Shown: positions 1 through 64,000 of the stretch, piece after piece | Position numbering within the stretch: the stretch's first letter is position 1 | Layout of the letters: every line of letters begins with the position of its first letter | Assembly: GCA_000002445.1 (NCBI GenBank) | Contig: CM000208.1 | Coordinates: forward strand, 1,568,001-1,632,000 | DNA length: 64,000 nucleotides | Reading direction: 5' to 3' | Source: Trypanosoma brucei | Lineage: Eukaryota | The notes under the pieces: generated by a model | Database searches by the model: none | Told to the model about the DNA's origin: nothing | What the model saw: the letters and a program-made list of their open reading frames with translations, nothing else | Made by a program: the position numbers and the translations under genes

Positions 1-991
1 AAGACACGCCCAGAACGGAATGCTTCAGCGTTGCTCAAGTCGAAAACAGCCCTCGACAGTAGACGAGTCGTCTTTCGCATTTTATATTTCCCCTTCCTTC
101 TAAACCTCCCGCTCTTTCTTTTCCTTCGCTTCGGGCGGCTTTTCCTTTTTTTTCTCCGTGGATGGGTAAATGAGTGAGCAGGGGTCCTGGAATTCAACCT
201 CAACGCAACCAATAAAAAAAAAAAGAAGTTCAAGATGATAGTTGAAGTCGGTAACATCATAACTGCGAAAACCTCACATGTCAACGGAGCAATGACGGGA
301 GAAGGAGGAGAAAAAAAGATCCCTCAACCAATTCACTTCTTCTTACACTAAGGAACAAACACCAGCATGCTCCCAACATATTAATATATATATATATATA
401 ATATTTGCCGCCACCGCAGAGACGAAAGAAATAATGGTCATGCTAATGAAATGAGATTAGTTCTCCCCCCGCACATTCCTCCCGATACTCTCTCCTTTTC
501 TTTTCTCAACTTACTTTATCCTCAACGAGAATGCGCAGCGTACTGCTGAAAAGGGGTACACAGCTCAGGGGGAAAAAAATAGTAACAATAATAAGGATGG
601 CAATAATAATGGCGACGGAAAAAATAACAAAAAAAAGTAGACAATCAAAAAAAAATTAAGAAATGTTTGCATCACACATCCTCTACTAAACATCGTTAAG
701 GGTACTCCTGATGAAGTCCAAAATAAAAAATAAAAAAACTAATGAAGACACACGAACGTGCAACATAATCCTATGGACGTTGCTGGTTTGTGCTCTTTTA
801 TTGTACTAAATACGTAGCATATACATGACATACCTCCCCTGTTTCGGTGATATTCCCCAACCCTTTTTTTTTCTAATTTACCACTTCCCCTAACCCTCAA
901 TCATATCTTCTATTACACTACGGTAGTTCAAATCCCCAGTCCGCACCTCTTGCGAGAGGGCTGGAATGCCATTTCCTTTTTTTTCTTAAAT

Positions 992-995
<4 letters not shown>

Positions 996-1029
<34 letters not shown>
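996..1029. repeat. (TA)n microsatellite, ~17 units. Further (TA)n runs lie at 384-409, 1521-1560 (imperfect, interrupted by g), 11145-11167 and 26551-26566.
   Basis: Direct read of 'atatatatatatatatatatatatatatatat' in intergenic spacers. Confidence 0.9.
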
Positions 1030-1032
<3 letters not shown>

Positions 1033-1186
1033 CTGAGAGCGTCTGCAATGGAAACAGATGAAAAGAAATAGCGATAAACGGTTTTTTTTCTTTTTTCTTT
1101 TAAAAGAAAAAACAAAAAATAACAAAGGAGACTAAAATGCGTACCTGTGCCTTCGCTGTGGAATACGCAACAAACTTTTGCCGGTG

Positions 1187-1501
1187 TTACACTGCCCTGT
1201 CAGGAACATTGCGGAAAAACGTATCGATTTGCGGACCCCACGCATCCGACCACTGATACCCGGTGCCGAGTTTGCGGCGCCAAACACGTAAATAATCATC
1301 CTTGTATTTAGCACGGCATGAAAAGAGGCTTCCTATGCGCAGCATTACAAACCATAAGGCAACAAAATACCCCAAAATGCAAAGCACAGCTTTCGTGTCC
1401 GTAGCGTAGTGAAGGTGGTCGTAGTTTGTATACCGTCGGGACGGTACACTCAGCCTTGCAACAGTCCGGGACAACTCAGTTCCAGCAACGCGTCGGAGCA
1501 T
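1187..1501 (-). CDS. Possible small membrane protein (speculative)
   Basis: 104-aa ORF with a genuine ATG at 1501-1499. One hydrophobic helix 'VLCILGYFVALWFVMLRI'. On the transcription-unit strand downstream of the TPR gene. No homology recognised, so it could be a spurious ORF. Confidence 0.2.
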   Translation of the reverse strand: MLRRVAGTELSRTVARLSVPSRRYTNYDHLHYATDTKAVLCILGYFVALWFVMLRIGSLFSCRAKYKDDYLRVWRRKLGTGYQWSDAWGPQIDTFFRNVPDRAV

Positions 1502-2173
1502 TCCCTATTCGATTACTTCACTATATATATATAATGTATATATATAATGTATATATGTATTCGCTAGGGAAAAAAAAACAACGGCCAAAAGCTTTAGTCA
1601 ATCTCTCTTTCTTCCTTTCAAGTAAAAATAAAAAGTAAAAAAGAAATATATGCGTGTATGCATGCACATACAAATGTATATATACACACATTTGAAGTAC
1701 AGTTGCTTGTATATCAGAAATATAAGAGCTAAGTGTTACGTGGGGGGGGCGTCAACATAAGGAACAAAAAGAGAAGAAAGGAAAGGAAAATGACACGACG
1801 GGACTGGACGGGACGGAAGCAGTCGCTGCTGCAGCCCGCACGTTACAGCCCGCCTCATCCCTACAAACATCACATATGTTCAAGCAAATGAAATAATCGC
1901 TGTAAGAAACGTTCAGAGTTTCAGGGTAGTGGAGACGTTGGTAATCGCATCAGAGGAAAGTGAGGGGAGAATTTTCAGGTGAGCTTTGGGACCCGCACTT
2001 GTACGGCACATTAGTGATCGAAGTGGGCAAACAACGCGGAAGGGAGTTGAAGCAAGAGAACGGCACACAAAGAAGAAAAAAAAAGTTGCGCATGTGCCCC
2101 CCCCCCACTCTTAGCGTCTCCACCACTGCGCAAGTGGCAGGATAATACATGAACCTTTCACTGTCATCCATCA

Positions 2174-2192
2174 CCCCCCCCAAAAAAAAAAA
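2174..2192 (-). repeat. T11-G8 homopolymer junction tract on the minus strand (C8A11 on plus). A C10 run lies nearby at 2097-2106.
   Basis: Direct read of plus 'ccccccccaaaaaaaaaaa'. It has the same T(n)G(n) polarity relative to the minus-strand transcription direction. Confidence 0.9.
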
Positions 2193-2388
2193 GAAAAACA
2201 AGTAGGGTAATGATACAAAGAGTGGTGATTATACAACAGAGAGGGGGGAAATAAGTGAAAATTGAAAGAAAGTGTGCACTCCACGCGAAATGTAAAAGAA
2301 AAAAAAGAAGAAATTGAAGGGGGGGAGAAAAATAGGCAAAAAAAAAGAGGGTAACTGGTGGTCCACACGTTTGACTCACTATTCTCCA

Positions 2389-4224
2389 TTAGGTACATGT
2401 CGTGGAGTGGCCACGGCTACCCTTATCAGACAATGCAAGTGGAACCTTCCTACAGGTTAAAGTGTCTCCAAATGCTCTTGACAACCCGTCACCCTCCCTC
2501 ATCAATATTAGGCGCTTGCCCTCCACTAGCTGCTTGTCTCTCCGATTTTGCCGTAGCATCCCAGTAGACTTGGTGACATTTTGGCGGTTGGGAGGCGAAG
2601 GACGCGTGACACCTGGCAGGCCCCCCAAAAGGTCCCCGCCATGCTCACCACCAGCTATAACCTTCTGATCAAATGCTGAGAGATGTGCATGTACAAAGTT
2701 ACGGATTTGGGGATCCGTTGGATTCAAGTTGTAACATGACAGCACATCCCTCAAGGCATAGCGTGGTTGGTTCATATCAAAGCGACATCTCGCGCGATGG
2801 TAAAAAAACACCGGCTCCGTACTGCACGTCGCAATGGCGGTACTAAACTCCCTCTCTGCTTCTTCATGTTTCCCTTCTCTATGAAGTTCACAACCGTGTA
2901 TATCGTGCAACACAGCAATTCGCTGCGTTGCTTCGGGGTGTTTCGGGGATATTCTGTCCACAGTCAAGAAGTCGAATAATGCCTTTTGATAATCCCCCAT
3001 CTTAATGTAACACTCACCACGGGCAAGCAACACGGGGATGTTGTCTTGCCGCCACATCAGGGAAGTAGTGTAGTATTTGATTGCATCGGCTGTTGTACTT
3101 TGGCCATCATTGCTTGAACCAAGACGAAACAGCGTTTCTGTCATTAAGTCGATGGCATGTGCATGTCTTCCCTCAGAAGCGCTGATGCAGCGAAACAAAT
3201 CAGTAACTGCTTTCCTGTCCATTCCCTTGGCAATATAGTGTTTGGCGCGCTCTAATAGCAAGGTAGAATCACCTGGAAACACCGAAATACAACGGGTAAG
3301 TCCTTGCAGGTCCGAATGGTCGATGGAGCGATTACGGTAAGTTTTGTAAGTGCGACTAAATATGTGCTGTGCCAGCAGAACTTGGGGATGCTGCCGCTCC
3401 TCTAGAGGAACCCTTTCCAACAACGCCTTCGCGGGACTGAACGACTGACGAAGGCAGTAGATGTGGACAAGCAGAGAACAGCTAAGAATAAAGAATGAGG
3501 GGTTCTCTTCAATATGCTTATCTAAAACTTTCTCCGCTTCATCCTCGCGCTCAAGTGCGATCAGGTAAGCGCAACGGTGCAAAACCACTTGCGGATCTTT
3601 ACATAATTCCAGTGACTCGTCAGTAAAACGGAGGGCTTGCTCATAGTCCTCCACGTTGAACAAAACAATGCTCAGCGCGTCGAGAATACCGGCCAGTCGG
3701 CGCCGCACCGCCCTCTCAAGTGAGGCATCATCATACGGTTCCGTGGTACAAGCGGAACTTCCTCTGCGAAAAATGGTGTGTCCTGTAACATCTGTACTTA
3801 CAGAAAATGACACTCCATCTAACCCATTACAATCCATCAAATCACTCCCAAAGGCAGTTGAACTACCATCTGCTGCGGTAGTTGGTCTCCCTTGCGGGGA
3901 AAAAAATGAGCGGCTATCACGCCCCGTACCTGAGGCACGCGAACAGCAATTACTGCGCCCGTTCGATGACCGAAGCAGCCATAGGGATCGGCGGTACTGC
4001 TTCACAGCGCCTTGGAAATCATAGAGCGAGACATGGCATTCTGCGGAGGCAATGAACGGGTGCGGTTTGTGTGGAGCAAAGAAGGATGCTTTGGAAAACG
4101 CCAGGATCGCCTTCTCCAACTCCCCGTTCTGCATGTACTGAAGTCCCTCCTGGTACCTGAACTCGCCCTTCTCGTCAGAGTAGAGAACATTCGACTGCAC
4201 GACTGGTTCAGGCGACACCGACAT
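2389..4224 (-). CDS. Tetratricopeptide-repeat (TPR) protein, conserved hypothetical
   Basis: 615-codon ORF. The track start at 4236 is GTG; the first ATG is at 4224-4222 (protein begins MSVSPEP...). There are repeated TPR-like helical hairpins, e.g. 'LLARGECYIKMGDYQKALFDFLTVDRISPKHPEATQRIAVLH' and 'EGKHEEAEREFSTAIATCSTEPVFFYHRARCRF'. The N-terminal half is low complexity. Same strand as the rest of the transcription unit. Confidence 0.6.
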   Translation of the reverse strand: MSVSPEPVVQSNVLYSDEKGEFRYQEGLQYMQNGELEKAILAFSKASFFAPHKPHPFIASAECHVSLYDFQGAVKQYRRSLWLLRSSNGRSNCCSRASGTGRDSRSFFSPQGRPTTAADGSSTAFGSDLMDCNGLDGVSFSVSTDVTGHTIFRRGSSACTTEPYDDASLERAVRRRLAGILDALSIVLFNVEDYEQALRFTDESLELCKDPQVVLHRCAYLIALEREDEAEKVLDKHIEENPSFFILSCSLLVHIYCLRQSFSPAKALLERVPLEERQHPQVLLAQHIFSRTYKTYRNRSIDHSDLQGLTRCISVFPGDSTLLLERAKHYIAKGMDRKAVTDLFRCISASEGRHAHAIDLMTETLFRLGSSNDGQSTTADAIKYYTTSLMWRQDNIPVLLARGECYIKMGDYQKALFDFLTVDRISPKHPEATQRIAVLHDIHGCELHREGKHEEAEREFSTAIATCSTEPVFFYHRARCRFDMNQPRYALRDVLSCYNLNPTDPQIRNFVHAHLSAFDQKVIAGGEHGGDLLGGLPGVTRPSPPNRQNVTKSTGMLRQNRRDKQLVEGKRLILMREGDGLSRAFGDTLTCRKVPLALSDKGSRGHSTTCT

Positions 4225-5028
4225 TATGCAACACACTTGTATGGTGTCAGTCGTGCGAAATATAGGAAGAGAGAAGCAGAAATAGCCCCTAAATGAATGC
4301 TTGTTCCCTCAATCAGGCCGAGTTGTGATCTCTTAGATGGGAAATGTACATACACATAAAGACACACAAGCTTCTGTTCCGCCTATGCTGCCAAATAATA
4401 ACAACTGTAACTGCACAAGGCACCCTTCCATAACCACAGTGAGTCGACACGAGGAAGTATAAGGAGCGGGGAAAGAGGAAAGAAACTGAGAGATAAAAAC
4501 GCGACTAAAGGTGAGGGTCAGAGACCCGGCACGTTTGCGGACCAACAGCAACAGCAATGGTAAAAAACGGGTGCGTTGGGGAAGTAAACATACCGTACCT
4601 ATCCACACAGTTGGGTGCTTCGAAGTGTGCCCAAATAGTATTAAGCTAACGTCCATCTGAACGAGTTACACGTGAATTAATAAGAGCGTTACTAAAAGAG
4701 AAATTAACAGGATGGTTTTAAAAAACAAAGAGAGAGAACTGAGACAGATATATTCGTTTACTAACATGGATTACTGGTGACACAACACCCGAAGGGCAGT
4801 TACAGCGGAGCTCCACTGATATGCGCAAACTCCCTTGCTACACCACCCGACGAATCGTGTTACAATATTAAAATCTAAGGAAAGAGCACAGACAAGCTAT
4901 CAGTGGCAAGATTAGTGTGGAAGAGATGATATCCCGTGCATGTCGTGCCACGTCACTTCCAACAAAGTACTATGGACAACTTAGTTTTCTTTTTTTGTGT
5001 GTGATGCGACAAGGCAGAGAAATCCACA

Positions 5029-7434
5029 TCAGCGCCCAATGACTCTGTCGGCTCCCCGTTTCTTGGCAGCTTTCTTGAGACGAGGTTTCTTTTGTGGTGG
5101 ATCATCACTACCATTGAAGGGGTCAGCAGGCGGCACTTCTACACGCGCCCGCTTCTTCCGTCGAGTGGAACATTCCCCGGCAACTGTAGCTGTCTCCGGA
5201 TATTGTGCATCGGGGGAAGAATCTTTCACATTTGTAGTCTCCTCAGGTTGAGCTGCCACATCACCGACGGATACCTCCTCAGCCGTCACGGCCTTTGGTG
5301 GCCCATCCATTCCGTACTTCAACAGAAGTTCGGGGCGGTACACCGCCAGCTCGTCGAGCTCATAGCGGTAGCAGCGGGCCGCATTGCACTCTATCGCTCC
5401 GCCATGTGCCGTCTTCTCTGCGATGGCGGCATCGGGACACACAATTTGGACGTCGCGTTTCCACTCATTCCTATAGTAACCAACTCGCCCGGCAATGGGA
5501 AACTTCGCAGCTACCTCGGTGGGGATGGGCTTCATAGAACTCCTTTTTTTCTTCTTCGGAACTCCCCCCAAGTATTCCTCCAACATGATGCTTAACTTAC
5601 TCCCGCTGTTGCATATCAAAAGTGTAACGCCGGAGTCGGGTTGAAGCTCGACTAGGGTATTGCAGGCAGCTTCGATTTCCTTACAGTCGATAAAAGGTAA
5701 TCGCAACACGCCTTGATAGGCAAAAATTGCCTCGCTGTAGTCTACATCCACGTGATCTGGGTAAAATGGACCGAAGACAGAGTTTGGATCTAACACGGCG
5801 CCGTGCAACTCCACGGGCAGCCCCCCAACACTCATGCGCGGTAACACCGCAAGCAGCTGCACCACGGGATGCCTCGGTGTGCCTCGCTCAAACTCAACGT
5901 CCACTGAGTCTGTAAAGCGAGCCAAGTCGTCCAGCAATGGGGCATAATGATACGGATAGAACCAGTTCCACGAAGGGCAACCAGATGTGTAGTACCGCAT
6001 CACCCATTGAGTTCCCCGCAAATACTCCGCACAACAGCGTTTAACTCTCTTCTCAAACTTGGACCGTTTCTCAGGGTCCCATCCGAATTTCTTCTGGTAG
6101 TACTTATCTCGGTAATCCTCGTCGTGATACGTAAAACCTAGTGAACCTTTGTCCCCAACAAATGACACTCGTTCCTTCAAAGCAGACACCATCAATTTGT
6201 GAGCGGTGTCACTAACCTCCTGGGCATTGGTTTTGTCACGTTTAACGCTTGCCAAAACCTTTTTGAGTTCAACCTGGTATTTGTTCACCCGCTCCGCCAC
6301 GTTGCCTCTCCCTCGCTCTTTCGCTCGCTCCCCAAACGAGGATTCGTCCCTCAAGACAGAACCATAGTCATTCAGGAATCGAGCTAAGAACGAAGACAGA
6401 GCTTTAAATCTCACCTCTCCACCATCTGTTAAATACGAGTGACTTGCAAATTCGTTAACGTAGTGGTCTAACAGAAGCTCGACACCTCTCGTTTTGATCG
6501 ATATTAAGGGAACGTGCGGAAGAAAGTCATTCCCGACAAAAAAACATAAAAAAATAAAATCGTCGACGACACGCTCGAAACTCATCTCCTTAATGCCATC
6601 AAAATCCCTTTTCAAACACTCACGAAATTTAACCAAGCTAAAGTAGCAAAACTTTCCATGAGCTGCATTGAACGTTTCGTTGAGTTGGTTTCGCAAAATG
6701 GTCACACTCTTCTCATGAGTCGAGAGTCCGAGACTGATGAGGTCAGCATCCATGCCATAAATAACGTGAGACGTATCCGGATCGTAGCCCGGCTGCATCC
6801 GAAGACCACGGATGTATTGCATAATCTTATGCTCACCTTCACCGGGGACGTGTGCATCGGAAAAGACAACGGCAACTTTCTTCCACAATGGGTCCTCATT
6901 TACCTTCTTCACAACAAACCATTCAATGGCAAGACCCAGGCGCTCCATGAACGGTGTTGAGGGTGTGATAACATTGTGATCCCAACGTTCCCTCACCTTG
7001 GGGTAAGGTAGGCCCTTCTCTAACAACACATCGGCACACTTCGCCGACATCACTTCACCTTCCGCTCGCTCCTCTGCAGCGCGAAAACGCCGGCTTCGCT
7101 GCTGATTCATCTTACTCTGTGGTGCAACACCGTCCACACAGAGAATAAGGCATTTCCGTGGCCTCACCACCTTAAACACAAGATCTATTTGAGTAAAAAC
7201 ACGCTCAAACATTTCTTCCTCCGACTCGGGCTCAGGTAGCGGAGACGTATCGTGACAGCATGGGTGAACGAGCCCGTTCAGATCCAAATACAAGTTGTCG
7301 AACTTATGTGACTGCATATACTCCTTTGGAGGTGGAGACGACTTCGAAGCGGCTTCAACCACGCACTGCGGAACATCCTCCATGCAAGATGCGTACCAAC
7401 GCTTCAACCACAGGTAAAAACCGGCAATCCCCAT
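5029..7434 (-). CDS. XRN-family 5'-3' exoribonuclease, compact Rat1/Xrn2-like (XRND-type candidate)
   Basis: 801 aa, ATG confirmed at 7434-7432. N-terminus 'MGIAGFYLWLKRWY...DNLYLDLNGLVHPCCH' matches the XRN N-terminal catalytic signature (MGVP.FFRWL...LY.DMNG.IH.C). Acidic-cluster motifs are present: 'LILCVDGVAPQSKMNQQRSRRF', 'IYGMDADLISLGL' and 'HEKSVTILR'. The ~800-aa length fits the nuclear Rat1/Xrn2 type rather than the ~1400-aa Xrn1 type. The XRND assignment comes from length and memory of locus order only. Confidence 0.8.
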   Translation of the reverse strand: MGIAGFYLWLKRWYASCMEDVPQCVVEAASKSSPPPKEYMQSHKFDNLYLDLNGLVHPCCHDTSPLPEPESEEEMFERVFTQIDLVFKVVRPRKCLILCVDGVAPQSKMNQQRSRRFRAAEERAEGEVMSAKCADVLLEKGLPYPKVRERWDHNVITPSTPFMERLGLAIEWFVVKKVNEDPLWKKVAVVFSDAHVPGEGEHKIMQYIRGLRMQPGYDPDTSHVIYGMDADLISLGLSTHEKSVTILRNQLNETFNAAHGKFCYFSLVKFRECLKRDFDGIKEMSFERVVDDFIFLCFFVGNDFLPHVPLISIKTRGVELLLDHYVNEFASHSYLTDGGEVRFKALSSFLARFLNDYGSVLRDESSFGERAKERGRGNVAERVNKYQVELKKVLASVKRDKTNAQEVSDTAHKLMVSALKERVSFVGDKGSLGFTYHDEDYRDKYYQKKFGWDPEKRSKFEKRVKRCCAEYLRGTQWVMRYYTSGCPSWNWFYPYHYAPLLDDLARFTDSVDVEFERGTPRHPVVQLLAVLPRMSVGGLPVELHGAVLDPNSVFGPFYPDHVDVDYSEAIFAYQGVLRLPFIDCKEIEAACNTLVELQPDSGVTLLICNSGSKLSIMLEEYLGGVPKKKKRSSMKPIPTEVAAKFPIAGRVGYYRNEWKRDVQIVCPDAAIAEKTAHGGAIECNAARCYRYELDELAVYRPELLLKYGMDGPPKAVTAEEVSVGDVAAQPEETTNVKDSSPDAQYPETATVAGECSTRRKKRARVEVPPADPFNGSDDPPQKKPRLKKAAKKRGADRVIGR

Positions 7435-8563
7435 TTCTCACCCTTTGCCTTACGTACGCACACCCTTTTAATCCTTAACCACAGGACAAGCAAGAATACA
7501 GAAGGTCGTAGGGAAAGAAAGCAAACGATAGTTAGGAAATGCGTGTATATCAATAACGTTAACGACACCGATAGGAGGGAGTTACGCAAAACGAACATTT
7601 GTAATGAAGTACAACCACGAAAGTTGGTCAACCAAACTGCAGGTCTGTGGGCTCGTGCCGGGGAAACACCAACAAGAAAGAAGGCGCAGACACCGCTTAC
7701 TCCCAGCCTCAGCCATATAACAAAGAGTAATAGCCGTCATTAAGGGTCACAACATACATCTTCACTGCGCCGTCAAGGCTCCATAGATGGTGATATCGCC
7801 GTGAGGCACATTTGCAAGCGATGTCGGGGCAAAACACTACCGACATGCACGTAAGCAATCAGAATGTTGGTGCAAAAAGAAAGAGAGTTCGAAGACGAAT
7901 ATCTCCCACCTTCATGTTGGGGACCCAAAGTTAACGGCGAAACCCCGCACCAACCCCGTGTATCGAAGGATGACGTAAATGCCCCGTGCATCCATAAAGC
8001 GATCAAGTGTAATGCTCCACCTCTCCATGCACAATAAGATACACACACACATAGACAAATCACCTCGTTACGGGGCGAAGCTCTAATGCATCTACTGCAC
8101 CACGAAGAAAAAATATATACATCATAAAGTGAGTGCGCACACCTTACGTTTCCAACAATTTTCGACGCAGGAAGGCACGTGATGGTGTGAATTGCATAGT
8201 AACACCATTGTTATAAGCAAACACTCGGTAAACAACGCAACCAGAAGGCCCGGAAAAACAGCAACAAAGACAGTGCAATAGATGTGAATGCGGAGAGAGC
8301 TTGTACGGCCATCAAACTAATAACACAAGCCCCATACACCACCGCGTGGATGGAGGAATGTGCATGTCACAAAGTACATATGAGTTCACACATCACAATG
8401 AAATTGGCAGAAGTCAGACGAAAAGGTCGTCACACTAACGGTAGGAGCACGTGAGAGCGAGACAAGTCCTATGGCACGAACCCTCCAACGACGTACAGCA
8501 AACACATCAACGATGCCCATTTCTCCAGCATGCGATTTCAAACAACCTGCATTGATAGGGATC

Positions 8564-10636
8564 TTAGGCAGCGTAAATACCGTTTTTGAATGTCCCATCA
8601 AACACAGTGCCATCGGGATAGCACAGACGGCCTTTCCCGTGCGGCCGGCGATTACACACGTCACCTTCATACATACTTCCATCGATAAATTGGATCTTTC
8701 CCCGCACATCTTTCTGTGTGCCACTACACCACTCACCAACATGTGTCTCGCCGCAAGCATCAGTGAAGCAACCACATCCATGCGGCTTGTCGTTACGCCA
8801 CTCACCGACGTACACCGAGCCGTCTGCGTACCGCAACGTCCCGCTACCACACCGCCCCCCGTTGGACCAGTCACCCTCGTAAACATCACCGTTATTGTAC
8901 CTATAGTGCACAAACCCATCCTGTGACGCTCCCTGATGCCAAAGACACCGCAAAACGGTTCCATCGGGGAAGGAAGCAACTCCCACGCCCTGTCGCTTGC
9001 CATCTAGCCATGTTCCCTCATAAATGTCTTCTGCCGAGCGAGATGTGCCATAGCTCTCTAGTTTTCCTAGAAGAAACAGTCCTTCATACTGGGTGCCAGT
9101 CTCTCCTTCCAATGCTATACCGTGGCCCACCTGGCGATCCCCCTTCCAACTACCTCTGTACATGGACCCGTTGCACCCTTGGTAATAGCCCTCTCCACAG
9201 CGAACGTCATCCTCAAACTCTCCGTGATATGTTCCATCAACTGCACGTTGAACGCCCAAACCACAGCGCACCCCTTTGAACCACTCTCCGGCGTAACTTC
9301 GATTCAGGCCAGTCTCAACAAACTTACCAAAACCGTGCCTCTTGTCGTCTTTCCAACTCCCTTCGTACTTGTCGCCATTGGGGTACGTACAGCAGCCGAT
9401 ACCCTCCCGACAAAGTGACTCATCATTCCAGCCTCCGACGTACACCTCGCCATTGGGAAATGTGAACACACCCCCTTGCCGCTGTCCGTTTTCCCAGTCG
9501 GCTACACAAACGACGCCATTTGCAAAAGTCAACTTCCCCTCACCGGTGCGTTTGTCGTCCTCCCATTTTCCAACGAAAACGTTCCCGGGGGCATCGGTGT
9601 GGGTACCATTTCCATGCCGGCAGCCCTTCGTCCACTCTCCGACGTAAAAGGACCCATCGGGATAGTTAGCTCTGACCTCGGGGCAAAGTTCATCATTCTC
9701 CCATTTTCCGGTCACCGCAACACCACTTGAGTACACAAACAACCCCTCTCCTGAGCGCACATCGTCCTCCCAATGTCCCTGATACCGTGATCCGTCAGGA
9801 TAAAATGCCTTCCCAAGACCATGTTTGTTGTCAAGGTGCCATTCTCCTTCGTAATGAAGGCCATTTGAGGTACAAAAGACGCCAAACCCCTCTCGCATAC
9901 CTTCCTTCCACATTCCCCAGTACGAGCGGTCTGACCACTGGTAAACACCAAGACCCTCCTTCTTCCCATTTACCCACTCCCCTTCGTACACCTCAGCTGT
10001 AAGCAAAGGCAAGGCAATGATGGACCAACTGACCTCACGACGAGACACACCGAGTAGCGACGCCCTCGCCACAGGAGTTGCCTCCTCTCGGCGGTACGAC
10101 CTCGAGTTTTGCTTCCTTAAACTATGTGCACTCCACCTCACTGCGCCCTCTTCAACATTACGGGCGTCTAATCCATATATTACACGACCAAAGCCATGAT
10201 AGTAGAAACCTAACCACGAGCCGCAGTACAAAGATTTGTTGATAAGCGAATACCATTCCGCCTCGTAGCTGTCGCGAAGTGTCAGTTTAAGGCGGATGAA
10301 AGAGTTCCCGTTGTCTTCCACGTAACGCACAGCAAGGTAAAGAGTTCCAAGACTGTAGGAAGGATCCGCTGGGAGAATAGTTAACATTTTGTTCGGATCT
10401 GGTGAAAGGTGCTTCCATACGGCCGTGTGCTTACTTGGATGCGGGTCCGTTGGACTCAGCAGCAGCACGCACCGCGAGGCCGTATTAAATTCCTGAAACT
10501 CAATCAACACTTGCGAGGGTTTTTCAAGCTTGATGCTAAAAAACAACGCCGGATCTGTCACCCCAATACGAACATCACATAACTCCGCGTCTGGTATAAG
10601 AGGGATGGAGATCTTATCCTCCGTTACAGTTAACAT
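8564..10636 (-). CDS. MORN-repeat protein
   Basis: 690 aa, ATG confirmed. The C-terminal ~500 aa are tandem MORN repeats (YEGEW.nGk.hG.G, e.g. 'YEGEWHLDNKHGLGKAFYPDGSRYQGHWEDDVRSGEG', 'YVGEWTKGCRHGNGTH', 'YEGSWKDDKRHGFGKF'). The N-terminal ~200 aa are non-repeat. Confidence 0.8.
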   Translation of the reverse strand: MLTVTEDKISIPLIPDAELCDVRIGVTDPALFFSIKLEKPSQVLIEFQEFNTASRCVLLLSPTDPHPSKHTAVWKHLSPDPNKMLTILPADPSYSLGTLYLAVRYVEDNGNSFIRLKLTLRDSYEAEWYSLINKSLYCGSWLGFYYHGFGRVIYGLDARNVEEGAVRWSAHSLRKQNSRSYRREEATPVARASLLGVSRREVSWSIIALPLLTAEVYEGEWVNGKKEGLGVYQWSDRSYWGMWKEGMREGFGVFCTSNGLHYEGEWHLDNKHGLGKAFYPDGSRYQGHWEDDVRSGEGLFVYSSGVAVTGKWENDELCPEVRANYPDGSFYVGEWTKGCRHGNGTHTDAPGNVFVGKWEDDKRTGEGKLTFANGVVCVADWENGQRQGGVFTFPNGEVYVGGWNDESLCREGIGCCTYPNGDKYEGSWKDDKRHGFGKFVETGLNRSYAGEWFKGVRCGLGVQRAVDGTYHGEFEDDVRCGEGYYQGCNGSMYRGSWKGDRQVGHGIALEGETGTQYEGLFLLGKLESYGTSRSAEDIYEGTWLDGKRQGVGVASFPDGTVLRCLWHQGASQDGFVHYRYNNGDVYEGDWSNGGRCGSGTLRYADGSVYVGEWRNDKPHGCGCFTDACGETHVGEWCSGTQKDVRGKIQFIDGSMYEGDVCNRRPHGKGRLCYPDGTVFDGTFKNGIYAA

Positions 10637-12216
10637 TTGACACTTCTTCTCGGCACCGGCGACGGATATCTAAATATTTCGTGCTAAGCGTCAGAAAAAA
10701 GAAGGAGCAAAACAACAGAGGTTTGGGAGTTGATAAAACAAAAAAATGTAGGTAAGTAGTAAATAAAAACAAAAAAAGAGCGTTTTATCCTTATCACATC
10801 CACCGCACGCAGCTCCTCAGTTTGGTATTTATTTGCCTTTACCCCCGGCATGTAGGGATATCACCGCTCGCCACAACCGAGTATTCATGACAGAGACTCA
10901 ACAACATATTGACAATGATAGCAGTGACAATACCGGTGACGAACGGCAGAACAAAAATTTTTGTTGTATTTAAATAAGTGTTGTTATCAGCACACGCCTA
11001 TTGTTATTGCTACGATTATTATTATCACTATTTTAGCCATAAGAGTCAACAACACGTCATTCATCCCCGCCACTCCTTTCCACCCCCTATAGCGAAACGT
11101 TTTCATGGGGTTAAAAAAGGAAGCCTGGCGGTAGTGTACAATATACATATATATATATATATATATTTTGTGGTGGGAGAAAGCTACATGCATAAACCGC
11201 ACGTGGAACGATGATACACCCAACAAACAAACAATTATAACAACAAGGAATAGCATTTCACGCACAAATATAGATGTCCACATAGAATAAACTTTTTAAA
11301 AAAATACTTAAAAAAACTAATTGTATGAATAACACATGAATTCCCTTTCCCCACCCTGCTCCAATGGATACCCTCGCACTATCCCCGGTACAAAAGAAAA
11401 AGATAAAACGAAAACCAAAAAACAACAACAACAATAGCAATAAGGAAAAGAACAAATCACTCCCCACCCCCCTCAATCACCCTATTTCCCCTTCCCCAAA
11501 ATGACCCCAAATACACGGCATTCGGTTCCCTACCAAAAGACCAACGAGAACCCTCAACATTCACACGACGCAAACGCAAACACAAACCCATATAAATAAA
11601 GAAAAGCATACGGATAATGAAAGGCATTTATAGTAATAATAATAATAAACTATTGCCACGGACGCAAGCAGCCCCACTACAACAGGGAGCAGAGTCGTCT
11701 TCCAACACCCAACCACTCCTGAAAGAAAGAAAAAGAGAAGTCGCCCTCACATAAAACAATAATAAGTGGTCGGATGAAAATAAGAAGGGAAAAAAAAGAA
11801 GACGTGGAAAGAATAGTGGGTAAAACGAGACATTTAAACGCGATAACCAGACGGAAAGAAAGGAAGAGATATATAAGAAACGTAGCGCAAACTAAGGGCT
11901 GGAAAAAGAAGAAATGTCAATACTCGCACATTACTTCTGTCCCGGCACCCACACTTACAACCGATACGTCGAAACGCACCACAATAGACATAAACATTTA
12001 AAAAAGACATAAAATCAAAACAAACTGGCCCTTCACCGGTACAACACGTGCTTGCAACCTGTACAAAAAAAAATATGTATTAATGTACAGTCACACACAC
12101 GCAAAACAAAAGAACCAATGCACAACCAGAGGTCGAGAACCCACAAAATGATCTCAAACAGCACAAACCAATTCACTGCATGACATCGAATTGACAACTT
12201 GACAACGATAAACTTT

Positions 12217-13428
12217 CTACATGATTACACACGAACCTGTGCATCCCACCTCCCGGCGACGACCAGACAGCTCCCGCTTCTTCTGACGTTCCAACCCACA
12301 CGCGTGCACCTCTCCATCATGTGAAAGGCTACGAAGAAGCGTAGACTGTGTTTCCGTCTGATTTGGGGGACCTTCAGATACACAGTATCCATTTTCATGC
12401 AAAGCTGAAAAAGGTTCTGGCTCGGTCCCTCCAACCAATACAACATCCGAGCACCAGGGAGCACTCCCGTCTTCGCACTCTGTTGGTCCCCGCACGGCAT
12501 CAACGGTATTTCTTCGGGCGGCGGAATTACGTCTTGATGCAACAGCGACACCCACCAAACTGGGAGTTCGCTTTACAACCACAGCACTCGGTGATGTGGT
12601 GCCTCCAACGGCAATATTAGATCGCTCCCCCAATGCTCTTATGGGAGAGCGCATACGGAAGAATGCACTGCCAGGTCGTTCGTCAAACGATGTAAAACAC
12701 GGCGTCAAGGAAGGGGGTGTAGCAAACTCTATCGAGGAGGTCAAGGTTACCGGCGCGGGAAGTCTTCTCTTTGAGAAGTTACTTATCATTAGAATCATGA
12801 TACGCAACGCATGCAATACCTCATTTGTGCGTAACGCGGAAACTTCCACAACAGGAAGTGTAGAAGAAATCGCGTCACGCACCAGTTTGGCAAATCCCTC
12901 AGCCTCCACAACCTTTTTCCTGTTCATGTGCTGCATCTTCAGCGAAAGTGCCGAGAGACATGACCTTGCAACGGCTTCCGCCTCTGGCATAGTGACCACA
13001 CGACTACGACGGTCGTCCCGCTTCGTTCCCACCAGCAGAATGGGCATCGCAGCCTTAACCCCAATATTGTGACGCGCTTCCCTCAACTCTTTTACCCACC
13101 CAACTACAGATGCTAGGGACTCCTTGTCCGTCGTTGAGTAGAAAAGCAGAACACCGTCCGCGCGCGCGAGATAGAGCAACCGGTGGCGCACAAACGCCTC
13201 ACTTCCAGAGGAGTCGCATAGATGCAAAACATAATTCCTGCCGTCCACTGTCGTTCTGTGTATAAACGTCTCCAGGGTCGTCGGCACGTAATCGCTACGG
13301 AATGTCCCTTTCATCACCTGGTCAATGAAGGTGCTCTTACCAACACGTTCACATCCAAGAACGACTACATTATATAACGTCGGAACAGAGGCGTATTTTT
13401 GCGCACTCCCATCACCACGTAGGTTCAT
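12217..13428 (-). CDS. Ras-superfamily small GTPase with long disordered C-terminal extension and CAAX box
   Basis: 403 aa, ATG confirmed. G1 'LGCERVGKST' (P-loop), switch-I Thr in 'YVPTTLETF', G3 'DSSGSE', G4 'GTKRDD'. The C-terminus ends '...GSCVIM', a CaaX prenylation motif (C-V-I-M). About 200 aa of S/T/P/R-rich linker separate the G-domain from the CAAX. Confidence 0.75.
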   Translation of the reverse strand: MNLRGDGSAQKYASVPTLYNVVVLGCERVGKSTFIDQVMKGTFRSDYVPTTLETFIHRTTVDGRNYVLHLCDSSGSEAFVRHRLLYLARADGVLLFYSTTDKESLASVVGWVKELREARHNIGVKAAMPILLVGTKRDDRRSRVVTMPEAEAVARSCLSALSLKMQHMNRKKVVEAEGFAKLVRDAISSTLPVVEVSALRTNEVLHALRIMILMISNFSKRRLPAPVTLTSSIEFATPPSLTPCFTSFDERPGSAFFRMRSPIRALGERSNIAVGGTTSPSAVVVKRTPSLVGVAVASRRNSAARRNTVDAVRGPTECEDGSAPWCSDVVLVGGTEPEPFSALHENGYCVSEGPPNQTETQSTLLRSLSHDGEVHACGLERQKKRELSGRRREVGCTGSCVIM

Positions 13429-13838
13429 CCTAGAGGCTTCAAAAGAGCACAGTGTAACAAGTTCGAGTTAAACGAGGGGGCGGGTTATGACCAACGCCAT
13501 GAGCAGATGGAAAGGGGGTTCGTGCAGACTGAGTAAAATGGAAGAAAGAGGCATTAGACATATAAAGGATAATCCCACGTCAATGACAGAATATCAGGGT
13601 GTGAGGTGGTGATGCCTGAGTGATTCAACACCCCCGCAGGGAAGAGAAATTACGGAATAACACATGTAAAGGCATGCGGACAACAAATCCACCACCATGT
13701 GGCACGCCAACAGTCACATCACAACCTGAGAGTGCATATAAACGAGCAAGCAACACCTCAGTGGATACACACTGTCTTGCAGCGGTTTCGTCGCACGAGC
13801 ACTTATGCCCCAGAGTATACATACGCGGCAAGATATTC

Positions 13839-15584
13839 TCAGAAGAACACACTCCCCATACCCCCCTCAAAATACAGGTGGTTATACTCTCGGTTGTTGT
13901 GACGGAAATTCTTCGCCACGAATGCAAAAAGAGCTTTAGAGGAAACTTCCCCCTGGACCCCATTCCCTTCAGAAGGATACCCGCTCGCAACTGGTAGCAC
14001 AGGGCCTCCTGGCCCTGTGCTACCACGCACCTCCCCTTTGAGGAAATTCAGTGTTGGACACGGCATGTTCTCATCCTGGCGCAAGCAAGCAGCAACGTCC
14101 ACAATGCGTACCCACAACGAATACAAAAGTATCTCCTGGCAATCCTCCCGAGTCACTTGAGCGCCATGTCGCACGACGCCGTATTTCCACACATCATGCA
14201 AAGGATACAGCACATTACGGTAGAACCAGCTTCGATGGCGACTGCGCGCATACAGCGCTACGCGGTACCTCACTGCCTGGTACGCGCGAGTCATTCTGCT
14301 GTAGTACTGCTCGTGCACCTTGGGTCCCTCACTGGGCTTCGGTCTTGCATTCAATGTGGCTTGGTCGAGTCGCTCGAGCGACTCGCTAACCATTCGGAGA
14401 TATAATTGTTTTGCCTCCGACGACGTTAGGGAGGAGGACGGTGCACCGTAAATCAGTTGAAGTTCCGCAACTGACTCCACATATTGCCGCACAAACAATC
14501 CATCGCTTCCGCTTCGCTGGACCACCAATGGGGCTGCAAGAAACAAGGCGAACGAAGCAGCACTACACGTTACTATGAACATGATAACAATGCGGATGCA
14601 ATATGCGAGAAAGAGTCGAAATTCCCTGCGCATCTCAGAGTCTATTCTCCCTACTTCAGTGACGGATACAGTAGAAGAGCTACAATTTGCCACGGCCACC
14701 GGTACGTCAACGGGTGGCCAGCTTGGTGGTGGCTGGTGCCTAGAGCGGAGGTAGCCATTGCGACGTCTGCCATGCGGGTTGCTATTTTCCTTCGGTATGG
14801 GCGAGAGTTCGAGGGGCCCCAGCGTGGACCTCGAGAACGAATTGGATGACGGCGTTGCCTGGCTTGAACGCCCGCTCGTTTTGGGGGAGCCCACCCCCGC
14901 TGCGGGTGCAGTGCTCTTAAGGTACGCAATGGCACTGCGTGTGCTCAGAAAACTAAGATCACTGCGGCTTCCCCCGTGCTTGGGGCGCCTTCCGTCAGAT
15001 GATTGCCGCGTGTGGAAGTGAGACTGCTTACTAGATGTATGTGATGAAAGAGCGCTACTACGTGAAGTCGAATGGGGAACCAGAGTGGTTCCCACTTCCA
15101 ATACCCCGCAAGAACTTCGCACGTCCGGCACACTCCCACGAGTTTGAGGTAGTCCAAAAGAGATGGACTCACGAAGGTGAGAAAACCCATGAACCTCCAA
15201 TTGCTCACTGCAGAGTGACGGCGAGTAATCAATAATGCCCTCTACAGACCGAGCACTTGCAGCTTTGGCTACCTGTGGTGAAACCACCGGCCGCTCCCCG
15301 GCGTCACTCATCGCTAGTGCCCCCTCGGGGTGCTGAACCCCACTACTGGTAGATCCATGATTTGTACCACCACTGCCCAAGCCATCGCCTAATGATGCGC
15401 TCACCGATTGTCTAGAGGTTTTCGGTGTCCGCTCAAAATGAGGCTCCCTCTGTCCTTCTCCATCCTCCTCTTCAAATGCTTCATCTACTGCAGCATTGTG
15501 CAGCTCCAGTCGCCGCCGTGTCGGAGTTCTTAGAGGGGTGCTAGTACCGCTCCTCGACGTTCGTTTGGCCCCACTGTGAGCCAT
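13839..15584 (-). CDS. Hypothetical Ser/Arg/Thr-rich protein with one predicted transmembrane segment
   Basis: 581 aa, ATG confirmed (MAHSGAKRTS...). The N-terminal ~300 aa are low complexity (S/T/R/P). A hydrophobic stretch 'FRLFLAYCIRIVIMFIVTCSAASFALFLAAPLVV' looks like a TM helix. The C-terminal ~200 aa are more ordered. No recognisable family. It sits on the same strand at typical spacing from its neighbours. Confidence 0.5.
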   Translation of the reverse strand: MAHSGAKRTSRSGTSTPLRTPTRRRLELHNAAVDEAFEEEDGEGQREPHFERTPKTSRQSVSASLGDGLGSGGTNHGSTSSGVQHPEGALAMSDAGERPVVSPQVAKAASARSVEGIIDYSPSLCSEQLEVHGFSHLRESISFGLPQTRGSVPDVRSSCGVLEVGTTLVPHSTSRSSALSSHTSSKQSHFHTRQSSDGRRPKHGGSRSDLSFLSTRSAIAYLKSTAPAAGVGSPKTSGRSSQATPSSNSFSRSTLGPLELSPIPKENSNPHGRRRNGYLRSRHQPPPSWPPVDVPVAVANCSSSTVSVTEVGRIDSEMRREFRLFLAYCIRIVIMFIVTCSAASFALFLAAPLVVQRSGSDGLFVRQYVESVAELQLIYGAPSSSLTSSEAKQLYLRMVSESLERLDQATLNARPKPSEGPKVHEQYYSRMTRAYQAVRYRVALYARSRHRSWFYRNVLYPLHDVWKYGVVRHGAQVTREDCQEILLYSLWVRIVDVAACLRQDENMPCPTLNFLKGEVRGSTGPGGPVLPVASGYPSEGNGVQGEVSSKALFAFVAKNFRHNNREYNHLYFEGGMGSVFF

Positions 15585-16548
15585 GGCGCAGAAGAGGTGA
15601 AAGAAGTATTTCTAATATGTCCTTAGACCGCAGACCGGCGGCCTTTCAAACGAATTTAGTGTACACGTGACCGAGGATCGGTCCGGCGTCAGATATTCCA
15701 GGCGTTCAACGAAGCTTCCGTTCCGAGTTCCCCGGTAATCCGCTGCTCACTAGCCCTTCTCCTACCTCCGAAACACCTCCTCTGTTCTAGCAAAGAGGAG
15801 CCGTTTCTCCCACCGACCGAACCCTCCTGTTCTTTTGGGTCGATGCCACTACTAAGCAACTGAGTGCCCGGGCAACGCCTCAGCGTAAGATGATGAGGTG
15901 ACGGCACGCACAAGATCCGGTACGTCTAATCGCCGGCTTGTGACAACGCCTTAATTGAACGGAAAAAAAAAGGGAGGAGAAGTACGTAAGAAAAGAAAGG
16001 GGAAGTGACGTGAAAAGACTATCAATTAGCAAGCGTCAATGGAAGGCATGTATTCGGGGCCAGGTGTGCAGCACACGTGACCAAACGTAGGATGACCGCG
16101 AAACATGTGCCTATTGTGTAGGTAGCGTGCCACGTTTTTGTCCACCTAACAACGAAATCAAAATCACTCACGTTAGCTGATATGGTGCGTAGAAAAACGA
16201 AACTGTGCAACCTCAGGATCAAAAACATAGGCACAACCCAACCTAGAGCCAAGCACATACGCACGTCACACTAGAAAATTACCCTTGGCGTCAGCATGAT
16301 CACCGCTGCTTACGCCCCTGTCAACAGCCTCGGTGCAAGCACCCAGATACTCAACGTGCATGGCACGAAACGGCTTCTGATTATTTATTATTCTACCGTG
16401 GAAGTTTTGCTGTTCTTAATTCCTCCGCTGGTTATCCGTTAAAAAAATTAGCGCCCTCAGCAGGTAAACCACGTCCGTTGTTTGCGTGCACAGGGGACTG
16501 CTGAGAGAGGTGTGAGCGCTTACAACAAGTTAACCCTTCGGGAGAGCC

Positions 16549-18363
16549 CTACCACTCACCACTGATGTTCTCCCGGCGCTTCTTCAGCGTAGTTTCGTTC
16601 AGCCTCCGCCTTTGACTATCCTTGGATTCCATCATCCGGCGGAATTCATGCCGCGACTTCTTACTCATGTGCGCAGCGGACTGCGATAGATCCAACTTCA
16701 GCGGTGGTGGCTCACTTAGGGCGAAGCCTTTGGCGACTGCGGCGAGGTCGAGGTTGTGAATGTCAAAAACGTTTTTTAACTGAGAGCTGCTGTAGCTGAG
16801 CAAATAGCCCTCATACGCGAGGCGTGCGGAGCTGCGCAGGTAGTAGTTGGCACTCACAAGCTGCTCCAGCTGCTCAGCTACATTTCCCTTCACCTTATTA
16901 AGATCAAATGTGTACTCACTCACTGACACATGGGCGTCGTCGTGCAGATACTTGAGAAACAGTTTCTCCTGGGGAAGAAGAAACATAAGAGCATTCCCTG
17001 TGCGACCAGCACGGGCGGTACGGCCAACGCGATGGACGTACTTGACGGGGTCGTCAGGTGGGTCAAATTGAACGATCCAATCAACCTGCGGAATGTCGAG
17101 ACCACGGGCAGCTACATCTGTGGTAAAGAGCACGCCGCTAGGGGCGTTACAAAACTGCATGTACGTGGCCGAGCGCTGGTGTTGTTTTTGTTTTCCGTGA
17201 AAGGCAACGCAAGGAACATCGATGTAGTTAAACAACTCGCAGTGAAAACTAACAGCATTGCGACTGCTGAAGAAAACGATTACTTTCTTCTTCAGATTCC
17301 GCCTGACAAAGTGATACAGTACAAGCAACCGCTGCTGTGAAGGACAAATAACATAACCCTGTTCCAACGTGTCAACGGTTGCCTTGTCCTCCTTACGCTT
17401 CATTGAAATGAACAGGGGTGGTCGGTAGAACGACACGCGAGCCAACTGTTCGACCCTAGTTGTTTGAGTCGCAGAAAACAAGAACGTTTGTCGCTGCCTG
17501 GGCAGTAAAGAAACAATTTCTCGCATATCATCTTCAAATCCGTTGTCAAGCACACGATCCGCCTCATCGACGGCCAAAACGAGTAAATTCTTTGTTAACC
17601 AATCCGTTGTAAGCTTAAGATGATCCAAGAGACGCCCAGGGGTGGCCATCACAACCATCATGCCACTCACAAGTTTAAACGCCTCTTGCTTCCGACTTAT
17701 TCCGCCTATGCAACAGAGGAACGTTACCGATCCGTTAAAGTGTTTGAGCAGCTTCAGCAGCACTCCTTCAATCTGGAGACACAGCTCACGCGTTGGCCCA
17801 ATGATGATTGCAGCCGTTCCGCTTCGCTGACGAAAACCCACGCGCGTGATGATCTCCACTATTGGGATAAGAAAAGCTAAAGTTTTACCAGAGCCTGTCT
17901 TTGCCTCTGCAAGGAGATCTCGACCGGCAAGGGCAGCAGGAATGCATCGTCCCTGAATGCCTGTCAGCTCCTGGAACTTGAAGTCATTCTCCAATGCAGT
18001 TACTATGTGAGGATTTAACTTCAGCGACCTGTAGTCGGAAACAGGGGGATACTTCTCTCGGTCCCTTGAAACTTTAATTGGCGGACCGTTGGTTTCAGGT
18101 TGCTCTAACTTCCCCGGTTCCTCTTCTCGTTGCCTTTTACGACGTCCAGACGTTTCCCCCTCAACATCGGGCATGGATGCCGCCTTTTCTTCATCCACTG
18201 GGTACTCCTGCTGTTCTTCCCCACCTTCTTCACCAACAAAGGTAAGGGTTTCGTCGTCCGCCTCAGTTGCTTGACTTATCCTACGTTTCGGGCGATGGCG
18301 TCGCATGCGCCTCCGTTTCTTCTCCGGTATCTCCTCCGCAGAGCCTACGTCATCCACACCCAT
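16549..18363 (-). CDS. HAS1: DEAD-box ATP-dependent RNA helicase, HAS1/DDX18 orthologue (ribosome biogenesis)
   Basis: The track start at 18420 is TTG; the first ATG is at 18363-18361 (MGVDDVGS...). Motif I 'AKTGSGKTLAFLIP', Ia 'PTRELCLQ', II 'VLAVDEADRVLD', III 'SAT', VI 'HRVGRTARAG'. The stretch 'HGKQKQHQRSATYMQFCNA...TDVAARGLDIPQVDWIVQFDPPDDP' is typical of Has1/DDX18. An acidic/basic N-terminal tail and a DUF4217-like C-terminal region are present. Confidence 0.8.
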   Translation of the reverse strand: MGVDDVGSAEEIPEKKRRRMRRHRPKRRISQATEADDETLTFVGEEGGEEQQEYPVDEEKAASMPDVEGETSGRRKRQREEEPGKLEQPETNGPPIKVSRDREKYPPVSDYRSLKLNPHIVTALENDFKFQELTGIQGRCIPAALAGRDLLAEAKTGSGKTLAFLIPIVEIITRVGFRQRSGTAAIIIGPTRELCLQIEGVLLKLLKHFNGSVTFLCCIGGISRKQEAFKLVSGMMVVMATPGRLLDHLKLTTDWLTKNLLVLAVDEADRVLDNGFEDDMREIVSLLPRQRQTFLFSATQTTRVEQLARVSFYRPPLFISMKRKEDKATVDTLEQGYVICPSQQRLLVLYHFVRRNLKKKVIVFFSSRNAVSFHCELFNYIDVPCVAFHGKQKQHQRSATYMQFCNAPSGVLFTTDVAARGLDIPQVDWIVQFDPPDDPVKYVHRVGRTARAGRTGNALMFLLPQEKLFLKYLHDDAHVSVSEYTFDLNKVKGNVAEQLEQLVSANYYLRSSARLAYEGYLLSYSSSQLKNVFDIHNLDLAAVAKGFALSEPPPLKLDLSQSAAHMSKKSRHEFRRMMESKDSQRRRLNETTLKKRRENISGEW

Positions 18364-19109
18364 AGTGCAACTCTGCTGCCAACTTCCTGCCGTTACAAAC
18401 TTTACACAGAACCCCCGCAAAAGTTCACCTTTTATTTAACTTTGCGTCTCCATCGGTAAGCGCGCAAGGCGGGGCACAAGGATACGCGTAGCAAGTAGAA
18501 AAACAAAAATGGATAAAATAGAGTAGTTAAACGGCGCGTAAAGCTGTAAAACAAAAGCGCAAGCACACATAACAGTAGAAACGATAAGCCTTTTTAACAC
18601 AAGCACTCACCATAATCACCGTGTGGTAAATGTCCGAAGATATAACGCCAGAAGGCAGGGAAAGCAGAGAACGCAGTGCCCCGCTACTTGGATTCATCCG
18701 CTCGACTAGTAAAGGAAGAGGGCCACAACACCACAACACGCCCTCAATAACGTAATGACGCGGAACCTCCAGGTAGCCAAGCGGTATGGCACTCCCGAGT
18801 TCGTTTGACCACCCGATTCCGGGCAATAATGCGCCACCACCACGCGTACACAGCAAGGGGGACAATTGCTGATGCAAGAAACGAAGATAATATAACATAA
18901 TATAATATATATATCGAGCCATAAACTACATTAACCACCATACGTGATGGCATTACCCGCGACAACAGTGGCGCGAGCCATGAGTCAGCCGCATGGTAAA
19001 TGCGGGAGGGTGGTGGGCACTGGAAGAACATTAACCTCTGTCCCCACCCCTTTTTCCGAAACCAGCACGCAGCTTTTAAAAAATATACAAACAAGCTCCG
19101 GCGTAACAA

Positions 19110-19766
19110 CTATGGACTCACAAAACTAATTAACTCTGCGATACTAAGAATTTTCCCACAGCCCTGCTCTTTCTTCACATCTTCACCGCTACTGCTTTGG
19201 TGCACATCCACATACAAACCTAGCCGCATGTCAGATGGCGCACGGCATCCCCTAATAAGTGGCCACGGGGGCTGGGCAGCGTCAAAATCCTTCATGTGGG
19301 AGCGGTCAGATGAGAAATACTCCAGATAATCCCTTCCCGGAACAACACGGAAGCGCTGTCGATACTTGTCGTCCAATTGCATCTCCGGGTGAAAAGACTC
19401 CTCGATGTAACGGAGTCCCTCACATGGGAACGGTAGCGTTGTATCTTGATCAAACGCCCACATGCCGCCCTCGTCACCTGCGCCCACATTAACAAGAGTT
19501 ATCACGTGATAGTCCCACATTAGCGGACACCTCCCGTTCCCTAATCTTTGCTTCCATACCGGTGTGGATTTACAGTCGTTGCTAATGAATACCGCAAAAA
19601 CAGCGTGATCGGGGAGCGAAAAATCTCGATAGAGTGCCTCAACGAGTTTGTATGCGTTCTCTTCACAGTAGTGAGAAGCATAGGGAACGTGTTCACGACG
19701 GAGACAACGCAGCCGTTCTAAAACAGAGAGCGTGGGAAGTGCACGTTCTCGATAAGCATCAGCCAT
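19110..19766 (-). CDS. NTAQ1: Protein N-terminal glutamine amidohydrolase (NTAQ1/WDYHV1 family; N-degron pathway)
   Basis: The track start at 19784 is GTG; the first ATG is at 19766-19764 (MADAYRE...). Family signatures: 'YCEENAYKL' (catalytic Cys), 'VFISN', 'PVWKQ', 'WDYHVI' (catalytic His, family-naming motif), 'TLPFPC', 'RQRFRVV' and 'SSDRSHMKD'. Confidence 0.85.
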   Translation of the reverse strand: MADAYRERALPTLSVLERLRCLRREHVPYASHYCEENAYKLVEALYRDFSLPDHAVFAVFISNDCKSTPVWKQRLGNGRCPLMWDYHVITLVNVGAGDEGGMWAFDQDTTLPFPCEGLRYIEESFHPEMQLDDKYRQRFRVVPGRDYLEYFSSDRSHMKDFDAAQPPWPLIRGCRAPSDMRLGLYVDVHQSSSGEDVKKEQGCGKILSIAELISFVSP

Positions 19767-20148
19767 CAGACACAGTGGATACACCTAAAACAAATGGCTG
19801 CGAACAAAGTAACAAAAAAAAAGTGACCGCCGCAAGAACAAATGGTGAAGACAGATACGAGCAAACTATGTATGTGAGGCGCCCTGACGCTATACAAGTA
19901 GTAAAGAAACAGAATCAGGAACAAAACTAGATGCAGAAATAAGTAGTGCAAGTCAGGGGAAAGCGAGGAGGCAGTTTACCACCCAACGTACGCAAAAGCG
20001 CCATGCGCTAGCACTACAACGTGTCGTTAAAGCACAAATGGGGAAACTTAGACAGCATTAAAATTTTTGATTACTTTCGTCACAACTATGCCTTCAGGCC
20101 GGAGATAAAGATGACTGAAGCTCACAACGAACGACCCTCGCGGGACTT

Positions 20149-21687
20149 TCATGACTTCATCTGCTTCCGCACCTCTCGCCGCTTTGCCCAGAGTGACTTG
20201 TGCTGCTGTTTCTTCGTCATTTGGAAGACAGATTCGTGTTCACGACGGAGACGCAGCGTAGAGAAGTCGGCCGTGCCATGCTTTGCATCGTCGTAACCCA
20301 TATCGTTGTCGCCCCGCTCCCGTTTTGCCCTCCTTGCAGTAGTTAACTGGCGCGCTTCCCTCTCAAATTTCGCCTCCTGGTCGCTCTCTCGCATCTCCTT
20401 CACCGCCTCCTGCTCAGCGTCCTCTACACGCTGCAGTACAGCAGCAACGTCACCATCACTAATGGGCCACTCTTCACACTTCACACCCGTCGACGCTTCC
20501 ACCTTCTGCAGTAACACAATATCATATTGACTGATAATGTTGACAGCCTTTCCCTGTGCCCCAGCACGCGCCGTACGCCCTACGCGGTGGATATAATCTT
20601 CCACTCGGTCCGGCAGCGCAAAGTTGACAACAACATCTGTACGGGGAATATCCAAACCACGTTGCGCAACATCTGTACACACAAGGATGCGCACCCTACC
20701 CTCCTTGAACTTTGTTAAGGCAATGTTACGGTTCTTCTGATCCATGCGACCCATGAGCGGCAATGCCTGGTGGCCTAACACTCGTAATGTCAGCGTGATG
20801 CGATGTACCAACGCGGCACTGCGGCAAAAGACAAGAATGTGGTTCCCGGACTCACGCGTAAGATACAAATGAAGATAAGGAAGCATCTGCGCAAACGGAG
20901 CGAAAACGTAATACTGCTTGAGGGTGTCCACAGTTGTGTTTTTGCGATGAACCTCAAGAAGAACGGGGTCATTAAGCGATGCGTTCTGCAAACGGTCGAT
21001 CTTCGTGCTGAGGGTGGCAGAGAATAGAAGTGTCTGGCGGTTGTGTGGCAGATGTTCCAGAATGGCGTTTATCTCCTTTTCGTAGTCCATTTCTAGCATC
21101 TTATCAGCCTCATCGAGCACAAGTGCGTGAAGCTTGACCAGTTGAAACCCCTTCGTGTTGTTCAGGTGATCTTTTACACGGCCTGGCGTGCCGACAACAA
21201 CGTGCGGCCGCCGGCTCAACTCGCATGCCTGATCAACCATATCCGCCCCACCAACTAAAGTCGCCACACGCAGGCCCACGCTGCTCCCGAGCATAACAAA
21301 CTGTGCCGCAACCTGTTGTGCAAGCTCGCGCGTGGGAACCATCACTAGAATTGAAAGATAAGGAACCTTTGCTTGCGTTAAAAGCCAATTCACGAGGGGC
21401 AGAACGTATGCTCCAGTTTTCCCGCTGCCTGTCTGCGCAACGCCAATGATGTCCCTCCCCTCGGAGACAACAGGAATTGTTGCAACCTGAATTCTCGTCG
21501 GCATGCGCCAGCCCGCTTCTTTGCACGCGCCAATAAGCTCCTCACACAGCCCAAGTGACTTAAACGTCACATCCTTGCTCTCTTCGTTGTCCAGCAACTC
21601 AGAGCCAATGCTTTGGTTAGGCGGTATGGTACGGAGCGACTCCTCCCTTGGCCGCTTCTTTCCTCCCGCCAACTTCTCCTTAACCAT
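20149..21687 (-). CDS. RRP3: DEAD-box ATP-dependent RNA helicase, RRP3/DDX47 orthologue
   Basis: 512 aa, ATG confirmed. Q-motif region 'FKSLGLCEELIGACKEAGWRMPTRIQ', I 'AQTGSGKTGAY', II 'VLDEADKMLEMDYEKEIN', III 'SAT', and 'TDVAQRGLDIPRTDVVVNFALPDRVEDYIHRVGRTARAGAQGKAVNIISQYD', which closely parallels DDX47/Rrp3. The C-terminus is a basic/acidic coiled tail. Confidence 0.8.
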   Translation of the reverse strand: MVKEKLAGGKKRPREESLRTIPPNQSIGSELLDNEESKDVTFKSLGLCEELIGACKEAGWRMPTRIQVATIPVVSEGRDIIGVAQTGSGKTGAYVLPLVNWLLTQAKVPYLSILVMVPTRELAQQVAAQFVMLGSSVGLRVATLVGGADMVDQACELSRRPHVVVGTPGRVKDHLNNTKGFQLVKLHALVLDEADKMLEMDYEKEINAILEHLPHNRQTLLFSATLSTKIDRLQNASLNDPVLLEVHRKNTTVDTLKQYYVFAPFAQMLPYLHLYLTRESGNHILVFCRSAALVHRITLTLRVLGHQALPLMGRMDQKNRNIALTKFKEGRVRILVCTDVAQRGLDIPRTDVVVNFALPDRVEDYIHRVGRTARAGAQGKAVNIISQYDIVLLQKVEASTGVKCEEWPISDGDVAAVLQRVEDAEQEAVKEMRESDQEAKFEREARQLTTARRAKRERGDNDMGYDDAKHGTADFSTLRLRREHESVFQMTKKQQHKSLWAKRREVRKQMKS

Positions 21688-21995
21688 TGCTTGATGTACA
21701 ATGTGCAGATCGTAGAGACTACACAGTCTCCTCCTTATATGAAGTTACACGAAGTCATGAGTAGGGGGAAATATTGTAACGGTGCTGGATTTAGAAGTAT
21801 TTTACGGGTGGAAGTAAGCAAACAAGGATGTGACCAGTATGCTTATCGCCCGCTGCCAAAATGCAAGCACATCACGGTTAACCTCTCAGAATTCACTCAC
21901 ACAAATAACACATACCCCTGTAACAATCAAATATCCACAGCCTCCCATAAGATTGTTTTGCACTCGATAAAGGAAAGGTCCACCCATGTGGCCCC

Positions 21996-23303
21996 TCAGT
22001 GTAACTGGTAGTTACGTTTTATGTGTGTTGGCAAGCCGACATCCACACGTGGATTCACAATTGGTATCGAACCGAGGTCCCTAGTTGTTTTACCCAATCG
22101 CTTCAACACGTCTTCCAGCGTCCGTCGCCTAGTGTCCTTTGCCGTTGTGGGTGCCGGTGAAGTTTGTGCTTCTTCGAGTCGGCGCCGCATCTCATCGCCC
22201 CGCAGTCCCATGCGCGGTTCATTAAGGTGTTCGTCACTTCCGGCAAAGAAGTCTTTCCAGTAAACATCGTCATAGTATCCCTTCTTCAAGTGATCGGGTA
22301 GACGATTGTCCACAACACGGTCGGGCATTAGCAACCCATCCTTCCCCGGTGGGTGCATTGCCATCATACCTTTACGCCGACGTATTTCCTCCAAATACGG
22401 ATAAATGTTATAAATGAGGGAATGCGGCACCTTACCACGACTCGCCGCTATTTCACTCACACTTCTAAGTGCCTTGACCGCTTCAAAGACCCCCTCCACA
22501 GTGTGTGTCGGTGATTTGGGATTATTTGTCGCTTTCAAGTTGATTCTGCACCCGGCATGCTGAAACCCAAATGCGCAGAGAATGTCAGCAACACGGAAGT
22601 TGGCCACAATCCGTCTGGCAGGATAGAGCAAAACGCGCACGCCATCGGCGTTAACACGGACCGGATACATGGGACCTTCCTGCTCCAGATCCACAGCGAT
22701 AATGTTGGAAAAAGCCTCCCTAATAGCCTCTTTCTTTGCCTCCTGAGTGCTTGGGGCAACAGCGCGACCCCATCCGGCTATACCTTTGCCGCTACCCACA
22801 TACAGAACGCAATAGATCCACTGGCGGTGGTCTTTGGGACTAAACTTGACCACTCGCATATCATATGCTACAATATTTAGTTGAAAGTTGCACAAGAACC
22901 GGCCGCGATGCTCCTTTGGAATGAGGTCTGGTGTCAACCACGTGTTAGACCGCCACTGGTTGTACTCTGTATTTAGTTTGTGCTTCCATTGAAACCCCTC
23001 TGGATAAAGATCAGGAACAATGCGGTACTCATTATAGAGATCGATAGCGTTATCCATACCTTTAATACCTTTAGAGTCAGCAGCATGTGCTATAGCCTCA
23101 GCTGAATCACGTGTATCGCGGAAGTAAAGAGAGGTACCAGTTTCTAAATCGACGAATGGATTACGCATCTTCTCGAAGCGCCTCCGAGTGAAACTTCCAG
23201 GTCGCATCCACGCATAATAAATGCGGGGTACCCCACCGCGCATAGTGCCTTTCGTATACCATGAGTTTAGGTTCTTCTGTGAAGCAGCAGTCAACCGAAA
23301 CAT
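21996..23303 (-). CDS. Mitochondrial ribosomal protein uS5m (S5 family)
   Basis: 435 aa, ATG confirmed. The N-terminus 'MFRLTAASQKNL...' looks like a mitochondrial presequence. An S5 dsRBD-like N-domain signature is present: 'YVGSGKGIAGWGRAVAPSTQEAKKEAIREAFSNIIAV' (compare bacterial S5 'VGDG.G.VG.G.GKA.EV..AI.KA'). An S5 C-domain-like region follows. The long extensions are typical of kinetoplastid mitoribosomal proteins. Confidence 0.6.
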   Translation of the reverse strand: MFRLTAASQKNLNSWYTKGTMRGGVPRIYYAWMRPGSFTRRRFEKMRNPFVDLETGTSLYFRDTRDSAEAIAHAADSKGIKGMDNAIDLYNEYRIVPDLYPEGFQWKHKLNTEYNQWRSNTWLTPDLIPKEHRGRFLCNFQLNIVAYDMRVVKFSPKDHRQWIYCVLYVGSGKGIAGWGRAVAPSTQEAKKEAIREAFSNIIAVDLEQEGPMYPVRVNADGVRVLLYPARRIVANFRVADILCAFGFQHAGCRINLKATNNPKSPTHTVEGVFEAVKALRSVSEIAASRGKVPHSLIYNIYPYLEEIRRRKGMMAMHPPGKDGLLMPDRVVDNRLPDHLKKGYYDDVYWKDFFAGSDEHLNEPRMGLRGDEMRRRLEEAQTSPAPTTAKDTRRRTLEDVLKRLGKTTRDLGSIPIVNPRVDVGLPTHIKRNYQLH

Positions 23304-23795
23304 TTTTCGCCCTCACCAGCCAGCAGAAAAGACACAGTAAGGATAATGGTGCAAACAGGTGTAGTGCCTCAATGACCTTACACGGTTCACCCAACGGCCG
23401 TCCTCAGTTGTGGCTAACGCAAAAGCAAGCTCCCACACAAGATGAACCTTGTATGCACTGCCTGCACGCGACAAAAAAAAAAGAAGTTATTGAAAGAAGT
23501 GACCAACACAACGAAACATGAAGACAGAGGCTCTACGAACAACGGTGAGTGGCGACAATGATCACTAAGTACGAATACTCAGTAAATACGAGACATGGCA
23601 GTTGGCGCGCCAGCACAGAAATGACCCCCGAAAAGCTGTTTAGGAAGTATATAAGAATACATCCTCGTTTCTACTACTTCGGTCATGGGGTTACACACGC
23701 ACCGCTTACGGTGAAAAATAAAAAAAACGAACACACAGCGCACGCGAAGGACGTGCATCAGCAACAAAATGAGCAGCCATGTTCCACCACGTTAG

Positions 23796-26384
23796 TTACT
23801 GCTGCACATGACCAGTCAACTCTGACGCTGTGTTGAAGAGGTTAATGGGAGTGCTGCCATCCATAACTAAGTATCCCTGGAGTCCCAAACTTTCCAGCAG
23901 CTTGGCTTGGAGTTCGGGACCGGCCTTCGCAATTTCTTCCACCGTATCAGGGCCCAGAGCGCTCATCACCGCGGCAAACTTGTCATTCTCAATTTTGGAG
24001 AGCTCTCGCTTAAACTCACGTTCGAGAGAAGCTCGAGCCGCTTCGTATTGATGCTCCTGAGTCCGCCTGTTCTGCTCGATCTCGCACAGCGCACCATTCA
24101 TAATATCTTCACTCTTCATACGAACGCGTGTACACTTTAGGTTGGTCTCCTCTTCCACACTGGCAGCCTTCGCAGCAGAATCAGCGGCTGATCTGAAACG
24201 ACCTGAAGATATGGTGGCAGCACTCTTCGCCTCCGCTTCCAACAGGGCCTTCCTCTGGGTCTCATTTTCTACCTGGTCTTTCATTTTTTGCTGCGCAAGC
24301 AAGGCGGAAGACTGTTGTTCACGTGCCAGTGCAACCTGCTGTGCACTCGATTCTTGGGCCTGAGTTGACATTTCAATAGCAATTTTTACTGACTTTTGGA
24401 GGCCTTCACGTGTGCGGGGGTCGAGAACTTCCATTGTATGAGTGTCAACGGAAGTAACCACAAAGTTATTCGCGTCAAATCGGAGTTCACTCATGGGATC
24501 GCCGTTGACAGGATTTATCCCAAATACCGCCTGCTGAAGCACCTTCACACTGCTCTTGTGAAATTGCTGAAAAGGAAGGGATGCAACAGCGGCACGTATG
24601 CGCCCGGCAATAAGGGAACATGCGTCGGCGATGAAGTCATCTACACCAAAGCACTTACGAGCAGCGGCCTCGTCGCCGTGTGCAACATCGAAATGCCATG
24701 CATAGCACAGCTGTAGGGCAAGCTGGGCATGATCCCGTGTTTCGACGTGGACAATGTCTGTTACGTTCGAAGGGCCGAGGAAGAGATGTAGAGCGTTCAC
24801 ACGGCTGGACTCCTTAGATTGGCATTTCGCGGGACTTGTCCCATCAGACGAGGGTAGCGAAAGTTTTACAACTGTAAACTCTTCATCTGGCTCCAAAGTA
24901 ACGCGGTCGGGACCAAAAATGGTGCGGGTTTTCATTGTCCGGTAGTTGTATAGCTGTGTCACACTCCGATGAGGAACCTTGTAGACCACTGTTTTGTACG
25001 CACTCCTCACTAGATTACGAGGAACGAGCACTGGTCCTTGTCCCGCAGCAATGTGCCCCTCCATAGGAGACAGCTGCCGCTGCAAACACCCTTCGACATC
25101 CGGAGGAAGTGATTTTTCCCACAACTCCTCGTGAACCCCAAGCATATACGCTGCGGGACCTGTTACTGTTCTAACTACGCCCGTGGTTTTGTCTCTCACA
25201 TAAATACCATCACCGTCGCACAAAAGAATGCGTTCCCGTATGTCGTTACCATTTTTGTCCTTGCATACCTCCACCAAACTGTGCGGAACATACTCCCGTG
25301 GCCCGTGGAGCAACCAAAGGTCCTCAGCCACACGCTGCACTGGTGGCTCCACACTTTCGTCCTGAAACATGTCAAGGGCGCGCAAAAGAAGTGCCTGTCC
25401 CTCACCAAGAAGATAACATCCATGTATTGCATCATTTTCCACCTCCTCATCGACTTGCAGGTAATAGGAAACGTTGGTTATAGTACGCCGCCGAGATTTA
25501 GAAGCATTCACAATAACAGCGTATTGCTTGTCCGTAAGGCGCATCTTGTGAACAGTACGCAAAATTTTTTCATTTGGATGAGGCACGAACATGGGGCAGT
25601 CCTCGTGGGTGACAACGTACACCTCCCCGGCGTGGCGCGCTCTGTTGAAGGCATTGGGCCGCTCGTCCACAAAGTTGCGCAACACCTCGACATGTAACGC
25701 CTCATCAGGGGGTATAATAAGCGGCTCGACGTGTTCGACGAACTGCTCATCCACATCGCACAAATACGACCCCGGTGTCAGATAAAGGTACTCATCATCC
25801 CGTTTACGGGTACGTCCGGTCCTATCAGTGAACAATTCCAAAGCACGTAGCCTAATTGCGCACCCTTTCTTAATGTTAACAGCGTGACGCACCTCTAGTG
25901 GCGTCTCCTCTACGCGGGGAAAGTAAGTCCCGGGACCTTTAAACAAATAACGCTCGCCCTGAGATCGTCTCACGCCACCCTCAGATGTGTAGTCATGTAT
26001 CACGCGCACAAGAAGGGCACTATTCGTGTCGAGAACCGTGAGGGGTTCCACCGACACGAGTTTTTCCTCAGGGTACAATGGAACAGCGAGGGGACCCACA
26101 AAAATCTTCCGCTTTCCGAGAGACACCTTCACCTGTCCGGACTTATCACAGACAGGCGTAACGCCATCTTCTGCTACTTCGTGAGGATTTTCAATACAGC
26201 AGTAGTGCCCATGTGGCACCACATGAAAGGGGGTTATTGGTTTGGTTAACCGCTCGTCTGAACCTAGCGTGCGCGTCATCGGTCCGGTGATAAGAACCGT
26301 ACCATTATCGTTGTCGTTCGTGATGTGAGCATACTGATGAACCCCCAGTTTCAGGACCAGCTCATTCGCTAAATAATCATTCAT
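23796..26384 (-). CDS. MVP: Major vault protein (MVP)
   Basis: The track start at 26390 is GTG; the first ATG is at 26384 (MNDYLANEL...). Strong MVP signatures: vault repeats 'VPLYPEEKLV...TNSALLVRVIHDY' and 'LFKGPGTYFPRVEE'; shoulder domain 'LFLGPSNVTDIVHVETRDHAQLALQLCYAWHFDV'; cap-helix coiled coil; and the near-invariant C-terminus 'LGLQGYLVMDGSTPINLFNTA'. Confidence 0.9.
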   Translation of the reverse strand: MNDYLANELVLKLGVHQYAHITNDNDNGTVLITGPMTRTLGSDERLTKPITPFHVVPHGHYCCIENPHEVAEDGVTPVCDKSGQVKVSLGKRKIFVGPLAVPLYPEEKLVSVEPLTVLDTNSALLVRVIHDYTSEGGVRRSQGERYLFKGPGTYFPRVEETPLEVRHAVNIKKGCAIRLRALELFTDRTGRTRKRDDEYLYLTPGSYLCDVDEQFVEHVEPLIIPPDEALHVEVLRNFVDERPNAFNRARHAGEVYVVTHEDCPMFVPHPNEKILRTVHKMRLTDKQYAVIVNASKSRRRTITNVSYYLQVDEEVENDAIHGCYLLGEGQALLLRALDMFQDESVEPPVQRVAEDLWLLHGPREYVPHSLVEVCKDKNGNDIRERILLCDGDGIYVRDKTTGVVRTVTGPAAYMLGVHEELWEKSLPPDVEGCLQRQLSPMEGHIAAGQGPVLVPRNLVRSAYKTVVYKVPHRSVTQLYNYRTMKTRTIFGPDRVTLEPDEEFTVVKLSLPSSDGTSPAKCQSKESSRVNALHLFLGPSNVTDIVHVETRDHAQLALQLCYAWHFDVAHGDEAAARKCFGVDDFIADACSLIAGRIRAAVASLPFQQFHKSSVKVLQQAVFGINPVNGDPMSELRFDANNFVVTSVDTHTMEVLDPRTREGLQKSVKIAIEMSTQAQESSAQQVALAREQQSSALLAQQKMKDQVENETQRKALLEAEAKSAATISSGRFRSAADSAAKAASVEEETNLKCTRVRMKSEDIMNGALCEIEQNRRTQEHQYEAARASLEREFKRELSKIENDKFAAVMSALGPDTVEEIAKAGPELQAKLLESLGLQGYLVMDGSTPINLFNTASELTGHVQQ

Positions 26385-26935
26385 TATCACACCTCACCTA
26401 TACCTTGTCTGCTCACGCTGCTGTGAACGATTTTTTTTTCTTTTCCTCCTTTAATAGATGATCTACGCGCACCACACGATGGCACTCACACGTTATCGCC
26501 GGCTCATCGAAAAAATAAGATAATGTAGCCACAAACCAGTAAGAACGGGATACGTATATACATATATATATTTGACAAGTAAAAAAAAAAGAAAGAAAAG
26601 GAAGGGAGCACACGTACCCACGCATCTGTGCATGTCCGATCCGATAGGCGATTGGCAAAATTTTTTCGCACTCGAAACACAATTGAACCATATTTACTTT
26701 ACTTATTTAACGCGTTGCTACCGGTGTCAAACGTGGAGCTCGAGTTTACTTTCCCTCTCTGCCCCTTCAAAGCTGCCAACGTTCCATGGCAGTTGAGTCA
26801 AGCGGGGAAGTGGGAAAAAAAAAACCACCACCGCCACAATTCCGTGCCAATCGCACCATACCACGCCCCTGAATCTTTAAACGTGTACCTTTTTGATCAG
26901 AAAGTGTTTCTGCAATGTCGTTTGTGCGATAGGCG

Positions 26936-28777
26936 CTACTCACCAGCGGGATCTGATGCCTCATCATTGTGAGCACGTTTTACACCGGCCGTTAATTTCC
27001 CAGACTTTCTTCGTTTCATCGTCTCGGGAAGCGGCGGCGGCGGCCGAATTTCCCCCGACGACGGGTCATGCGACTCCAACAACTCATACGGTCCAAGAGC
27101 GTCCAGCTGCTTTGTCACCACCGGAGCCTGTCCATGCGTCAACTTTGAAACCTTGTAAAAGTGTTTACAAAACACCTCCGCTACGTTACGCATCGTTGGA
27201 TGGAAACTCTTTGCTAGAAGACTCAACTCCCAAGTGAAGCTGCAATCAGCGTTCGATGAGGCAATCTGCGTCGCCCCAGGTGTGTACACACCACGACCTG
27301 CTATAAAGTTGTCACTACCACCAATGACAATCCCACTGACCGCCGGATACCGCAACATAAGGCGGTGATTGAGAGCCAATAAAGAAAGGCCAATGTGGGG
27401 CGGACACGAAGGAATGGCCTGCATTATGCGGCGAACAAAGGCCGTAACACGTGGCACCGGAAGGTGCTTTTGGGTTAAAACCAAAAGGTCCATAGCACGC
27501 AATACGAGGCCAACGCGAAATGTCCACTCCCGCGATGCATTTGAGTGCACAAACTTCTCCTGTGCCATGGACTCCGTTATGGAGAAGGCCTGCGAAGAAA
27601 GGGAACCAGCAGATGACGTAGATCCCTGGGAGGCAACTTCATCCCCGTCATCGTCTCCATCCCCGCCTTCCCCAGTTGTCCCCTTATTTGATTCAACACA
27701 TTTCGGAAGGGTAAGAGCCTCAGGGAGACAGCGGAAGAGCACCTCGTGGAAATAACTAAGGTCCACCCGCCAGTCGCTTGCCGTCGTTGTTGCGTCCCTC
27801 TGCGCAAGAGAAGCCACAGACACAAGGGCGTGCAACTTTGTAGTGACAGAGGTAGCCTCGTCGTTTACAAGATCCTTAAGCGCCGTAATGAGCTGTTGGT
27901 GGAGTTCCACATTAACGAGAGGGGCAAACTTCACCAAGCCTTCAAGCGCCGGAGCAAGGATCCTCGTTTGATGCTGTTGGGAACATGATTTGGACGCCTC
28001 GAGTACGCGCAAGTAAATGACAAAAACACGATGCAAGATCCGGCTCTGTTTAACGACAATCTCAGCGCGGTCGCGCCTCGCCTTGCTCTTCTGTAGCTGG
28101 CGGGCCAATTCCTTGTCTTCTTTTTTCAGTCGCTTGTTCTTCGCCACTTCCTCTGTCAAGTCCCGGCGGTGCATGTCCACCATCGCCACCCGTATATGCA
28201 AAAGCAAATTAAGGAGCTTTGGATTCATGGCATAATGTTGCTTACGAACAATATCTAAAAGCGCTGAGACAATGCACTCTGTTGCATCAGAAACCATCTG
28301 TCCGTCGAGTAACTCGGCGAGCGCCGTCAGTGCCGGTCGTGCCACACGCGTTGATTTCGCATTTGCAAACGTAACTGCCAGCGACAAGAGCTTGTCCGCA
28401 TGATTGAACTCAGACGCACGGGGGACCAGTCGTGCACACAAGCGACTTCCGAGCGCCTGCTGCTCCGGGTGCGGCTTCCTCTGCAGCCTTCGCAAAAGCT
28501 GAAGGAAGTGCTCATACTGCACGAGTACCTCGTGCTCCAGCTTCTGCACTTGATACACCTCCTTCTGCTTGCGACCGGTCTGACCACCATCCTCCTCTTC
28601 GATCGTTGCAGATATTTTGTAATTTGGTATAACGTCGCACAGGATAGAGCACTCCTTCGTGAGGTTTTCCACAAGTTCACCGTAGTCGCTCACGGTGCGG
28701 TTATGCAGCGAGTGCAGCTCCTTGAGTTGAGAACTCAAATAAGACGTATTCATCAAGTAGCGCTGCATGGCTGCCAT
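26936..28777 (-). CDS. NOC3: Nucleolar complex protein 3 (NOC3/CBF-domain) homologue
   Basis: 613 aa, ATG confirmed (MAAMQRY...). Helical-repeat protein with a CBF/Noc3-like conserved block 'ILHRVFVIYLRVLE...ILAPALEGLVKFAPLVNVELHQQLITALKDLV' (compare NOC3L 'IVFVTYFRILK...[24 protein letters not shown]'). Has an acidic Gly/Asp insert and a basic C-terminal tail. The family call rests on remembered motif similarity only. Confidence 0.5.
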   Translation of the reverse strand: MAAMQRYLMNTSYLSSQLKELHSLHNRTVSDYGELVENLTKECSILCDVIPNYKISATIEEEDGGQTGRKQKEVYQVQKLEHEVLVQYEHFLQLLRRLQRKPHPEQQALGSRLCARLVPRASEFNHADKLLSLAVTFANAKSTRVARPALTALAELLDGQMVSDATECIVSALLDIVRKQHYAMNPKLLNLLLHIRVAMVDMHRRDLTEEVAKNKRLKKEDKELARQLQKSKARRDRAEIVVKQSRILHRVFVIYLRVLEASKSCSQQHQTRILAPALEGLVKFAPLVNVELHQQLITALKDLVNDEATSVTTKLHALVSVASLAQRDATTTASDWRVDLSYFHEVLFRCLPEALTLPKCVESNKGTTGEGGDGDDDGDEVASQGSTSSAGSLSSQAFSITESMAQEKFVHSNASREWTFRVGLVLRAMDLLVLTQKHLPVPRVTAFVRRIMQAIPSCPPHIGLSLLALNHRLMLRYPAVSGIVIGGSDNFIAGRGVYTPGATQIASSNADCSFTWELSLLAKSFHPTMRNVAEVFCKHFYKVSKLTHGQAPVVTKQLDALGPYELLESHDPSSGEIRPPPPLPETMKRRKSGKLTAGVKRAHNDEASDPAGE

Positions 28778-30020
28778 GGCTTTCCTGACTGTGTTTCAAC
28801 AAGCCCGTTGCGCTCTCCAAGCACGCCCCTCAGGTTCCACCTACGCACTGCCACATTATTAACAACATCATTGAACAGAACGTGGTTGATAATCAAGATA
28901 GGAAAAAAAAACAAAGGTTAGAGAATAAGGGAGTTTACCCGAGGCAAAAGCATTCCCGACATTGCACAAATTACAATGAAGGTGCCTGTAGTTTTATCAT
29001 ACCTTTACCTCCTTTGGAATTTCCGTTGGGCCCCACCAAAGACTGTACGATAAGGGAAACATCCCTGTATTCACGTTAAGGTCAAAAACGAAACGAAAAT
29101 AGTAAACATTAAAGGCACCGGGTGCTCCTGACCGCGGCAGCCTGTGATCTAGGGTTTGAATTTTTTTTTTCACGTCATCAGCCGCATCAGTGAACACGCA
29201 ACCAACTGAAACGCAAGGACGTCGCTCGGTTTCGTGTTCCCAACGTTTGCGGGGAACCCTCACTGCAAAAGCAGCACCCATGCGCTAATACTGCATGCGG
29301 AACAGATGAGGAGAACGTGTAGTGCATAAGCAAACAGAAGGAAGGTATCCACCAAAGCAGTGAAAAACAAAAAAAGTTGTTTGTGTGTCCCATGACACAC
29401 AATCACTCCCTCCATCTCTTCCCTCTCTTTTACTCTACGGTTGTACTCAGTAACACGGCGAAGCAGCAACTTCTCACACACTCATCTGGTTCACAGCCTC
29501 ATCTAAGTGTCCCTCCTTTTCCTCATTCATTTCTAAGAGGTCCACTTCATATATACTTTGTTCCGATTTTATTGTCACTGTTATTTATAAACGTGCCGGC
29601 ATTTCGACCGGTGCACCCATATCTCCAGAACCCATACGTCTATCGGGCTTCGAAGGATGAGGGCCCATTTTGAATGCAGCGCAAAACGGTTGTTTTGCAA
29701 GCAGAAACAACGGACAATGAAGACGACACATCCGTAAAAATGAGTACAAGTGGACCGAGGCCACCCCAATGGATAGAGGAATATGGAATAAGATAAAGTT
29801 ACAGCACCTCACAAACAAGGAAAAGGGGAAAGAATACAAATAAAAGTGAACAAAAAAGCTTGGGTGAAGAGAGAGGTGGAGAAACAAAAAGAAAACGCTC
29901 AGACAATCGCGCGCGAGCACCATAACAGGCGGCATTACAATAAGGAACCGCTACCATATCTCCGTCTAATGTAATATTTGTGCGCACACACACACAATTC
30001 ACACCACACCAAACCACAGC

Positions 30021-33000
30021 CTAAACGATTTCCAACGAATATTGCGGATCGCGAGCATACTCAGGCACGGGGGGCGCTGTGACATCGGAGCGCCAGGTGT
30101 TACCAACCTCCCCATCGACATTAGCCCCCATTATACCATTGCCCCGCACCCTCCGTTCATTGTTCGTCAACGAAGATACGCCATTTGGATCTCGTGCACC
30201 CATGGCTTGCCGCAACTCCAGCGTAGTTGTCCCGGTACCCTGTTCCACAAAAAAACGTGGAACGACACCCTGAGGAAACATGGCTACACCGCCAGACGTA
30301 GTAGTGGCAACTTCTCCACCAAAAGTTGGGGAAACACTTGTCGCACCACTATGTCCCAGCAACGCCTCCAGCTCACGAAGAGCGGCGGAAGTCTCCTGCT
30401 GGGGCAGAAGCGTGGTTGTAGCGCCTCTATTTTCATAGCACTGTTTTGCGTCGTCGTGGTGGCCACCATTTTGGCCCTGCTCAGGTTGGGGGGAATATGT
30501 GACTAGCTGTCCAGGATTACCAGCCCCAGCCCCTTCCACGCGGTTTTTCTTCTCCGCGGTCATGCGACAAGCGCTCCCTTCAGCCTCACCTCCATCTTGT
30601 GCCCTCTTGCGGTCAGCCGTGTTCACCATGTTAACGTGGGCCACCACAAGCCTCCCAGGAACCTGCGGACGGGACGAATGCGGCAAGTCGTAGTTGTTGG
30701 CCCTCCCCTCTACTACAACGGGAAGAATAGCAGCATGAGGAGCGACCGCGGCAGTGGACACAAGGTTGTGTTGGGAAGCGGTACCCCTGTCAAAACCATA
30801 CACAGCAAGATCCCCGCGCCTCTCTCCCTCCGTGGCCAACACTTGCCGTCTTGCTGGAGGTCCAGCGCACTCCCCGTAATGTCGGCGTTCATCCTGTCGC
30901 TGAAGCTCATCGAAGACATCCCCCGCGGTTTGGTACGTAGCAAAAAACTGAAGAGCAAGTGCCGATGGGACGGTGACACAGTTCGCAGAATTAGTTCCCT
31001 GTAGAGGTGGCACAGTTGTATCGTCAATAGGTTCCTCGTCACCCTCACTGAACACGCTCATCTCATGCCACGTGCTGTTTGCACCGATGTCCCCGATGGC
31101 AGTAGATGCCTCTTTAAGCATTTCAGAAAACCGTTTACTCCGACCAGGGTTGCTCTCAACCAGCACCGCCTCGGGAAAAGTAGAAGCTGCTACGTTGCTC
31201 AGCTGTCCATTTGGACTCGTCGCGGGGTTTATCCTCTTTACTTGTCCTTCCTGAGGGCTAGTTTGGATCCCTTTCGAGACCGTTGGAGCCCTCCCCGTTA
31301 GAATGGTTTCAGCACCCTCAGCTTGGCGATATGATTCGTTGAGTCTCTCCTGTGCTTTTGATAAAGGAGTAATACCGCCTTGTTTACGACCACTCGCGTC
31401 GGCAGCCCCGGTGCCGCTGTCAAACGCGGGCGGTAAGCCGCACGACCCTCCACTGGAACATGGTGAAAGACTGTCCGCCGACGATGTCACTGTATCCTGG
31501 AGTTGGCTGGAAAATGTGGTGTTAGCGTGGGGGCGCCGTGTTAGTGTCACCTCTACCTTCTGCTCGTTTCTCCGCTGAAGGTGCAACGGTATCGGTGCGG
31601 GAACTGCATCAAAATCACCATGAGACATCGTCAGGTCGTCGAACACATTGTCGTCTGATGGTCGTTGCAACTCCTCCAGTGAATAGGAAAACAATTCACC
31701 GCCCTGATAGGGCGTGCCATCAGGCTGGGCGACGTCGCACACTTCGACAGACACCCCCGCCCCCTCCTCTTCTTCGTTATCTAGTGAATCACCAGCACCA
31801 AGCATGTCCGCAATCTCATCACAACTCTCACCAACGGTCTCCTTTACAACAAACTTTGTACGCTTCAGCAGCCTCACCAGCAAGCGAAAAAATACCACAT
31901 TCTCATCACGTATCTCCCTAGCCATATCGTTAATTCGTCCAACTTGCATCTTTATCTCCTGCACAGCCTTTGAGACTGCCTCTCCAAAGTGGTGGGCATC
32001 CTGCCGTGTCTCCGCCCCCACCTCAGCCACGTCAGCACCCACGGACCGGCGAAAGATTACCATAACCATCTGCAAAGAGGTGTAGACAAGAGACACAAAG
32101 CGACCGGGTGTGCTACGAGTTTGTTTCACCCAACTCGTTAACAAATGAAGCACAACGCGCGCGAGGGGTGGGCAGCGTCTGACTGTTTCATACGCCATGA
32201 CAGCAAATAGCTCAGCTGTTGTTTCCTCACCAGTAATAGGCATACAAGAAACGGGCGAAGCAACACTGAAACGCCTTGTAACGCTCTTCACAAAGCTGGC
32301 CAGGAGTGCCGTACGGGCAGGGGCCGATGTTTTCATTTGACGAAGGAAGAACGACCAGAAGGTGCTGTTGGCGCCAACGGGAAGGGCGTATTCCACAAGT
32401 GAATTTAACGAGACAGGGACGGAGCCAAAAGGAGAAAGCAGGGCAGTAATGATATTGTCCGCCTGCATGTTGAAATCTTGGATGAGTTTGCATACGCAGC
32501 AACCCACCAATTTACGCATCTGGGGACTGAAATAGTGAGCACGATGAATAATCTTCAGTAGCAACTGGGCGTTGTCAGCGGCTTCTTTGCATGTGGGGGC
32601 GCAGTCCGGGTACTCTACACAGTAATTGTTCTCATCCGGAGCAGTCGGAAGAAGATCCACATTACTCCCTCCCCGGCGCAACAGTAAATTTGCCAAGTAC
32701 CAAAGTACAAGAGCGTCATGATTGCTATGTATCTGAATGCAACTTAGGGCCTGAAGTAATGCATCCACATGGCTGCGGTCGACCGCATTGCCTAGTAATA
32801 TAACCAATTTTGCGTGTAGCGTAAGCAAGCTTGCCCTTTCCTCACTGTCCAACACACCAAAAGCTCGCGACTTATTCAGCACTTCCACCAACGTGCTTCG
32901 GATGTAAGGTTCTATCTCTAGATAAAGTTCCTTGCGGTGCGGTCCGGCATGAGCAAAAATATGAAATAGCAAGAGGTGAACTGCACTGTCCAATCGCCTG

Positions 33001-34805
33001 GATGAGTCACACATCAGGCTTTTCAACTTTTCCCTGACAACCTCTGACCCTGCGCATTCAGTAATGGTGACCAACACACGTCCCAAGGAAGCGGTACCCA
33101 CATAATGAGCTGCCCCACTTGCCTGACAGAGCGGTGACTGTCCCCGTGTTTCACCACACAGTGCACAAATGGAACCTATATTCCAATTGTGCTGCAATAT
33201 AATATCGATTGCCTCACAGACGTGCCTCCCGTGCAACACCATATCCATCTCTGCGCATAGCAACTGCGGATCAACAATATAGGGAAAGGCACCACCTCCG
33301 ACAAGAGAGTTGCAGGTATCTCCGCCACTAGGCAAAAACTTTTCAAACGCCTCCTTTGTCACCTTCCCAAGTGTTTTCATGACGCTTGGGTTAGCGACAG
33401 CCCCAATGCACTGCAACATAAGGGTGGCACGCTCTGACGACGAAATAGAGCAGCCACGCACGACTTCGCGAAGAAGGAAAAGAATGCTGTATACTGTTGC
33501 AGGACTTTCCACTGCCCGAGCAACGGGGGAGTTCATTAGAACCCTCTTCATCACTCTCGCACAACTGCCCACGAGCGATACGACGATACCCGCGAGTACT
33601 TCAGCCTGTAAACGCGTATCCAGAGTCAAGGTGGCTACAAAGTAGGCTGCATGTGGCATCAAGCACTTCACCAAGCTCACAATCTCCAGTGATCCTTCCG
33701 TGACATCATCCAGGAACGGCTGAATGATCGCACATATACACAAGTAATAAGGGTTACTAGTGCCCATGCCAGGCGTACATAGACGTAGCAGCTTTCGGTA
33801 CAGGTGCATTCGCACCGCAGGTTGGTTGAGCGTGTCCTTGACATCTTCACTGCAGAGACTTGGGTACAAAAAACTTTCCACGAACTCCTTCCGAATAGGA
33901 GACCGAAGGGTCAGAAACACGCTAGTTAGACGAATTGAAAGCGACCGCCCGTACATCGGCCCTGTGCTGATGCATGGAGCAGCCCGCTTCAACCGCTCAT
34001 AGCATGCCACGATCTGTTCAACATGCATTCTCCGTGGACTCGAGCGAATCACATTCATCAGTACCTCTACTTGTTCTTCTCGATCAACCTCCTCAGCTGT
34101 TTTTAAAATAAGCGTCAATGCACGGTTGGAAACAAGTGACGATGTGGCCCTGCACAATTCCCGCAGCTTCCGCTGCCACTGATTAATTATGTCAACGGGG
34201 ACGACACCATGCTCCACAAGCGTGACAGCAAGAAGAGAGAACGCACGATATTGCAAACTCGGCACAAGAACCACGTAGTGCGCAGGCCCCTCAAGGGAGG
34301 GGGAAGAAAGCCCAAAAACATCGCCACGTATCACATCACGTACAAACGGGTGTTCCGACCTTTGGGTATCAGGGATAATGTCAATTGCCGTTGCTATCAG
34401 CTGCGCATATCGCTGAATGTCTTCAATGCACACGTGCGGCATTTGCATGTGAAAAAGAAATGTGGCATAACTGAGGGAAACACAAAATGGGAAACCATTT
34501 ATTAAAGGTGCCGTGCGCGTATAATAGGATGCCAGTTCTCTAAGAAAATTCATGGAACTGAGGCTCTCCTTCAATCGGCACTGAACCCGCCTCACACACT
34601 GCGTGAACAACAACCTGTCTTCCTCCGGAGCCCTCTCCCATAAGTCTCTGACGGTGAGACGGCGAGGCTGCTGGGATATTGACATTTGTCGGCGACTCCG
34701 CGCAAGTGAAGGGTCCGCCCCACTTGACAATGAAGATCGAGCCGTCACGGATGCGGCACGTCGCCGCACTTGGTTCCTGGTGTTGTACGAAGCGAAAGAA
34801 TCCAT
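30021..34805 (-). CDS. Large conserved hypothetical protein (1594 aa): N-terminal α-helical/ARM-HEAT-like region plus low-complexity C-terminal half
   Basis: ATG confirmed at 34805-34803. The first ~950 aa are leucine-rich helical repeats with no family motif I recognise. The last ~600 aa are G/S/T/A/P/Q-rich and disordered. Uninterrupted 4.8-kb ORF on the transcription-unit strand. Confidence 0.6.
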   Translation of the reverse strand: MDSFASYNTRNQVRRRAASVTARSSLSSGADPSLARSRRQMSISQQPRRLTVRDLWERAPEEDRLLFTQCVRRVQCRLKESLSSMNFLRELASYYTRTAPLINGFPFCVSLSYATFLFHMQMPHVCIEDIQRYAQLIATAIDIIPDTQRSEHPFVRDVIRGDVFGLSSPSLEGPAHYVVLVPSLQYRAFSLLAVTLVEHGVVPVDIINQWQRKLRELCRATSSLVSNRALTLILKTAEEVDREEQVEVLMNVIRSSPRRMHVEQIVACYERLKRAAPCISTGPMYGRSLSIRLTSVFLTLRSPIRKEFVESFLYPSLCSEDVKDTLNQPAVRMHLYRKLLRLCTPGMGTSNPYYLCICAIIQPFLDDVTEGSLEIVSLVKCLMPHAAYFVATLTLDTRLQAEVLAGIVVSLVGSCARVMKRVLMNSPVARAVESPATVYSILFLLREVVRGCSISSSERATLMLQCIGAVANPSVMKTLGKVTKEAFEKFLPSGGDTCNSLVGGGAFPYIVDPQLLCAEMDMVLHGRHVCEAIDIILQHNWNIGSICALCGETRGQSPLCQASGAAHYVGTASLGRVLVTITECAGSEVVREKLKSLMCDSSRRLDSAVHLLLFHIFAHAGPHRKELYLEIEPYIRSTLVEVLNKSRAFGVLDSEERASLLTLHAKLVILLGNAVDRSHVDALLQALSCIQIHSNHDALVLWYLANLLLRRGGSNVDLLPTAPDENNYCVEYPDCAPTCKEAADNAQLLLKIIHRAHYFSPQMRKLVGCCVCKLIQDFNMQADNIITALLSPFGSVPVSLNSLVEYALPVGANSTFWSFFLRQMKTSAPARTALLASFVKSVTRRFSVASPVSCMPITGEETTAELFAVMAYETVRRCPPLARVVLHLLTSWVKQTRSTPGRFVSLVYTSLQMVMVIFRRSVGADVAEVGAETRQDAHHFGEAVSKAVQEIKMQVGRINDMAREIRDENVVFFRLLVRLLKRTKFVVKETVGESCDEIADMLGAGDSLDNEEEEGAGVSVEVCDVAQPDGTPYQGGELFSYSLEELQRPSDDNVFDDLTMSHGDFDAVPAPIPLHLQRRNEQKVEVTLTRRPHANTTFSSQLQDTVTSSADSLSPCSSGGSCGLPPAFDSGTGAADASGRKQGGITPLSKAQERLNESYRQAEGAETILTGRAPTVSKGIQTSPQEGQVKRINPATSPNGQLSNVAASTFPEAVLVESNPGRSKRFSEMLKEASTAIGDIGANSTWHEMSVFSEGDEEPIDDTTVPPLQGTNSANCVTVPSALALQFFATYQTAGDVFDELQRQDERRHYGECAGPPARRQVLATEGERRGDLAVYGFDRGTASQHNLVSTAAVAPHAAILPVVVEGRANNYDLPHSSRPQVPGRLVVAHVNMVNTADRKRAQDGGEAEGSACRMTAEKKNRVEGAGAGNPGQLVTYSPQPEQGQNGGHHDDAKQCYENRGATTTLLPQQETSAALRELEALLGHSGATSVSPTFGGEVATTTSGGVAMFPQGVVPRFFVEQGTGTTTLELRQAMGARDPNGVSSLTNNERRVRGNGIMGANVDGEVGNTWRSDVTAPPVPEYARDPQYSLEIV

Positions 34806-35366
34806 ACGTACAAAAACAATAGGTAGAAGGAAATTCTAGTGAGAATGAGCAAAAACGAAGCCAAACTAAAGAAAACTAAGGTGAAAAGGGTTCAAACAAT
34901 ACTGTTTCTTATATAGTGGCTATTGGTGATTTAATCCCGGTGAGGAGTCCCTTCCTTCCCTTCTTCGCGAATCGCTGCCTTCACCTCCCTTTTTCCTCGC
35001 TTCGAAAATTGGCCAAAATGAACGCGGAGAGCCAAGAGTGAAAAAGGAAAAAAGTGTTCAGAATCCCATACAAGTGCACCTACTGGGTCCTCCGTAGATA
35101 GAAATGATTACAAACATGAACACCCTGTCTCATCTGTACCAAACATATGAAGGATCTCCACCTCTTGTGGGAGGGGAAAATGTGGGGAAGGGGACCAAGG
35201 GGTAAGATGGCACATAAGGGGGACAGATAAAGATAACAGTGAAAAAAGGAAGTAATAAACAGCACTCCAAGGCGGATGTCAAGCGTACTCAGACCCAATG
35301 ATAAACTGGCACTTTTCACATTTACGCGAACCGCACATGCATTCGTACATACATTCTACCTTCCCA

Positions 35367-35386
35367 AACACACACACACACACACA
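35367..35386. repeat. (CA)10 microsatellite in an intergenic spacer
   Basis: Direct read: 'acacacacacacacacacac'. Confidence 0.9.
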
Positions 35387-35460
35387 AACTTCTGCGAGGA
35401 TTCGCATCAAACAAACTCCCCGTGTGCAAATTCTGATCGCACCTTCACTACCAAATGGGA

Positions 35461-36672
35461 CTAAAAGCGCTTGGGCCGTTTGCTCTTCTCTGCGAAGTTC
35501 CGCGCAATGTTCTGGAAGACAGGCGTCAGCAGCGGCTTCGCGAGTTGGGGAGCCCCAAGAGAGCTCGTCGCACGCTTTGGTACCTTCGTTACGACACCCG
35601 TAATGAGAACACGTTCCACGCCGCGTGCATCACGAAGGCGGGGTGGCTGCCCGTATTCTTTAACCCCATGCTTCCCAATTGCGGCCAGTTTACGTGGCGT
35701 ACGCGCGGCTTGGAGCGACTGCGGTGGCCCCCACGATCCAGCTGCCTTCTTAGAGTCCTCAGTACCGTATATGCTCGGTTGGGAAAGAAATACAGAGTCA
35801 TTTACCTTCCGAGAAAATTGGGCCACGTTGTTGGTCCCGTTAGAGATGCGCTGCCCACAACTAACCTTCTCTGACGACGTAAAACCAGTGCCGCCATCCC
35901 TAGGCGCTGCATCTCGGTGGCACAACGCAGCTGACACCCCTAGAAGACGGTTTTGCATTGCCTGCATAACATTGCTTATCACAGGATCCACACGTTCAGG
36001 GGTTATCGGTGGCGCAGCGGTTTCCGTGCCGTCGTGAAGCCGAAATTTTTCCTCCTGCTCGGGACCCACCGAATCCTCATCAGCACCCGGAGGTATTGTC
36101 AGTTGAAGCTGGGAGCTAAATGTGCAATCACTCTCGGGGCCCCGAATTGCCTGATCCCCATTTTTCCAACAAGAAATGGTGTCGTTGCAAGCATCCCCCG
36201 TCTGCATGCAGGCTGGATCTCGAAACCCACCACAAATCGGAGTTCTAGACGTGCTGCAAGTGGTTGTGTTAACAATGTTTGGCGATGGGAAATCAAAAAG
36301 TGGTCTAGCAACGGCGTGCCCATCCTCACCCCGCTCTTTTCCTAATGGCGTATAGTCCTCAACGCCCGCCTTAAGGCCTCGGTTTTTTGCCTTCCGGCTT
36401 CGCATACGTCTGCGACCTGCACTGCTCCTGGGTGAGTGTGCTCCACCCGCACTGGACATCGACCCCGGACGCACAGAATGTGGACAGTCTCCCCTACCGC
36501 CACTGTTTCTGGCACTTGATCTTTTGGTCGATGAGCCGCGGGGACCACTCGTGGAGAACGTAGGACTGCGGTCATCCACTTTTTCTCTGTCAATTTTTAA
36601 CTTGGCGGTCGCTTTCAAAAGCTCTTCAACATCTACACAAAAAACACCTACCGGCGGCCTTCGACTCATCAT
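35461..36672 (-). CDS. Hypothetical protein with Arg/Ser-rich (RS-like) N-terminal region
   Basis: The track ORF starts at 36927 with TTG. The first ATG pair is at 36672/36669 (MMSRRPPVGVFCVDVEELLKATAKL...), giving ~403 aa. The RS-like segment is 'SSTKRSSARNSGGRGDCPHSVRPGSMSSAGGAHSPRSSAGRRRMRSRKAKNRG'. The rest is Cys/Thr-rich with no known domain. The upstream 250 nt of the track ORF are hydrophobic low complexity and probably 5'UTR. Confidence 0.45.
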   Translation of the reverse strand: MMSRRPPVGVFCVDVEELLKATAKLKIDREKVDDRSPTFSTSGPRGSSTKRSSARNSGGRGDCPHSVRPGSMSSAGGAHSPRSSAGRRRMRSRKAKNRGLKAGVEDYTPLGKERGEDGHAVARPLFDFPSPNIVNTTTCSTSRTPICGGFRDPACMQTGDACNDTISCWKNGDQAIRGPESDCTFSSQLQLTIPPGADEDSVGPEQEEKFRLHDGTETAAPPITPERVDPVISNVMQAMQNRLLGVSAALCHRDAAPRDGGTGFTSSEKVSCGQRISNGTNNVAQFSRKVNDSVFLSQPSIYGTEDSKKAAGSWGPPQSLQAARTPRKLAAIGKHGVKEYGQPPRLRDARGVERVLITGVVTKVPKRATSSLGAPQLAKPLLTPVFQNIARNFAEKSKRPKRF

Positions 36673-37332
36673 GTAGCCAATACTTGGGGACACAGTAACA
36701 AACAAAGCAAAAAAACAAGGAGTTTTGAGCCGCCGACACAACCCAACAGTTTCTGATAGTAATCCCCTTCTGTACTTCTCCGCCTTCAAGGGCCCTCCGC
36801 AGTAACACGCAAGGACGTACGCGAGCAATGGTGCCAAGCTTGCTGCAAAGTGTTCATTGTGTCGCAAAAATAAGAAAATAAGGGAAAGGGGAGAAACAAG
36901 CACGGAAAAAAAAAGTGGAGTGGACAAAGAAAACGAGCGGCTCCGCTACGAAGCCAGTAGCAGCAAAGGCGCTGCGGCCTGTGTTACACTTATTGGACAA
37001 CGAGAAACAGTAGTGAAATGACAATAAAGTGAGGTTACGAATGATAACCGGCCTCAATGTTTATAGGTTTCGCCTCGCAATCACTCACGCGTCTCACAAC
37101 GACGCTCGTCGCAGCAGCAACTGTCTCTATATCCGGCACGTAACAACATACATACCAAGGCGTGTGACGCGTAGTTCTACATTCACAGGTCCATAGGAAG
37201 CGCAGTGGCCCACTAGAAAGGGGAAAGAGGCAACAGGACAGAAGAAAAAAAAAACAGCCCACCACGCCCACGCGCGAATGCGAGCTGCAACAAAGCCGTA
37301 ACTTGGAACAACCAACGTGTGAACCACAACAC

Positions 37333-38694
37333 CTACTCAAAGTTGCTCCGTGGCAGTGAAGCAATGTTAGCCGCCTGGCAACGCCTCTCCATCTCGAGCA
37401 ACGTCGCGCTGTACAACTTTTCTCCTTTCTTAAGCTCAAAGTGTAAGTCTTTTATCAGTTGATTTTTTCGTTGAAGCCATTCGTCGACCTCAGTCGCGAT
37501 GAGTTCCAGCGTCTTTGGTTCGAGGTTCATGGCGCGCAAAACACCTTCAAGTTGTACATCCCTTTCCTCTACAAGAGCGTGAGACTCGATAAGCTTTTGC
37601 TGGAGAACCTCATTGCGCTCCTCGACTACCATCACCGCTTGCCGGAGCGCGGATTCAAACTTCCCCTTGAGCTCCTCGCGCTCCCGGTGCACGCAGGCGT
37701 AACGCTCCTCCAAGGCCTGATGTTCTTCACGCTGTCGGCGAATCTCCTCACGCAACGACCTTAACTTAACACGAGTGACCTCGAGACCCCGCTTGTTCTG
37801 TTCATTCTGCTTCCGTTTCTGCTGCAGCTCCGCAACCTCACGCTGAGCTTCTTCTAACGGTGCAACAAGATTTTGATTCTCCCGATCAATATCATACATT
37901 AAAGTCTCATTATGCTCGTCGTTCTGCTTCATCTGCGCTATTTCTTCCTTTAAGGAATGAATGATTTCTAGGTTATTTGTGGTTATTTGGTTGTAGTATG
38001 TCTTCATTTCATGAAATTTCTCTTCATGCTGCTTAATGAGGGCGTTTATGTGCTCATTCTTTCTTTCTTCAATCTCATGAATCTCCGCACGGCGTCTTAA
38101 CTCCAGTTCATCCCGCAACACTTTTAACTTGGCCTCACAGGATACCTGCAGTCGCGCGAGCTCCTTTTCATGACTCTGTGTTTTTGTAACGGTTACCATG
38201 TAGCTGTGCGAATCGCGCTTCTCGTACACGTTCATTTCATGGTCAGCCGCTGCTGCCCGGAGCTGCTGGTCTTGCTGTTGGAGCTTAGCCTGTATCTCAT
38301 TCATGCGCTGGAGGTGCCGGTCTTCCGCCTCGCGAAGCAGACGGTCACTTTCATCCTTGCACGCCTGCGCCTTCTTCTTCCGCTCATAAATGAGGTGACG
38401 CACCCTCTGCTTGTATACCTTCATCTCTACCTGGTGTGACCGCTCCAGTTCTTCAATGCTCGCCTCCGCATTGAACAGCCGATTGCGATAAGTCTCCACC
38501 TCCCCCTTTGTAATCGTCCAGAAGTCATTCACCTTGTCACGCTCTACCTGGAAGTAGTTCCGAAGTCGCTCGGCCTTCGCCAACGCGTCATGAACCGATT
38601 CTAAAGTTGTGAGCTCCACTAGAGGATCAACTGGTGGCGGGGCCTTGACTGACTTTCTCCTTCCACCGCGCTCAGCAGCGGTCCGTGGTGGCAT
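37333..38694 (-). CDS. GAS8: Trypanin / GAS8 (dynein regulatory complex subunit DRC4) homologue
   Basis: 453 aa, ATG confirmed. Continuous heptad coiled coil of the GAS8/GAS domain type: 'ELQQKRKQNEQNKRGLEVTRVKLRSLREEIRRQREEHQALEERYACVHREREELKGKFESAL'. The size (453 aa) and basic N-terminus match what I remember of T. brucei trypanin. The identity comes from memory of the family. Confidence 0.65.
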   Translation of the reverse strand: MPPRTAAERGGRRKSVKAPPPVDPLVELTTLESVHDALAKAERLRNYFQVERDKVNDFWTITKGEVETYRNRLFNAEASIEELERSHQVEMKVYKQRVRHLIYERKKKAQACKDESDRLLREAEDRHLQRMNEIQAKLQQQDQQLRAAAADHEMNVYEKRDSHSYMVTVTKTQSHEKELARLQVSCEAKLKVLRDELELRRRAEIHEIEERKNEHINALIKQHEEKFHEMKTYYNQITTNNLEIIHSLKEEIAQMKQNDEHNETLMYDIDRENQNLVAPLEEAQREVAELQQKRKQNEQNKRGLEVTRVKLRSLREEIRRQREEHQALEERYACVHREREELKGKFESALRQAVMVVEERNEVLQQKLIESHALVEERDVQLEGVLRAMNLEPKTLELIATEVDEWLQRKNQLIKDLHFELKKGEKLYSATLLEMERRCQAANIASLPRSNFE

Positions 38695-39212
38695 TCAAAA
38701 ACGAGAAGAGCCTACGGGGTACGCCACGATGCAGTCTGAAAAGTAGTGCAGTCGCAACGTACAAATATATACAAAATTAGCAACAATTGTGGTAAGAACG
38801 GGAATTGGAGAAAGGAAACATGCGAATAATCTCAGAGAATTCATCGAAAAGAAAATATGGCGATATGCCGGCATTCGCCTCTTGTGGAAACCAATCTACT
38901 CGACCACACAACGGAGAGTACTAAGTGGACAATTGATTGGCAGCGCAGCCAGTGCACACGGGAAAAGAGCCGCCATTAAAACAAAAGAAAGAGCGCATGA
39001 CTGAAGCGCATGTAGGTAGTTTGCCTTCCAGCGTAAGTCGAGAAAAACCTAGTGTGGAGAACGGATCAAAATCAAAGGGAAGTAAAGGTGCACATGCAAA
39101 TGTGTGGATACATGCTCTCCCTCTTAAACTATCTCAGCTATACCCTCCGCACACGAACGCGACGACACGGGCCCAAGTGCAAGAAAAAAGATTCTATTTC
39201 CACCTATCAAAA

Positions 39213-40676
39213 TTAAACCGGCTCCCCTCTGTGCCTCTGCAGTAGCTGATCTTGCTCAAGCAAATCCTTTATGTCTCGCACCTTGTCACGGATGTTGCGC
39301 CAAGAATCACAGCGAACCTTCTTTACCGCCCACTCTTGTAACTCGTAGACACATGCCTTATATTCTCCTTTGCGACGCGCTGCCTCCGCAAGCAACTCAG
39401 CAGACGACGAAAGATATGTCACATGGGAGAGCGCGGCTGCCCTGTAGCAATCGTATGCCTCGCGGTCGATTCTCAAGCGATCTGTTAGTTCTAAAAGCTG
39501 GCGGGAGAGCTTCTCGTACTCGGGCATCATCCCCCGTAACTCTCTGCAACTGTCAAGGAGTTGGATGCACCGCCCGCACGCAGATGACCTTACTTCACAC
39601 CACGGGGTCAATGTACACTCCAGCGCCCCGAGAACTGTGCCTAACTGCAGGCAGAATGCGCTTTGACCTTCCACCTGGTCCTCCAACAAGGAATCTTGGT
39701 GCACCTCAAACAGGGTACGCCGGAACTGTTCAAGCGCCTTCACCTGAAGGTGTAACCACGCTTCACTCGCCTCCAGCAGCCATTCCTGTACAGTTTCGTT
39801 ATCCATGTACGGTTCAGCCTTTTCTAGCACTACATGGTAATTATCTGACATCACATTATAGTGCTCAAGAAGCGACTTACAGAACTCTTGGATGTGGTCA
39901 GGCTCCGTCAGTACATCTAGGTTAGCCTGCTGCTGCCGGCACCACAACACCAACCGGCGCTGTTGGCTGCCGAGATGCTCCACATCTCTAGCCCGTTCAG
40001 TCTCAGCCCTCGATCCGCTACCGACGGCGGAAACCGCTTTTTTCCCAAGTTGCATAACATCAGACAACAGCTGCCGCACGGCAACTAGCGATGGCTCGTC
40101 CATAGATGCAGATGCAAGGCGCGCATCTTCCTCTAGTGATTTCCAACTCGCGTTTAGTTGCTTCTCCTTGGCCGACCAGGTCGCCTTATTTGCCACACCA
40201 AGCCACGTGACGATAGACTGTGCCTTTGATAAACGGGGTGGAGTAAGTGTTAGTATGTGGCGTAATCCCTCCAGCATAACTGACAGTTGCGCGGATAAAT
40301 CTACCGAACGCGTAACAAACGCCTGGTACGCGGCCAAAGAAACATCATTCACGGACGGCAGGGGGCAGCCAGCATCGTCACATCCCCGAGAAATTCTATC
40401 AAGCAAATGCAGTTCCTTCTCTAGCTCCTCGACCTCCTCCTCTATGTTCTCTGCCTCTTGCTCTTCATACGTCTTCAGTGCATCTATCTGATTCTGTAGT
40501 GTATCGGTATGAAAGACGAAGCAGTCATGCAGTACACGAAAAACATCAATGGTGGTGGCCCGCTCCTTACAGTCGTCGCCTGCACTCTTCACTTTATTGT
40601 ACAGGGCGTTGATCCTCTCGCTCGATTCCTCAAACGCCTCAAGGAGTGTCTGAATCGCAACAGTCTCACTGCTCAT
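39213..40676 (-). CDS. Conserved hypothetical α-helical/coiled-coil protein (spectrin-repeat-like)
   Basis: 487 aa, ATG confirmed (MSSETVAIQ...). Long amphipathic helices with regularly spaced W/L (e.g. 'VQEWLLEASEAWLHLQVKALEQFRRTLFEVHQD'). No catalytic motifs. Confidence 0.5.
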   Translation of the reverse strand: MSSETVAIQTLLEAFEESSERINALYNKVKSAGDDCKERATTIDVFRVLHDCFVFHTDTLQNQIDALKTYEEQEAENIEEEVEELEKELHLLDRISRGCDDAGCPLPSVNDVSLAAYQAFVTRSVDLSAQLSVMLEGLRHILTLTPPRLSKAQSIVTWLGVANKATWSAKEKQLNASWKSLEEDARLASASMDEPSLVAVRQLLSDVMQLGKKAVSAVGSGSRAETERARDVEHLGSQQRRLVLWCRQQQANLDVLTEPDHIQEFCKSLLEHYNVMSDNYHVVLEKAEPYMDNETVQEWLLEASEAWLHLQVKALEQFRRTLFEVHQDSLLEDQVEGQSAFCLQLGTVLGALECTLTPWCEVRSSACGRCIQLLDSCRELRGMMPEYEKLSRQLLELTDRLRIDREAYDCYRAAALSHVTYLSSSAELLAEAARRKGEYKACVYELQEWAVKKVRCDSWRNIRDKVRDIKDLLEQDQLLQRHRGEPV

Positions 40677-41040
40677 CTAGGCTGTTTTCAACTTTTCTCT
40701 CTTATTGCTCATCGTTTCATTTGATATAACATTATCATCATTGTTCCCATTGTTAATGAAGGGGGGAAAGGAAGGGAAGAGGGAAGAGATGGGATGTCAA
40801 GTACCAAAAAAAAAACGAATACAAGCGGGGTGGATGAGGTAGTGGAGGTGAAAGAGGTCTGAAACGAGACCTTCTTCACCGTCCATCTGCCCCCTAATTC
40901 CGATACTCTGATATCGGTTTGGTTAGCGCAAATATATACGTTAAGGGAAGTGCACACTTATACAAAAGGAGGAGCATCCCCGGGAACTAAAAAAAAACAT
41001 TCTGGAAGCCCACCGAATACTTTAAGTACGGAGGAGGCAT

Positions 41041-41322
41041 CTAGTTGCTCTGCTTCAACTCACGAAGTCGGCGGACCGTCGACCGCACGGTTGTGTTGTT
41101 CGGCGTACTCAGCGTGTAGGCGCCACCAGCAACCGTCTTGCTGCAACCATCGCAGCGCCAGATGCCAACGGCCTTGCGACGGAATGCGAACTTCCCGCAG
41201 AAGGAACAGAAGTGTTTCGCATGCTGAGACACCTCCAGCTTCTTGGCGCGCTTACGCGGGTTCGAACCATAGCGGGCGCCATAGCGCCCCATGACGCCCA
41301 TCTTGACGGTACGCTTCGCCAT
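41041..41322 (-). CDS. RPL37A: 60S ribosomal protein L37a (eL43)
   Basis: 93 aa, ATG confirmed. '[19 protein letters not shown]...[22 protein letters not shown]...[15 protein letters not shown]' carries the C4 zinc ribbon (C-x2-C...C-x2-C) and the conserved eL43 N-terminus. Confidence 0.92.
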
Positions 41323-42341
41323 TGCTACCTAAATCTCCAGGTGGTGCTCCTGCACAGACAAGAAAAATCACGAGAGGGCGGACGGATTCAAACATGGAGG
41401 ACAGTTGTCGAAAACTGTTGAATGGCAATTGAGGATAGAACGTAGTTGTAAACAACGGAAAGTGCGTACCACAAAGCAGAGACCTCTGCCTCCCCTCAAT
41501 TGGCGGGCTCTGACGCATCTGATCATACTTCAATACCTACCGGAGCGACCATGCCGGGAACGCCTTTCGGGGCACCCTCCCCCTGCTCTTTCAAGACCAC
41601 AAAACTTTTGGGAATAACTCTCATGTTAAAGCAACACCAGGCGAAGGCCAAGCACATCATCAGTGACCTGGTAATACAACTGCTTCCTTATGCCCCCGGC
41701 ACAGATATCGCACAAACATATCAATAAAATACCCCAGCAGAACAAGAAAAAATAAAAGAGAAAAAGGAAACTAACTCTCTTCCACCAAACGCGCGCACAC
41801 TTCACCCAACACAATTACGTTCACCGGTGGTACAGGGAGCCGCACCCCCATCTCCCCCCAAATCTCATGCCTTCTTCTTCGCCCCCAGGGGCACGCACGT
41901 GCACGCTGTCACCTCTGTTACAATGCCCGTGTTGCAAATGCCTACTAGAGAAATGCACATAGCGGTGCACAGAATTTGCCGACCCAAGAGCGTAAGTTTC
42001 ACGGAAAAAACAACGCATACGTACACGAAGTTGGTGGCCCAAAGGAGAAAAATGTACTAATGGTTGGGGAATACCCACTCTTCAGTAGGCGTGTCCACGG
42101 CATTCACACCATTCATCACAACTCACGTTGCGATGTCGTTCACGGATGGAAACAAACGAGCTCTCCGTCCACTGCGTCACGTCCACAGGAAAAAAATCTT
42201 TCCGTCTCTTACGTCATACCACAGAGCCTGAATACTTTTCATCCCTCTGCTCATCTCAACGGTGCTCATACTTCCACCAATCTTCACTGCGACTACGTGG
42301 TCACTGAGCTGTCCGCAAACGCTCTTCGGTGTCCATTTCTT

Positions 42342-43001
42342 TCACACCATAAAAAAAGATGTGGCTAACAAACCTAATGCTAACACCATTGCGCTTCGCA
42401 CGTGCCTCGTAATTGCCTCACCCACCTCTCGGGAGTGTAAATCGTCCGACCGCTGTGGTGAGGGCACGGCACCCACATTACTCCCGCCCTCATCTGCAGT
42501 AGGCACAGTGTTGCTCACACCTCCCAAATACGTACTCAGGTTCGTCAACCACTCCCTCCATGGAAGCTGGTACATAGCCCACAAAAGAGATATCGCAATC
42601 AGTGAATAAGGGTCGGAAGAAAAAAAGAAAAAAGAGGTACTGCTCAGAAAAGGAAATGCCCCTCGGAGTCGAAATGAATTCCCATCTGAACTGGATGGTA
42701 CTCTCGCAGCTGCCGGGCGTGGCGGCGGCCCGTGCGAAGCGCCTTGTGTCCACCGCGAAGAACGTTGAAACGAAGACGATGCACCCTCACTTCTCCCCTT
42801 ACCATATAATGGAATAATATCGCCATTAACATTCTCATCAACTCTTCCGCGACAGACCGGACACTCCGTGTTCACTGCTGATCTTGGGGGATGAAGCCAC
42901 CTGCTAAGGCACCTCCAACAAAAGAGATGCCCACAGCGAGTTACAACAGGCTCGCTAGCCACCTCATAGCATATGGCACATGAAAAGTCAGTACGAGACA
43001 T
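42342..43001 (-). CDS. RNF5/RNF185-like C3HC4 RING E3 ubiquitin ligase, tail-anchored
   Basis: 219 aa, ATG confirmed. RING 'FSCAICYEVASEPVVTRCGHLFCWRCLSRWL...ECPVCRGRVDENVNGDIIPLYGKG' follows the RNF5/RMA1 pattern through 'PLYGRG'. A C-terminal hydrophobic anchor 'VLALGLLATSFFMV' is present. Confidence 0.85.
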   Translation of the reverse strand: MSRTDFSCAICYEVASEPVVTRCGHLFCWRCLSRWLHPPRSAVNTECPVCRGRVDENVNGDIIPLYGKGRSEGASSSFQRSSRWTQGASHGPPPRPAAARVPSSSDGNSFRLRGAFPFLSSTSFFFFSSDPYSLIAISLLWAMYQLPWREWLTNLSTYLGGVSNTVPTADEGGSNVGAVPSPQRSDDLHSREVGEAITRHVRSAMVLALGLLATSFFMV

Positions 43002-43418
43002 ACACTTTTACTGCTAAATACTTTTTGAACACTGCTAGAATTCGAAGCCACAGAAGCACAAAGAAAAGTCAGAAGTGGCAGAGTAAACCAGCAAAGCCAG
43101 TACAGATATTTAGAAAATTGGTAAAGGGCACAACTTTATAACCAGAGGCATACGAACATCACAATAAACTGTTAAACAAACACAAATGTAGTAATCTTAC
43201 GCAATAACAAACATTAAGATTTTTGCTCTTCCAAATGAAAGTAAGCGAAGAATAATCACACTACAACCTTCAGGACAAGGTTGCACAGATACAATTAACA
43301 AACCAGCAACTCTTCCATAATTAACCAATACCTTAAAATATAAAGAAACAAAAACATGAGAATTTATCATATGAACAGCAGTAATATCGACGACTGAAGA
43401 ATCCTGCAAAGAAAAAAA

Positions 43419-44315
43419 TCAACATTCCACAGGTTCACAGCTCACATTCTCCTCTATGAGATTCAAATGAGCCTCTTCAGTCGGACGATCCGTGGGATCA
43501 TTTGAGGTCGAAGGCGTCTCCGCACTTTTTTGCTTACATTCCTCTCTGATGTCAATCTCAAACATAAGTCTCTCAGCGTAATCTTCCAACACTTCCTTCT
43601 GTCGTTCCCAGTCATCATTGACGAGATGGCACCTCATCAGCCTGTCAATGTCGCCACGAGCAACGGCGCGTTGCTTAACAGCCTTACGACGACACAAGGC
43701 AACAAAAAAACGAAACACCACCAAAAAAAAACTTAAAGTAAGCAACCCCTGAGACACCGACATTAAAATAGAAATATAACTCTGCACAAACATCAAATCA
43801 GTATTCTGGCCCATGTTCAACTGTACAGTTTTCTCAGCGGAAGGCAGCAAACGGTCCCAAAAAACACCAACTGCAGCTGAATGCAACGACAAAGGCACCC
43901 AAAAAAGAGACATCTCCAATGCAAATACGGTCATCGTAGTTTTGGAGAAGGGAACCACACAGAACATACCAAAGAAAAATGACAGATAACTGGTGACAAC
44001 AGAGTAAAGCAGAATCCAGCCCACCACGTAAAACGACGAAACAAAGCGTGCACAACCCACAAAAATTTTATCACCATCGTCATTCATCTCACATATTTTT
44101 TTTCCACCCTCAAGGTACAGCACAAAGCTTGCTGAAACGTGAACAGCGTTATATCCACTGGTGCCAGGATGCTGGGGCTGAATGATGCCAACATCACGTC
44201 CGCTCACACGGCTCATAACGACAATAAGCTGAAGGATGCACGACGCAAAGAGAAAAGCGAAAGCAACCAGAATATAAATATCACGTGGCACCAGGTGGCA
44301 GAGGTGGAGTGCCAT
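43419..44315 (-). CDS. Hypothetical multi-pass transmembrane protein
   Basis: 298 aa, ATG confirmed. About 6 hydrophobic segments (e.g. 'IYILVAFAFLFASCILQLIVV', 'VVGWILLYSVVTSYLSFFFGMFCVV', 'LLTLSFFLVVFRFFVALC') followed by a charged cytosolic tail. Confidence 0.5.
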   Translation of the reverse strand: MALHLCHLVPRDIYILVAFAFLFASCILQLIVVMSRVSGRDVGIIQPQHPGTSGYNAVHVSASFVLYLEGGKKICEMNDDGDKIFVGCARFVSSFYVVGWILLYSVVTSYLSFFFGMFCVVPFSKTTMTVFALEMSLFWVPLSLHSAAVGVFWDRLLPSAEKTVQLNMGQNTDLMFVQSYISILMSVSQGLLTLSFFLVVFRFFVALCRRKAVKQRAVARGDIDRLMRCHLVNDDWERQKEVLEDYAERLMFEIDIREECKQKSAETPSTSNDPTDRPTEEAHLNLIEENVSCEPVEC

Positions 44316-46035
44316 CTTTCACCCACAAGCAACCACCACTTTACTACACCCACTTGTACCGCTCAACTACTTAAAGGCGGCACACCGACGACACGGCAGA
44401 TTACCCTTCTAAGACACTGGTGCTTCCACCGATGCAACCAAGTCCCTGCTTGAAGGGGAAAAGGGAAAAGGGGGAGAAAATACGGGAGTGACACTCCACT
44501 ATAAATGGGTGCAATTTCCTACAAACTACAGACCATATATGTGAACCCACACAGATGGAAACAATTAGTTGAAATGCTTTCACAGGCACTACCTCAATGC
44601 TCACACCAAGCAAACGTGCAGGAAGCCGGCAGAAACATTGGAAACACTTTCGATGCCATTATCGGATAGAGTGGCTCAAGCGAAGGAAATCAGCACATCA
44701 TCTAGTAGTGCCTAACAAGGAACGAAAATATATATCATGTATTCCCTACGTGGAAAAATCAACGAACCGACAATATTTCACAGCGGAATTAGTTATTAGA
44801 AAAAAGAAAAAAAAAGTGATTTGTGCCAACGGGAAAAAGAAATCTCACAAAGGAAAAATAAGCACGTTCATTCCACACCGACACTACACCCGAGTGTAAC
44901 CATCACAGCACTGTGTGTGAGTGGGATGCTAAAGTCCATAATTAGTTTTACTGTCCTCGCTGAAACTGTAAGCACGTGAAAGCAGAAGTTGCTGATAACC
45001 CTTACGCAAAACCACAATAGCTACGCTCTGGTGCCAAGTAAGGCACGTACATAACAAAACTAATTTAAAGGATATGCGGGGTATCTCCTCAACAAATGGA
45101 GTACTTTATGCCCACCTCGCGGTTTTAGCGGCAGGCAGCACTCATTGACCAAAAAAAAAAAGGAGCTCACATACCAACGCATGGATCATCACTTAAGTTC
45201 GCCCTTTGTCACATCGAATTGTCAAACAACATTACAAGGAGGACAGCACAACACAGCAAAGAAGAACAAAAAAAAATTACCCGCAACACTCACACGCACC
45301 ACGGAATAAATCATCGCTCTTTAAACCAAATATCCTGCATCCGCAAAGAGATAAACAAACAGAAGTAATTAAAAAAAAGGAAAATAAATTCATAAAAAAT
45401 AACGTGGAAGGAGCATCAAGTGGACCAGTTGAGTAGAAACGGAAAAGAGTACCTCACACTCGAGCATACACAACTGTGAAGGGGGACGCACACTCCGCAA
45501 GAGAAACAGCATGCACACACAACATGAGTCAATAAGCACCGACCACAGAATTACGACATCAACCTCTCAGGACAAGCAGCAGCAGTAAAAGATCCGGTAT
45601 ACAAATATACACCAACGAAAGAGAAGATAGATTCACCAAAGAAAGAATAGGAAACGGAGCGGCACTCATCGCAAGGTGTGGTAAGCGGGAAGCGTTACGA
45701 CCAACACACAGTTGGGGACGGTAAGAGAAACTGGAACAACGGCCATGCTACCTTAGCTAACCAATAACTCACTCAAAAAGCGAAAATAGTGACAGACCAC
45801 TATAAGACTAGGAGCGAAATCAACAAAAAAAACAGAAAAATATATACATAATGATTGGAAGGCCAAAGACAAAAGACAAGTTGACGCTATCATCCATATC
45901 TACAACAAAATCTCAAACACAGTACCTCCCTCCAAGAGTCTCCCCCCCCCGCGAACCACAGACTCGACAACTCGAATAACCTGGAATTAGAACCCTACTG
46001 AAGCGACAATAATAATGATAATAATTAATTTAAAA

Positions 46036-46072
46036 CACGAGCTGAATAATAATAAATAAATAAATAAATAAT
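46036..46072. repeat. (AATA/AAATA)n short tandem repeat in the HSP60 3' flank
   Basis: Direct read: 'aataataataaataaataaataaataatgatga'. Confidence 0.8.
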
Positions 46073-46145
46073 GATGACGTTCAATTCTGTGCGGAACATT
46101 ATGACCAGGACAACACCTGCTCAACGCTCTCAGGTTGCCTCAGCA

Positions 46146-47834
46146 TCAATACATGCCGTCCATACCTCCCATACCACCCATGCCTCCCATACCACCTGCA
46201 GCAGGTGCATCATCCTTCGGTAAATCCACAACCGCGGCCTCTGCCGTCATCATGAGGCTGGCAACAGACGCAGCGTCAGTAAGCGCAACACGAACCACAC
46301 GCGCGGGGTCGATTATTCCGGCTTCAAACATGTTCACGTAGCGATCAAGCTGCGCATCGTAACCAACAGCGGCATCAGTGTTCTCGAGCACCTTCTCAAC
46401 AACAACAGCACCTTCCCTTCCAGCATTGGCAACAATGCGGTGGGCGGGCAACCGCACCGCGTTACGGATGATCTGCACGCCAGTCCGTTGATCAGCGGTG
46501 AGTGACTGATCCTGTAGTAATCCGTCCAATGCTTTGCTCGCACGCAGCAACGCAGCGCCACCACCAGGGACAATGCCTTCCTGCACCGCAGCGCGGGTCG
46601 AGCACAGGGCATCTGTGATGCGGTCCTTCTTCTCGTTCACCTCCACCTCAGAAGCACCACCAACGCGGATTACGGCAACGCCACCACTCAGTTTTGCAAG
46701 ACGTTCTTGAAGCTTCTCGCGGTTATAGTCACTCGTCTCGCGCTCAATGAGCCCGCGCAGCAGGTCCACGCGTTCTTTCATCATCGCAACGTCGCCACCA
46801 CCGTTCAACAGTACTGTATCGTCCTTCGTGATTGTTGCCTTCTTCACACTCCCCAAGATGCTGGCGTCGAATTTCTCAGCGTCAAGTTCCACACCACTGC
46901 CTTCCTCACCAACAACGCAGGCACCACTGAAAATGGCGATGTCTTGCAGCATCGCAGCCTTGTTGTCCCCGAAACCTGGAGCCTTCACGCACGCAATCTT
47001 CAGCTTTCCTTGAAGTTTATTGAAAATCATCGTCGTCAGGGCCTCACTCTCCACATCATCCGCAATGATCAGCAATGGTCGCCCACTGCGCACCACGTGA
47101 TTCAACACCGGTAAGATCGTATGAATGTTGTTCAACTTCTTTGCAGACACAAGCACGAACGCATCTTCAAGCTCGGCCTTCTGAGTCTTCGCGTCAGTTA
47201 CGAAGTACGGGCTGATGTAACCGCGGTCCACACTCATGCCTTCCACAACTTCCAGCTCAGTCGTCAATGTCTTCCCATCTTGTGTTGTGATCACGCCATC
47301 CTTCCCCACCTTCTCCATCGCCTCCCCAATCAGCTTGCCGAGTTCAACATCACCGTTCGCGGAAATCGTCGCAACCTGCACAACGTTCTCCGTATTTGTT
47401 ACCGTTCGGCTCTGAGATTCGATGTTCTTCAGGATCACCTCCACGGCGCGGTCCATACCACGCTTCATGTCAATGGGATTCGTCCCGGTTGCAATCGATT
47501 TGATACCCTCGCTAAAGATGCTTGCAACGAGGACAGCCGATGTCGTCGTTCCATCACCCGCGAGGTCATTTGTCTTATTGCACACCTGCCGCACGAGCTG
47601 CGCACCCATGTTCTCAAACGGGTCCTTGAACTCGATCGACTTCGCAACGGTTACACCATCCTTCGTGATCTTCGGAGCACCGTACGATTGCTCGATAATC
47701 ACGTTACGTCCCTTAGGCCCAAGGGTCGTTGCAACAGCCTCCACAGCGCGTTGTACGCCCTTCAGCATAGATTGACGTGCTTCCGTGCCAAAACGGATGT
47801 CTTTGGCACCAAAACGGACGACACAGCGGAACAT
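46146..47834 (-). CDS. HSP60: Mitochondrial chaperonin HSP60 (GroEL family)
   Basis: 562 aa, ATG confirmed. GroEL signatures: '[17 protein letters not shown]', '[12 protein letters not shown]', '[27 protein letters not shown]', 'VPGGGAAL'. The C-terminal Gly-Gly-Met repeat tail is '[18 protein letters not shown]'. A polypyrimidine tract on the coding strand lies just upstream (plus 47865-47890 'aagagggaggaaggtaacc'). Confidence 0.95.
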
Positions 47835-47864
47835 GTTCGGATCTTATTGTTTTGTGTTCTATGG

Positions 47865-47890
47865 TAAATATGATAAGAGGGAGGAAGGTA
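47865..47890 (-). promoter_or_regulatory. Polypyrimidine tract (coding-strand) upstream of the HSP60 start: candidate trans-splicing / upstream-gene polyadenylation signal
   Basis: Plus 'ataagagggaggaaggtaacc' equals minus 'ggttaccttcctccctcttat', 30-60 nt upstream of the ATG. The exact acceptor AG cannot be fixed without RNA data. Confidence 0.35.
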
Positions 47891-48855
47891 ACCGATACCG
47901 GTTTTTTTGTTGTTGTGTCGTGATGTTTCTTGTGATCTTTTTGTTTTCAATGTTGTTTATGTATCTCTTCCAGTGTTTGAACGCCATCAGTCATCGCAAG
48001 CTGTTGTATAGTCAGTTTTGTTAGCTTTTTTTGTTATTGTTGCCTGCTGTGATTCGTTCTTCGTTTTAGTCTTTTAGAGACGAAAAAGGTAATTTTGTAG
48101 GGTTCCCCATATAAAACAAGCATTCTGTTGTTGTTGTTTTTTTGCGGCATGGTACTTCATCTGTACAGTGACCGTGACCTGTTGATCGTTCCTCCTTTCG
48201 TTACCAACAAGCAATGCACGCACTGAAATGTGTGTTATGCAAGAATTCCCTTTGTCTTGTATCTGCTGAGAAATTTTGTTGCGTATTGCTTGCGCACAGG
48301 ACGAAGACGGAACGTGCGAAGCATTTCTTCATGCGTTATGGCACGCAAACATACACTTTGCCGTGGCCTTTTTGTGTTGAGATAGCAACTTCCCCAACCC
48401 CCTCTTTGCTTATCCCTCCTGCCGCTTCTTAGTTTAGTGTTGCCCCTGTAACTTAGCTCTTTCGCCCTTTTCCCTCGTCTAGAACTCAAATCGTCTGGAG
48501 GCCGAGTCACGCTGTAATACAGACTGAATCTCCACTTCCCTGATATTTTGCTTCATTATGGCCCTGAACAAAAAGAAGATCACTCCATCCCACATATCCT
48601 TCCATTTGATCCATTTCCGACCGCGGTGGAATGCAAGTCTTTTGACGCACAACATAAAGGTTAATACTGCTCGTGAGTTTTCAAGATATCTGAATTCGGC
48701 CATAAAACACCACCGCAGAAACTCGCAATGGCTGGATTGACAACCTACACGGAGACGTTACAGTTCAAAGAGGGCATCAGAACAGGGGTGAAATTTGATC
48801 TATGTTCCTCTCCGCCAAGTCCTCGGACTCATTGGTAAAGGCGTCACCTGGGTTT

Positions 48856-51849
48856 CTACCGATGCGAGAACTGTGTCCCGCTGAGCGTGATGAACCCCCG
48901 AACCGTACCCAGGTCCCTTTGTCGTTCGTACCACTTGGCGAGCTCCAGAGACTTAACCCGTGCTGTGTTTACAACCCCGGGGGAAATACCGGCAAGCAGC
49001 GCCACCTCAACGCCATAGCTTCTCGCGCAGATTCCGGGCACAAGGCGATAAAGAAAAGTAATGGTCGGTATATTGCTGTCACTTGCAGCAGAAACGGCAA
49101 AGTCCATGTAACCGAGCTGAACCCCCCCAGTTTCAGATGCTGCTGAGGAAGTGGATTTCTGCATGGACTTGTGCTCCTCCTGCGCGAGCGCGTGGTAGTG
49201 GGTAGAGAAGAGTAGAAGGGGCGGCACTGGGTGCCTTTTCTTCATGGCGGCGAGCATTGCGTGCGCTATTGTGTAGCCGTCGTGCGTAGATGTCCCCCTG
49301 CCGAGTTCATCCACTAAACAAAGACTCCACGGACCGGCAAACCGCACAATCTCGGCTGTCTCACTTAACTCGACATAAAGGGTACTCTGTCCTTTGTGCG
49401 TTGCATCGCGAGCGCCAATCCTTGTGAAAACACGGGTAACGGGCGCCAAGCGCATAGACGTAGCAAACACTGGTCCACCCATTTGGGCTATTATAACATT
49501 CACGGCAACTGTGCGCATCAGCGTACTCTTTCCAGCCATATTCGGTCCGGTCAGCACCAAAATGCGTCCATGTGTAGCGTCAAGATTGACAGTGTTTGGG
49601 ACAGAATCGCTTTTGAGAAATGGATGTCGTAGTTCTTCCGCAAGCAGGTACGCACCGGCGTCACATTCTTGTACAACGGGGTAGCAAGTAGCGACACCAC
49701 TGGTATGTAGCGACGCCAGACTGAGCAAACAATCAAAATAGCAAAGAGCCGCTGTGGCTTCATAAAGGACGGGGAAGTAATTAAATATATGCGAGGCAAT
49801 GTTTCGAACAACAAGTAAGAGGGCATCTGCTTTCTTCGTTTTGGCACGCTTATGCTCCTCTACCAGAGGTTCCAAACCTGCGACTGTATATCTGACACAC
49901 GCTGAAGTACGGGATCGCTCGATGAACCCAGGGGGACATCTCTTAGGTGCCTCCATCAATGGAACCTCAACCAGAAAATTTTCACGACCGATATGAGAGT
50001 AGGTGATTGCAGCACCGTTGAAAATGTTGTCGCGCAGCTCCCCTAAAACTTCATCCAATTTTTTCTCTATGATATCTAAGCACTCCGTAGCTTCGTCGTA
50101 CGCGGGACATGCTCCCTGCGATGGTACAATCACCCCTGACACCTCAGCAGCTTTTCGATCGAAACAGGCCTTGATTGAGGCGACAGCAGGAGCCACTGCG
50201 CCCATGGTTCCCCACAGTTCCTGCAAAAGAGGGGGGGCACACTCCTTTTGGACGTTGTTAGACCAATCCAGCATCTCCTCGAATGCAACAACGGTTGAAA
50301 TAATAAGTTGAAGATGCTTCTTGTACTGCACGAGAGGATCTACGAAGGCTATTTGTTGCGAGTCACCCTTCAAATCGGCCAACCGTGAAAGATTGCGCTC
50401 GAAATCTGTGGCGAAAAGGTTTGTAAATCGAGATTCAAATGTGTTTGTTGTCCTCCCCCGCTTCGATCCACACTGCGTACCACTCGCCTGAGTGAATTCT
50501 TGGGTAGGGCCCTCGGAAGTACGAGTGCTCGAATTAGGGGTGCATATTGGTGTCGTAACATCGGCAGACTCCTCCGTTTTGGCCCAGAGATCATTCAAAT
50601 TATTTTCGATGATAAAGCGTACCGCTTCCTGCCTCGCATTGATAACACGCGGGGACGCGGAAGGTCGCAAAATCCAAGAACGGAAAAGACGCTTTCCACC
50701 GTTGGTGCAACAACGGTTGATCAGATTAAAAAGAGATCCGCGTTCACTATCGTCCCGCAGGTTACCCACGAGTTCAAGATTACTTACTGTCGCGGCATCA
50801 AGAACCAACCCGGGGTCTTCGCGACGTTCGTACCACAGAAGAGTTGAATCGGAGCAACGACTTCGATCATTCGACGGCACACCGCTGGTTACCTGCTGCT
50901 TTAAAAGGTGAAAGTTGTATGGTCGAGCCTCCAAAAGTATAGAGTCAACATTACTCAACTTTAACGATCTAAAATACTGAGCTAAGAAACGACCCGCCTC
51001 CTTTAAGCTCCTCTCCTCAAGGGGGAGTTTGCGAAGTGAGGTACCAACCTCTTCAACCAGTTCAACCTGGAAACCCTCCCCTTCTACCCATTCAAATAGA
51101 CGTCTCCCAAATGATCCCTTGGGCTCCTCACCAGGCGCATCAACAGCCCCACGCGGAATTATTATTTCACGGGGACGGATTTGTTGAAGGAGCGCAGAAA
51201 CTTCATTAAGCACCTCTTCAACAAAGCCTGCGGCGCTCTCCTTGCCATTCGTACCGCAGGGACAGTGGAAAACAACGCGACGGGAAAGATCGACGGCCAT
51301 TCCATCCACACTACCGCTCCCCATTGGATACAGTGCAAGTACGAACACTGCACCATAGCCGCTGATCATCATGGGATCGGTTATGGTGCCAGGGGTAAGT
51401 ATCTCAACTAGCTCTCGTGGCACGACTTTCGGACGAGCATTTTTTGATGACTCCCCTTCCTCCTTCATTTGCTCTACTCGACCCACCTTGTAGCCCCGAA
51501 AAACGAAGAGACGGGCCCATTCACTAAATGTTTGTTCAGGGACGCCTGCAAGCCGCATTTTCCCTCGGTTAGTGGTGTCAACAACTAGCTTCAACCCGAA
51601 CTCACGGTGAGCCATAGCGGCATCTTGGTCGTAAAGCTCATAAAATTTGCCCTTTTTGAAAAAAATTACCACATCGTAGTGCTTTGACTTCACTTCCCAG
51701 TACTGTCGTTCCATGGCAGCCATTGCCTCCAAGTCCCTAGGAGGGATAGTAATAGAAGAGGGCGGTCGCTTCGGATCAATACCCCTTAAAAACGGGTAAG
51801 AAACGTTTTCAGGGCAAATGTCCTCACATTCAAGCGAAACCTCAGGCAT
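48856..51849 (-). CDS. MSH6: MutS homologue, MSH6-like mismatch-recognition subunit (MSH8-type in trypanosomatids)
   Basis: 997 aa, ATG confirmed. The N-terminal mismatch-binding domain has the Phe-X-Glu motif 'KKGKFYELYDQDA' (compare MSH6 'GKFYELYHMDA'). Walker A 'LTGPNMAGKSTLMRTVA', 'STH' in 'FSTHYH', Walker B 'LCLVDELGRGTSTHDGYTIA'. It has no long N-terminal PWWP/PIP extension. It is the first (most upstream) gene of the minus-strand transcription unit in this window. Confidence 0.8.
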   Translation of the reverse strand: MPEVSLECEDICPENVSYPFLRGIDPKRPPSSITIPPRDLEAMAAMERQYWEVKSKHYDVVIFFKKGKFYELYDQDAAMAHREFGLKLVVDTTNRGKMRLAGVPEQTFSEWARLFVFRGYKVGRVEQMKEEGESSKNARPKVVPRELVEILTPGTITDPMMISGYGAVFVLALYPMGSGSVDGMAVDLSRRVVFHCPCGTNGKESAAGFVEEVLNEVSALLQQIRPREIIIPRGAVDAPGEEPKGSFGRRLFEWVEGEGFQVELVEEVGTSLRKLPLEERSLKEAGRFLAQYFRSLKLSNVDSILLEARPYNFHLLKQQVTSGVPSNDRSRCSDSTLLWYERREDPGLVLDAATVSNLELVGNLRDDSERGSLFNLINRCCTNGGKRLFRSWILRPSASPRVINARQEAVRFIIENNLNDLWAKTEESADVTTPICTPNSSTRTSEGPTQEFTQASGTQCGSKRGRTTNTFESRFTNLFATDFERNLSRLADLKGDSQQIAFVDPLVQYKKHLQLIISTVVAFEEMLDWSNNVQKECAPPLLQELWGTMGAVAPAVASIKACFDRKAAEVSGVIVPSQGACPAYDEATECLDIIEKKLDEVLGELRDNIFNGAAITYSHIGRENFLVEVPLMEAPKRCPPGFIERSRTSACVRYTVAGLEPLVEEHKRAKTKKADALLLVVRNIASHIFNYFPVLYEATAALCYFDCLLSLASLHTSGVATCYPVVQECDAGAYLLAEELRHPFLKSDSVPNTVNLDATHGRILVLTGPNMAGKSTLMRTVAVNVIIAQMGGPVFATSMRLAPVTRVFTRIGARDATHKGQSTLYVELSETAEIVRFAGPWSLCLVDELGRGTSTHDGYTIAHAMLAAMKKRHPVPPLLLFSTHYHALAQEEHKSMQKSTSSAASETGGVQLGYMDFAVSAASDSNIPTITFLYRLVPGICARSYGVEVALLAGISPGVVNTARVKSLELAKWYERQRDLGTVRGFITLSGTQFSHR

Positions 51850-54800
51850 TGGAAAGCGGAACTAGAGATCTCCTCAACTAATTAATTCAGGATACCAAGG
51901 GTCAGATCTCCCTCCAGCACTTAGGCAAGTAAACAAGGAGCGAAAGGCAATACTATCGTAAGTAACACAGGGCACCATGAGGTAAACAAACACGAAAAAA
52001 AGTAGTTGAAAAAATAAACACATATATGCCTTCTGAAACGGTATCCGAATCCTAGCATCCCGTGGTAATAGTTATTATAAGTGTTAGACGTAAAGTGTCA
52101 ACCACGAGGGTAAACGAAGGAAAAGAAACAATAAATAATCACGCTGATGTTTGAATATCATGTCATTCCTCACCACCGTTCCGAAGGTGACAAAAACATG
52201 TATCTGCTACCTCTAACTTGAGACAAAATTGAATATAATCGTAAAGGGTGTACCCGATACATACACGAATAACACTCAGTGTAAAAATTAAAAAATGAAT
52301 AAAACGAGAAGACCTTCGGTAATACCTAAGAAGACAGAACCTGTTTCAAACTCGCTGATTACATCCAACGTCCCTCTTATCCATCAATCCGGCTTGTAGT
52401 GATGACACATTCTAGTAATCAACTGTGAAAATGGGGTGAGATCATGAAAGCAGATGTTCATCCGCTGTTCATTCCGCGAGGATGTTAAACCTACACGGAA
52501 CCTTCCTTAGCTCTCCACACTGGGCACTATGAGGAAAACATGCCGTGCTACCTGTCACTGGAAACCTGTTGCTTCACCAGCAACGATAGACTAAAACGTG
52601 GCCCCAAACCCCCAAAAAGTTAGCGCCAGGACTGAAAGTTCGTACCATTTGCCCCGCAGAGCACATGTGTGCACGAGCGTATTGCCGGTGAGGAAAGAAA
52701 AATCCATAAACGTTTTCAGCAAAACATTGGAGGCCTCGGTTTTCCATGAAATACCATACATACAAGAAACAAGCGAAACGAAAAATAAAACAAAGCACCA
52801 TAGTTGTAGTCATGGATAATGCCCGTAGTTCCTTTTTTTTTTTGAGGAATAAATGAAAACATGTTCAGATTTTTTTGAAGAAAAGGGGGAGTTGCCGACC
52901 CTTAGAAAGCACCAATCAGCTTTTTCTCCTCAAAGGTTCGACATACCGCAAAGAATTGTTCATACGGTGCCCAACATCGGTTCGTATGCACCGCTATGAT
53001 CATTTTCGAATGCAACAACCACTAACGAGTCAACCCATTGCAACAGGGGAAAAGTATAAAAAAAACAAACTACACTATTGCTTCATTCAGAAATAAAAGT
53101 GATTGATGCGGGCACTAAATGTTAGAGGAAAGACTCGCTGAATTTTGTGAGCAGCGAGTCCTCTATTATATTACTACTCATCGATTTTATTATATTTTCC
53201 TTATATAATACAATTTATAAGGGGAGATGTGCCGCCGAATCATTGCATAAGTAAGGGAAGAAATCGAGAGAAAACGCAGTAGCTTCTGCATGTTATGCAG
53301 GACCCTAGACCATGGCTAAGCTAAACTCAAAGAATTAAAAAACAGTTAGAAAACACCGAAAGGCTTGATAACAAGTGAAAACCGCCACGATGCACCGTTT
53401 AGTGATATATCTAAAGTAACAGAGTTGAACAATAACTAGTGACAACGGAAACTGCATGGCCACCTTGAGACAAATATACCATAGCCCAATTTCACGGAAG
53501 AAAAAAGTCGATAGGAGCTAGTGGGCACGAGAGCTGTTGCCCTACGTGCTGGAGAGCAAAGCAATACTGAGCAATCACGTGTCCACAAGAAAATATTATA
53601 ATCAAGGGATAAAGCTCAGCAACCGTTCACCCTTTTGGTGCTTTTTGGGACACACAAAACCGAGGACAAAAGACGCAAAACGGTGAAGAGGTAAATATGT
53701 GCATGGCACATCATAAGCCATCAAAGATAGGCATCCAATACCCAGAGATGCCCCGCGGTTAAATCGGTTCCCAGCTTGTTTTTGTTTTACCGCGACCAGT
53801 TAGTACACCAAAACTTTTTTTCGTTAATTAAAAGAGTACCCCTCCAAACAAAACACTGAACCCATTAACACCAAATCAAAAAAGCCTTAGTGTTTCAAAA
53901 TAAAAAACGCAATATAGCATAAGGGTCAAGGTACAATAAATGGATTGTAAGTGTAAAGATTAAAAGGCAAGGGGGGAAACACGATCGTGGCGTGTAGCAC
54001 TTCCTTAGAAACACATATTGCACCGGTTGCCTCACAGAATGGAAGGAAAAAGATACCAGCACAATCGCACCGATACATACGTACGATGAACCAATTCGTA
54101 GAGCTTAAGTAATTAAAAAATATGAGCAGCTGGTGGCCAGGTTCGGGGAACTCAGCACAACGCATTACCAGGTTCAGCACATCGGGTAGACGGGGGAAGG
54201 GTTGTTTGTCTTCTTCATCAGCGCTGGAGCGGCCTGTCGCCCATACGTGTAACAAACCACAGTCAACAGACTAATGGGATATTGTGTCCACAAACTCTGC
54301 AAAATCGGCTGATATTTACACAGATTGGAAAGCGAAAATTAAAAAAAACCATGTAACCAAAGGAACCTCAACCATCTCTTTCCCCTTCAAAACATTAAAA
54401 TAATTTTCAGCGAGTATAACTAATCCCTTATTCATGAAGAATCGAGCGAAAGGGAAGAATAAATGTTGGAAACAGTGGTTGTGGTAAGCATATCTTCAAC
54501 TTTTCTATCACATAGAAAGGCATTTTAAAACCTTCCAACACGAAATTTTGACAAACATCCTCGCACGTACGGCCAACCCTCCGCAACAACACATGAACGA
54601 TGTTTACACACCTTACATGTATGGTTCCGGGAGTTCACCCTTCCCAGAGCCGCTGTTCGGTGAAAATCAAAAGAGGGCTATTATGTTATCCGTGACGATA
54701 TAAACAAACGCACAAAAGCGCAGTGAATCTCACCTATTTAAGAATAAGTTAAAGCTATGACAAAAATACAATAAGAAAGGGAAAGAGTTGGCTAGTGGAT

Positions 54801-57800
54801 TTTCTCCACGACTTTCCCCAATTCACTAAAAGCAAGAAAAAAGTGCATTACGGCCGGTCAGGGAAAGCATTCGGCTCAAACGTACCACAGGGTAGGGGGA
54901 AATAGAGCTAAAATTCCCTCCGTGCCGTAGGCTTGCGGCAAAATCGAGGGAAAGTGCGGATCGAAAAGAATATCGGCTACAAGCTAGCAAAAAAAAACGT
55001 ACCGACGTGCAGGGAGGAGACTGGGGATGCGGCATGTCTACTCGATCTTCACATACTTACAGGCATATGCACACCGTGGGATTCAACCTGAATAGAAAAA
55101 CAGCAAAGGAATGTCAGCCATTTAGACAGTGGGGAATTTTGGGTCCGCTGTCAAGGTCAGTATTAAGCTGCATACTGGTAGACTGGGATCGACTGATTAC
55201 TGCACGATTTACAAGCAGCGGTACACACACATCTAACCGCCAAAACATATTTGCGCATGGGCGGGAATACCGGTTGTACAATTCCCCCTCCAGATTAAGG
55301 ACCACTTTGCCAAGTAAGAACCGACGACCCAGCATAATGTTCCTACAATGAATTTTCAACAATGGTCGGACCAAATAAGTAAGAGTACGCTACACCACCT
55401 TTCAAAACGGTCCACTTTCCAACACACAGAGGAAGAAAAGAGGCATGTGTCTCGAGACGCCCACAGTAAGAGAGAAAGTGTGATACATATAATCCAGAAA
55501 AGTTAATACCACCAAAGATGACTACTAAGGGCAGATAGGTATCCAGATGTGTATCTCGATACCGTTAAGAGTGGCCAATCAACGAAGCAGCATAATCATG
55601 CGGCACATCGGAAGAGAAAAACAGCTAATATATAGGATTCACGGTACTTATCTATGAGAAACAAGCGAGTCAAAATCAATCTAAAGATAATTCGCGCGGC
55701 ACAACATAAACAATCGGTAACGGAAGGGAAATCGCGGTTGCACACACATTCAGAGATTCGTCCGCCCGATTCTCCTCGAGTCGAACAGGAAAAACTCGAG
55801 TCGTTAATCCGAACACTATTGATATACAAAGTGCGTATTTCAACAGTTTCACCGAAAGACAATCATTTTCATAACCCCCATGGGCGTCAACGGCTGGCAC
55901 ACCGATAACGAACCCTTGGCAAACTCGCGAAAAAGAGGTCGGCCGAATTATCCACCAGGCCGTATATCAAAAGGCATTCACAGCCGTGACGCCGACACGA
56001 AACAGGGCAACTGAAACTGGCATAAACTCACACATATATAGTCACTTTAATTACGCCAGTTAGTAAAAATGAATAAACAATGCAACAGTTAACAGTGAGC
56101 ACAAAAGAGTGTATACATAATAATGGCGTGTTGTGCAAGGGCAATGCAACTTAACTAGCGCTACTACACGTGCAGCCATCATAACTCCCTTTTTCGAGAC
56201 GTTTCAGAGCATTTCAACGAAAAACGGCACACGTACATGCACATGAAGATGCGTCTGTTTTAAACAGTAGTAACCTACAGCGTTAAATTCCCCTAGGGAA
56301 GCAAGACGTCATGGCACCACAAGCTGCGGCCGAACGGATGCGCAACACGACATTTATGAGAACTTAAAGTCAGGCGGAAGTAATCCCTGTAAACAAAAGA
56401 GAACACTCGTTGACAAACGCAACAGAAAGGGGAAATTACAAGAAAAAACCACTAACCCAGTTACTGAAAGCGCCCCTTATATGTTTTTTTCCTTTTTTTA
56501 ATGCAACTGCAGGTAGCTTCTCGCAACAGCAAAACGAATACCACATCTCCGCCCATATGCGCAGGTATACATCGACTCCGGTTCAAAACTCTTTGTCGTG
56601 CATGATGGCTCAATACCTTCAGCGGTTGCGTCAAATTGCTTCCACACCAACCAACGACATGTTGATAAACCCGGGTGTGACGCCAACAAACAATCAAGCC
56701 CCGGGTGGTAATGTACCCAGTGCCACCGCGTCTGCAAATAATGACGCCGCTTAAAAAACATGTTAATCCACAAACTTGCCACTGTAAAGGCAAAAGGCTC
56801 ACAATCGCCGCCAGCCTAGAGTCACAACACGACCCGCCAACTCCCCAAACCGTCCAAAAAAAAAAAGATTCGACACAGCAGGGGCCAGTACTACGTAATC
56901 GCGTCCTGCATGACCCTTTCGAGCAACCCCTCGCCCCCGGCTCCGAGATTTTCTGGACAGACGCCCTCAGGCCAGAAACAAGAGGTGCGCACCCCATACC
57001 AATACACCGACGCCCCGTGCCACACCGTGTCACATCATACACTTGCGAAATGCATACTCAACATCATCGCGGGGGGATCTCCAGCGAAAGCTGCCGCTAC
57101 GGGTGTTCCCTCGGTGAAGGGTCCCTCTGGCGTCCCCATCGCTCCAAGTGGTAAAAGCGGCCGAAAATAAATTGACTACAAAGGGGGCCCCGACGTGTAA
57201 CTCGCGCGCCGCCCGAACAAACGCATTTTCGGGCAGCAGTTTATGGGGAAACCTTGTGTAAATAGTACCCCCTTGCTTAGAATCATAACCGCCGACATGC
57301 GGAAACAACTGTGGCCCACGGCGGCTGAACCACTGTGGCGCCTTGCAATGTAGCGGCCTCGACGAACACTAACACGGAGAAGTAGGGAAAAGAATTATGC
57401 AAAAAGCCCCACCCCCACGCTCACTATACACAGAGAAAAGCGGAAGCCCAAAACGCATGCGCCCGCACGCACAGCTCTGAGAACTGCGAATGAAGCCGCG
57501 CGAACGGCCAAACCTTATTTGACTTTCCCTGCTTCCGGACATTATCCTCTCCGATGCTGGGAGCGGGCCCCTTTCCTGGTCCGGTGCTTGTGCGCTCTTC
57601 CTGTCGCAGGCACTACTTGGACCATTCACCGGGACGGCGGGTAGCGGGCAAGCGTTGGGTAAGAAAACTCCTTGACGCAGTGCGAATGGTCCGCCAGACA
57701 CTCTTTCCGGAGGAGACCATGAGCAGGCAACGCTAGCCACCAAGAGGACACTGCTGTGCTCGGGACCCTGTATTGCACAGCTTTTGGGTCAACGGCGTAG

Positions 57801-58766
57801 CGCTGGGACGCCGTTTTCCACTCGTCAGTCCCTGAGGGAAAAATACAACTGCATCGGGCCGTCGGCCAGGACAGATTCGGGTCAGGCACTTACAGTCCAT
57901 CACCCTAAGCTAAATGAGAAGCTCGTACACATGCCTGCGCTGTGTTGCGGAAAATGTTTTTTGTAAATCCGTTGATTGATCGTTTTCACGCAGACAGCAG
58001 TCGAGAAACGTTAGGAGCACATCGCAACAGATGTCGAGCGGGACCCTTTTGGCTCCGGCAGTAAGATCGCGTATTTTATCCCCCTGTGCACGACCATTCC
58101 TTATCTTTTTGACTGTGCTGCTGAGGTACGGCCGACTCAGGTGCAAACGACTATTTATTTATTTTTTTTCGCCGGCGCCGGATGGAGGGGTCACAATGCC
58201 GTCCACAAAACGAGAACACCCAACGGCGGGCACCGCCAGACTGACCAGACTGTTACTGCGCGCGCCAGATAACTTTTGAAATCTCTCCGATATCCACCAT
58301 GCCGAATTCAGTTGTACCGGGTTAAAGGACCCCTACCGCCTTTTTTTGCGGACAAAACTAGAGGGAGCAGCGGCAGTTGCTGCAACTCCGTTGCGTAGAC
58401 TGGAATGCACCTCTCACGTGAAGGAGGTTTCAGCCAAGGTGTGTGTTTTGGCGAGCACAGGGGGAAATTGCGGCAGTCTCTTCCTTAACAGAACCCTCCG
58501 TGGCGCCCCGCTCTCCAGTCCGTAGTGGTGGGGAAGACTTCTTGATCCCGGACGCAGGGGCATGTGAAAGAATTTCTCTTTACGTACATTGTTGTCATTA
58601 CATTTCCTTCACATGGAGAGACCATTTCCGGCACACACGTGTATCGAGTGACACCCTTCAAAGCAGCGTCGACTTACATGTTCTCAGATCACAAAACGCA
58701 GCTGCGACGTCTCGAGAGTGAAAGCGTCCAACAATAAATTAGAGGGCTTGAATGTAAGTACGGGTC

Positions 58767-58768
<2 letters not shown>

Positions 58769-58805
<37 letters not shown>
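58769..58805. repeat. (GT)n dinucleotide microsatellite, ~18 units
   Basis: Direct read: 'gtgtgtgtgtgtgtgtgtgtgtgtgtgtgtgtgtgtg' at 58769-58805. Confidence 0.95.
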
Positions 58806-58806
<1 letters not shown>

Positions 58807-59106
58807 AAACCGCCCTAGAGCCCCCAGTTCTAGGGATAGTTTGTTATGGAATCGTAGCCGTCATCACGGTTGATAGCATGTTATTCTCGGTGCATAGGTG
58901 ACCGCACTTAGTATCGATGTGACTCAGTGAGCCGAGCGTGACTGCGTTGTGTTTTATCGTAAAACTAGTCCTCCTTTGGGCGTAGAAAAGTAAATTTGGC
59001 GTCAGCGTTGCAGTGGGCTTGGTACAGTATTACAATGCGCGTCTGAAAGCAGGGTGGTTTACACGAAAGTTGGGACTCACTCCCTACATTTTCTTTGGTT
59101 TCTGTC

Positions 59107-59126
59107 TTTTTTTTTGGGGGGGGGGG
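59107..59126 (+). repeat. T9-G11 homopolymer junction tract
   Basis: Direct read: 'tttttttttggggggggggg'. Confidence 0.95.
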
Positions 59127-62100
59127 TGAACTGATCAACGTCTCGGGGATATTACACGATTCATAATGGGAACGTTTTCTTAGTCCCTGGTTGAAATTCA
59201 CAAATCCGACAACACAGCAAACTACTTACCACCGCCCCTCCTACAAAAAAAAGACGTTTCAACCAGTGCTGAGGAGAAAAAAGATTTCTGTTTGGCTATG
59301 GCGGGCCGTCACCTTGTTTGTACCATTGACCCACTGGCTGTCTACTTCAAAAACATACACTGCGAAATGTCACCTCAGGAAGGTAGCACCAGTTGTCTCT
59401 TGGCCAATCCATTTCTTGCCCACCCGCCTTCGGAGGAGCGTTGCAATGGAAACCGGAGATATACTGATTAGTCTTTAGGGTTTGACTGAGTTCCAAAGCC
59501 ATAGTTTAGAGTTAGGGTTAGGTGCGAGTTGGTGTACCAGTCCAAATTGCGAACATCATCTTATCTAGTGCAGCGCTTCATTACAGCTGCACCGCGTTTC
59601 CAGTAAACGTGCGTCGCTGCAACACATTGGGTGGCCAATGCCTCTCTACGGTATGGGCACGATGGCTCCCTCCTCTTGCATGTGATAGCGTGTGGGTCAT
59701 CGTTCCTTTGGTCCTATTCCTCAAATGCGGAGCAACCCCTTGGTCACTTTCTTTGAACTGAACTTCAGACTCATCGACTTGTCGAGTCATCCAATCATAA
59801 AAACGCCAGAGCCTCTCCGTGGAACTCCGCGAGCGGTCAGACTCCTCCTGAGTCAGCGTTGGACCCTTCTTGTTGGCCGTCCGGTAGTTTGCGAACAGCC
59901 CCTCTCCACTTGCAATCGGAATCTTTTTTTGGCGTCGCTTGACTGGAGCAAAGGTTCTGTAGGTAGTGCTGCGTTCAGCTTCGTCTCTTGCCCCCATCCC
60001 TCAAGGTTGATTTTTTGTTTTACTCCAGTGAGAAACCAGAACCTGTAGTGGAATGCGAGCGTCACAGTGTGAGACTAAAAAATACCCTTACGTTATACGG
60101 AGCTCTCTCGAACACTACGCCAAGATCTGTTCGAGGCACCATGGGTAGTGTTCGAGAGTCTGGTATTATACACTTTACACAAACAGGGCATATAATTATG
60201 CGGAGATTTCCCTAGTGTTCGATACTATTCAAGATGTGAGAATGCATTTCCTATGGTGACTAAAAGTGTGTTATATCGGCTTAGTTCCCCTGCACATAAT
60301 ATACCATGAGGCGTTATGTACACAATATGGGAAGTGTGGCTACTGTATATGTTATTTGTTAACTCTTCCTTCGAATGAAACTACAGTCACAGCTCTCCTT
60401 CTCACATCATATGTATCTGCTTTACCTCACATTATTACTCTATACCATCGTGTTCTAATGGGAAAAATGATGTGGAATGACGGATTGGGTGAAAAAAGAA
60501 AAGATCAGAAAGGCATGACTATCTCTCTCTATGGTGTGTGGTATACGCTGTTGATGCTTTGAAAGTTCTGCGTCATCACGTGATATCGTATATCCACATG
60601 CTGTGTGCATGTATTCGTGTGATGCATGCTTGGAACAATGGAGAGTGTGACCATGTCAGTTTGTGTTCACCACCGTGCTCTTCATCTGTAGGAGTAGGTA
60701 AAACTAACAACAGATCATCAATATTTCAACGAAGGGAAGACAGGGTCGGTTTTAATCTGCGGCCACCGAGTGTCGGAGCAACGGTGGAGCCCCAACGTAT
60801 CCGTAGTGTTCAACCCCCTCCGTTGCGGTCTCCGCGTCCCCGCTCCTCATTGTTCGGCCGCTTTTGAAGACGCCACGTTGAGACTGGAACCTGTGTCTTG
60901 CCGCTTTTGCTGGAAAGAGGAAGGAAGATCACTGTGGCCACTAACAGTGGAGGGTCGGGTGTCGTGAGATGTGTCTATCTTCCGTTGGGGTTTTCTTCTT
61001 GGGAAAGCGGTTTACCTTAGTGGGCGGCGGTAACCTGTTCTATTTGGAAGGATGTCGTGCAGGGGGTGAGTGAGTTTTCTTGACCAAGTTTACGAATTTG
61101 TTGTGCACCCCTGTTTTATCCCACTGCTTGAAGTGTTTCGGAATAGATGATAGGGAGGATGGTATGGCAAGAAACCTGCCGGGACCTTTACCGTTTCACC
61201 GCTGACTACATGTTCCCACAATTTTCTACCATATCCTTCGGGCGGCATTGCAGTGAGAGTGCCATGTGGGACAGGGGACAGATTGGAACTTGATCTTCCG
61301 GAGGTCTTCGGAGTTATAGAGTGATTGCTTCTCTTCTCCTTTCCTTTGGCGTGACTCTCATACGGAGGCTCTTGGTGAGCAGGATACAATTCGCCTGCTG
61401 ACTTTTTGGTTTATTTTTTTCCATATTTCAGTGTTGCGGGGTCACTTTCGGCACCGTTGGGAATCGAGAAGTGACGTATAAAGGTGTTCGCTTCTGCAGC
61501 AAAAAGTGGTTCCGTTTGGTATTCGTTTGTGGAGACATTTTCCCTCCTTCCCATTTCGGACAACTTTTTGTCCCGGAAGAAGGGCTTTTGGTATTGTCCC
61601 GTCCGATGATCTTTGCCCCGATCGTTCCATCATGAATAATAGCTACAACTGTGTGTGTCTGTACGGCTGTGGATATTTCCGCAGTCCCCAATCGCTTCGG
61701 TCGCTTTTACTCTTTTATAGCACGGTTTAGAGTTGGTAAGCCGGCACCGTTCCATGGAAATAGCACTCATAGACATGATATCGGCGCCCCCTCAGAGCTT
61801 ACGCGGGCATCGAAGAGTATGACTTGATTGTCGCTGTGCGATGCGGATTGGAGGGTCATGTTTCTAACGAGGCAGCACCTCGAGAGGGTCACGCTGCTGC
61901 CTGAACTAATGGCACGCGCATGGCCACATTTTACACGCTCCCATATGCCTTCAATGTTTCACATATTTTCCGCATACCGAAGGACGACGAAATCACTCCC
62001 TCTGCGTGAAGGGACATCTTTATCCCGCTCCAAAGGGTTGGAAGTTGGAGCCGTTAGTGCTTACCTCTGTTCCTGCAGAGTTGGATCGCGGAACTGTTCA

Positions 62101-63596
62101 GTTATCGCTATTTTTCCGTGGGGGAATTTAACGGGGGTAAGGGTGATTTTGAGGGATCCTGCAAGGTGGGTTCTTGCGTGGACAAATTCGCGCGAATCAA
62201 CACTCGAGACACCCATCTCCGGTGACAGGTTTTAGAAGAAGTTTAAGGGTACAATAACAGAGCGTTCATGCATAGCTATGCCTATTTGCTTCATATCCCT
62301 GAGGAAGTGATGCGGCAACACATCCTCGTGGGGGAAGGGACCCAAGGAGTACGAAGGGTTTCGAGTGCCTTTTATTGTTATCGAGGCATATGTCCCACTC
62401 CACTACCAAAACATCCCCGCACAACGACGGGGGCCCTTCGGGTAGTAAGCCGATCTTGCTAACCTTCTCTTTTTTCAATACATACGCGCCCACTTCTCTT
62501 CTCTTCGTGATGGTGTACGTGGGGGCCACCGGAATGGCGCCTGTTATGGCCCTGGAGGTTGCAAAATAAGGAGGGAACACTTTGTATAAAGGGATGGGCA
62601 ACCGGACTCGTTGTAGCAGAAAGTCGGAGGGGTCACACTCAGTTTTCGGCCCGCTGCAGGAACAACGCTTGAGGGGCGAGTCGCTAGGAAGCGTAGCGGT
62701 GAGAGCTTTCCCGTTTCTGGAGGGGTTTTGGAGAGCTGACACCGAGAATGCCGGTAGGTTCGCCTCGGCCGGGACATGACAACTGACACTATTGAATTGA
62801 GTACTTGGAGGGGTGACGGTGTGAAGGTGAGGTATCAACCGATGGAGGTCGCGCGTCCCAGCGTCCCAGGTGGCCGTCAACCTGGAACTGACAGGCCCTG
62901 TGCCTGGGCTTTTGCCGAGCTGCTCGTCTGACAGAAAGGGAAGCTGCGTCAATACTGAGGCCCTTGTCGCTGTGTTTGATGTTTTGTCGCAGATGCTGCT
63001 TTTTGTTTTATTTTTCCCCCATGGGGACTCCAAATTGAGTTAGAGCGGCGCCTGCTACAAAGAGATTTGGTCGTTTTTCGTGATAAAGTTAGGGCTCTGC
63101 TCGGTGCATTTTTTTAAAAAAAATTCTAGGAGGCAAGGGTCCTGGGCGCGGGGGCGGGGACACCACTACGTGGGCTGCAGCATGTGGACTCTGCCGGCCC
63201 CTTTTCTTTTCACCGAAACGCTAGCTGACCTATGCTCGCCGCGCACGTCCAAGGTGCCATGGAAGTACCCCCTCAGTTGTTTGCCCGGAAAGTGATGAGG
63301 GAGCAGCCGGCCATTACTAATCCGTGGGCTGCCGGTGGGACATCAGGAAGGTGATATTGCTGCCGGTTTTGTAAAGAGCAAGGTGAGACCGGCGCATCCC
63401 GACATCTCTTTGAGAGTGCCACAGCCCATCGCTAGAGAAGGCAGCGGTTTGCAGTACGCTGTTGGGGTGCGCGCCTGTCTGAGGACTTCCCTAATGTAAA
63501 CATGTTGTGGCTGCCTCTTTGGGCATGAGCGTCTTAGGTGCGATTGTTTTTTCCTACGTTTCGCGGTCGTCACAGTGGTAGGTGGTAGACTGCATG

Positions 63597-63624
63597 TTTT
63601 TTTTTTTTTTTGGGGGGGGGGGGG
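63597..63624 (+). repeat. T15-G13 homopolymer junction tract
   Basis: Direct read: 'tttttttttttttttggggggggggggg'. Confidence 0.95.
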
Positions 63625-64000
63625 TGATTATCTATGCCTCTCCTCGTTTTAGGTGCGAGCATCAGCAGCGCCGGCGGACGTGTTCTTGACTCCTAGTGGG
63701 CGCGTAAAAGACGGTTTGTTTCGAGTTGTTCGGTCCACGCGGCCTGGAGCTACGTTGGCGGAAGTGGGTGGGTTCCTCCTTGTCGTATGCTCGGACAGTC
63801 CTAGCGATAAGACCGCGGGAAGGGACTTCTGTCGCGTGTGGGTGATCTGGGTTTATCGCTGTTGCTCAATGGAGCTTTTTTTAAAGGCCTCCCAAGAGGG
63901 TCCTTTTACTCTGTACTGTTCAACGTTGGCGCCCACTCGCTTAGTATTCACAGTCTTCGTGAGAAGAGGTTGGTTGCGGATACTGTAGAATGGCATCCGG

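What the first reader, a model, noticed from the sequence alone, without database searches (positions are those of the whole stretch)
51850..64000. A 12-kb gene desert with a strand-asymmetry flip: probable divergent strand-switch / transcription-start region
Trypanosome chromosomes normally carry a gene every 2-3 kb. Here 20 genes are packed into 49 kb and are followed by 12 kb with no credible CDS on either strand. The plus strand is A/purine-rich up to about 56.4 kb, as it is in every spacer of the minus-strand unit. A balanced GC-rich block follows. From about 58.7 kb the plus strand is T/G-rich, with polypyrimidine runs as expected for sense-strand spacers of a plus-strand unit. That is the compositional signature of a divergent strand-switch where two polycistronic units start back-to-back. 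No plus-strand gene appears within 6 kb of the putative switch. That is atypical and suggests non-coding transcripts or a degenerate mobile element rather than a simple promoter gap.
Basis: partly seen in the sequence, partly recalled or inferred. Interest (0 to 1): 0.65.

Follow-up and report, generated by a model that had tools for sequence, protein, structure and literature searches.

The report
Known trypanosome divergent transcription-start region
The 12-kb gene-free stretch is a real and already mapped divergent strand-switch region of Trypanosoma brucei chromosome 10, where two multi-gene transcription units start back to back; it is ordinary for this parasite, though far longer than the same junction in related species.

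Summary
After the MutS gene (48856-51849, minus strand) there is no credible coding sequence up to the window end. The plus-strand A-T skew flips at about 57.5 kb, inside a GC-rich core. The window is T. brucei TREU927 chr10:1,568,001-1,632,000. The next real gene, phosphomannomutase (Tb927.10.6440), starts on the plus strand about 550 bp past the window end, so the gap is 12,700 bp. Kolev 2010 lists both flanking units as 'Divergent' Pol II units. That study also maps four trans-spliced, polyadenylated minus-strand transcripts with little or no coding potential in the left arm and two plus-strand ones just before PMM. Kieft 2020 shows this locus with PPP-seq and H2A.Z marks, and the silent ORF Tb927.10.6430 is de-repressed when PNUTS, JBP3 or Wdr82 is lost. 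Published promoter 10-mers (G10, GT, T-runs) split by strand at the switch. I found no retroelement relic, structured RNA, tandem array or early replication origin. One thing may be unreported. The same PMM/MSH8 junction is only 0.5-1.1 kb in T. cruzi, T. melophagium and Leishmania. In the two Trypanosoma species five genes follow it, and they are absent from this locus in T. brucei.

The parts
48856..51849 (-). MutS homologue MSH8/MSH6 (Tb10.70.0420 = Tb927.10.6410 by ID order). It is the first protein-coding gene of the minus-strand polycistronic unit.
   Evidence: Pfam MutS_I/III/IV/V. 100% identical to the T. equiperdum MSH6 protein. Kolev Table S14 gives Tb10.70.0420 as the first ORF of a '-' 'Divergent' unit.
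51850..64000 (.). Gene-free divergent strand-switch region. It continues to about 64,549 beyond the window, 12,700 bp in all.
   Evidence: The PMM ATG was found with the published Tb927.10.6440 primer at extended coordinate 64,550 in the 99.78%-identical T. equiperdum contig.
52016..53199 (-). Tb10.NT.63, a trans-spliced and polyadenylated novel transcript (1.48 RNAs/cell). Its longest ATG ORF is 79 aa.
   Evidence: Kolev 2010 Table S7, mapped with offset 1,568,000. The 5' end directly follows an AG, with a polypyrimidine tract upstream.
53328..54426 (-). Tb10.NT.64, a novel processed transcript (1.54 RNAs/cell).
54550..55414 (-). Tb10.NT.65, a novel processed transcript (2.33 RNAs/cell). A 16-nt polypyrimidine tract lies 13 nt upstream of its AG.
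55524..56044 (-). Tb10.NT.66, a novel processed transcript (0.74 RNAs/cell). It is listed as putative non-coding and is the most upstream stable minus-strand RNA.
   Evidence: Kolev Tables S7 and S11. AG check and longest ORF of 22 aa.
56400..57500 (-). Block that is G+T-rich on the minus strand. I infer it is the 5' edge of the minus-strand transcription start region.
   Evidence: GC skew -0.12 to -0.24 and AT skew +0.15 to +0.29 on the plus strand. The last minus-strand TSR 10-mers lie at 56684-56854. The position is an inference.
56461..56997 (-). Annotated 178-aa ORF Tb10.70.0410 (Tb927.10.6420 by ID order). It is almost certainly not a gene.
   Evidence: Called in T. equiperdum. Kolev Table S2 lists it as having no detectable transcript. 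Codon score -0.052. No Pfam hit.
56600..58600 (.). GC-rich core that contains the strand-asymmetry change point at about 57,512.
   Evidence: The 10-mer strand bias switches between 56,854 and 57,953.
57231..57314 (-). Possible fossil of the ancestral LicD gene (motif PHV..YD..YTRFPHKLLP). Unresolved.
   Evidence: tblastn E 0.029; HMM 9.1 bits, E 0.015; 0 of 60 shuffles reach this score. Against: no Pfam support, no collinear segments, and control hits at E about 0.02.
58769..58805 (+). (GT)18 run ending in GTGTGTGTGGA. It matches TSR 10-mers enriched on the coding strand.
   Evidence: Wedel 2017 Dataset EV1.
59107..59126 (+). T9G11 tract, which contains G10, the most TSR-specific published 10-mer.
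61852..62229 (+). Annotated 125-aa ORF Tb10.70.0380 (Tb927.10.6430 by ID order). It is silent in wild type and de-repressed when PNUTS, JBP3 or Wdr82 is lost.
   Evidence: called gene. Kolev Table S2 lists no transcript. Kieft 2020 text, S10 Fig and table: 3.70, p 1.3e-21; 4- to 7.5-fold by RT-qPCR. Codon score -0.058.
63589..64000 (+). Tb10.NT.67 (it runs to about 64,026). It is the first processed plus-strand transcript and has the T15G13 tract (63597-63624) at its 5' end.
   Evidence: Kolev Table S7. After the 6-nt shift its 5' end follows an AG. G13 tract.

Best explanation
This is the divergent strand-switch region of T. brucei chromosome 10 (about 1.620-1.6325 Mb). It lies between the minus-strand unit that begins with MSH8 (Tb927.10.6410) and the plus-strand unit that begins with phosphomannomutase (Tb927.10.6440). 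RNA polymerase II starts in a dispersed way in two broad start regions that face away from a GC-rich core at about 57.5 kb. Direction is biased by G/T-rich sequence on each coding strand. Long oligo-T and oligo-G runs disfavour nucleosomes. Shown in published work: both units are catalogued as 'Divergent'. The left arm is transcribed and processed into four trans-spliced, polyadenylated RNAs (52.0-56.0 kb) with little or no coding potential. Two such RNAs precede PMM. The roughly 7.5 kb between them (56.0-63.6 kb) yields no stable RNA in wild type. It is kept silent by early termination that depends on the PNUTS-JBP3-Wdr82 complex. Inferred: the exact start zones. I place the minus-strand zone at about 56.1-57.5 kb and the plus-strand zone between 62.2 and 63.6 kb. 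Also inferred: the unusual length arose in the African trypanosome lineage, after five ancestral genes disappeared from the head of the minus-strand unit.
For: Gene orientation and gap size. Skew flip and change point at 57,512. Wedel 2017 TSR 10-mers: 42 plus-strand against 2 minus-strand hits right of 57.0 kb, and 29 against 130 to the left; G10 occurs in the desert only at 59116 and 63612, both on the plus strand. Window-to-chromosome mapping has an exact offset of 1,568,000, and 5 of 5 reported minus-strand 5' ends fall directly after an AG. Kolev 2010 Tables S14, S7, S2 and S11. Kieft 2020 shows this dSSR with PPP-seq and H2A.Z and reports de-repression of 6430. ID anchors: HSP60 = Tb927.10.6400 and PMM = Tb927.10.6440. 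The same junction is present in L. mexicana (1.08 kb), T. cruzi (495 bp) and T. melophagium (810 bp). T. vivax has the same layout: a 6.5-kb sense T-rich arm, then a GC-rich block where the skew flips. Oligo-dT and oligo-dG runs exclude nucleosomes (PMC5359979).
Against: No chromatin or primary-transcript data could be inspected directly here; the figures are not held, only their legends, text and tables. The minus-strand arm lacks G10 runs and has only a modest 10-mer signal (12 hits). The GT-rich block at 58.4-59.2 kb lies upstream of the region that Kieft describes as upstream of the wild-type plus-strand TSS, so its role is unclear. Assigning Tb927.10.6420 and 6430 to the two ORFs rests on ID order between two confirmed anchors, not on a direct lookup.
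Confidence: 0.93

Rival explanations
1. The gap is mainly the decayed remnant of the five ancestral genes (204-aa gene, Vps41, TLD, Sec7, LicD) that occupy this interval in T. cruzi and T. melophagium. On this view it is a pseudogene graveyard, and the NT.63-66 RNAs are surviving mRNA-processing units. This could coexist with the strand-switch function.
For: The ancestral PMM-to-MSH8 interval is of similar size: 18.4 kb in T. melophagium and roughly 15.6 kb in T. cruzi. TLD orthologues were found in stercorarian trypanosomes and Leishmania, but in no salivarian species. One LicD-like motif lies on the expected strand at 57231-57314. Four processed RNAs without coding potential sit where genes used to be.
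Against: tblastn and profile-HMM searches with all five families give nothing beyond one marginal 29-aa motif, and controls on the wrong strand reach similar E-values. There is no period-3 signal and no codon bias. The motif has no collinear neighbours and lies 5.4 kb from MSH8, against 0.7 kb in T. cruzi. Vps41 and Sec7 are core trafficking genes, so relocation is more likely than loss; this was not tested.
Confidence: 0.25
2. The gap is filled by a degenerate retroposon (ingi/DIRE/RIME/SLACS), as is common at trypanosome synteny breaks.
For: This locus is a synteny break relative to T. cruzi. From general knowledge, such breaks in T. brucei often carry retroelements.
Against: None of 150 ORF fragments matches a reverse transcriptase, endonuclease or RNase H domain. 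There are no dispersed or inverted repeats beyond low-complexity tracts and no tandem arrays. The composition follows the two transcription directions smoothly.
Confidence: 0.04
3. The region holds real but unrecognised protein-coding genes, for example the annotated 178-aa and 125-aa ORFs, or micro-ORFs in NT.63-65.
For: Two ORFs are annotated in T. brucei and T. equiperdum. NT.63-65 carry ATG ORFs of 73-79 aa. Kieft's table labels 6430 'hypothetical protein, conserved'.
Against: The codon scores are in the spurious range, the period-3 signal is noise, and there is no Pfam hit. Both annotated ORFs gave no detectable transcript in Kolev Table S2. None of the NT transcripts appears in Kolev's homology or peptide tables. 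T. vivax shows no similarity.
Confidence: 0.04
4. The region is primarily a chromosome-maintenance element, either an early replication origin or a centromere.
For: 70% of divergent SSRs bind ORC1/CDC6, and 19 of 42 early origins lie at divergent SSRs (PMC3607257).
Against: The four early origins of chromosome 10 are at 0.80, 1.25, 1.92 and 2.65 Mb, not at 1.62 Mb. There is no AT-rich tandem repeat array.
Confidence: 0.02

Closest known systems
Divergent strand-switch regions / Pol II transcription start regions (TSRs) of T. brucei (Siegel 2009; Kolev 2010; Wedel 2017)
   Same: Back-to-back polycistronic units. G/T-rich coding strands with G10, (GT)n and T-runs. No focused promoter motif. Non-coding processed transcripts near the start sites. 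Silent ORFs between the two start sites. This exact locus is in Kolev's Table S14.
   Different: Nothing essential. The gene-free interval (12.7 kb) is long, and only the plus-strand arm carries the G10 runs.
dSSR Tb927.10.8340 / Tb927.10.6430 class: bidirectional start sites whose 'antisense' output is terminated early by the PNUTS-JBP3-Wdr82-PP1 complex (Kieft 2020)
   Same: Tb927.10.6430, at 61852-62229 (+) in the window, is one of the two published RT-qPCR-validated examples.
   Different: None. This is the published locus itself, subject to the ID assignment.
Orthologous PMM | MSH8-side strand-switch region in T. cruzi, T. melophagium and Leishmania mexicana
   Same: Same flanking genes on the PMM side (PMM, 2OG oxygenase, metallophosphatase). 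Same three-part layout: A-rich, then a GC-rich core, then T/G-rich.
   Different: The junction there is 495 bp, 810 bp and 1,078 bp, against 12,700 bp here. In T. cruzi and T. melophagium five genes (204-aa gene, Vps41, TLD, Sec7, LicD) lie between the junction and MSH8. In L. mexicana only TLD does. None of these genes is at this locus in T. brucei.

Membership tests
Trypanosomatid divergent strand-switch region / Pol II TSR | Protein-coding genes diverge on opposite strands from the region | tested here: met
   All 20 genes left of 51849 are on the minus strand. PMM, 2OG oxygenase and metallophosphatase are on the plus strand from 64,550.
Trypanosomatid divergent strand-switch region / Pol II TSR | Strand-compositional flip, with each coding strand T- and G-rich | tested here: met
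   AT skew goes from +0.228 to -0.142 and GC skew from -0.029 to +0.089. The change point is at 57,512.
Trypanosomatid divergent strand-switch region / Pol II TSR | Published coding-strand-enriched TSR 10-mers (G10, GT repeats, T-runs) on the coding strand | tested here: met
   42 plus-strand against 2 minus-strand hits right of 57.0 kb, and 29 against 130 to the left. G10 at 59116 and 63612 on the plus strand. The minus-strand arm is weaker (12 hits, no G10).
Trypanosomatid divergent strand-switch region / Pol II TSR | 5'-triphosphate primary transcripts and H2A.Z/H4K10ac twin peaks | not testable with these tools
   Taken from the literature only. Kolev Table S14 lists both units as 'Divergent'. 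The Kieft S10 Fig legend states PPP-seq and H2A.Z marks at this dSSR.
Trypanosomatid divergent strand-switch region / Pol II TSR | Junction conserved in related species | tested here: met
   The PMM-side unit diverges from the MSH8-side unit in L. mexicana, T. cruzi and T. melophagium. T. vivax has the same skew layout upstream of MSH8.
ingi/DIRE/SLACS retroposon relic | Reverse transcriptase, endonuclease or RNase H coding remnants | tested here: not met
   150 ORF fragments of at least 45 aa scanned against Pfam: no such family; best E for anything is 0.0099.
ingi/RIME retroposon relic | Nucleotide similarity to the RIME/ingi consensus, A-rich tail, target-site duplication | not tested
   No reference sequence was available. 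The repeat scan shows nothing beyond T(n)G(n) and dinucleotide tracts.
Protein-coding gene | Codon bias, 3-base periodicity and homology | tested here: not met
   No similarity in T. vivax.
Structured non-coding RNA gene (tRNA, snoRNA, snRNA, SL RNA) | Match to a covariance model or tRNA scan | tested here: not met
   ARAGORN found 0 genes. Rfam gave 0 hits at gathering score over the window and 0 at E<=1 over the desert.
Centromere | AT-rich tandem repeat array | tested here: not met
   TRF finds only (GT)18, T15 and three two-copy micro-repeats.
Early replication origin | MFA-seq peak | not testable with these tools
   Published chromosome 10 origins lie at 0.80, 1.25, 1.92 and 2.65 Mb, not at 1.62 Mb.

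The most novel reading that the evidence does not exclude
The gap is the in-place wreck of a five-gene block that headed the minus-strand unit in the trypanosome ancestor. On this reading the African lineage lost or moved these genes but kept transcribing the interval. The four processed NT.63-66 RNAs would be fossil mRNA-processing units, or new long non-coding RNAs. The compact 0.5-1 kb bidirectional start site would have turned into two start zones about 7.5 kb apart, which now need PNUTS-JBP3-Wdr82 termination to stay silent. The LicD-like motif at 57231-57314 would be the last readable trace.
Probability: 0.2. Interest if true: 0.4.

Novelty: already known. Interest (0 to 1): 0.15.

Why it matters
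As a feature it adds nothing new. This strand switch, its non-coding transcripts and its silencing by the base-J-linked termination complex are all published. Its value is as a well-anchored example. The same junction can be compared across four genera, from 0.5 kb to 12.7 kb. That could help explain why T. brucei start regions are so broad, and what happens to a polycistronic unit when its first genes are lost.

Tried and rejected
1. Relics of the ancestral upstream genes. I ran tblastn with the T. cruzi, T. melophagium and L. mexicana versions and built profile HMMs (25 TLD orthologues). Only one marginal LicD motif appeared.
2. Retroelement domains, searched through a 150-ORF Pfam scan: none.
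3. tRNA and Rfam searches, at gathering score and at E<=1: none.
4. DNA conservation with T. vivax: none beyond 13 nt upstream of the MSH8 ATG.
5. I first read Kolev's file 29 as a splice-site table and inferred a PMM 5' UTR of 203 nt and an offset of 1,569,147. That was wrong. It is the poly(A)-site table (Table S13), the true offset is 1,568,000, and 203 nt is the PMM 3' UTR.
6. Look-ups of the window's MSH8 and of the T. brucei PMM cluster in the contig index failed, so the T. brucei reference annotation could not be read directly. The 99.78%-identical T. equiperdum contig was used instead.
7. A literature search for the T. brucei Vps41 gene ID found nothing, so whether the five genes were relocated or lost remains open, apart from the TLD result.
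8. Siegel 2009 is not held, so its statements are cited only through Wedel 2017.
9. I found no published distribution of T. brucei dSSR lengths, so 'atypically long within T. brucei' is not quantified.

Full report
OBSERVATION. The finding describes a gene-free 12 kb stretch with a flip in strand composition. Both parts are real. The last large ORF is a MutS homologue at 48856-51849 on the minus strand. Nothing in 51850-64000 exceeds 255 aa. I trained a codon model on the window's own 19 genes. Real genes score 0.058-0.312 bits/codon in leave-one-out tests. 85 spurious ORFs elsewhere average -0.045, with a maximum of 0.14. All 18 desert ORFs of at least 100 codons fall between -0.125 and +0.081. 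The period-3 signal in the desert is at noise level. None of 150 stop-free ORF fragments hits a Pfam family above chance. Spacers in the minus-strand unit have a median of 672 nt and a maximum of 1830 nt, so the gap is about seven times the largest spacer.

The left arm (51850-56400) has an AT skew of +0.228, the same as the pooled spacers (+0.225). The right arm (58701-64000) has an AT skew of -0.142 and a GC skew of +0.089. Three cumulative skew measures all peak at about 57,512, inside a GC-rich block (0.51-0.585) at 56.6-58.6 kb. Minor corrections apply. One of the 18 spacers has the opposite skew. The left part of the GC-rich block is not balanced; it is G+T-rich on the minus strand.

IDENTITY OF THE LOCUS. 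The MutS protein is 100% identical to the T. equiperdum MSH6/MSH8 protein, and the T. congolense orthologue is on chromosome 10. A T. equiperdum contig is 99.78% identical to the window over 48000-64000 and extends past the window end. It carries phosphomannomutase, a 2OG-Fe(II) oxygenase and a metallophosphatase on the window's plus strand. The published forward primer for TbPMM, Tb927.10.6440 (PMC3465800), matches at extended coordinate 64,550. The gene-free interval is therefore 12,700 bp.

Two ORFs annotated in GeneDB v4, Tb10.70.0410 and Tb10.70.0380, map onto the window's 178-aa and 125-aa ORFs with an offset of 1,568,000, plus 6 nt for the second. The window is therefore TREU927 chr10:1,568,001-1,632,000 in forward orientation. 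I checked this mapping on the sequence. All five reported minus-strand transcript 5' ends (NT.62-66) fall directly after an AG, with a polypyrimidine tract upstream. NT.67 does too after the 6-nt shift. HSP60 is Tb927.10.6400 and PMM is 6440. The three features between them are therefore 6410 (MSH8), 6420 (178-aa ORF) and 6430 (125-aa ORF). This last step is an inference from ID order.

WHAT IS PUBLISHED ABOUT IT. Kolev et al. 2010 (PMC2936537), Table S14, lists a '-' unit whose first ORF is Tb10.70.0420 and a '+' unit whose first ORF is Tb10.70.0370 (PMM). Both are typed 'Divergent'. Their Table S7 places four consecutive minus-strand novel transcripts in the left arm. These are NT.63 at 52016-53199, NT.64 at 53328-54426, NT.65 at 54550-55414 and NT.66 at 55524-56044, at 0.7-2.3 RNAs per cell. 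Two plus-strand transcripts lie just before PMM: NT.67 at about 63589-64026, and NT.68 at about 64.13-64.42 kb. The paper describes such transcripts as trans-spliced and polyadenylated. NT.66 and NT.68 are in its putative non-coding list. None of the six appears in the homology or peptide tables. Both annotated desert ORFs are in Table S2, which lists ORFs with no detectable transcript.

Kieft et al. [quoted passage not shown] There Tb927.10.6430 lies upstream of the wild-type TSS on the top strand. It is de-repressed 4- to 7.5-fold on loss of PNUTS, JBP3 or Wdr82, and the RNA-seq value is 3.70 with p = 1.3e-21.

SEQUENCE ANATOMY AND MECHANISM. Wedel et al. 2017 (PMC5579346) list 157 10-mers that are enriched at least six-fold on the coding strand of 199 start regions. 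G10 leads the list, with 132 occurrences against 17 in the 5'-most fifth. In the window plus its extension, these 10-mers give 42 plus-strand and 2 minus-strand hits right of 57.0 kb, and 29 against 130 left of it. The changeover falls between 56,854 and 57,953. In the desert, G10 occurs only at 59116 (T9G11) and 63612 (T15G13), both on the plus strand. A (GT)18 run ending in GTGTGTGTGGA lies at 58769-58805. A (CT)9T8G7 tract lies at 64100-64130. Maree et al. 2017 show that oligo-dT and oligo-dG runs are excluded from T. brucei nucleosomes.

Putting this together gives the following layout. The MSH8 splice region lies at 51850-52015. Four processed minus-strand RNAs with little or no coding potential lie at 52.0-56.0 kb. 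A minus-strand GT-rich zone lies at 56.4-57.5 kb, and I infer it is the minus-strand start zone. The GC-rich core with the switch lies at 57.5-58.4 kb. A plus-strand GT-rich block lies at 58.4-59.2 kb. A plus-skewed but silent stretch containing 6430 runs to about 63.5 kb. Then come NT.67, NT.68 and PMM. The distance between the most upstream stable RNAs on the two strands is 7,544 nt (56,044 to 63,589). The exact start zones are inferred, not shown here.

COMPARATIVE CONTEXT. The junction is ancient. In L. mexicana, PMM, the 2OG oxygenase and the metallophosphatase diverge from TLD and MSH8 across 1,078 bp. In T. cruzi and T. melophagium, PMM diverges across 495 bp and 810 bp from a unit that reads 204-aa gene, Vps41, TLD, Sec7, LicD, MSH8, HSP60. 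The PMM-to-MSH8 distance in T. melophagium is 18.4 kb and is full of genes. The 495-bp T. cruzi junction has the same three-part layout in miniature: A-rich, then GC-rich, then T/G-rich. T. brucei has none of the five genes at this locus. T. vivax has no DNA similarity but the same layout: about 6.5 kb of sense T-rich DNA upstream of MSH8, then a block of GC 0.61-0.64 where the skew flips. A TLD homologue search found orthologues in stercorarian trypanosomes and in Leishmania and its relatives. It found none in T. brucei, T. congolense or T. vivax. That search uses a word-based prefilter, which is a caveat.

Searches for relics of the five genes gave one marginal hit. It is a LicD-like motif at 57231-57314 on the minus strand, with 16 of 29 residues identical, HMM E = 0.015, and 0 of 60 shuffles reaching its score. 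It has no Pfam support and no collinear neighbours, and control hits reach similar E-values. I leave it unresolved.

RIVALS. There is no evidence for a retroelement: no RT or endonuclease domains and no repeats. A nucleotide search with RIME or ingi consensus sequences could not be done. There is no structured RNA. There is no tandem array, so this is not a centromere. The published early origins on chromosome 10 are elsewhere. Hidden protein genes are unlikely.

VERDICT. The feature is already known and experimentally characterised, so interest is low. The only possibly unreported point is evolutionary. A compact ancestral bidirectional junction expanded about 12- to 25-fold in African trypanosomes, after the first genes of one unit disappeared from this locus.

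Noticed in passing
window 41041-41322 (-): A 93-aa ORF ([44 protein letters not shown]...) that looks like ribosomal protein L37a. It lies in what appeared to be a 1665-nt spacer, where the period-3 signal is 4.58. It is the twentieth gene of the minus-strand unit. L. mexicana has a Ribosomal_L37ae gene in the syntenic region.
   Followed up: partly
window 44512-45807 (-): The largest spacer (44316-46145, 1830 nt) is not empty. Kolev's novel transcript Tb10.NT.62 (1295 nt, 6.38 RNAs/cell, as abundant as PMM mRNA) maps here, with its 5' end directly after an AG. Its longest ATG ORF is 40 aa.
   Followed up: partly
window 47835-48855: The spacer between HSP60 and MSH8 is the only one of 18 with reversed AT skew (-0.206; T 34% on the plus strand, with three T7 runs). 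All other spacers are A-rich on the plus strand. This is unexplained.
   Followed up: no
window 1-2388: The region at the window start has no large ORF. It contains (AT)n repeats (384-399, 995-1028), a G8 run (1742), a C10 run (2097-2106, which is G10 on the minus coding strand) and a C8 run (2174). Kolev's poly(A) table places the Tb10.70.0625 poly(A) site at window position 334 with an 853-nt 3' UTR, so much of this is probably a long 3' UTR.
   Followed up: partly
(TLD homologue search); L008:2425-3402, L006:7314-8423: The TLD-domain gene next to this junction in T. cruzi, T. melophagium and Leishmania has no detected orthologue in any salivarian trypanosome (T. brucei, T. congolense, T. 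vivax). This suggests lineage-specific loss.
   Followed up: partly
L002:6001-9500 (T. vivax, upstream of MSH8): About 3.5 kb of very AT-rich DNA (GC 0.26-0.33) sits directly upstream of T. vivax MSH8, next to a block with GC 0.60-0.64. This contrast is much sharper than in T. brucei.
   Followed up: no
L007:9191-10000 (T. melophagium dSSR): The 810-bp strand-switch region contains a long (ATT)n microsatellite (about 35 units) just upstream of PMM.
   Followed up: no
L003:13714-23009 (T. cruzi) versus window 46146-47834: T. cruzi carries at least five tandem HSP60/Cpn60 copies downstream of MSH8. The T. brucei window has one copy here; a second copy, Tb927.10.6510, lies further along.
   Followed up: no

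What the first reader, a model, noticed from the sequence alone, without database searches (positions are those of the whole stretch)
56400..58700. A 2.3-kb GC-rich ORF-free island at the centre of the putative switch
GC content rises visibly here. Examples are 'gcgcgccgcccgaac', 'ggcccacggcggctgaaccactgtggcgcc' and 'gccggcgccggatggagggg'. All six frames are broken every 60-190 codons. In an AT-biased genome such an island is a candidate for a structured non-coding RNA gene or a Pol II promoter core. It could also be a decayed retroelement or pseudogene. I could not match it from memory to SL RNA, snRNAs, 7SL or rRNA sequences.
Basis: seen in the sequence. Interest (0 to 1): 0.5.

Follow-up and report, generated by a model that had tools for sequence, protein, structure and literature searches.

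The report
GC-rich core of a divergent promoter region
The GC-rich stretch is real, but it is the non-coding centre of an already mapped region on Trypanosoma brucei chromosome 10 where two gene arrays are transcribed in opposite directions, not a hidden RNA gene or dead retroelement.

Summary
The window is T. brucei brucei TREU927 chromosome 10. Every real gene from 2389 to 51849 is on the minus strand and ends with MSH8. The next real gene, phosphomannomutase (PMM, Tb927.10.6440), starts about 540 nt beyond the window on the plus strand. So 51850-64000 is most of a ~12.7-kb divergent strand-switch region.

The GC rise is real. GC is 0.531 over 56400-58700 and 0.564 over 56700-57900, the highest 1.2-kb value in the window. 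The strand asymmetry of G/T-only runs and G4-prone segments flips inside it, at about 57418-57955.

The other readings find no support:
- Rfam and tRNA scans are empty, and there is no excess RNA folding.
- No Pfam domain appears in six-frame translations.
- No similarity to sister species was found.
- Open frames are no longer than composition predicts.

The island is not strictly ORF-free. The reference annotates a 178-aa "T. brucei spp.-specific" ORF at 56461-56997(-), but its codon usage looks spurious.

Kieft et al. 2020 (S10 Fig) show what I identify by gene number as this locus, with PPP-seq and H2A.Z marking two divergent start sites.

One small addition: the orthologous switch regions of T. 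vivax, T. melophagium, T. cruzi and T. grayi also carry a GC peak without sequence similarity. L. tarentolae does not.

Verdict: an ordinary, already known kind of feature.

The parts
48856..51849 (-). MSH8/MSH6-like MutS gene, the first real gene of the minus-strand polycistron. I infer it is Tb927.10.6410.
   Evidence: Pfam MutS_I/III/IV/V. 100% identical to the T. equiperdum protein; the T. congolense ortholog is TCIL3000_10_5490.
51850..56399 (.). AT-richer proximal part of the switch region, upstream of MSH8.
   Evidence: GC 0.425. No ORF longer than about 150 codons. G/T-only runs are 12 on minus sense against 4 on plus sense.
56400..58700 (.). The GC-rich island as reported.
   Evidence: GC 0.531. 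No Rfam hit, no Pfam hit, no excess RNA structure.
56700..57900 (-). Island core. It is G- and T-rich on the minus (MSH8-sense) strand. I propose it is the 5' part of the transcription start region of the MSH8 polycistron.
   Evidence: GC 0.564, the highest 1.2-kb window of the 64 kb. Plus-strand GC skew is down to -0.25 and AT skew +0.05 to +0.33 in the 300-nt windows. In 56400-57899 there are 5 minus-sense and 0 plus-sense G/T runs, and 3 G4Hunter>=1.5 segments, all on the minus strand.
56461..56997 (-). Annotated hypothetical ORF Tb10.70.0410 (probably Tb927.10.6420), 178 aa. Most likely not a real gene.
   Evidence: Exact match to XP_822884.1 / Q38AW4. Codon log-odds is -0.11, inside the range of spurious antisense ORFs and below all 19 real genes. 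It has no Pfam hit. It contains an A11 tract read as FFF that is one codon longer in T. b. gambiense.
57418..57955 (.). The point where strand composition switches.
   Evidence: The last minus-sense G/T run ends at 57418 and the first plus-sense run begins at 57955. AT skew changes sign here.
58768..58806 (+). (GT)18 microsatellite, a G/T-only element on the plus strand.
   Evidence: Its length differs in T. equiperdum.
59107..59128 (+). T9G11 tract, a G-run of the kind reported at trypanosome start regions.
   Evidence: It is one of the two longest G runs in the window. Wedel et al. (PMC5579346) report long G or T stretches on the coding strand at the 5' ends of start regions.
61858..62235 (+). 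Annotated ORF Tb10.70.0380, 125 aa, which I equate with Tb927.10.6430. That gene is silent in wild type and lies upstream of the plus-strand start site.
   Evidence: Exact match to XP_822885.1. PMC7055916 text, S10 Fig legend and supplementary table show it is derepressed on PNUTS/JBP3/Wdr82 loss.
61801..64000 (+). Second GC-rich block, G/T-rich on the plus strand. It probably holds the start region of the PMM polycistron.
   Evidence: GC 0.534. G+T fraction is 0.51-0.64. All G4Hunter segments are on the plus strand. The PMM ATG lies about 540 nt beyond the window (L004).
63595..63626 (+). T15G13 tract about 0.9 kb upstream of the PMM start codon.
   Evidence: Its length differs in T. equiperdum.

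Best explanation
The island is the non-coding centre of a divergent strand-switch region on T. brucei chromosome 10, between MSH8 (minus strand) and phosphomannomutase (plus strand). RNA polymerase II starts the two polycistrons here and transcribes outwards in both directions.

Shown by sequence:
- The sense strand on each side is enriched in G and T: G/T-only runs, long G tracts and G4-prone segments.
- That enrichment flips strand inside the island, at about 57418-57955.

Inferred:
- 56700-57900 belongs to the broad, dispersed start region of the MSH8 polycistron, where H2A.Z nucleosomes are deposited.
- The promoter fires in both directions.
- Plus-strand 'antisense' transcripts would begin near the (GT)18 and T9G11 tracts at 58.8-59.1 kb.
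- These transcripts are normally stopped early by the PNUTS-PP1-JBP3-Wdr82 complex. Without that complex they read into Tb927.10.6430.
- The productive plus-strand start lies further right, in the second GC block near the T15G13 tract at 63.6 kb.

The annotated 178-aa ORF inside the island is most likely a chance open frame.
For: Gene layout:
- All long ORFs from 2389 to 51849 are on the minus strand, and there are none from 51850 to 64000.
- T. equiperdum locus L004, 99.78% identical, places PMM on the plus strand just beyond the window.
- PMM is Tb927.10.6440 = Tb10.70.0370.

Composition:
- GC is 0.564 in the core, against 0.449 intergenic and 0.518 CDS.
- G/T-only runs are 17:4 minus-sense left of 57900 and 14:2 plus-sense right of it.
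- G4Hunter segments are strictly strand-specific on either side.
- The two longest G runs in the window, T9G11 and T15G13, both lie on the plus strand to the right.

Literature:
- Wedel et al. 2017 report G- or T-rich 10-mers on the coding strand at the 5' ends of start regions. Synthetic GT-rich elements drive directional transcription and H2A.Z deposition (PMC5579346).
- Kieft et al. 2020 show a divergent chromosome 10 region with PPP-seq and H2A.Z. Tb927.10.6430 lies upstream of the wild-type start site and is derepressed by top-strand 'antisense' transcription (PMC7055916).
- Divergent switch regions of 5-10 kb are reported to hold two oppositely oriented core promoters (PMC11796357).

Other species:
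- The switch region next to PMM has a 300-nt GC peak in the top 0-1.3% of its locus in T. melophagium, T. cruzi and T. grayi. The ORF-poor region upstream of T. vivax MSH8 has one too, in the top 0%.
- In T. grayi the GC skew flips inside the peak.
Against: - No start-site, H2A.Z or Pol II data could be read here. The figure in PMC7055916 is not held, so the position of the minus-strand start relative to the island is inferred.
- My equations Tb10.70.0410 = Tb927.10.6420 and Tb10.70.0380 = Tb927.10.6430 rest on gene order only; for 6430 the plus strand also agrees with the paper's 'top strand'.
- G>C and T>A on the sense strand is a general property of these polycistrons. So the skew alone does not mark a promoter.
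- L. tarentolae has the same MSH8|PMM switch region without a GC peak.
- There is no primary-sequence conservation with any other species.
- The 75-bp core promoter of Cordon-Obras et al. 2022 could not be checked, because the paper is not held.
Confidence: 0.72

Rival explanations
1. The island is a relic of an inserted sequence, such as a degenerate ingi/RIME/DIRE/SIDER retroposon or a dead gene. It now evolves neutrally, and its GC content is inherited from that ancestry.
For: - Stop-type trinucleotides are mildly depleted against dinucleotide shuffles: 80 against 98 +/- 7, P=0.004 for 56400-57900.
- The T. brucei switch region is much longer (12.7 kb) than its counterparts: 0.5-0.9 kb in the stercorarian species and 3.8 kb in L. 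tarentolae.
- Retroelements are reported to accumulate in strand-switch regions (PMC4748587).
- There is an A11 tract at 56856-56866.
Against: - No Pfam domain, including reverse transcriptase and endonuclease, appears in six-frame translations of 56101-59100 at E<=1.
- phmmer of the 139-codon open stretch against 1.8 billion proteins gave only a repeat-inflated chance hit.
- tblastx against all fetched loci was empty.
- The CCACC-N4-CGTG part of the Pr77 hallmark occurs at chance level, with no exact match.
- There is no repeat copy elsewhere in the 64 kb.
- Codon usage is not gene-like.
- GC peaks at orthologous switch regions in four other Trypanosoma species argue against a lineage-specific accident.
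Confidence: 0.1
2. The island encodes a structured non-coding RNA, or a long non-coding RNA with a function of its own.
For: - One 150-nt window on the minus strand (56875-57024) folds into a long hairpin, with z=-3.7 on 40 shuffles and -2.3 on 200 shuffles.
- Switch-region transcripts do exist in trypanosomes (PMC7055916).
Against: - Rfam is empty at gathering score. At E<=5 no hit falls in the island.
- Mean folding z in the island is +0.12 against -0.07 outside, P=0.41.
- The one hairpin is not significant after 318 tests.
- There is no sequence conservation in T. vivax or any other species.
- The orthologous loci also have no Rfam or tRNA hits.
Confidence: 0.05
3. The annotated ORF 56461-56997(-) is a real T. 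brucei-specific protein-coding gene and the first gene of the minus-strand polycistron. Part of the GC rise would then be coding sequence.
For: - It is annotated in TREU927, T. equiperdum and T. b. gambiense.
- It lies on the correct strand for the MSH8 polycistron.
- It is 99% identical between subspecies.
Against: - Its per-codon log-odds is -0.11. The 19 real genes range from 0.03 to 0.32, and spurious antisense ORFs from -0.12 to +0.04.
- Its GC at codon positions 1/2/3 is 0.48/0.55/0.49, against 0.58/0.43/0.53 in real genes.
- Its length is within the chance expectation for this composition.
- It has no Pfam hit.
- Its N-terminus differs by 52 residues in T. b. gambiense, and an internal homopolymer varies in length.
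- Flanking non-coding DNA is equally conserved within the T. brucei group, at 99.78%.
Confidence: 0.05
4. The island is neutral spacer whose GC content is a random fluctuation with no role.
For: - Its GC exceeds the richest coding window by only 0.002.
- There is no conserved sequence.
Against: - It is 11 points above pooled intergenic GC, and no non-coding window outside it reaches its value.
- It coincides with the switch of strand asymmetry.
- A GC peak recurs at the orthologous position in four other Trypanosoma species.
Confidence: 0.08

Closest known systems
Divergent strand-switch regions / Pol II transcription start regions of T. brucei (Siegel et al. 2009, recalled from my own knowledge; Wedel et al. 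2017, PMC5579346; Kieft et al. 2020, PMC7055916)
   Same: - It lies between two divergent polycistrons.
- At ~12.7 kb it is somewhat above the reported 5-10 kb.
- It has G/T-rich sense strands and long G tracts.
- By gene-number assignment, this locus is shown with two divergent start sites and a silent gene between them.
   Different: I found no difference. The literature I could read describes GT-richness and G runs, but I did not find a local rise in G+C stated explicitly.
CpG-island-type dispersed promoters of vertebrates
   Same: It would be a GC-rich, motif-poor, broad and bidirectional initiation zone marked by chromatin rather than by a defined motif. Wedel et al. draw the analogy to dispersed promoters.
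   Different: CpG observed/expected is about 1.0 everywhere here: island 1.00, CDS 0.97, intergenic 0.94. The island is therefore not defined by escape from CpG depletion. It serves polycistrons, not single genes.
GC-rich strand-switch centromere domains of T. cruzi (Obado et al. 2005, known to me only from its title in the reference list of PMC11666725)
   Same: A GC-rich, gene-poor domain located at a strand switch.
   Different: - Per the title, the T. cruzi domain is 16 kb.
- From my own knowledge those domains consist of degenerate retroelements, and T. brucei centromeres are AT-rich tandem repeat arrays.
- Here the island is 1.2-2.3 kb, with no retroelement signal and no tandem array.
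ingi/RIME/DIRE/SIDER retroposons
   Same: They are often found in strand-switch regions, and degenerate copies lack intact ORFs.
   Different: No reverse transcriptase or endonuclease remnant, no Pr77-like core, and no second copy in the window.

Membership tests
Trypanosomatid divergent strand-switch region with Pol II start regions | Lies between two polycistrons transcribed away from each other | tested here: met
   Minus-strand genes run up to 51849. PMM lies on the plus strand about 540 nt beyond the window end (L004). The same MSH8|PMM divergence is present in L. tarentolae.
Trypanosomatid divergent strand-switch region with Pol II start regions | G/T-rich sense strands with long G or T stretches, flipping strand at the switch | tested here: met
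   G/T-only runs are 17:4 to the left and 2:14 to the right of 57900. T9G11 and T15G13 lie on the plus strand. G4Hunter segments are strand-specific.
Trypanosomatid divergent strand-switch region with Pol II start regions | Enrichment of H2A.Z, H2B.V, H4K10ac and BDF3 | not testable with these tools
   The S10 Fig legend of PMC7055916 states that H2A.Z ChIP-seq marks the start sites at the chromosome 10 region holding Tb927.10.6430. The figure itself is not held.
Trypanosomatid divergent strand-switch region with Pol II start regions | 5'-triphosphate transcript starts mapped on both strands | not testable with these tools
   PPP-seq is reported for that region in PMC7055916. I could not obtain coordinates relative to the island.
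Rfam non-coding RNA families (SL RNA, snRNA, snoRNA, 7SL, rRNA, tRNA) | Covariance-model match at gathering score | tested here: not met
   Zero matches in the window. Only two sub-threshold hits at E 1.1 and 4.7, both outside the island. No tRNA.
ingi/L1Tc-clade retroposons (ingi, RIME, DIRE, SIDER) | Reverse transcriptase or endonuclease coding remnants | tested here: not met
   Pfam on all six frames of 56101-59100 at E<=1 found 0 families.
ingi/L1Tc-clade retroposons (ingi, RIME, DIRE, SIDER) | Pr77 hallmark at the 5' end | tested here: inconclusive
   I could test only the part given in the text of PMC4748587 (CCACC at 16-20, CGTG at 25-28). There were 15 one-mismatch hits against 14.4 expected and none exact. 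The full consensus was not available.
ingi/L1Tc-clade retroposons (ingi, RIME, DIRE, SIDER) | Multiple dispersed copies in the genome | not testable with these tools
   No T. brucei genome or repeat library can be searched here. There is no second copy within the 64 kb.
Protein-coding gene | Codon usage and homologs typical of real genes | tested here: not met
   Codon log-odds is -0.11 for the annotated ORF. It has no Pfam hit. There was no credible phmmer hit for 57372-57788(-).
CpG-island promoter | CpG observed/expected raised above the genomic background | tested here: not met
   CpG o/e is 1.00 in the island, 0.97 in CDS and 0.94 in intergenic DNA.

The most novel reading that the evidence does not exclude
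A local G+C peak, G-rich on each sense strand, may be a conserved compositional determinant of bidirectional Pol II promoters in Trypanosoma. It would be maintained at this switch region across salivarian and stercorarian species although the primary sequence has turned over completely. It is absent in Leishmania. It would act through chromatin, for instance H2A.Z deposition, nucleosome exclusion, G4 or R-loop formation, rather than through a motif.
Probability: 0.3. Interest if true: 0.45.

Novelty: already known. Interest (0 to 1): 0.18.

Why it matters
How RNA polymerase II chooses its start regions in trypanosomes is only partly understood. So far GT-rich elements and one 75-bp promoter have been reported. 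This island adds no new kind of element. It is a textbook divergent start region, and the switch region holding Tb927.10.6430 has already been used to show PNUTS-dependent early termination.

The one observation that may be useful is comparative. The switch region next to PMM keeps a GC peak in five Trypanosoma species with no sequence similarity. If a genome-wide metaplot confirmed this, base composition would give a simple sequence-only predictor of start regions.

The work also flags Tb10.70.0410 as a probable false gene call.

Tried and rejected
- **Rfam.** Gathering-score searches on the window and on seven related loci found nothing. The E-value search on 51800-64000 gave only MIR837 and U6atac noise hits outside the island.
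- **tRNA scans.** None found.
- **Sliding RNAfold z-scores on both strands.** No enrichment in the island. The best hairpin drops to z=-2.3 with 200 shuffles.
- **Pfam on six-frame translations.** No hits.
- **The search for homologous proteins with a stitched 447-aa conceptual translation of the minus strand.** It returned nothing, not even the identical annotated 178-aa protein. I treat this as a tool failure, perhaps caused by the X in the query, and not as evidence.
- **phmmer of 57372-57788(-) against 1.8 billion representatives.** There were two hits. P0125 is a soil-metagenome tandem repeat whose score is summed over six copies of one 28-residue match. P0126 is a repetitive bacterial-type protein. 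I rejected both as chance.
- **Sequence comparison with other species.** blastn, tblastx and nhmmer against T. vivax, T. cruzi, T. melophagium, T. grayi and L. tarentolae loci found nothing significant.
- **Relics of displaced genes.** I looked for traces of the five genes (204-aa ORF, Vps41, TLD, Sec7, LicD) that separate PMM from MSH8 in the stercorarian species. There were none.
- **Pr77 partial motif.** It occurs at chance level.
- **T. equiperdum comparison.** At 99.78% identity it is too similar to test constraint.
- **Data that could not be retrieved.** These were chromosome coordinates, T. congolense DNA and the Cordon-Obras 2022 promoter motif. The Wedel supplements do not mention these genes.
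Full report
**Where the window comes from.** The 997-aa MutS ORF at 48856-51849(-) is 100% identical to the T. equiperdum MSH6/MSH8 protein. Its T. congolense ortholog is TCIL3000_10_5490. Two short ORFs of the window match TREU927 proteins exactly. ORF 56461-56997(-) is XP_822884.1, 'hypothetical protein Tb10.70.0410'. ORF 61858-62235(+) is XP_822885.1, 'Tb10.70.0380'. The window is therefore T. brucei brucei TREU927 chromosome 10. A T. equiperdum contig (L004), 99.78% identical over 47820-64000, continues past the window end. It places phosphomannomutase on the plus strand, starting about 540 nt beyond position 64000. PMM is Tb10.70.0370 = Tb927.10.6440 (PMC3465800). From gene order I infer that Tb10.70.0380 is Tb927.10.6430, Tb10.70.0410 is Tb927.10.6420, and MSH8 is Tb927.10.6410.

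**Checking the observation.** The quoted strings are present at 57204, 57313 and 58171.
- GC is 0.531 over 56400-58700 and 0.564 over 56700-57900.
- For comparison, GC is 0.425 in the left flank, 0.449 in pooled intergenic DNA, 0.518 in coding sequence and 0.490 in the whole window.
- No other 1.2-kb window in the 64 kb reaches the core value, though the richest coding window (0.562) comes close.
- The genome is thus not AT-biased. The island stands out mainly against non-coding DNA.
- The longest stop-free stretch is 198 codons. Dinucleotide shuffles of the same DNA give 145-156 +/- 32-34 codons (P=0.06-0.12). Only a mild depletion of stop-type trinucleotides remains (P=0.003-0.017).
- The ORF-poor stretch is far larger than the island: no ORF of 150 codons or more lies on the plus strand anywhere in 51850-64000.
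- The island is not ORF-free in the annotation, because Tb10.70.0410 lies within it.
- That ORF looks like a chance frame. Its codon log-odds (-0.11) falls among spurious antisense ORFs (-0.12 to +0.04) and below all 19 real genes (0.03-0.32).
- Its GC at the three codon positions is also atypical. It contains an A11 tract whose length differs in T. b. gambiense, where the predicted protein is 52 residues longer at the N-terminus.

**What surrounds the island.** All real genes from 2389 to 51849 are on the minus strand, and PMM is on the plus strand. Positions 51850 to about 64540 are therefore a ~12.7-kb divergent strand-switch region.
- Its composition has four parts: AT-richer (0.425) at 51850-56399, the island (0.531), intermediate (0.476) at 58701-61800, and a second GC block (0.534) at 61801-64000.
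- AT skew changes sign near 57900.
- G/T-only runs of 10 nt or more are 17 on minus sense against 4 on plus sense left of 57900, and 2 against 14 right of it. The last minus-sense run ends at 57418 and the first plus-sense run starts at 57955.
- G4Hunter segments (score 1.5 or more) are all on the minus strand in 56400-57899. Their density is 2.0 per kb, five times that of the polycistron body. Right of 58701 they are all on the plus strand.
- The two longest G runs of the whole window lie on the plus strand to the right: T9G11 at 59107 and T15G13 at 63595. The (GT)18 tract at 58768 lies there too.

**Tests of the alternative readings.**
- Structured RNA. Rfam finds nothing at gathering score in the window and only two noise hits outside the island at E<=5. 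There are no tRNAs. Folding z-scores of 150-nt windows on both strands average +0.12 inside and -0.07 outside (P=0.41). The best island hairpin falls to z=-2.3 with 200 shuffles.
- Retroelement or pseudogene. Pfam finds no family in any of the six frames of 56101-59100 at E<=1. A full HMMER scan of the 139-codon open stretch against 1.8 billion proteins returned only a repeat-inflated chance match. The testable part of the Pr77 hallmark occurs at chance frequency. No second copy exists in the window.
- Conservation. blastn, tblastx and nhmmer against the syntenic DNA of T. vivax, T. cruzi, T. melophagium, T. grayi and L. tarentolae find nothing significant.

**What the literature says about this locus.** Kieft et al. 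2020 (PMC7055916) use a divergent region of chromosome 10 in their S10 Fig.
[quoted passage not shown] - It is upregulated 4- to 7.5-fold on loss of PNUTS, JBP3 or Wdr82, because top-strand 'antisense' transcription is no longer terminated early. The supplementary table lists the gene with a fold-change value of 3.70, units not shown.
- The window ORF that I equate with this gene, 61858-62235, lies on the plus strand. That fits the paper's 'top strand'.

Two further papers give the general picture. Wedel et al. [quoted passage not shown] They also show that synthetic GT-rich elements drive directional transcription and H2A.Z deposition. Divergent switch regions of 5-10 kb are reported to hold two oppositely oriented core promoters (PMC11796357).

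**Best explanation.** The island is the centre of this divergent start region.
- Shown: its position between divergent polycistrons, the strand-specific flip of G/T elements inside it, and the absence of coding, RNA-family or retroelement signal.
- Taken from the literature: two start sites are marked by H2A.Z and PPP-seq at this switch region, with Tb927.10.6430 between them.
- Inferred: 56700-57900 is the upstream part of the MSH8 start region.
- Inferred: cryptic plus-strand transcripts start near 58.8-59.1 kb.
- Inferred: the productive plus-strand start lies in the second GC block, near 63.6 kb.

**A comparative addition.** The switch region next to PMM is old.
- In L. tarentolae, MSH8(-) and PMM(+) are divergent neighbours 3.8 kb apart.
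- In T. melophagium, T. cruzi and T. grayi the switch is only 0.5-0.9 kb. There the minus-strand polycistron begins with a ~200-aa ORF and Vps41. T. melophagium and T. cruzi also show TLD and Sec7 next, followed by LicD and MSH8.
- In each Trypanosoma species the switch region contains a 300-nt GC peak in the top 0-1.3% of its locus.

| Species | Peak 300-nt GC | Share of windows outside the switch that reach it |
|---|---|---|
| T. brucei | 0.60 | 0.3% |
| T. vivax | 0.68 | 0% |
| T. melophagium | 0.61 | 1.3% |
| T. cruzi | 0.55 | 0.8% |
| T. grayi | 0.71 | 0% |
| L. tarentolae | 0.49 | 64% |

- In T. vivax, a ~3.5-kb ORF-poor island (GC 0.54-0.64, mostly about 0.60) lies 5.5-9 kb upstream of MSH8, behind an AT-rich stretch. 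This mirrors the T. brucei layout.
- In T. grayi the GC skew flips from -0.31 to +0.32 inside the peak.
- These loci are orthologous and so not independent. I did not test other switch regions. I found no paper in the held library that states this GC peak explicitly.

**Verdict.** It is the GC-rich, non-coding core of a known divergent Pol II start region. It is not an RNA gene, a retroelement or a credible protein gene.

Noticed in passing
window 56461-56997 (-): The annotated gene model Tb10.70.0410 (probably Tb927.10.6420, 'T. brucei spp.-specific protein') has codon usage like spurious antisense ORFs. Its length is expected by chance. It also has an internal A11 tract that varies between subspecies. 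It is probably a false gene call.
   Followed up: yes
L007 1-10000, L008 1-10000, L009 1-9143, L002/L003 1-10000, L006 3133-10744: Synteny differs between lineages. In T. cruzi, T. melophagium and T. grayi, genes including a ~200-aa ORF, Vps41, TLD, Sec7 and LicD lie between the PMM switch region and MSH8. In T. brucei and L. tarentolae, MSH8 is the first gene. The simpler reading is a block insertion in the stercorarian lineage. No relic of these genes is detectable in the T. brucei switch region.
   Followed up: partly
window 60025-60250 and 53050-53275: Two places outside the island fold much better than shuffles on both strands: z about -3 to -4.8 with 40 shuffles, and -2.5 and -3.2 with 200. 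The first contains a near-perfect inverted repeat (CTCTCGAACACTAC ... GTAGTGTTCGAGAG).
   Followed up: partly
window 60333-60765: Nine of the 18 substitutions between TREU927 and T. equiperdum across 16 kb cluster in this 430-nt stretch of the switch region. The remaining differences are mostly length changes in (GT)n, T9G11 and T15G13.
   Followed up: no
window 1742-2330: A cluster of long homopolymer tracts lies downstream of the last minus-strand gene of the window: G8 at 1742, C10 at 2097, C8A11 at 2172-2192 (T11G8 on the minus strand), G6 and G7. It resembles the T-run/G-run tracts in the switch region and could mark an internal start region or another boundary.
   Followed up: no
L001 1000-4500: T. 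vivax has a ~3.5-kb GC-rich (0.54-0.64, mostly about 0.60), ORF-poor island upstream of MSH8, preceded by a very AT-rich stretch (GC 0.26-0.33 at 6000-9500). Two short genes are called inside it but have no Pfam hit. The T. vivax PMM contig (L005) does not overlap this locus.
   Followed up: partly
L007 9845-9940: A long (ATT)n microsatellite sits immediately upstream of the T. melophagium PMM start codon, inside the 810-bp switch region.
   Followed up: no
(tool behaviour): the search for homologous proteins returned no hit at E<=1 for a 447-aa query that contains the full 178-aa sequence of a protein known to be a cluster representative in the same collection. That negative result is unreliable.
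   Followed up: no
L002 13714-23009: T. cruzi carries a tandem array of at least five HSP60/Cpn60-like genes directly after MSH8. The T. brucei window has a single copy at 46146-47834.
   Followed up: no
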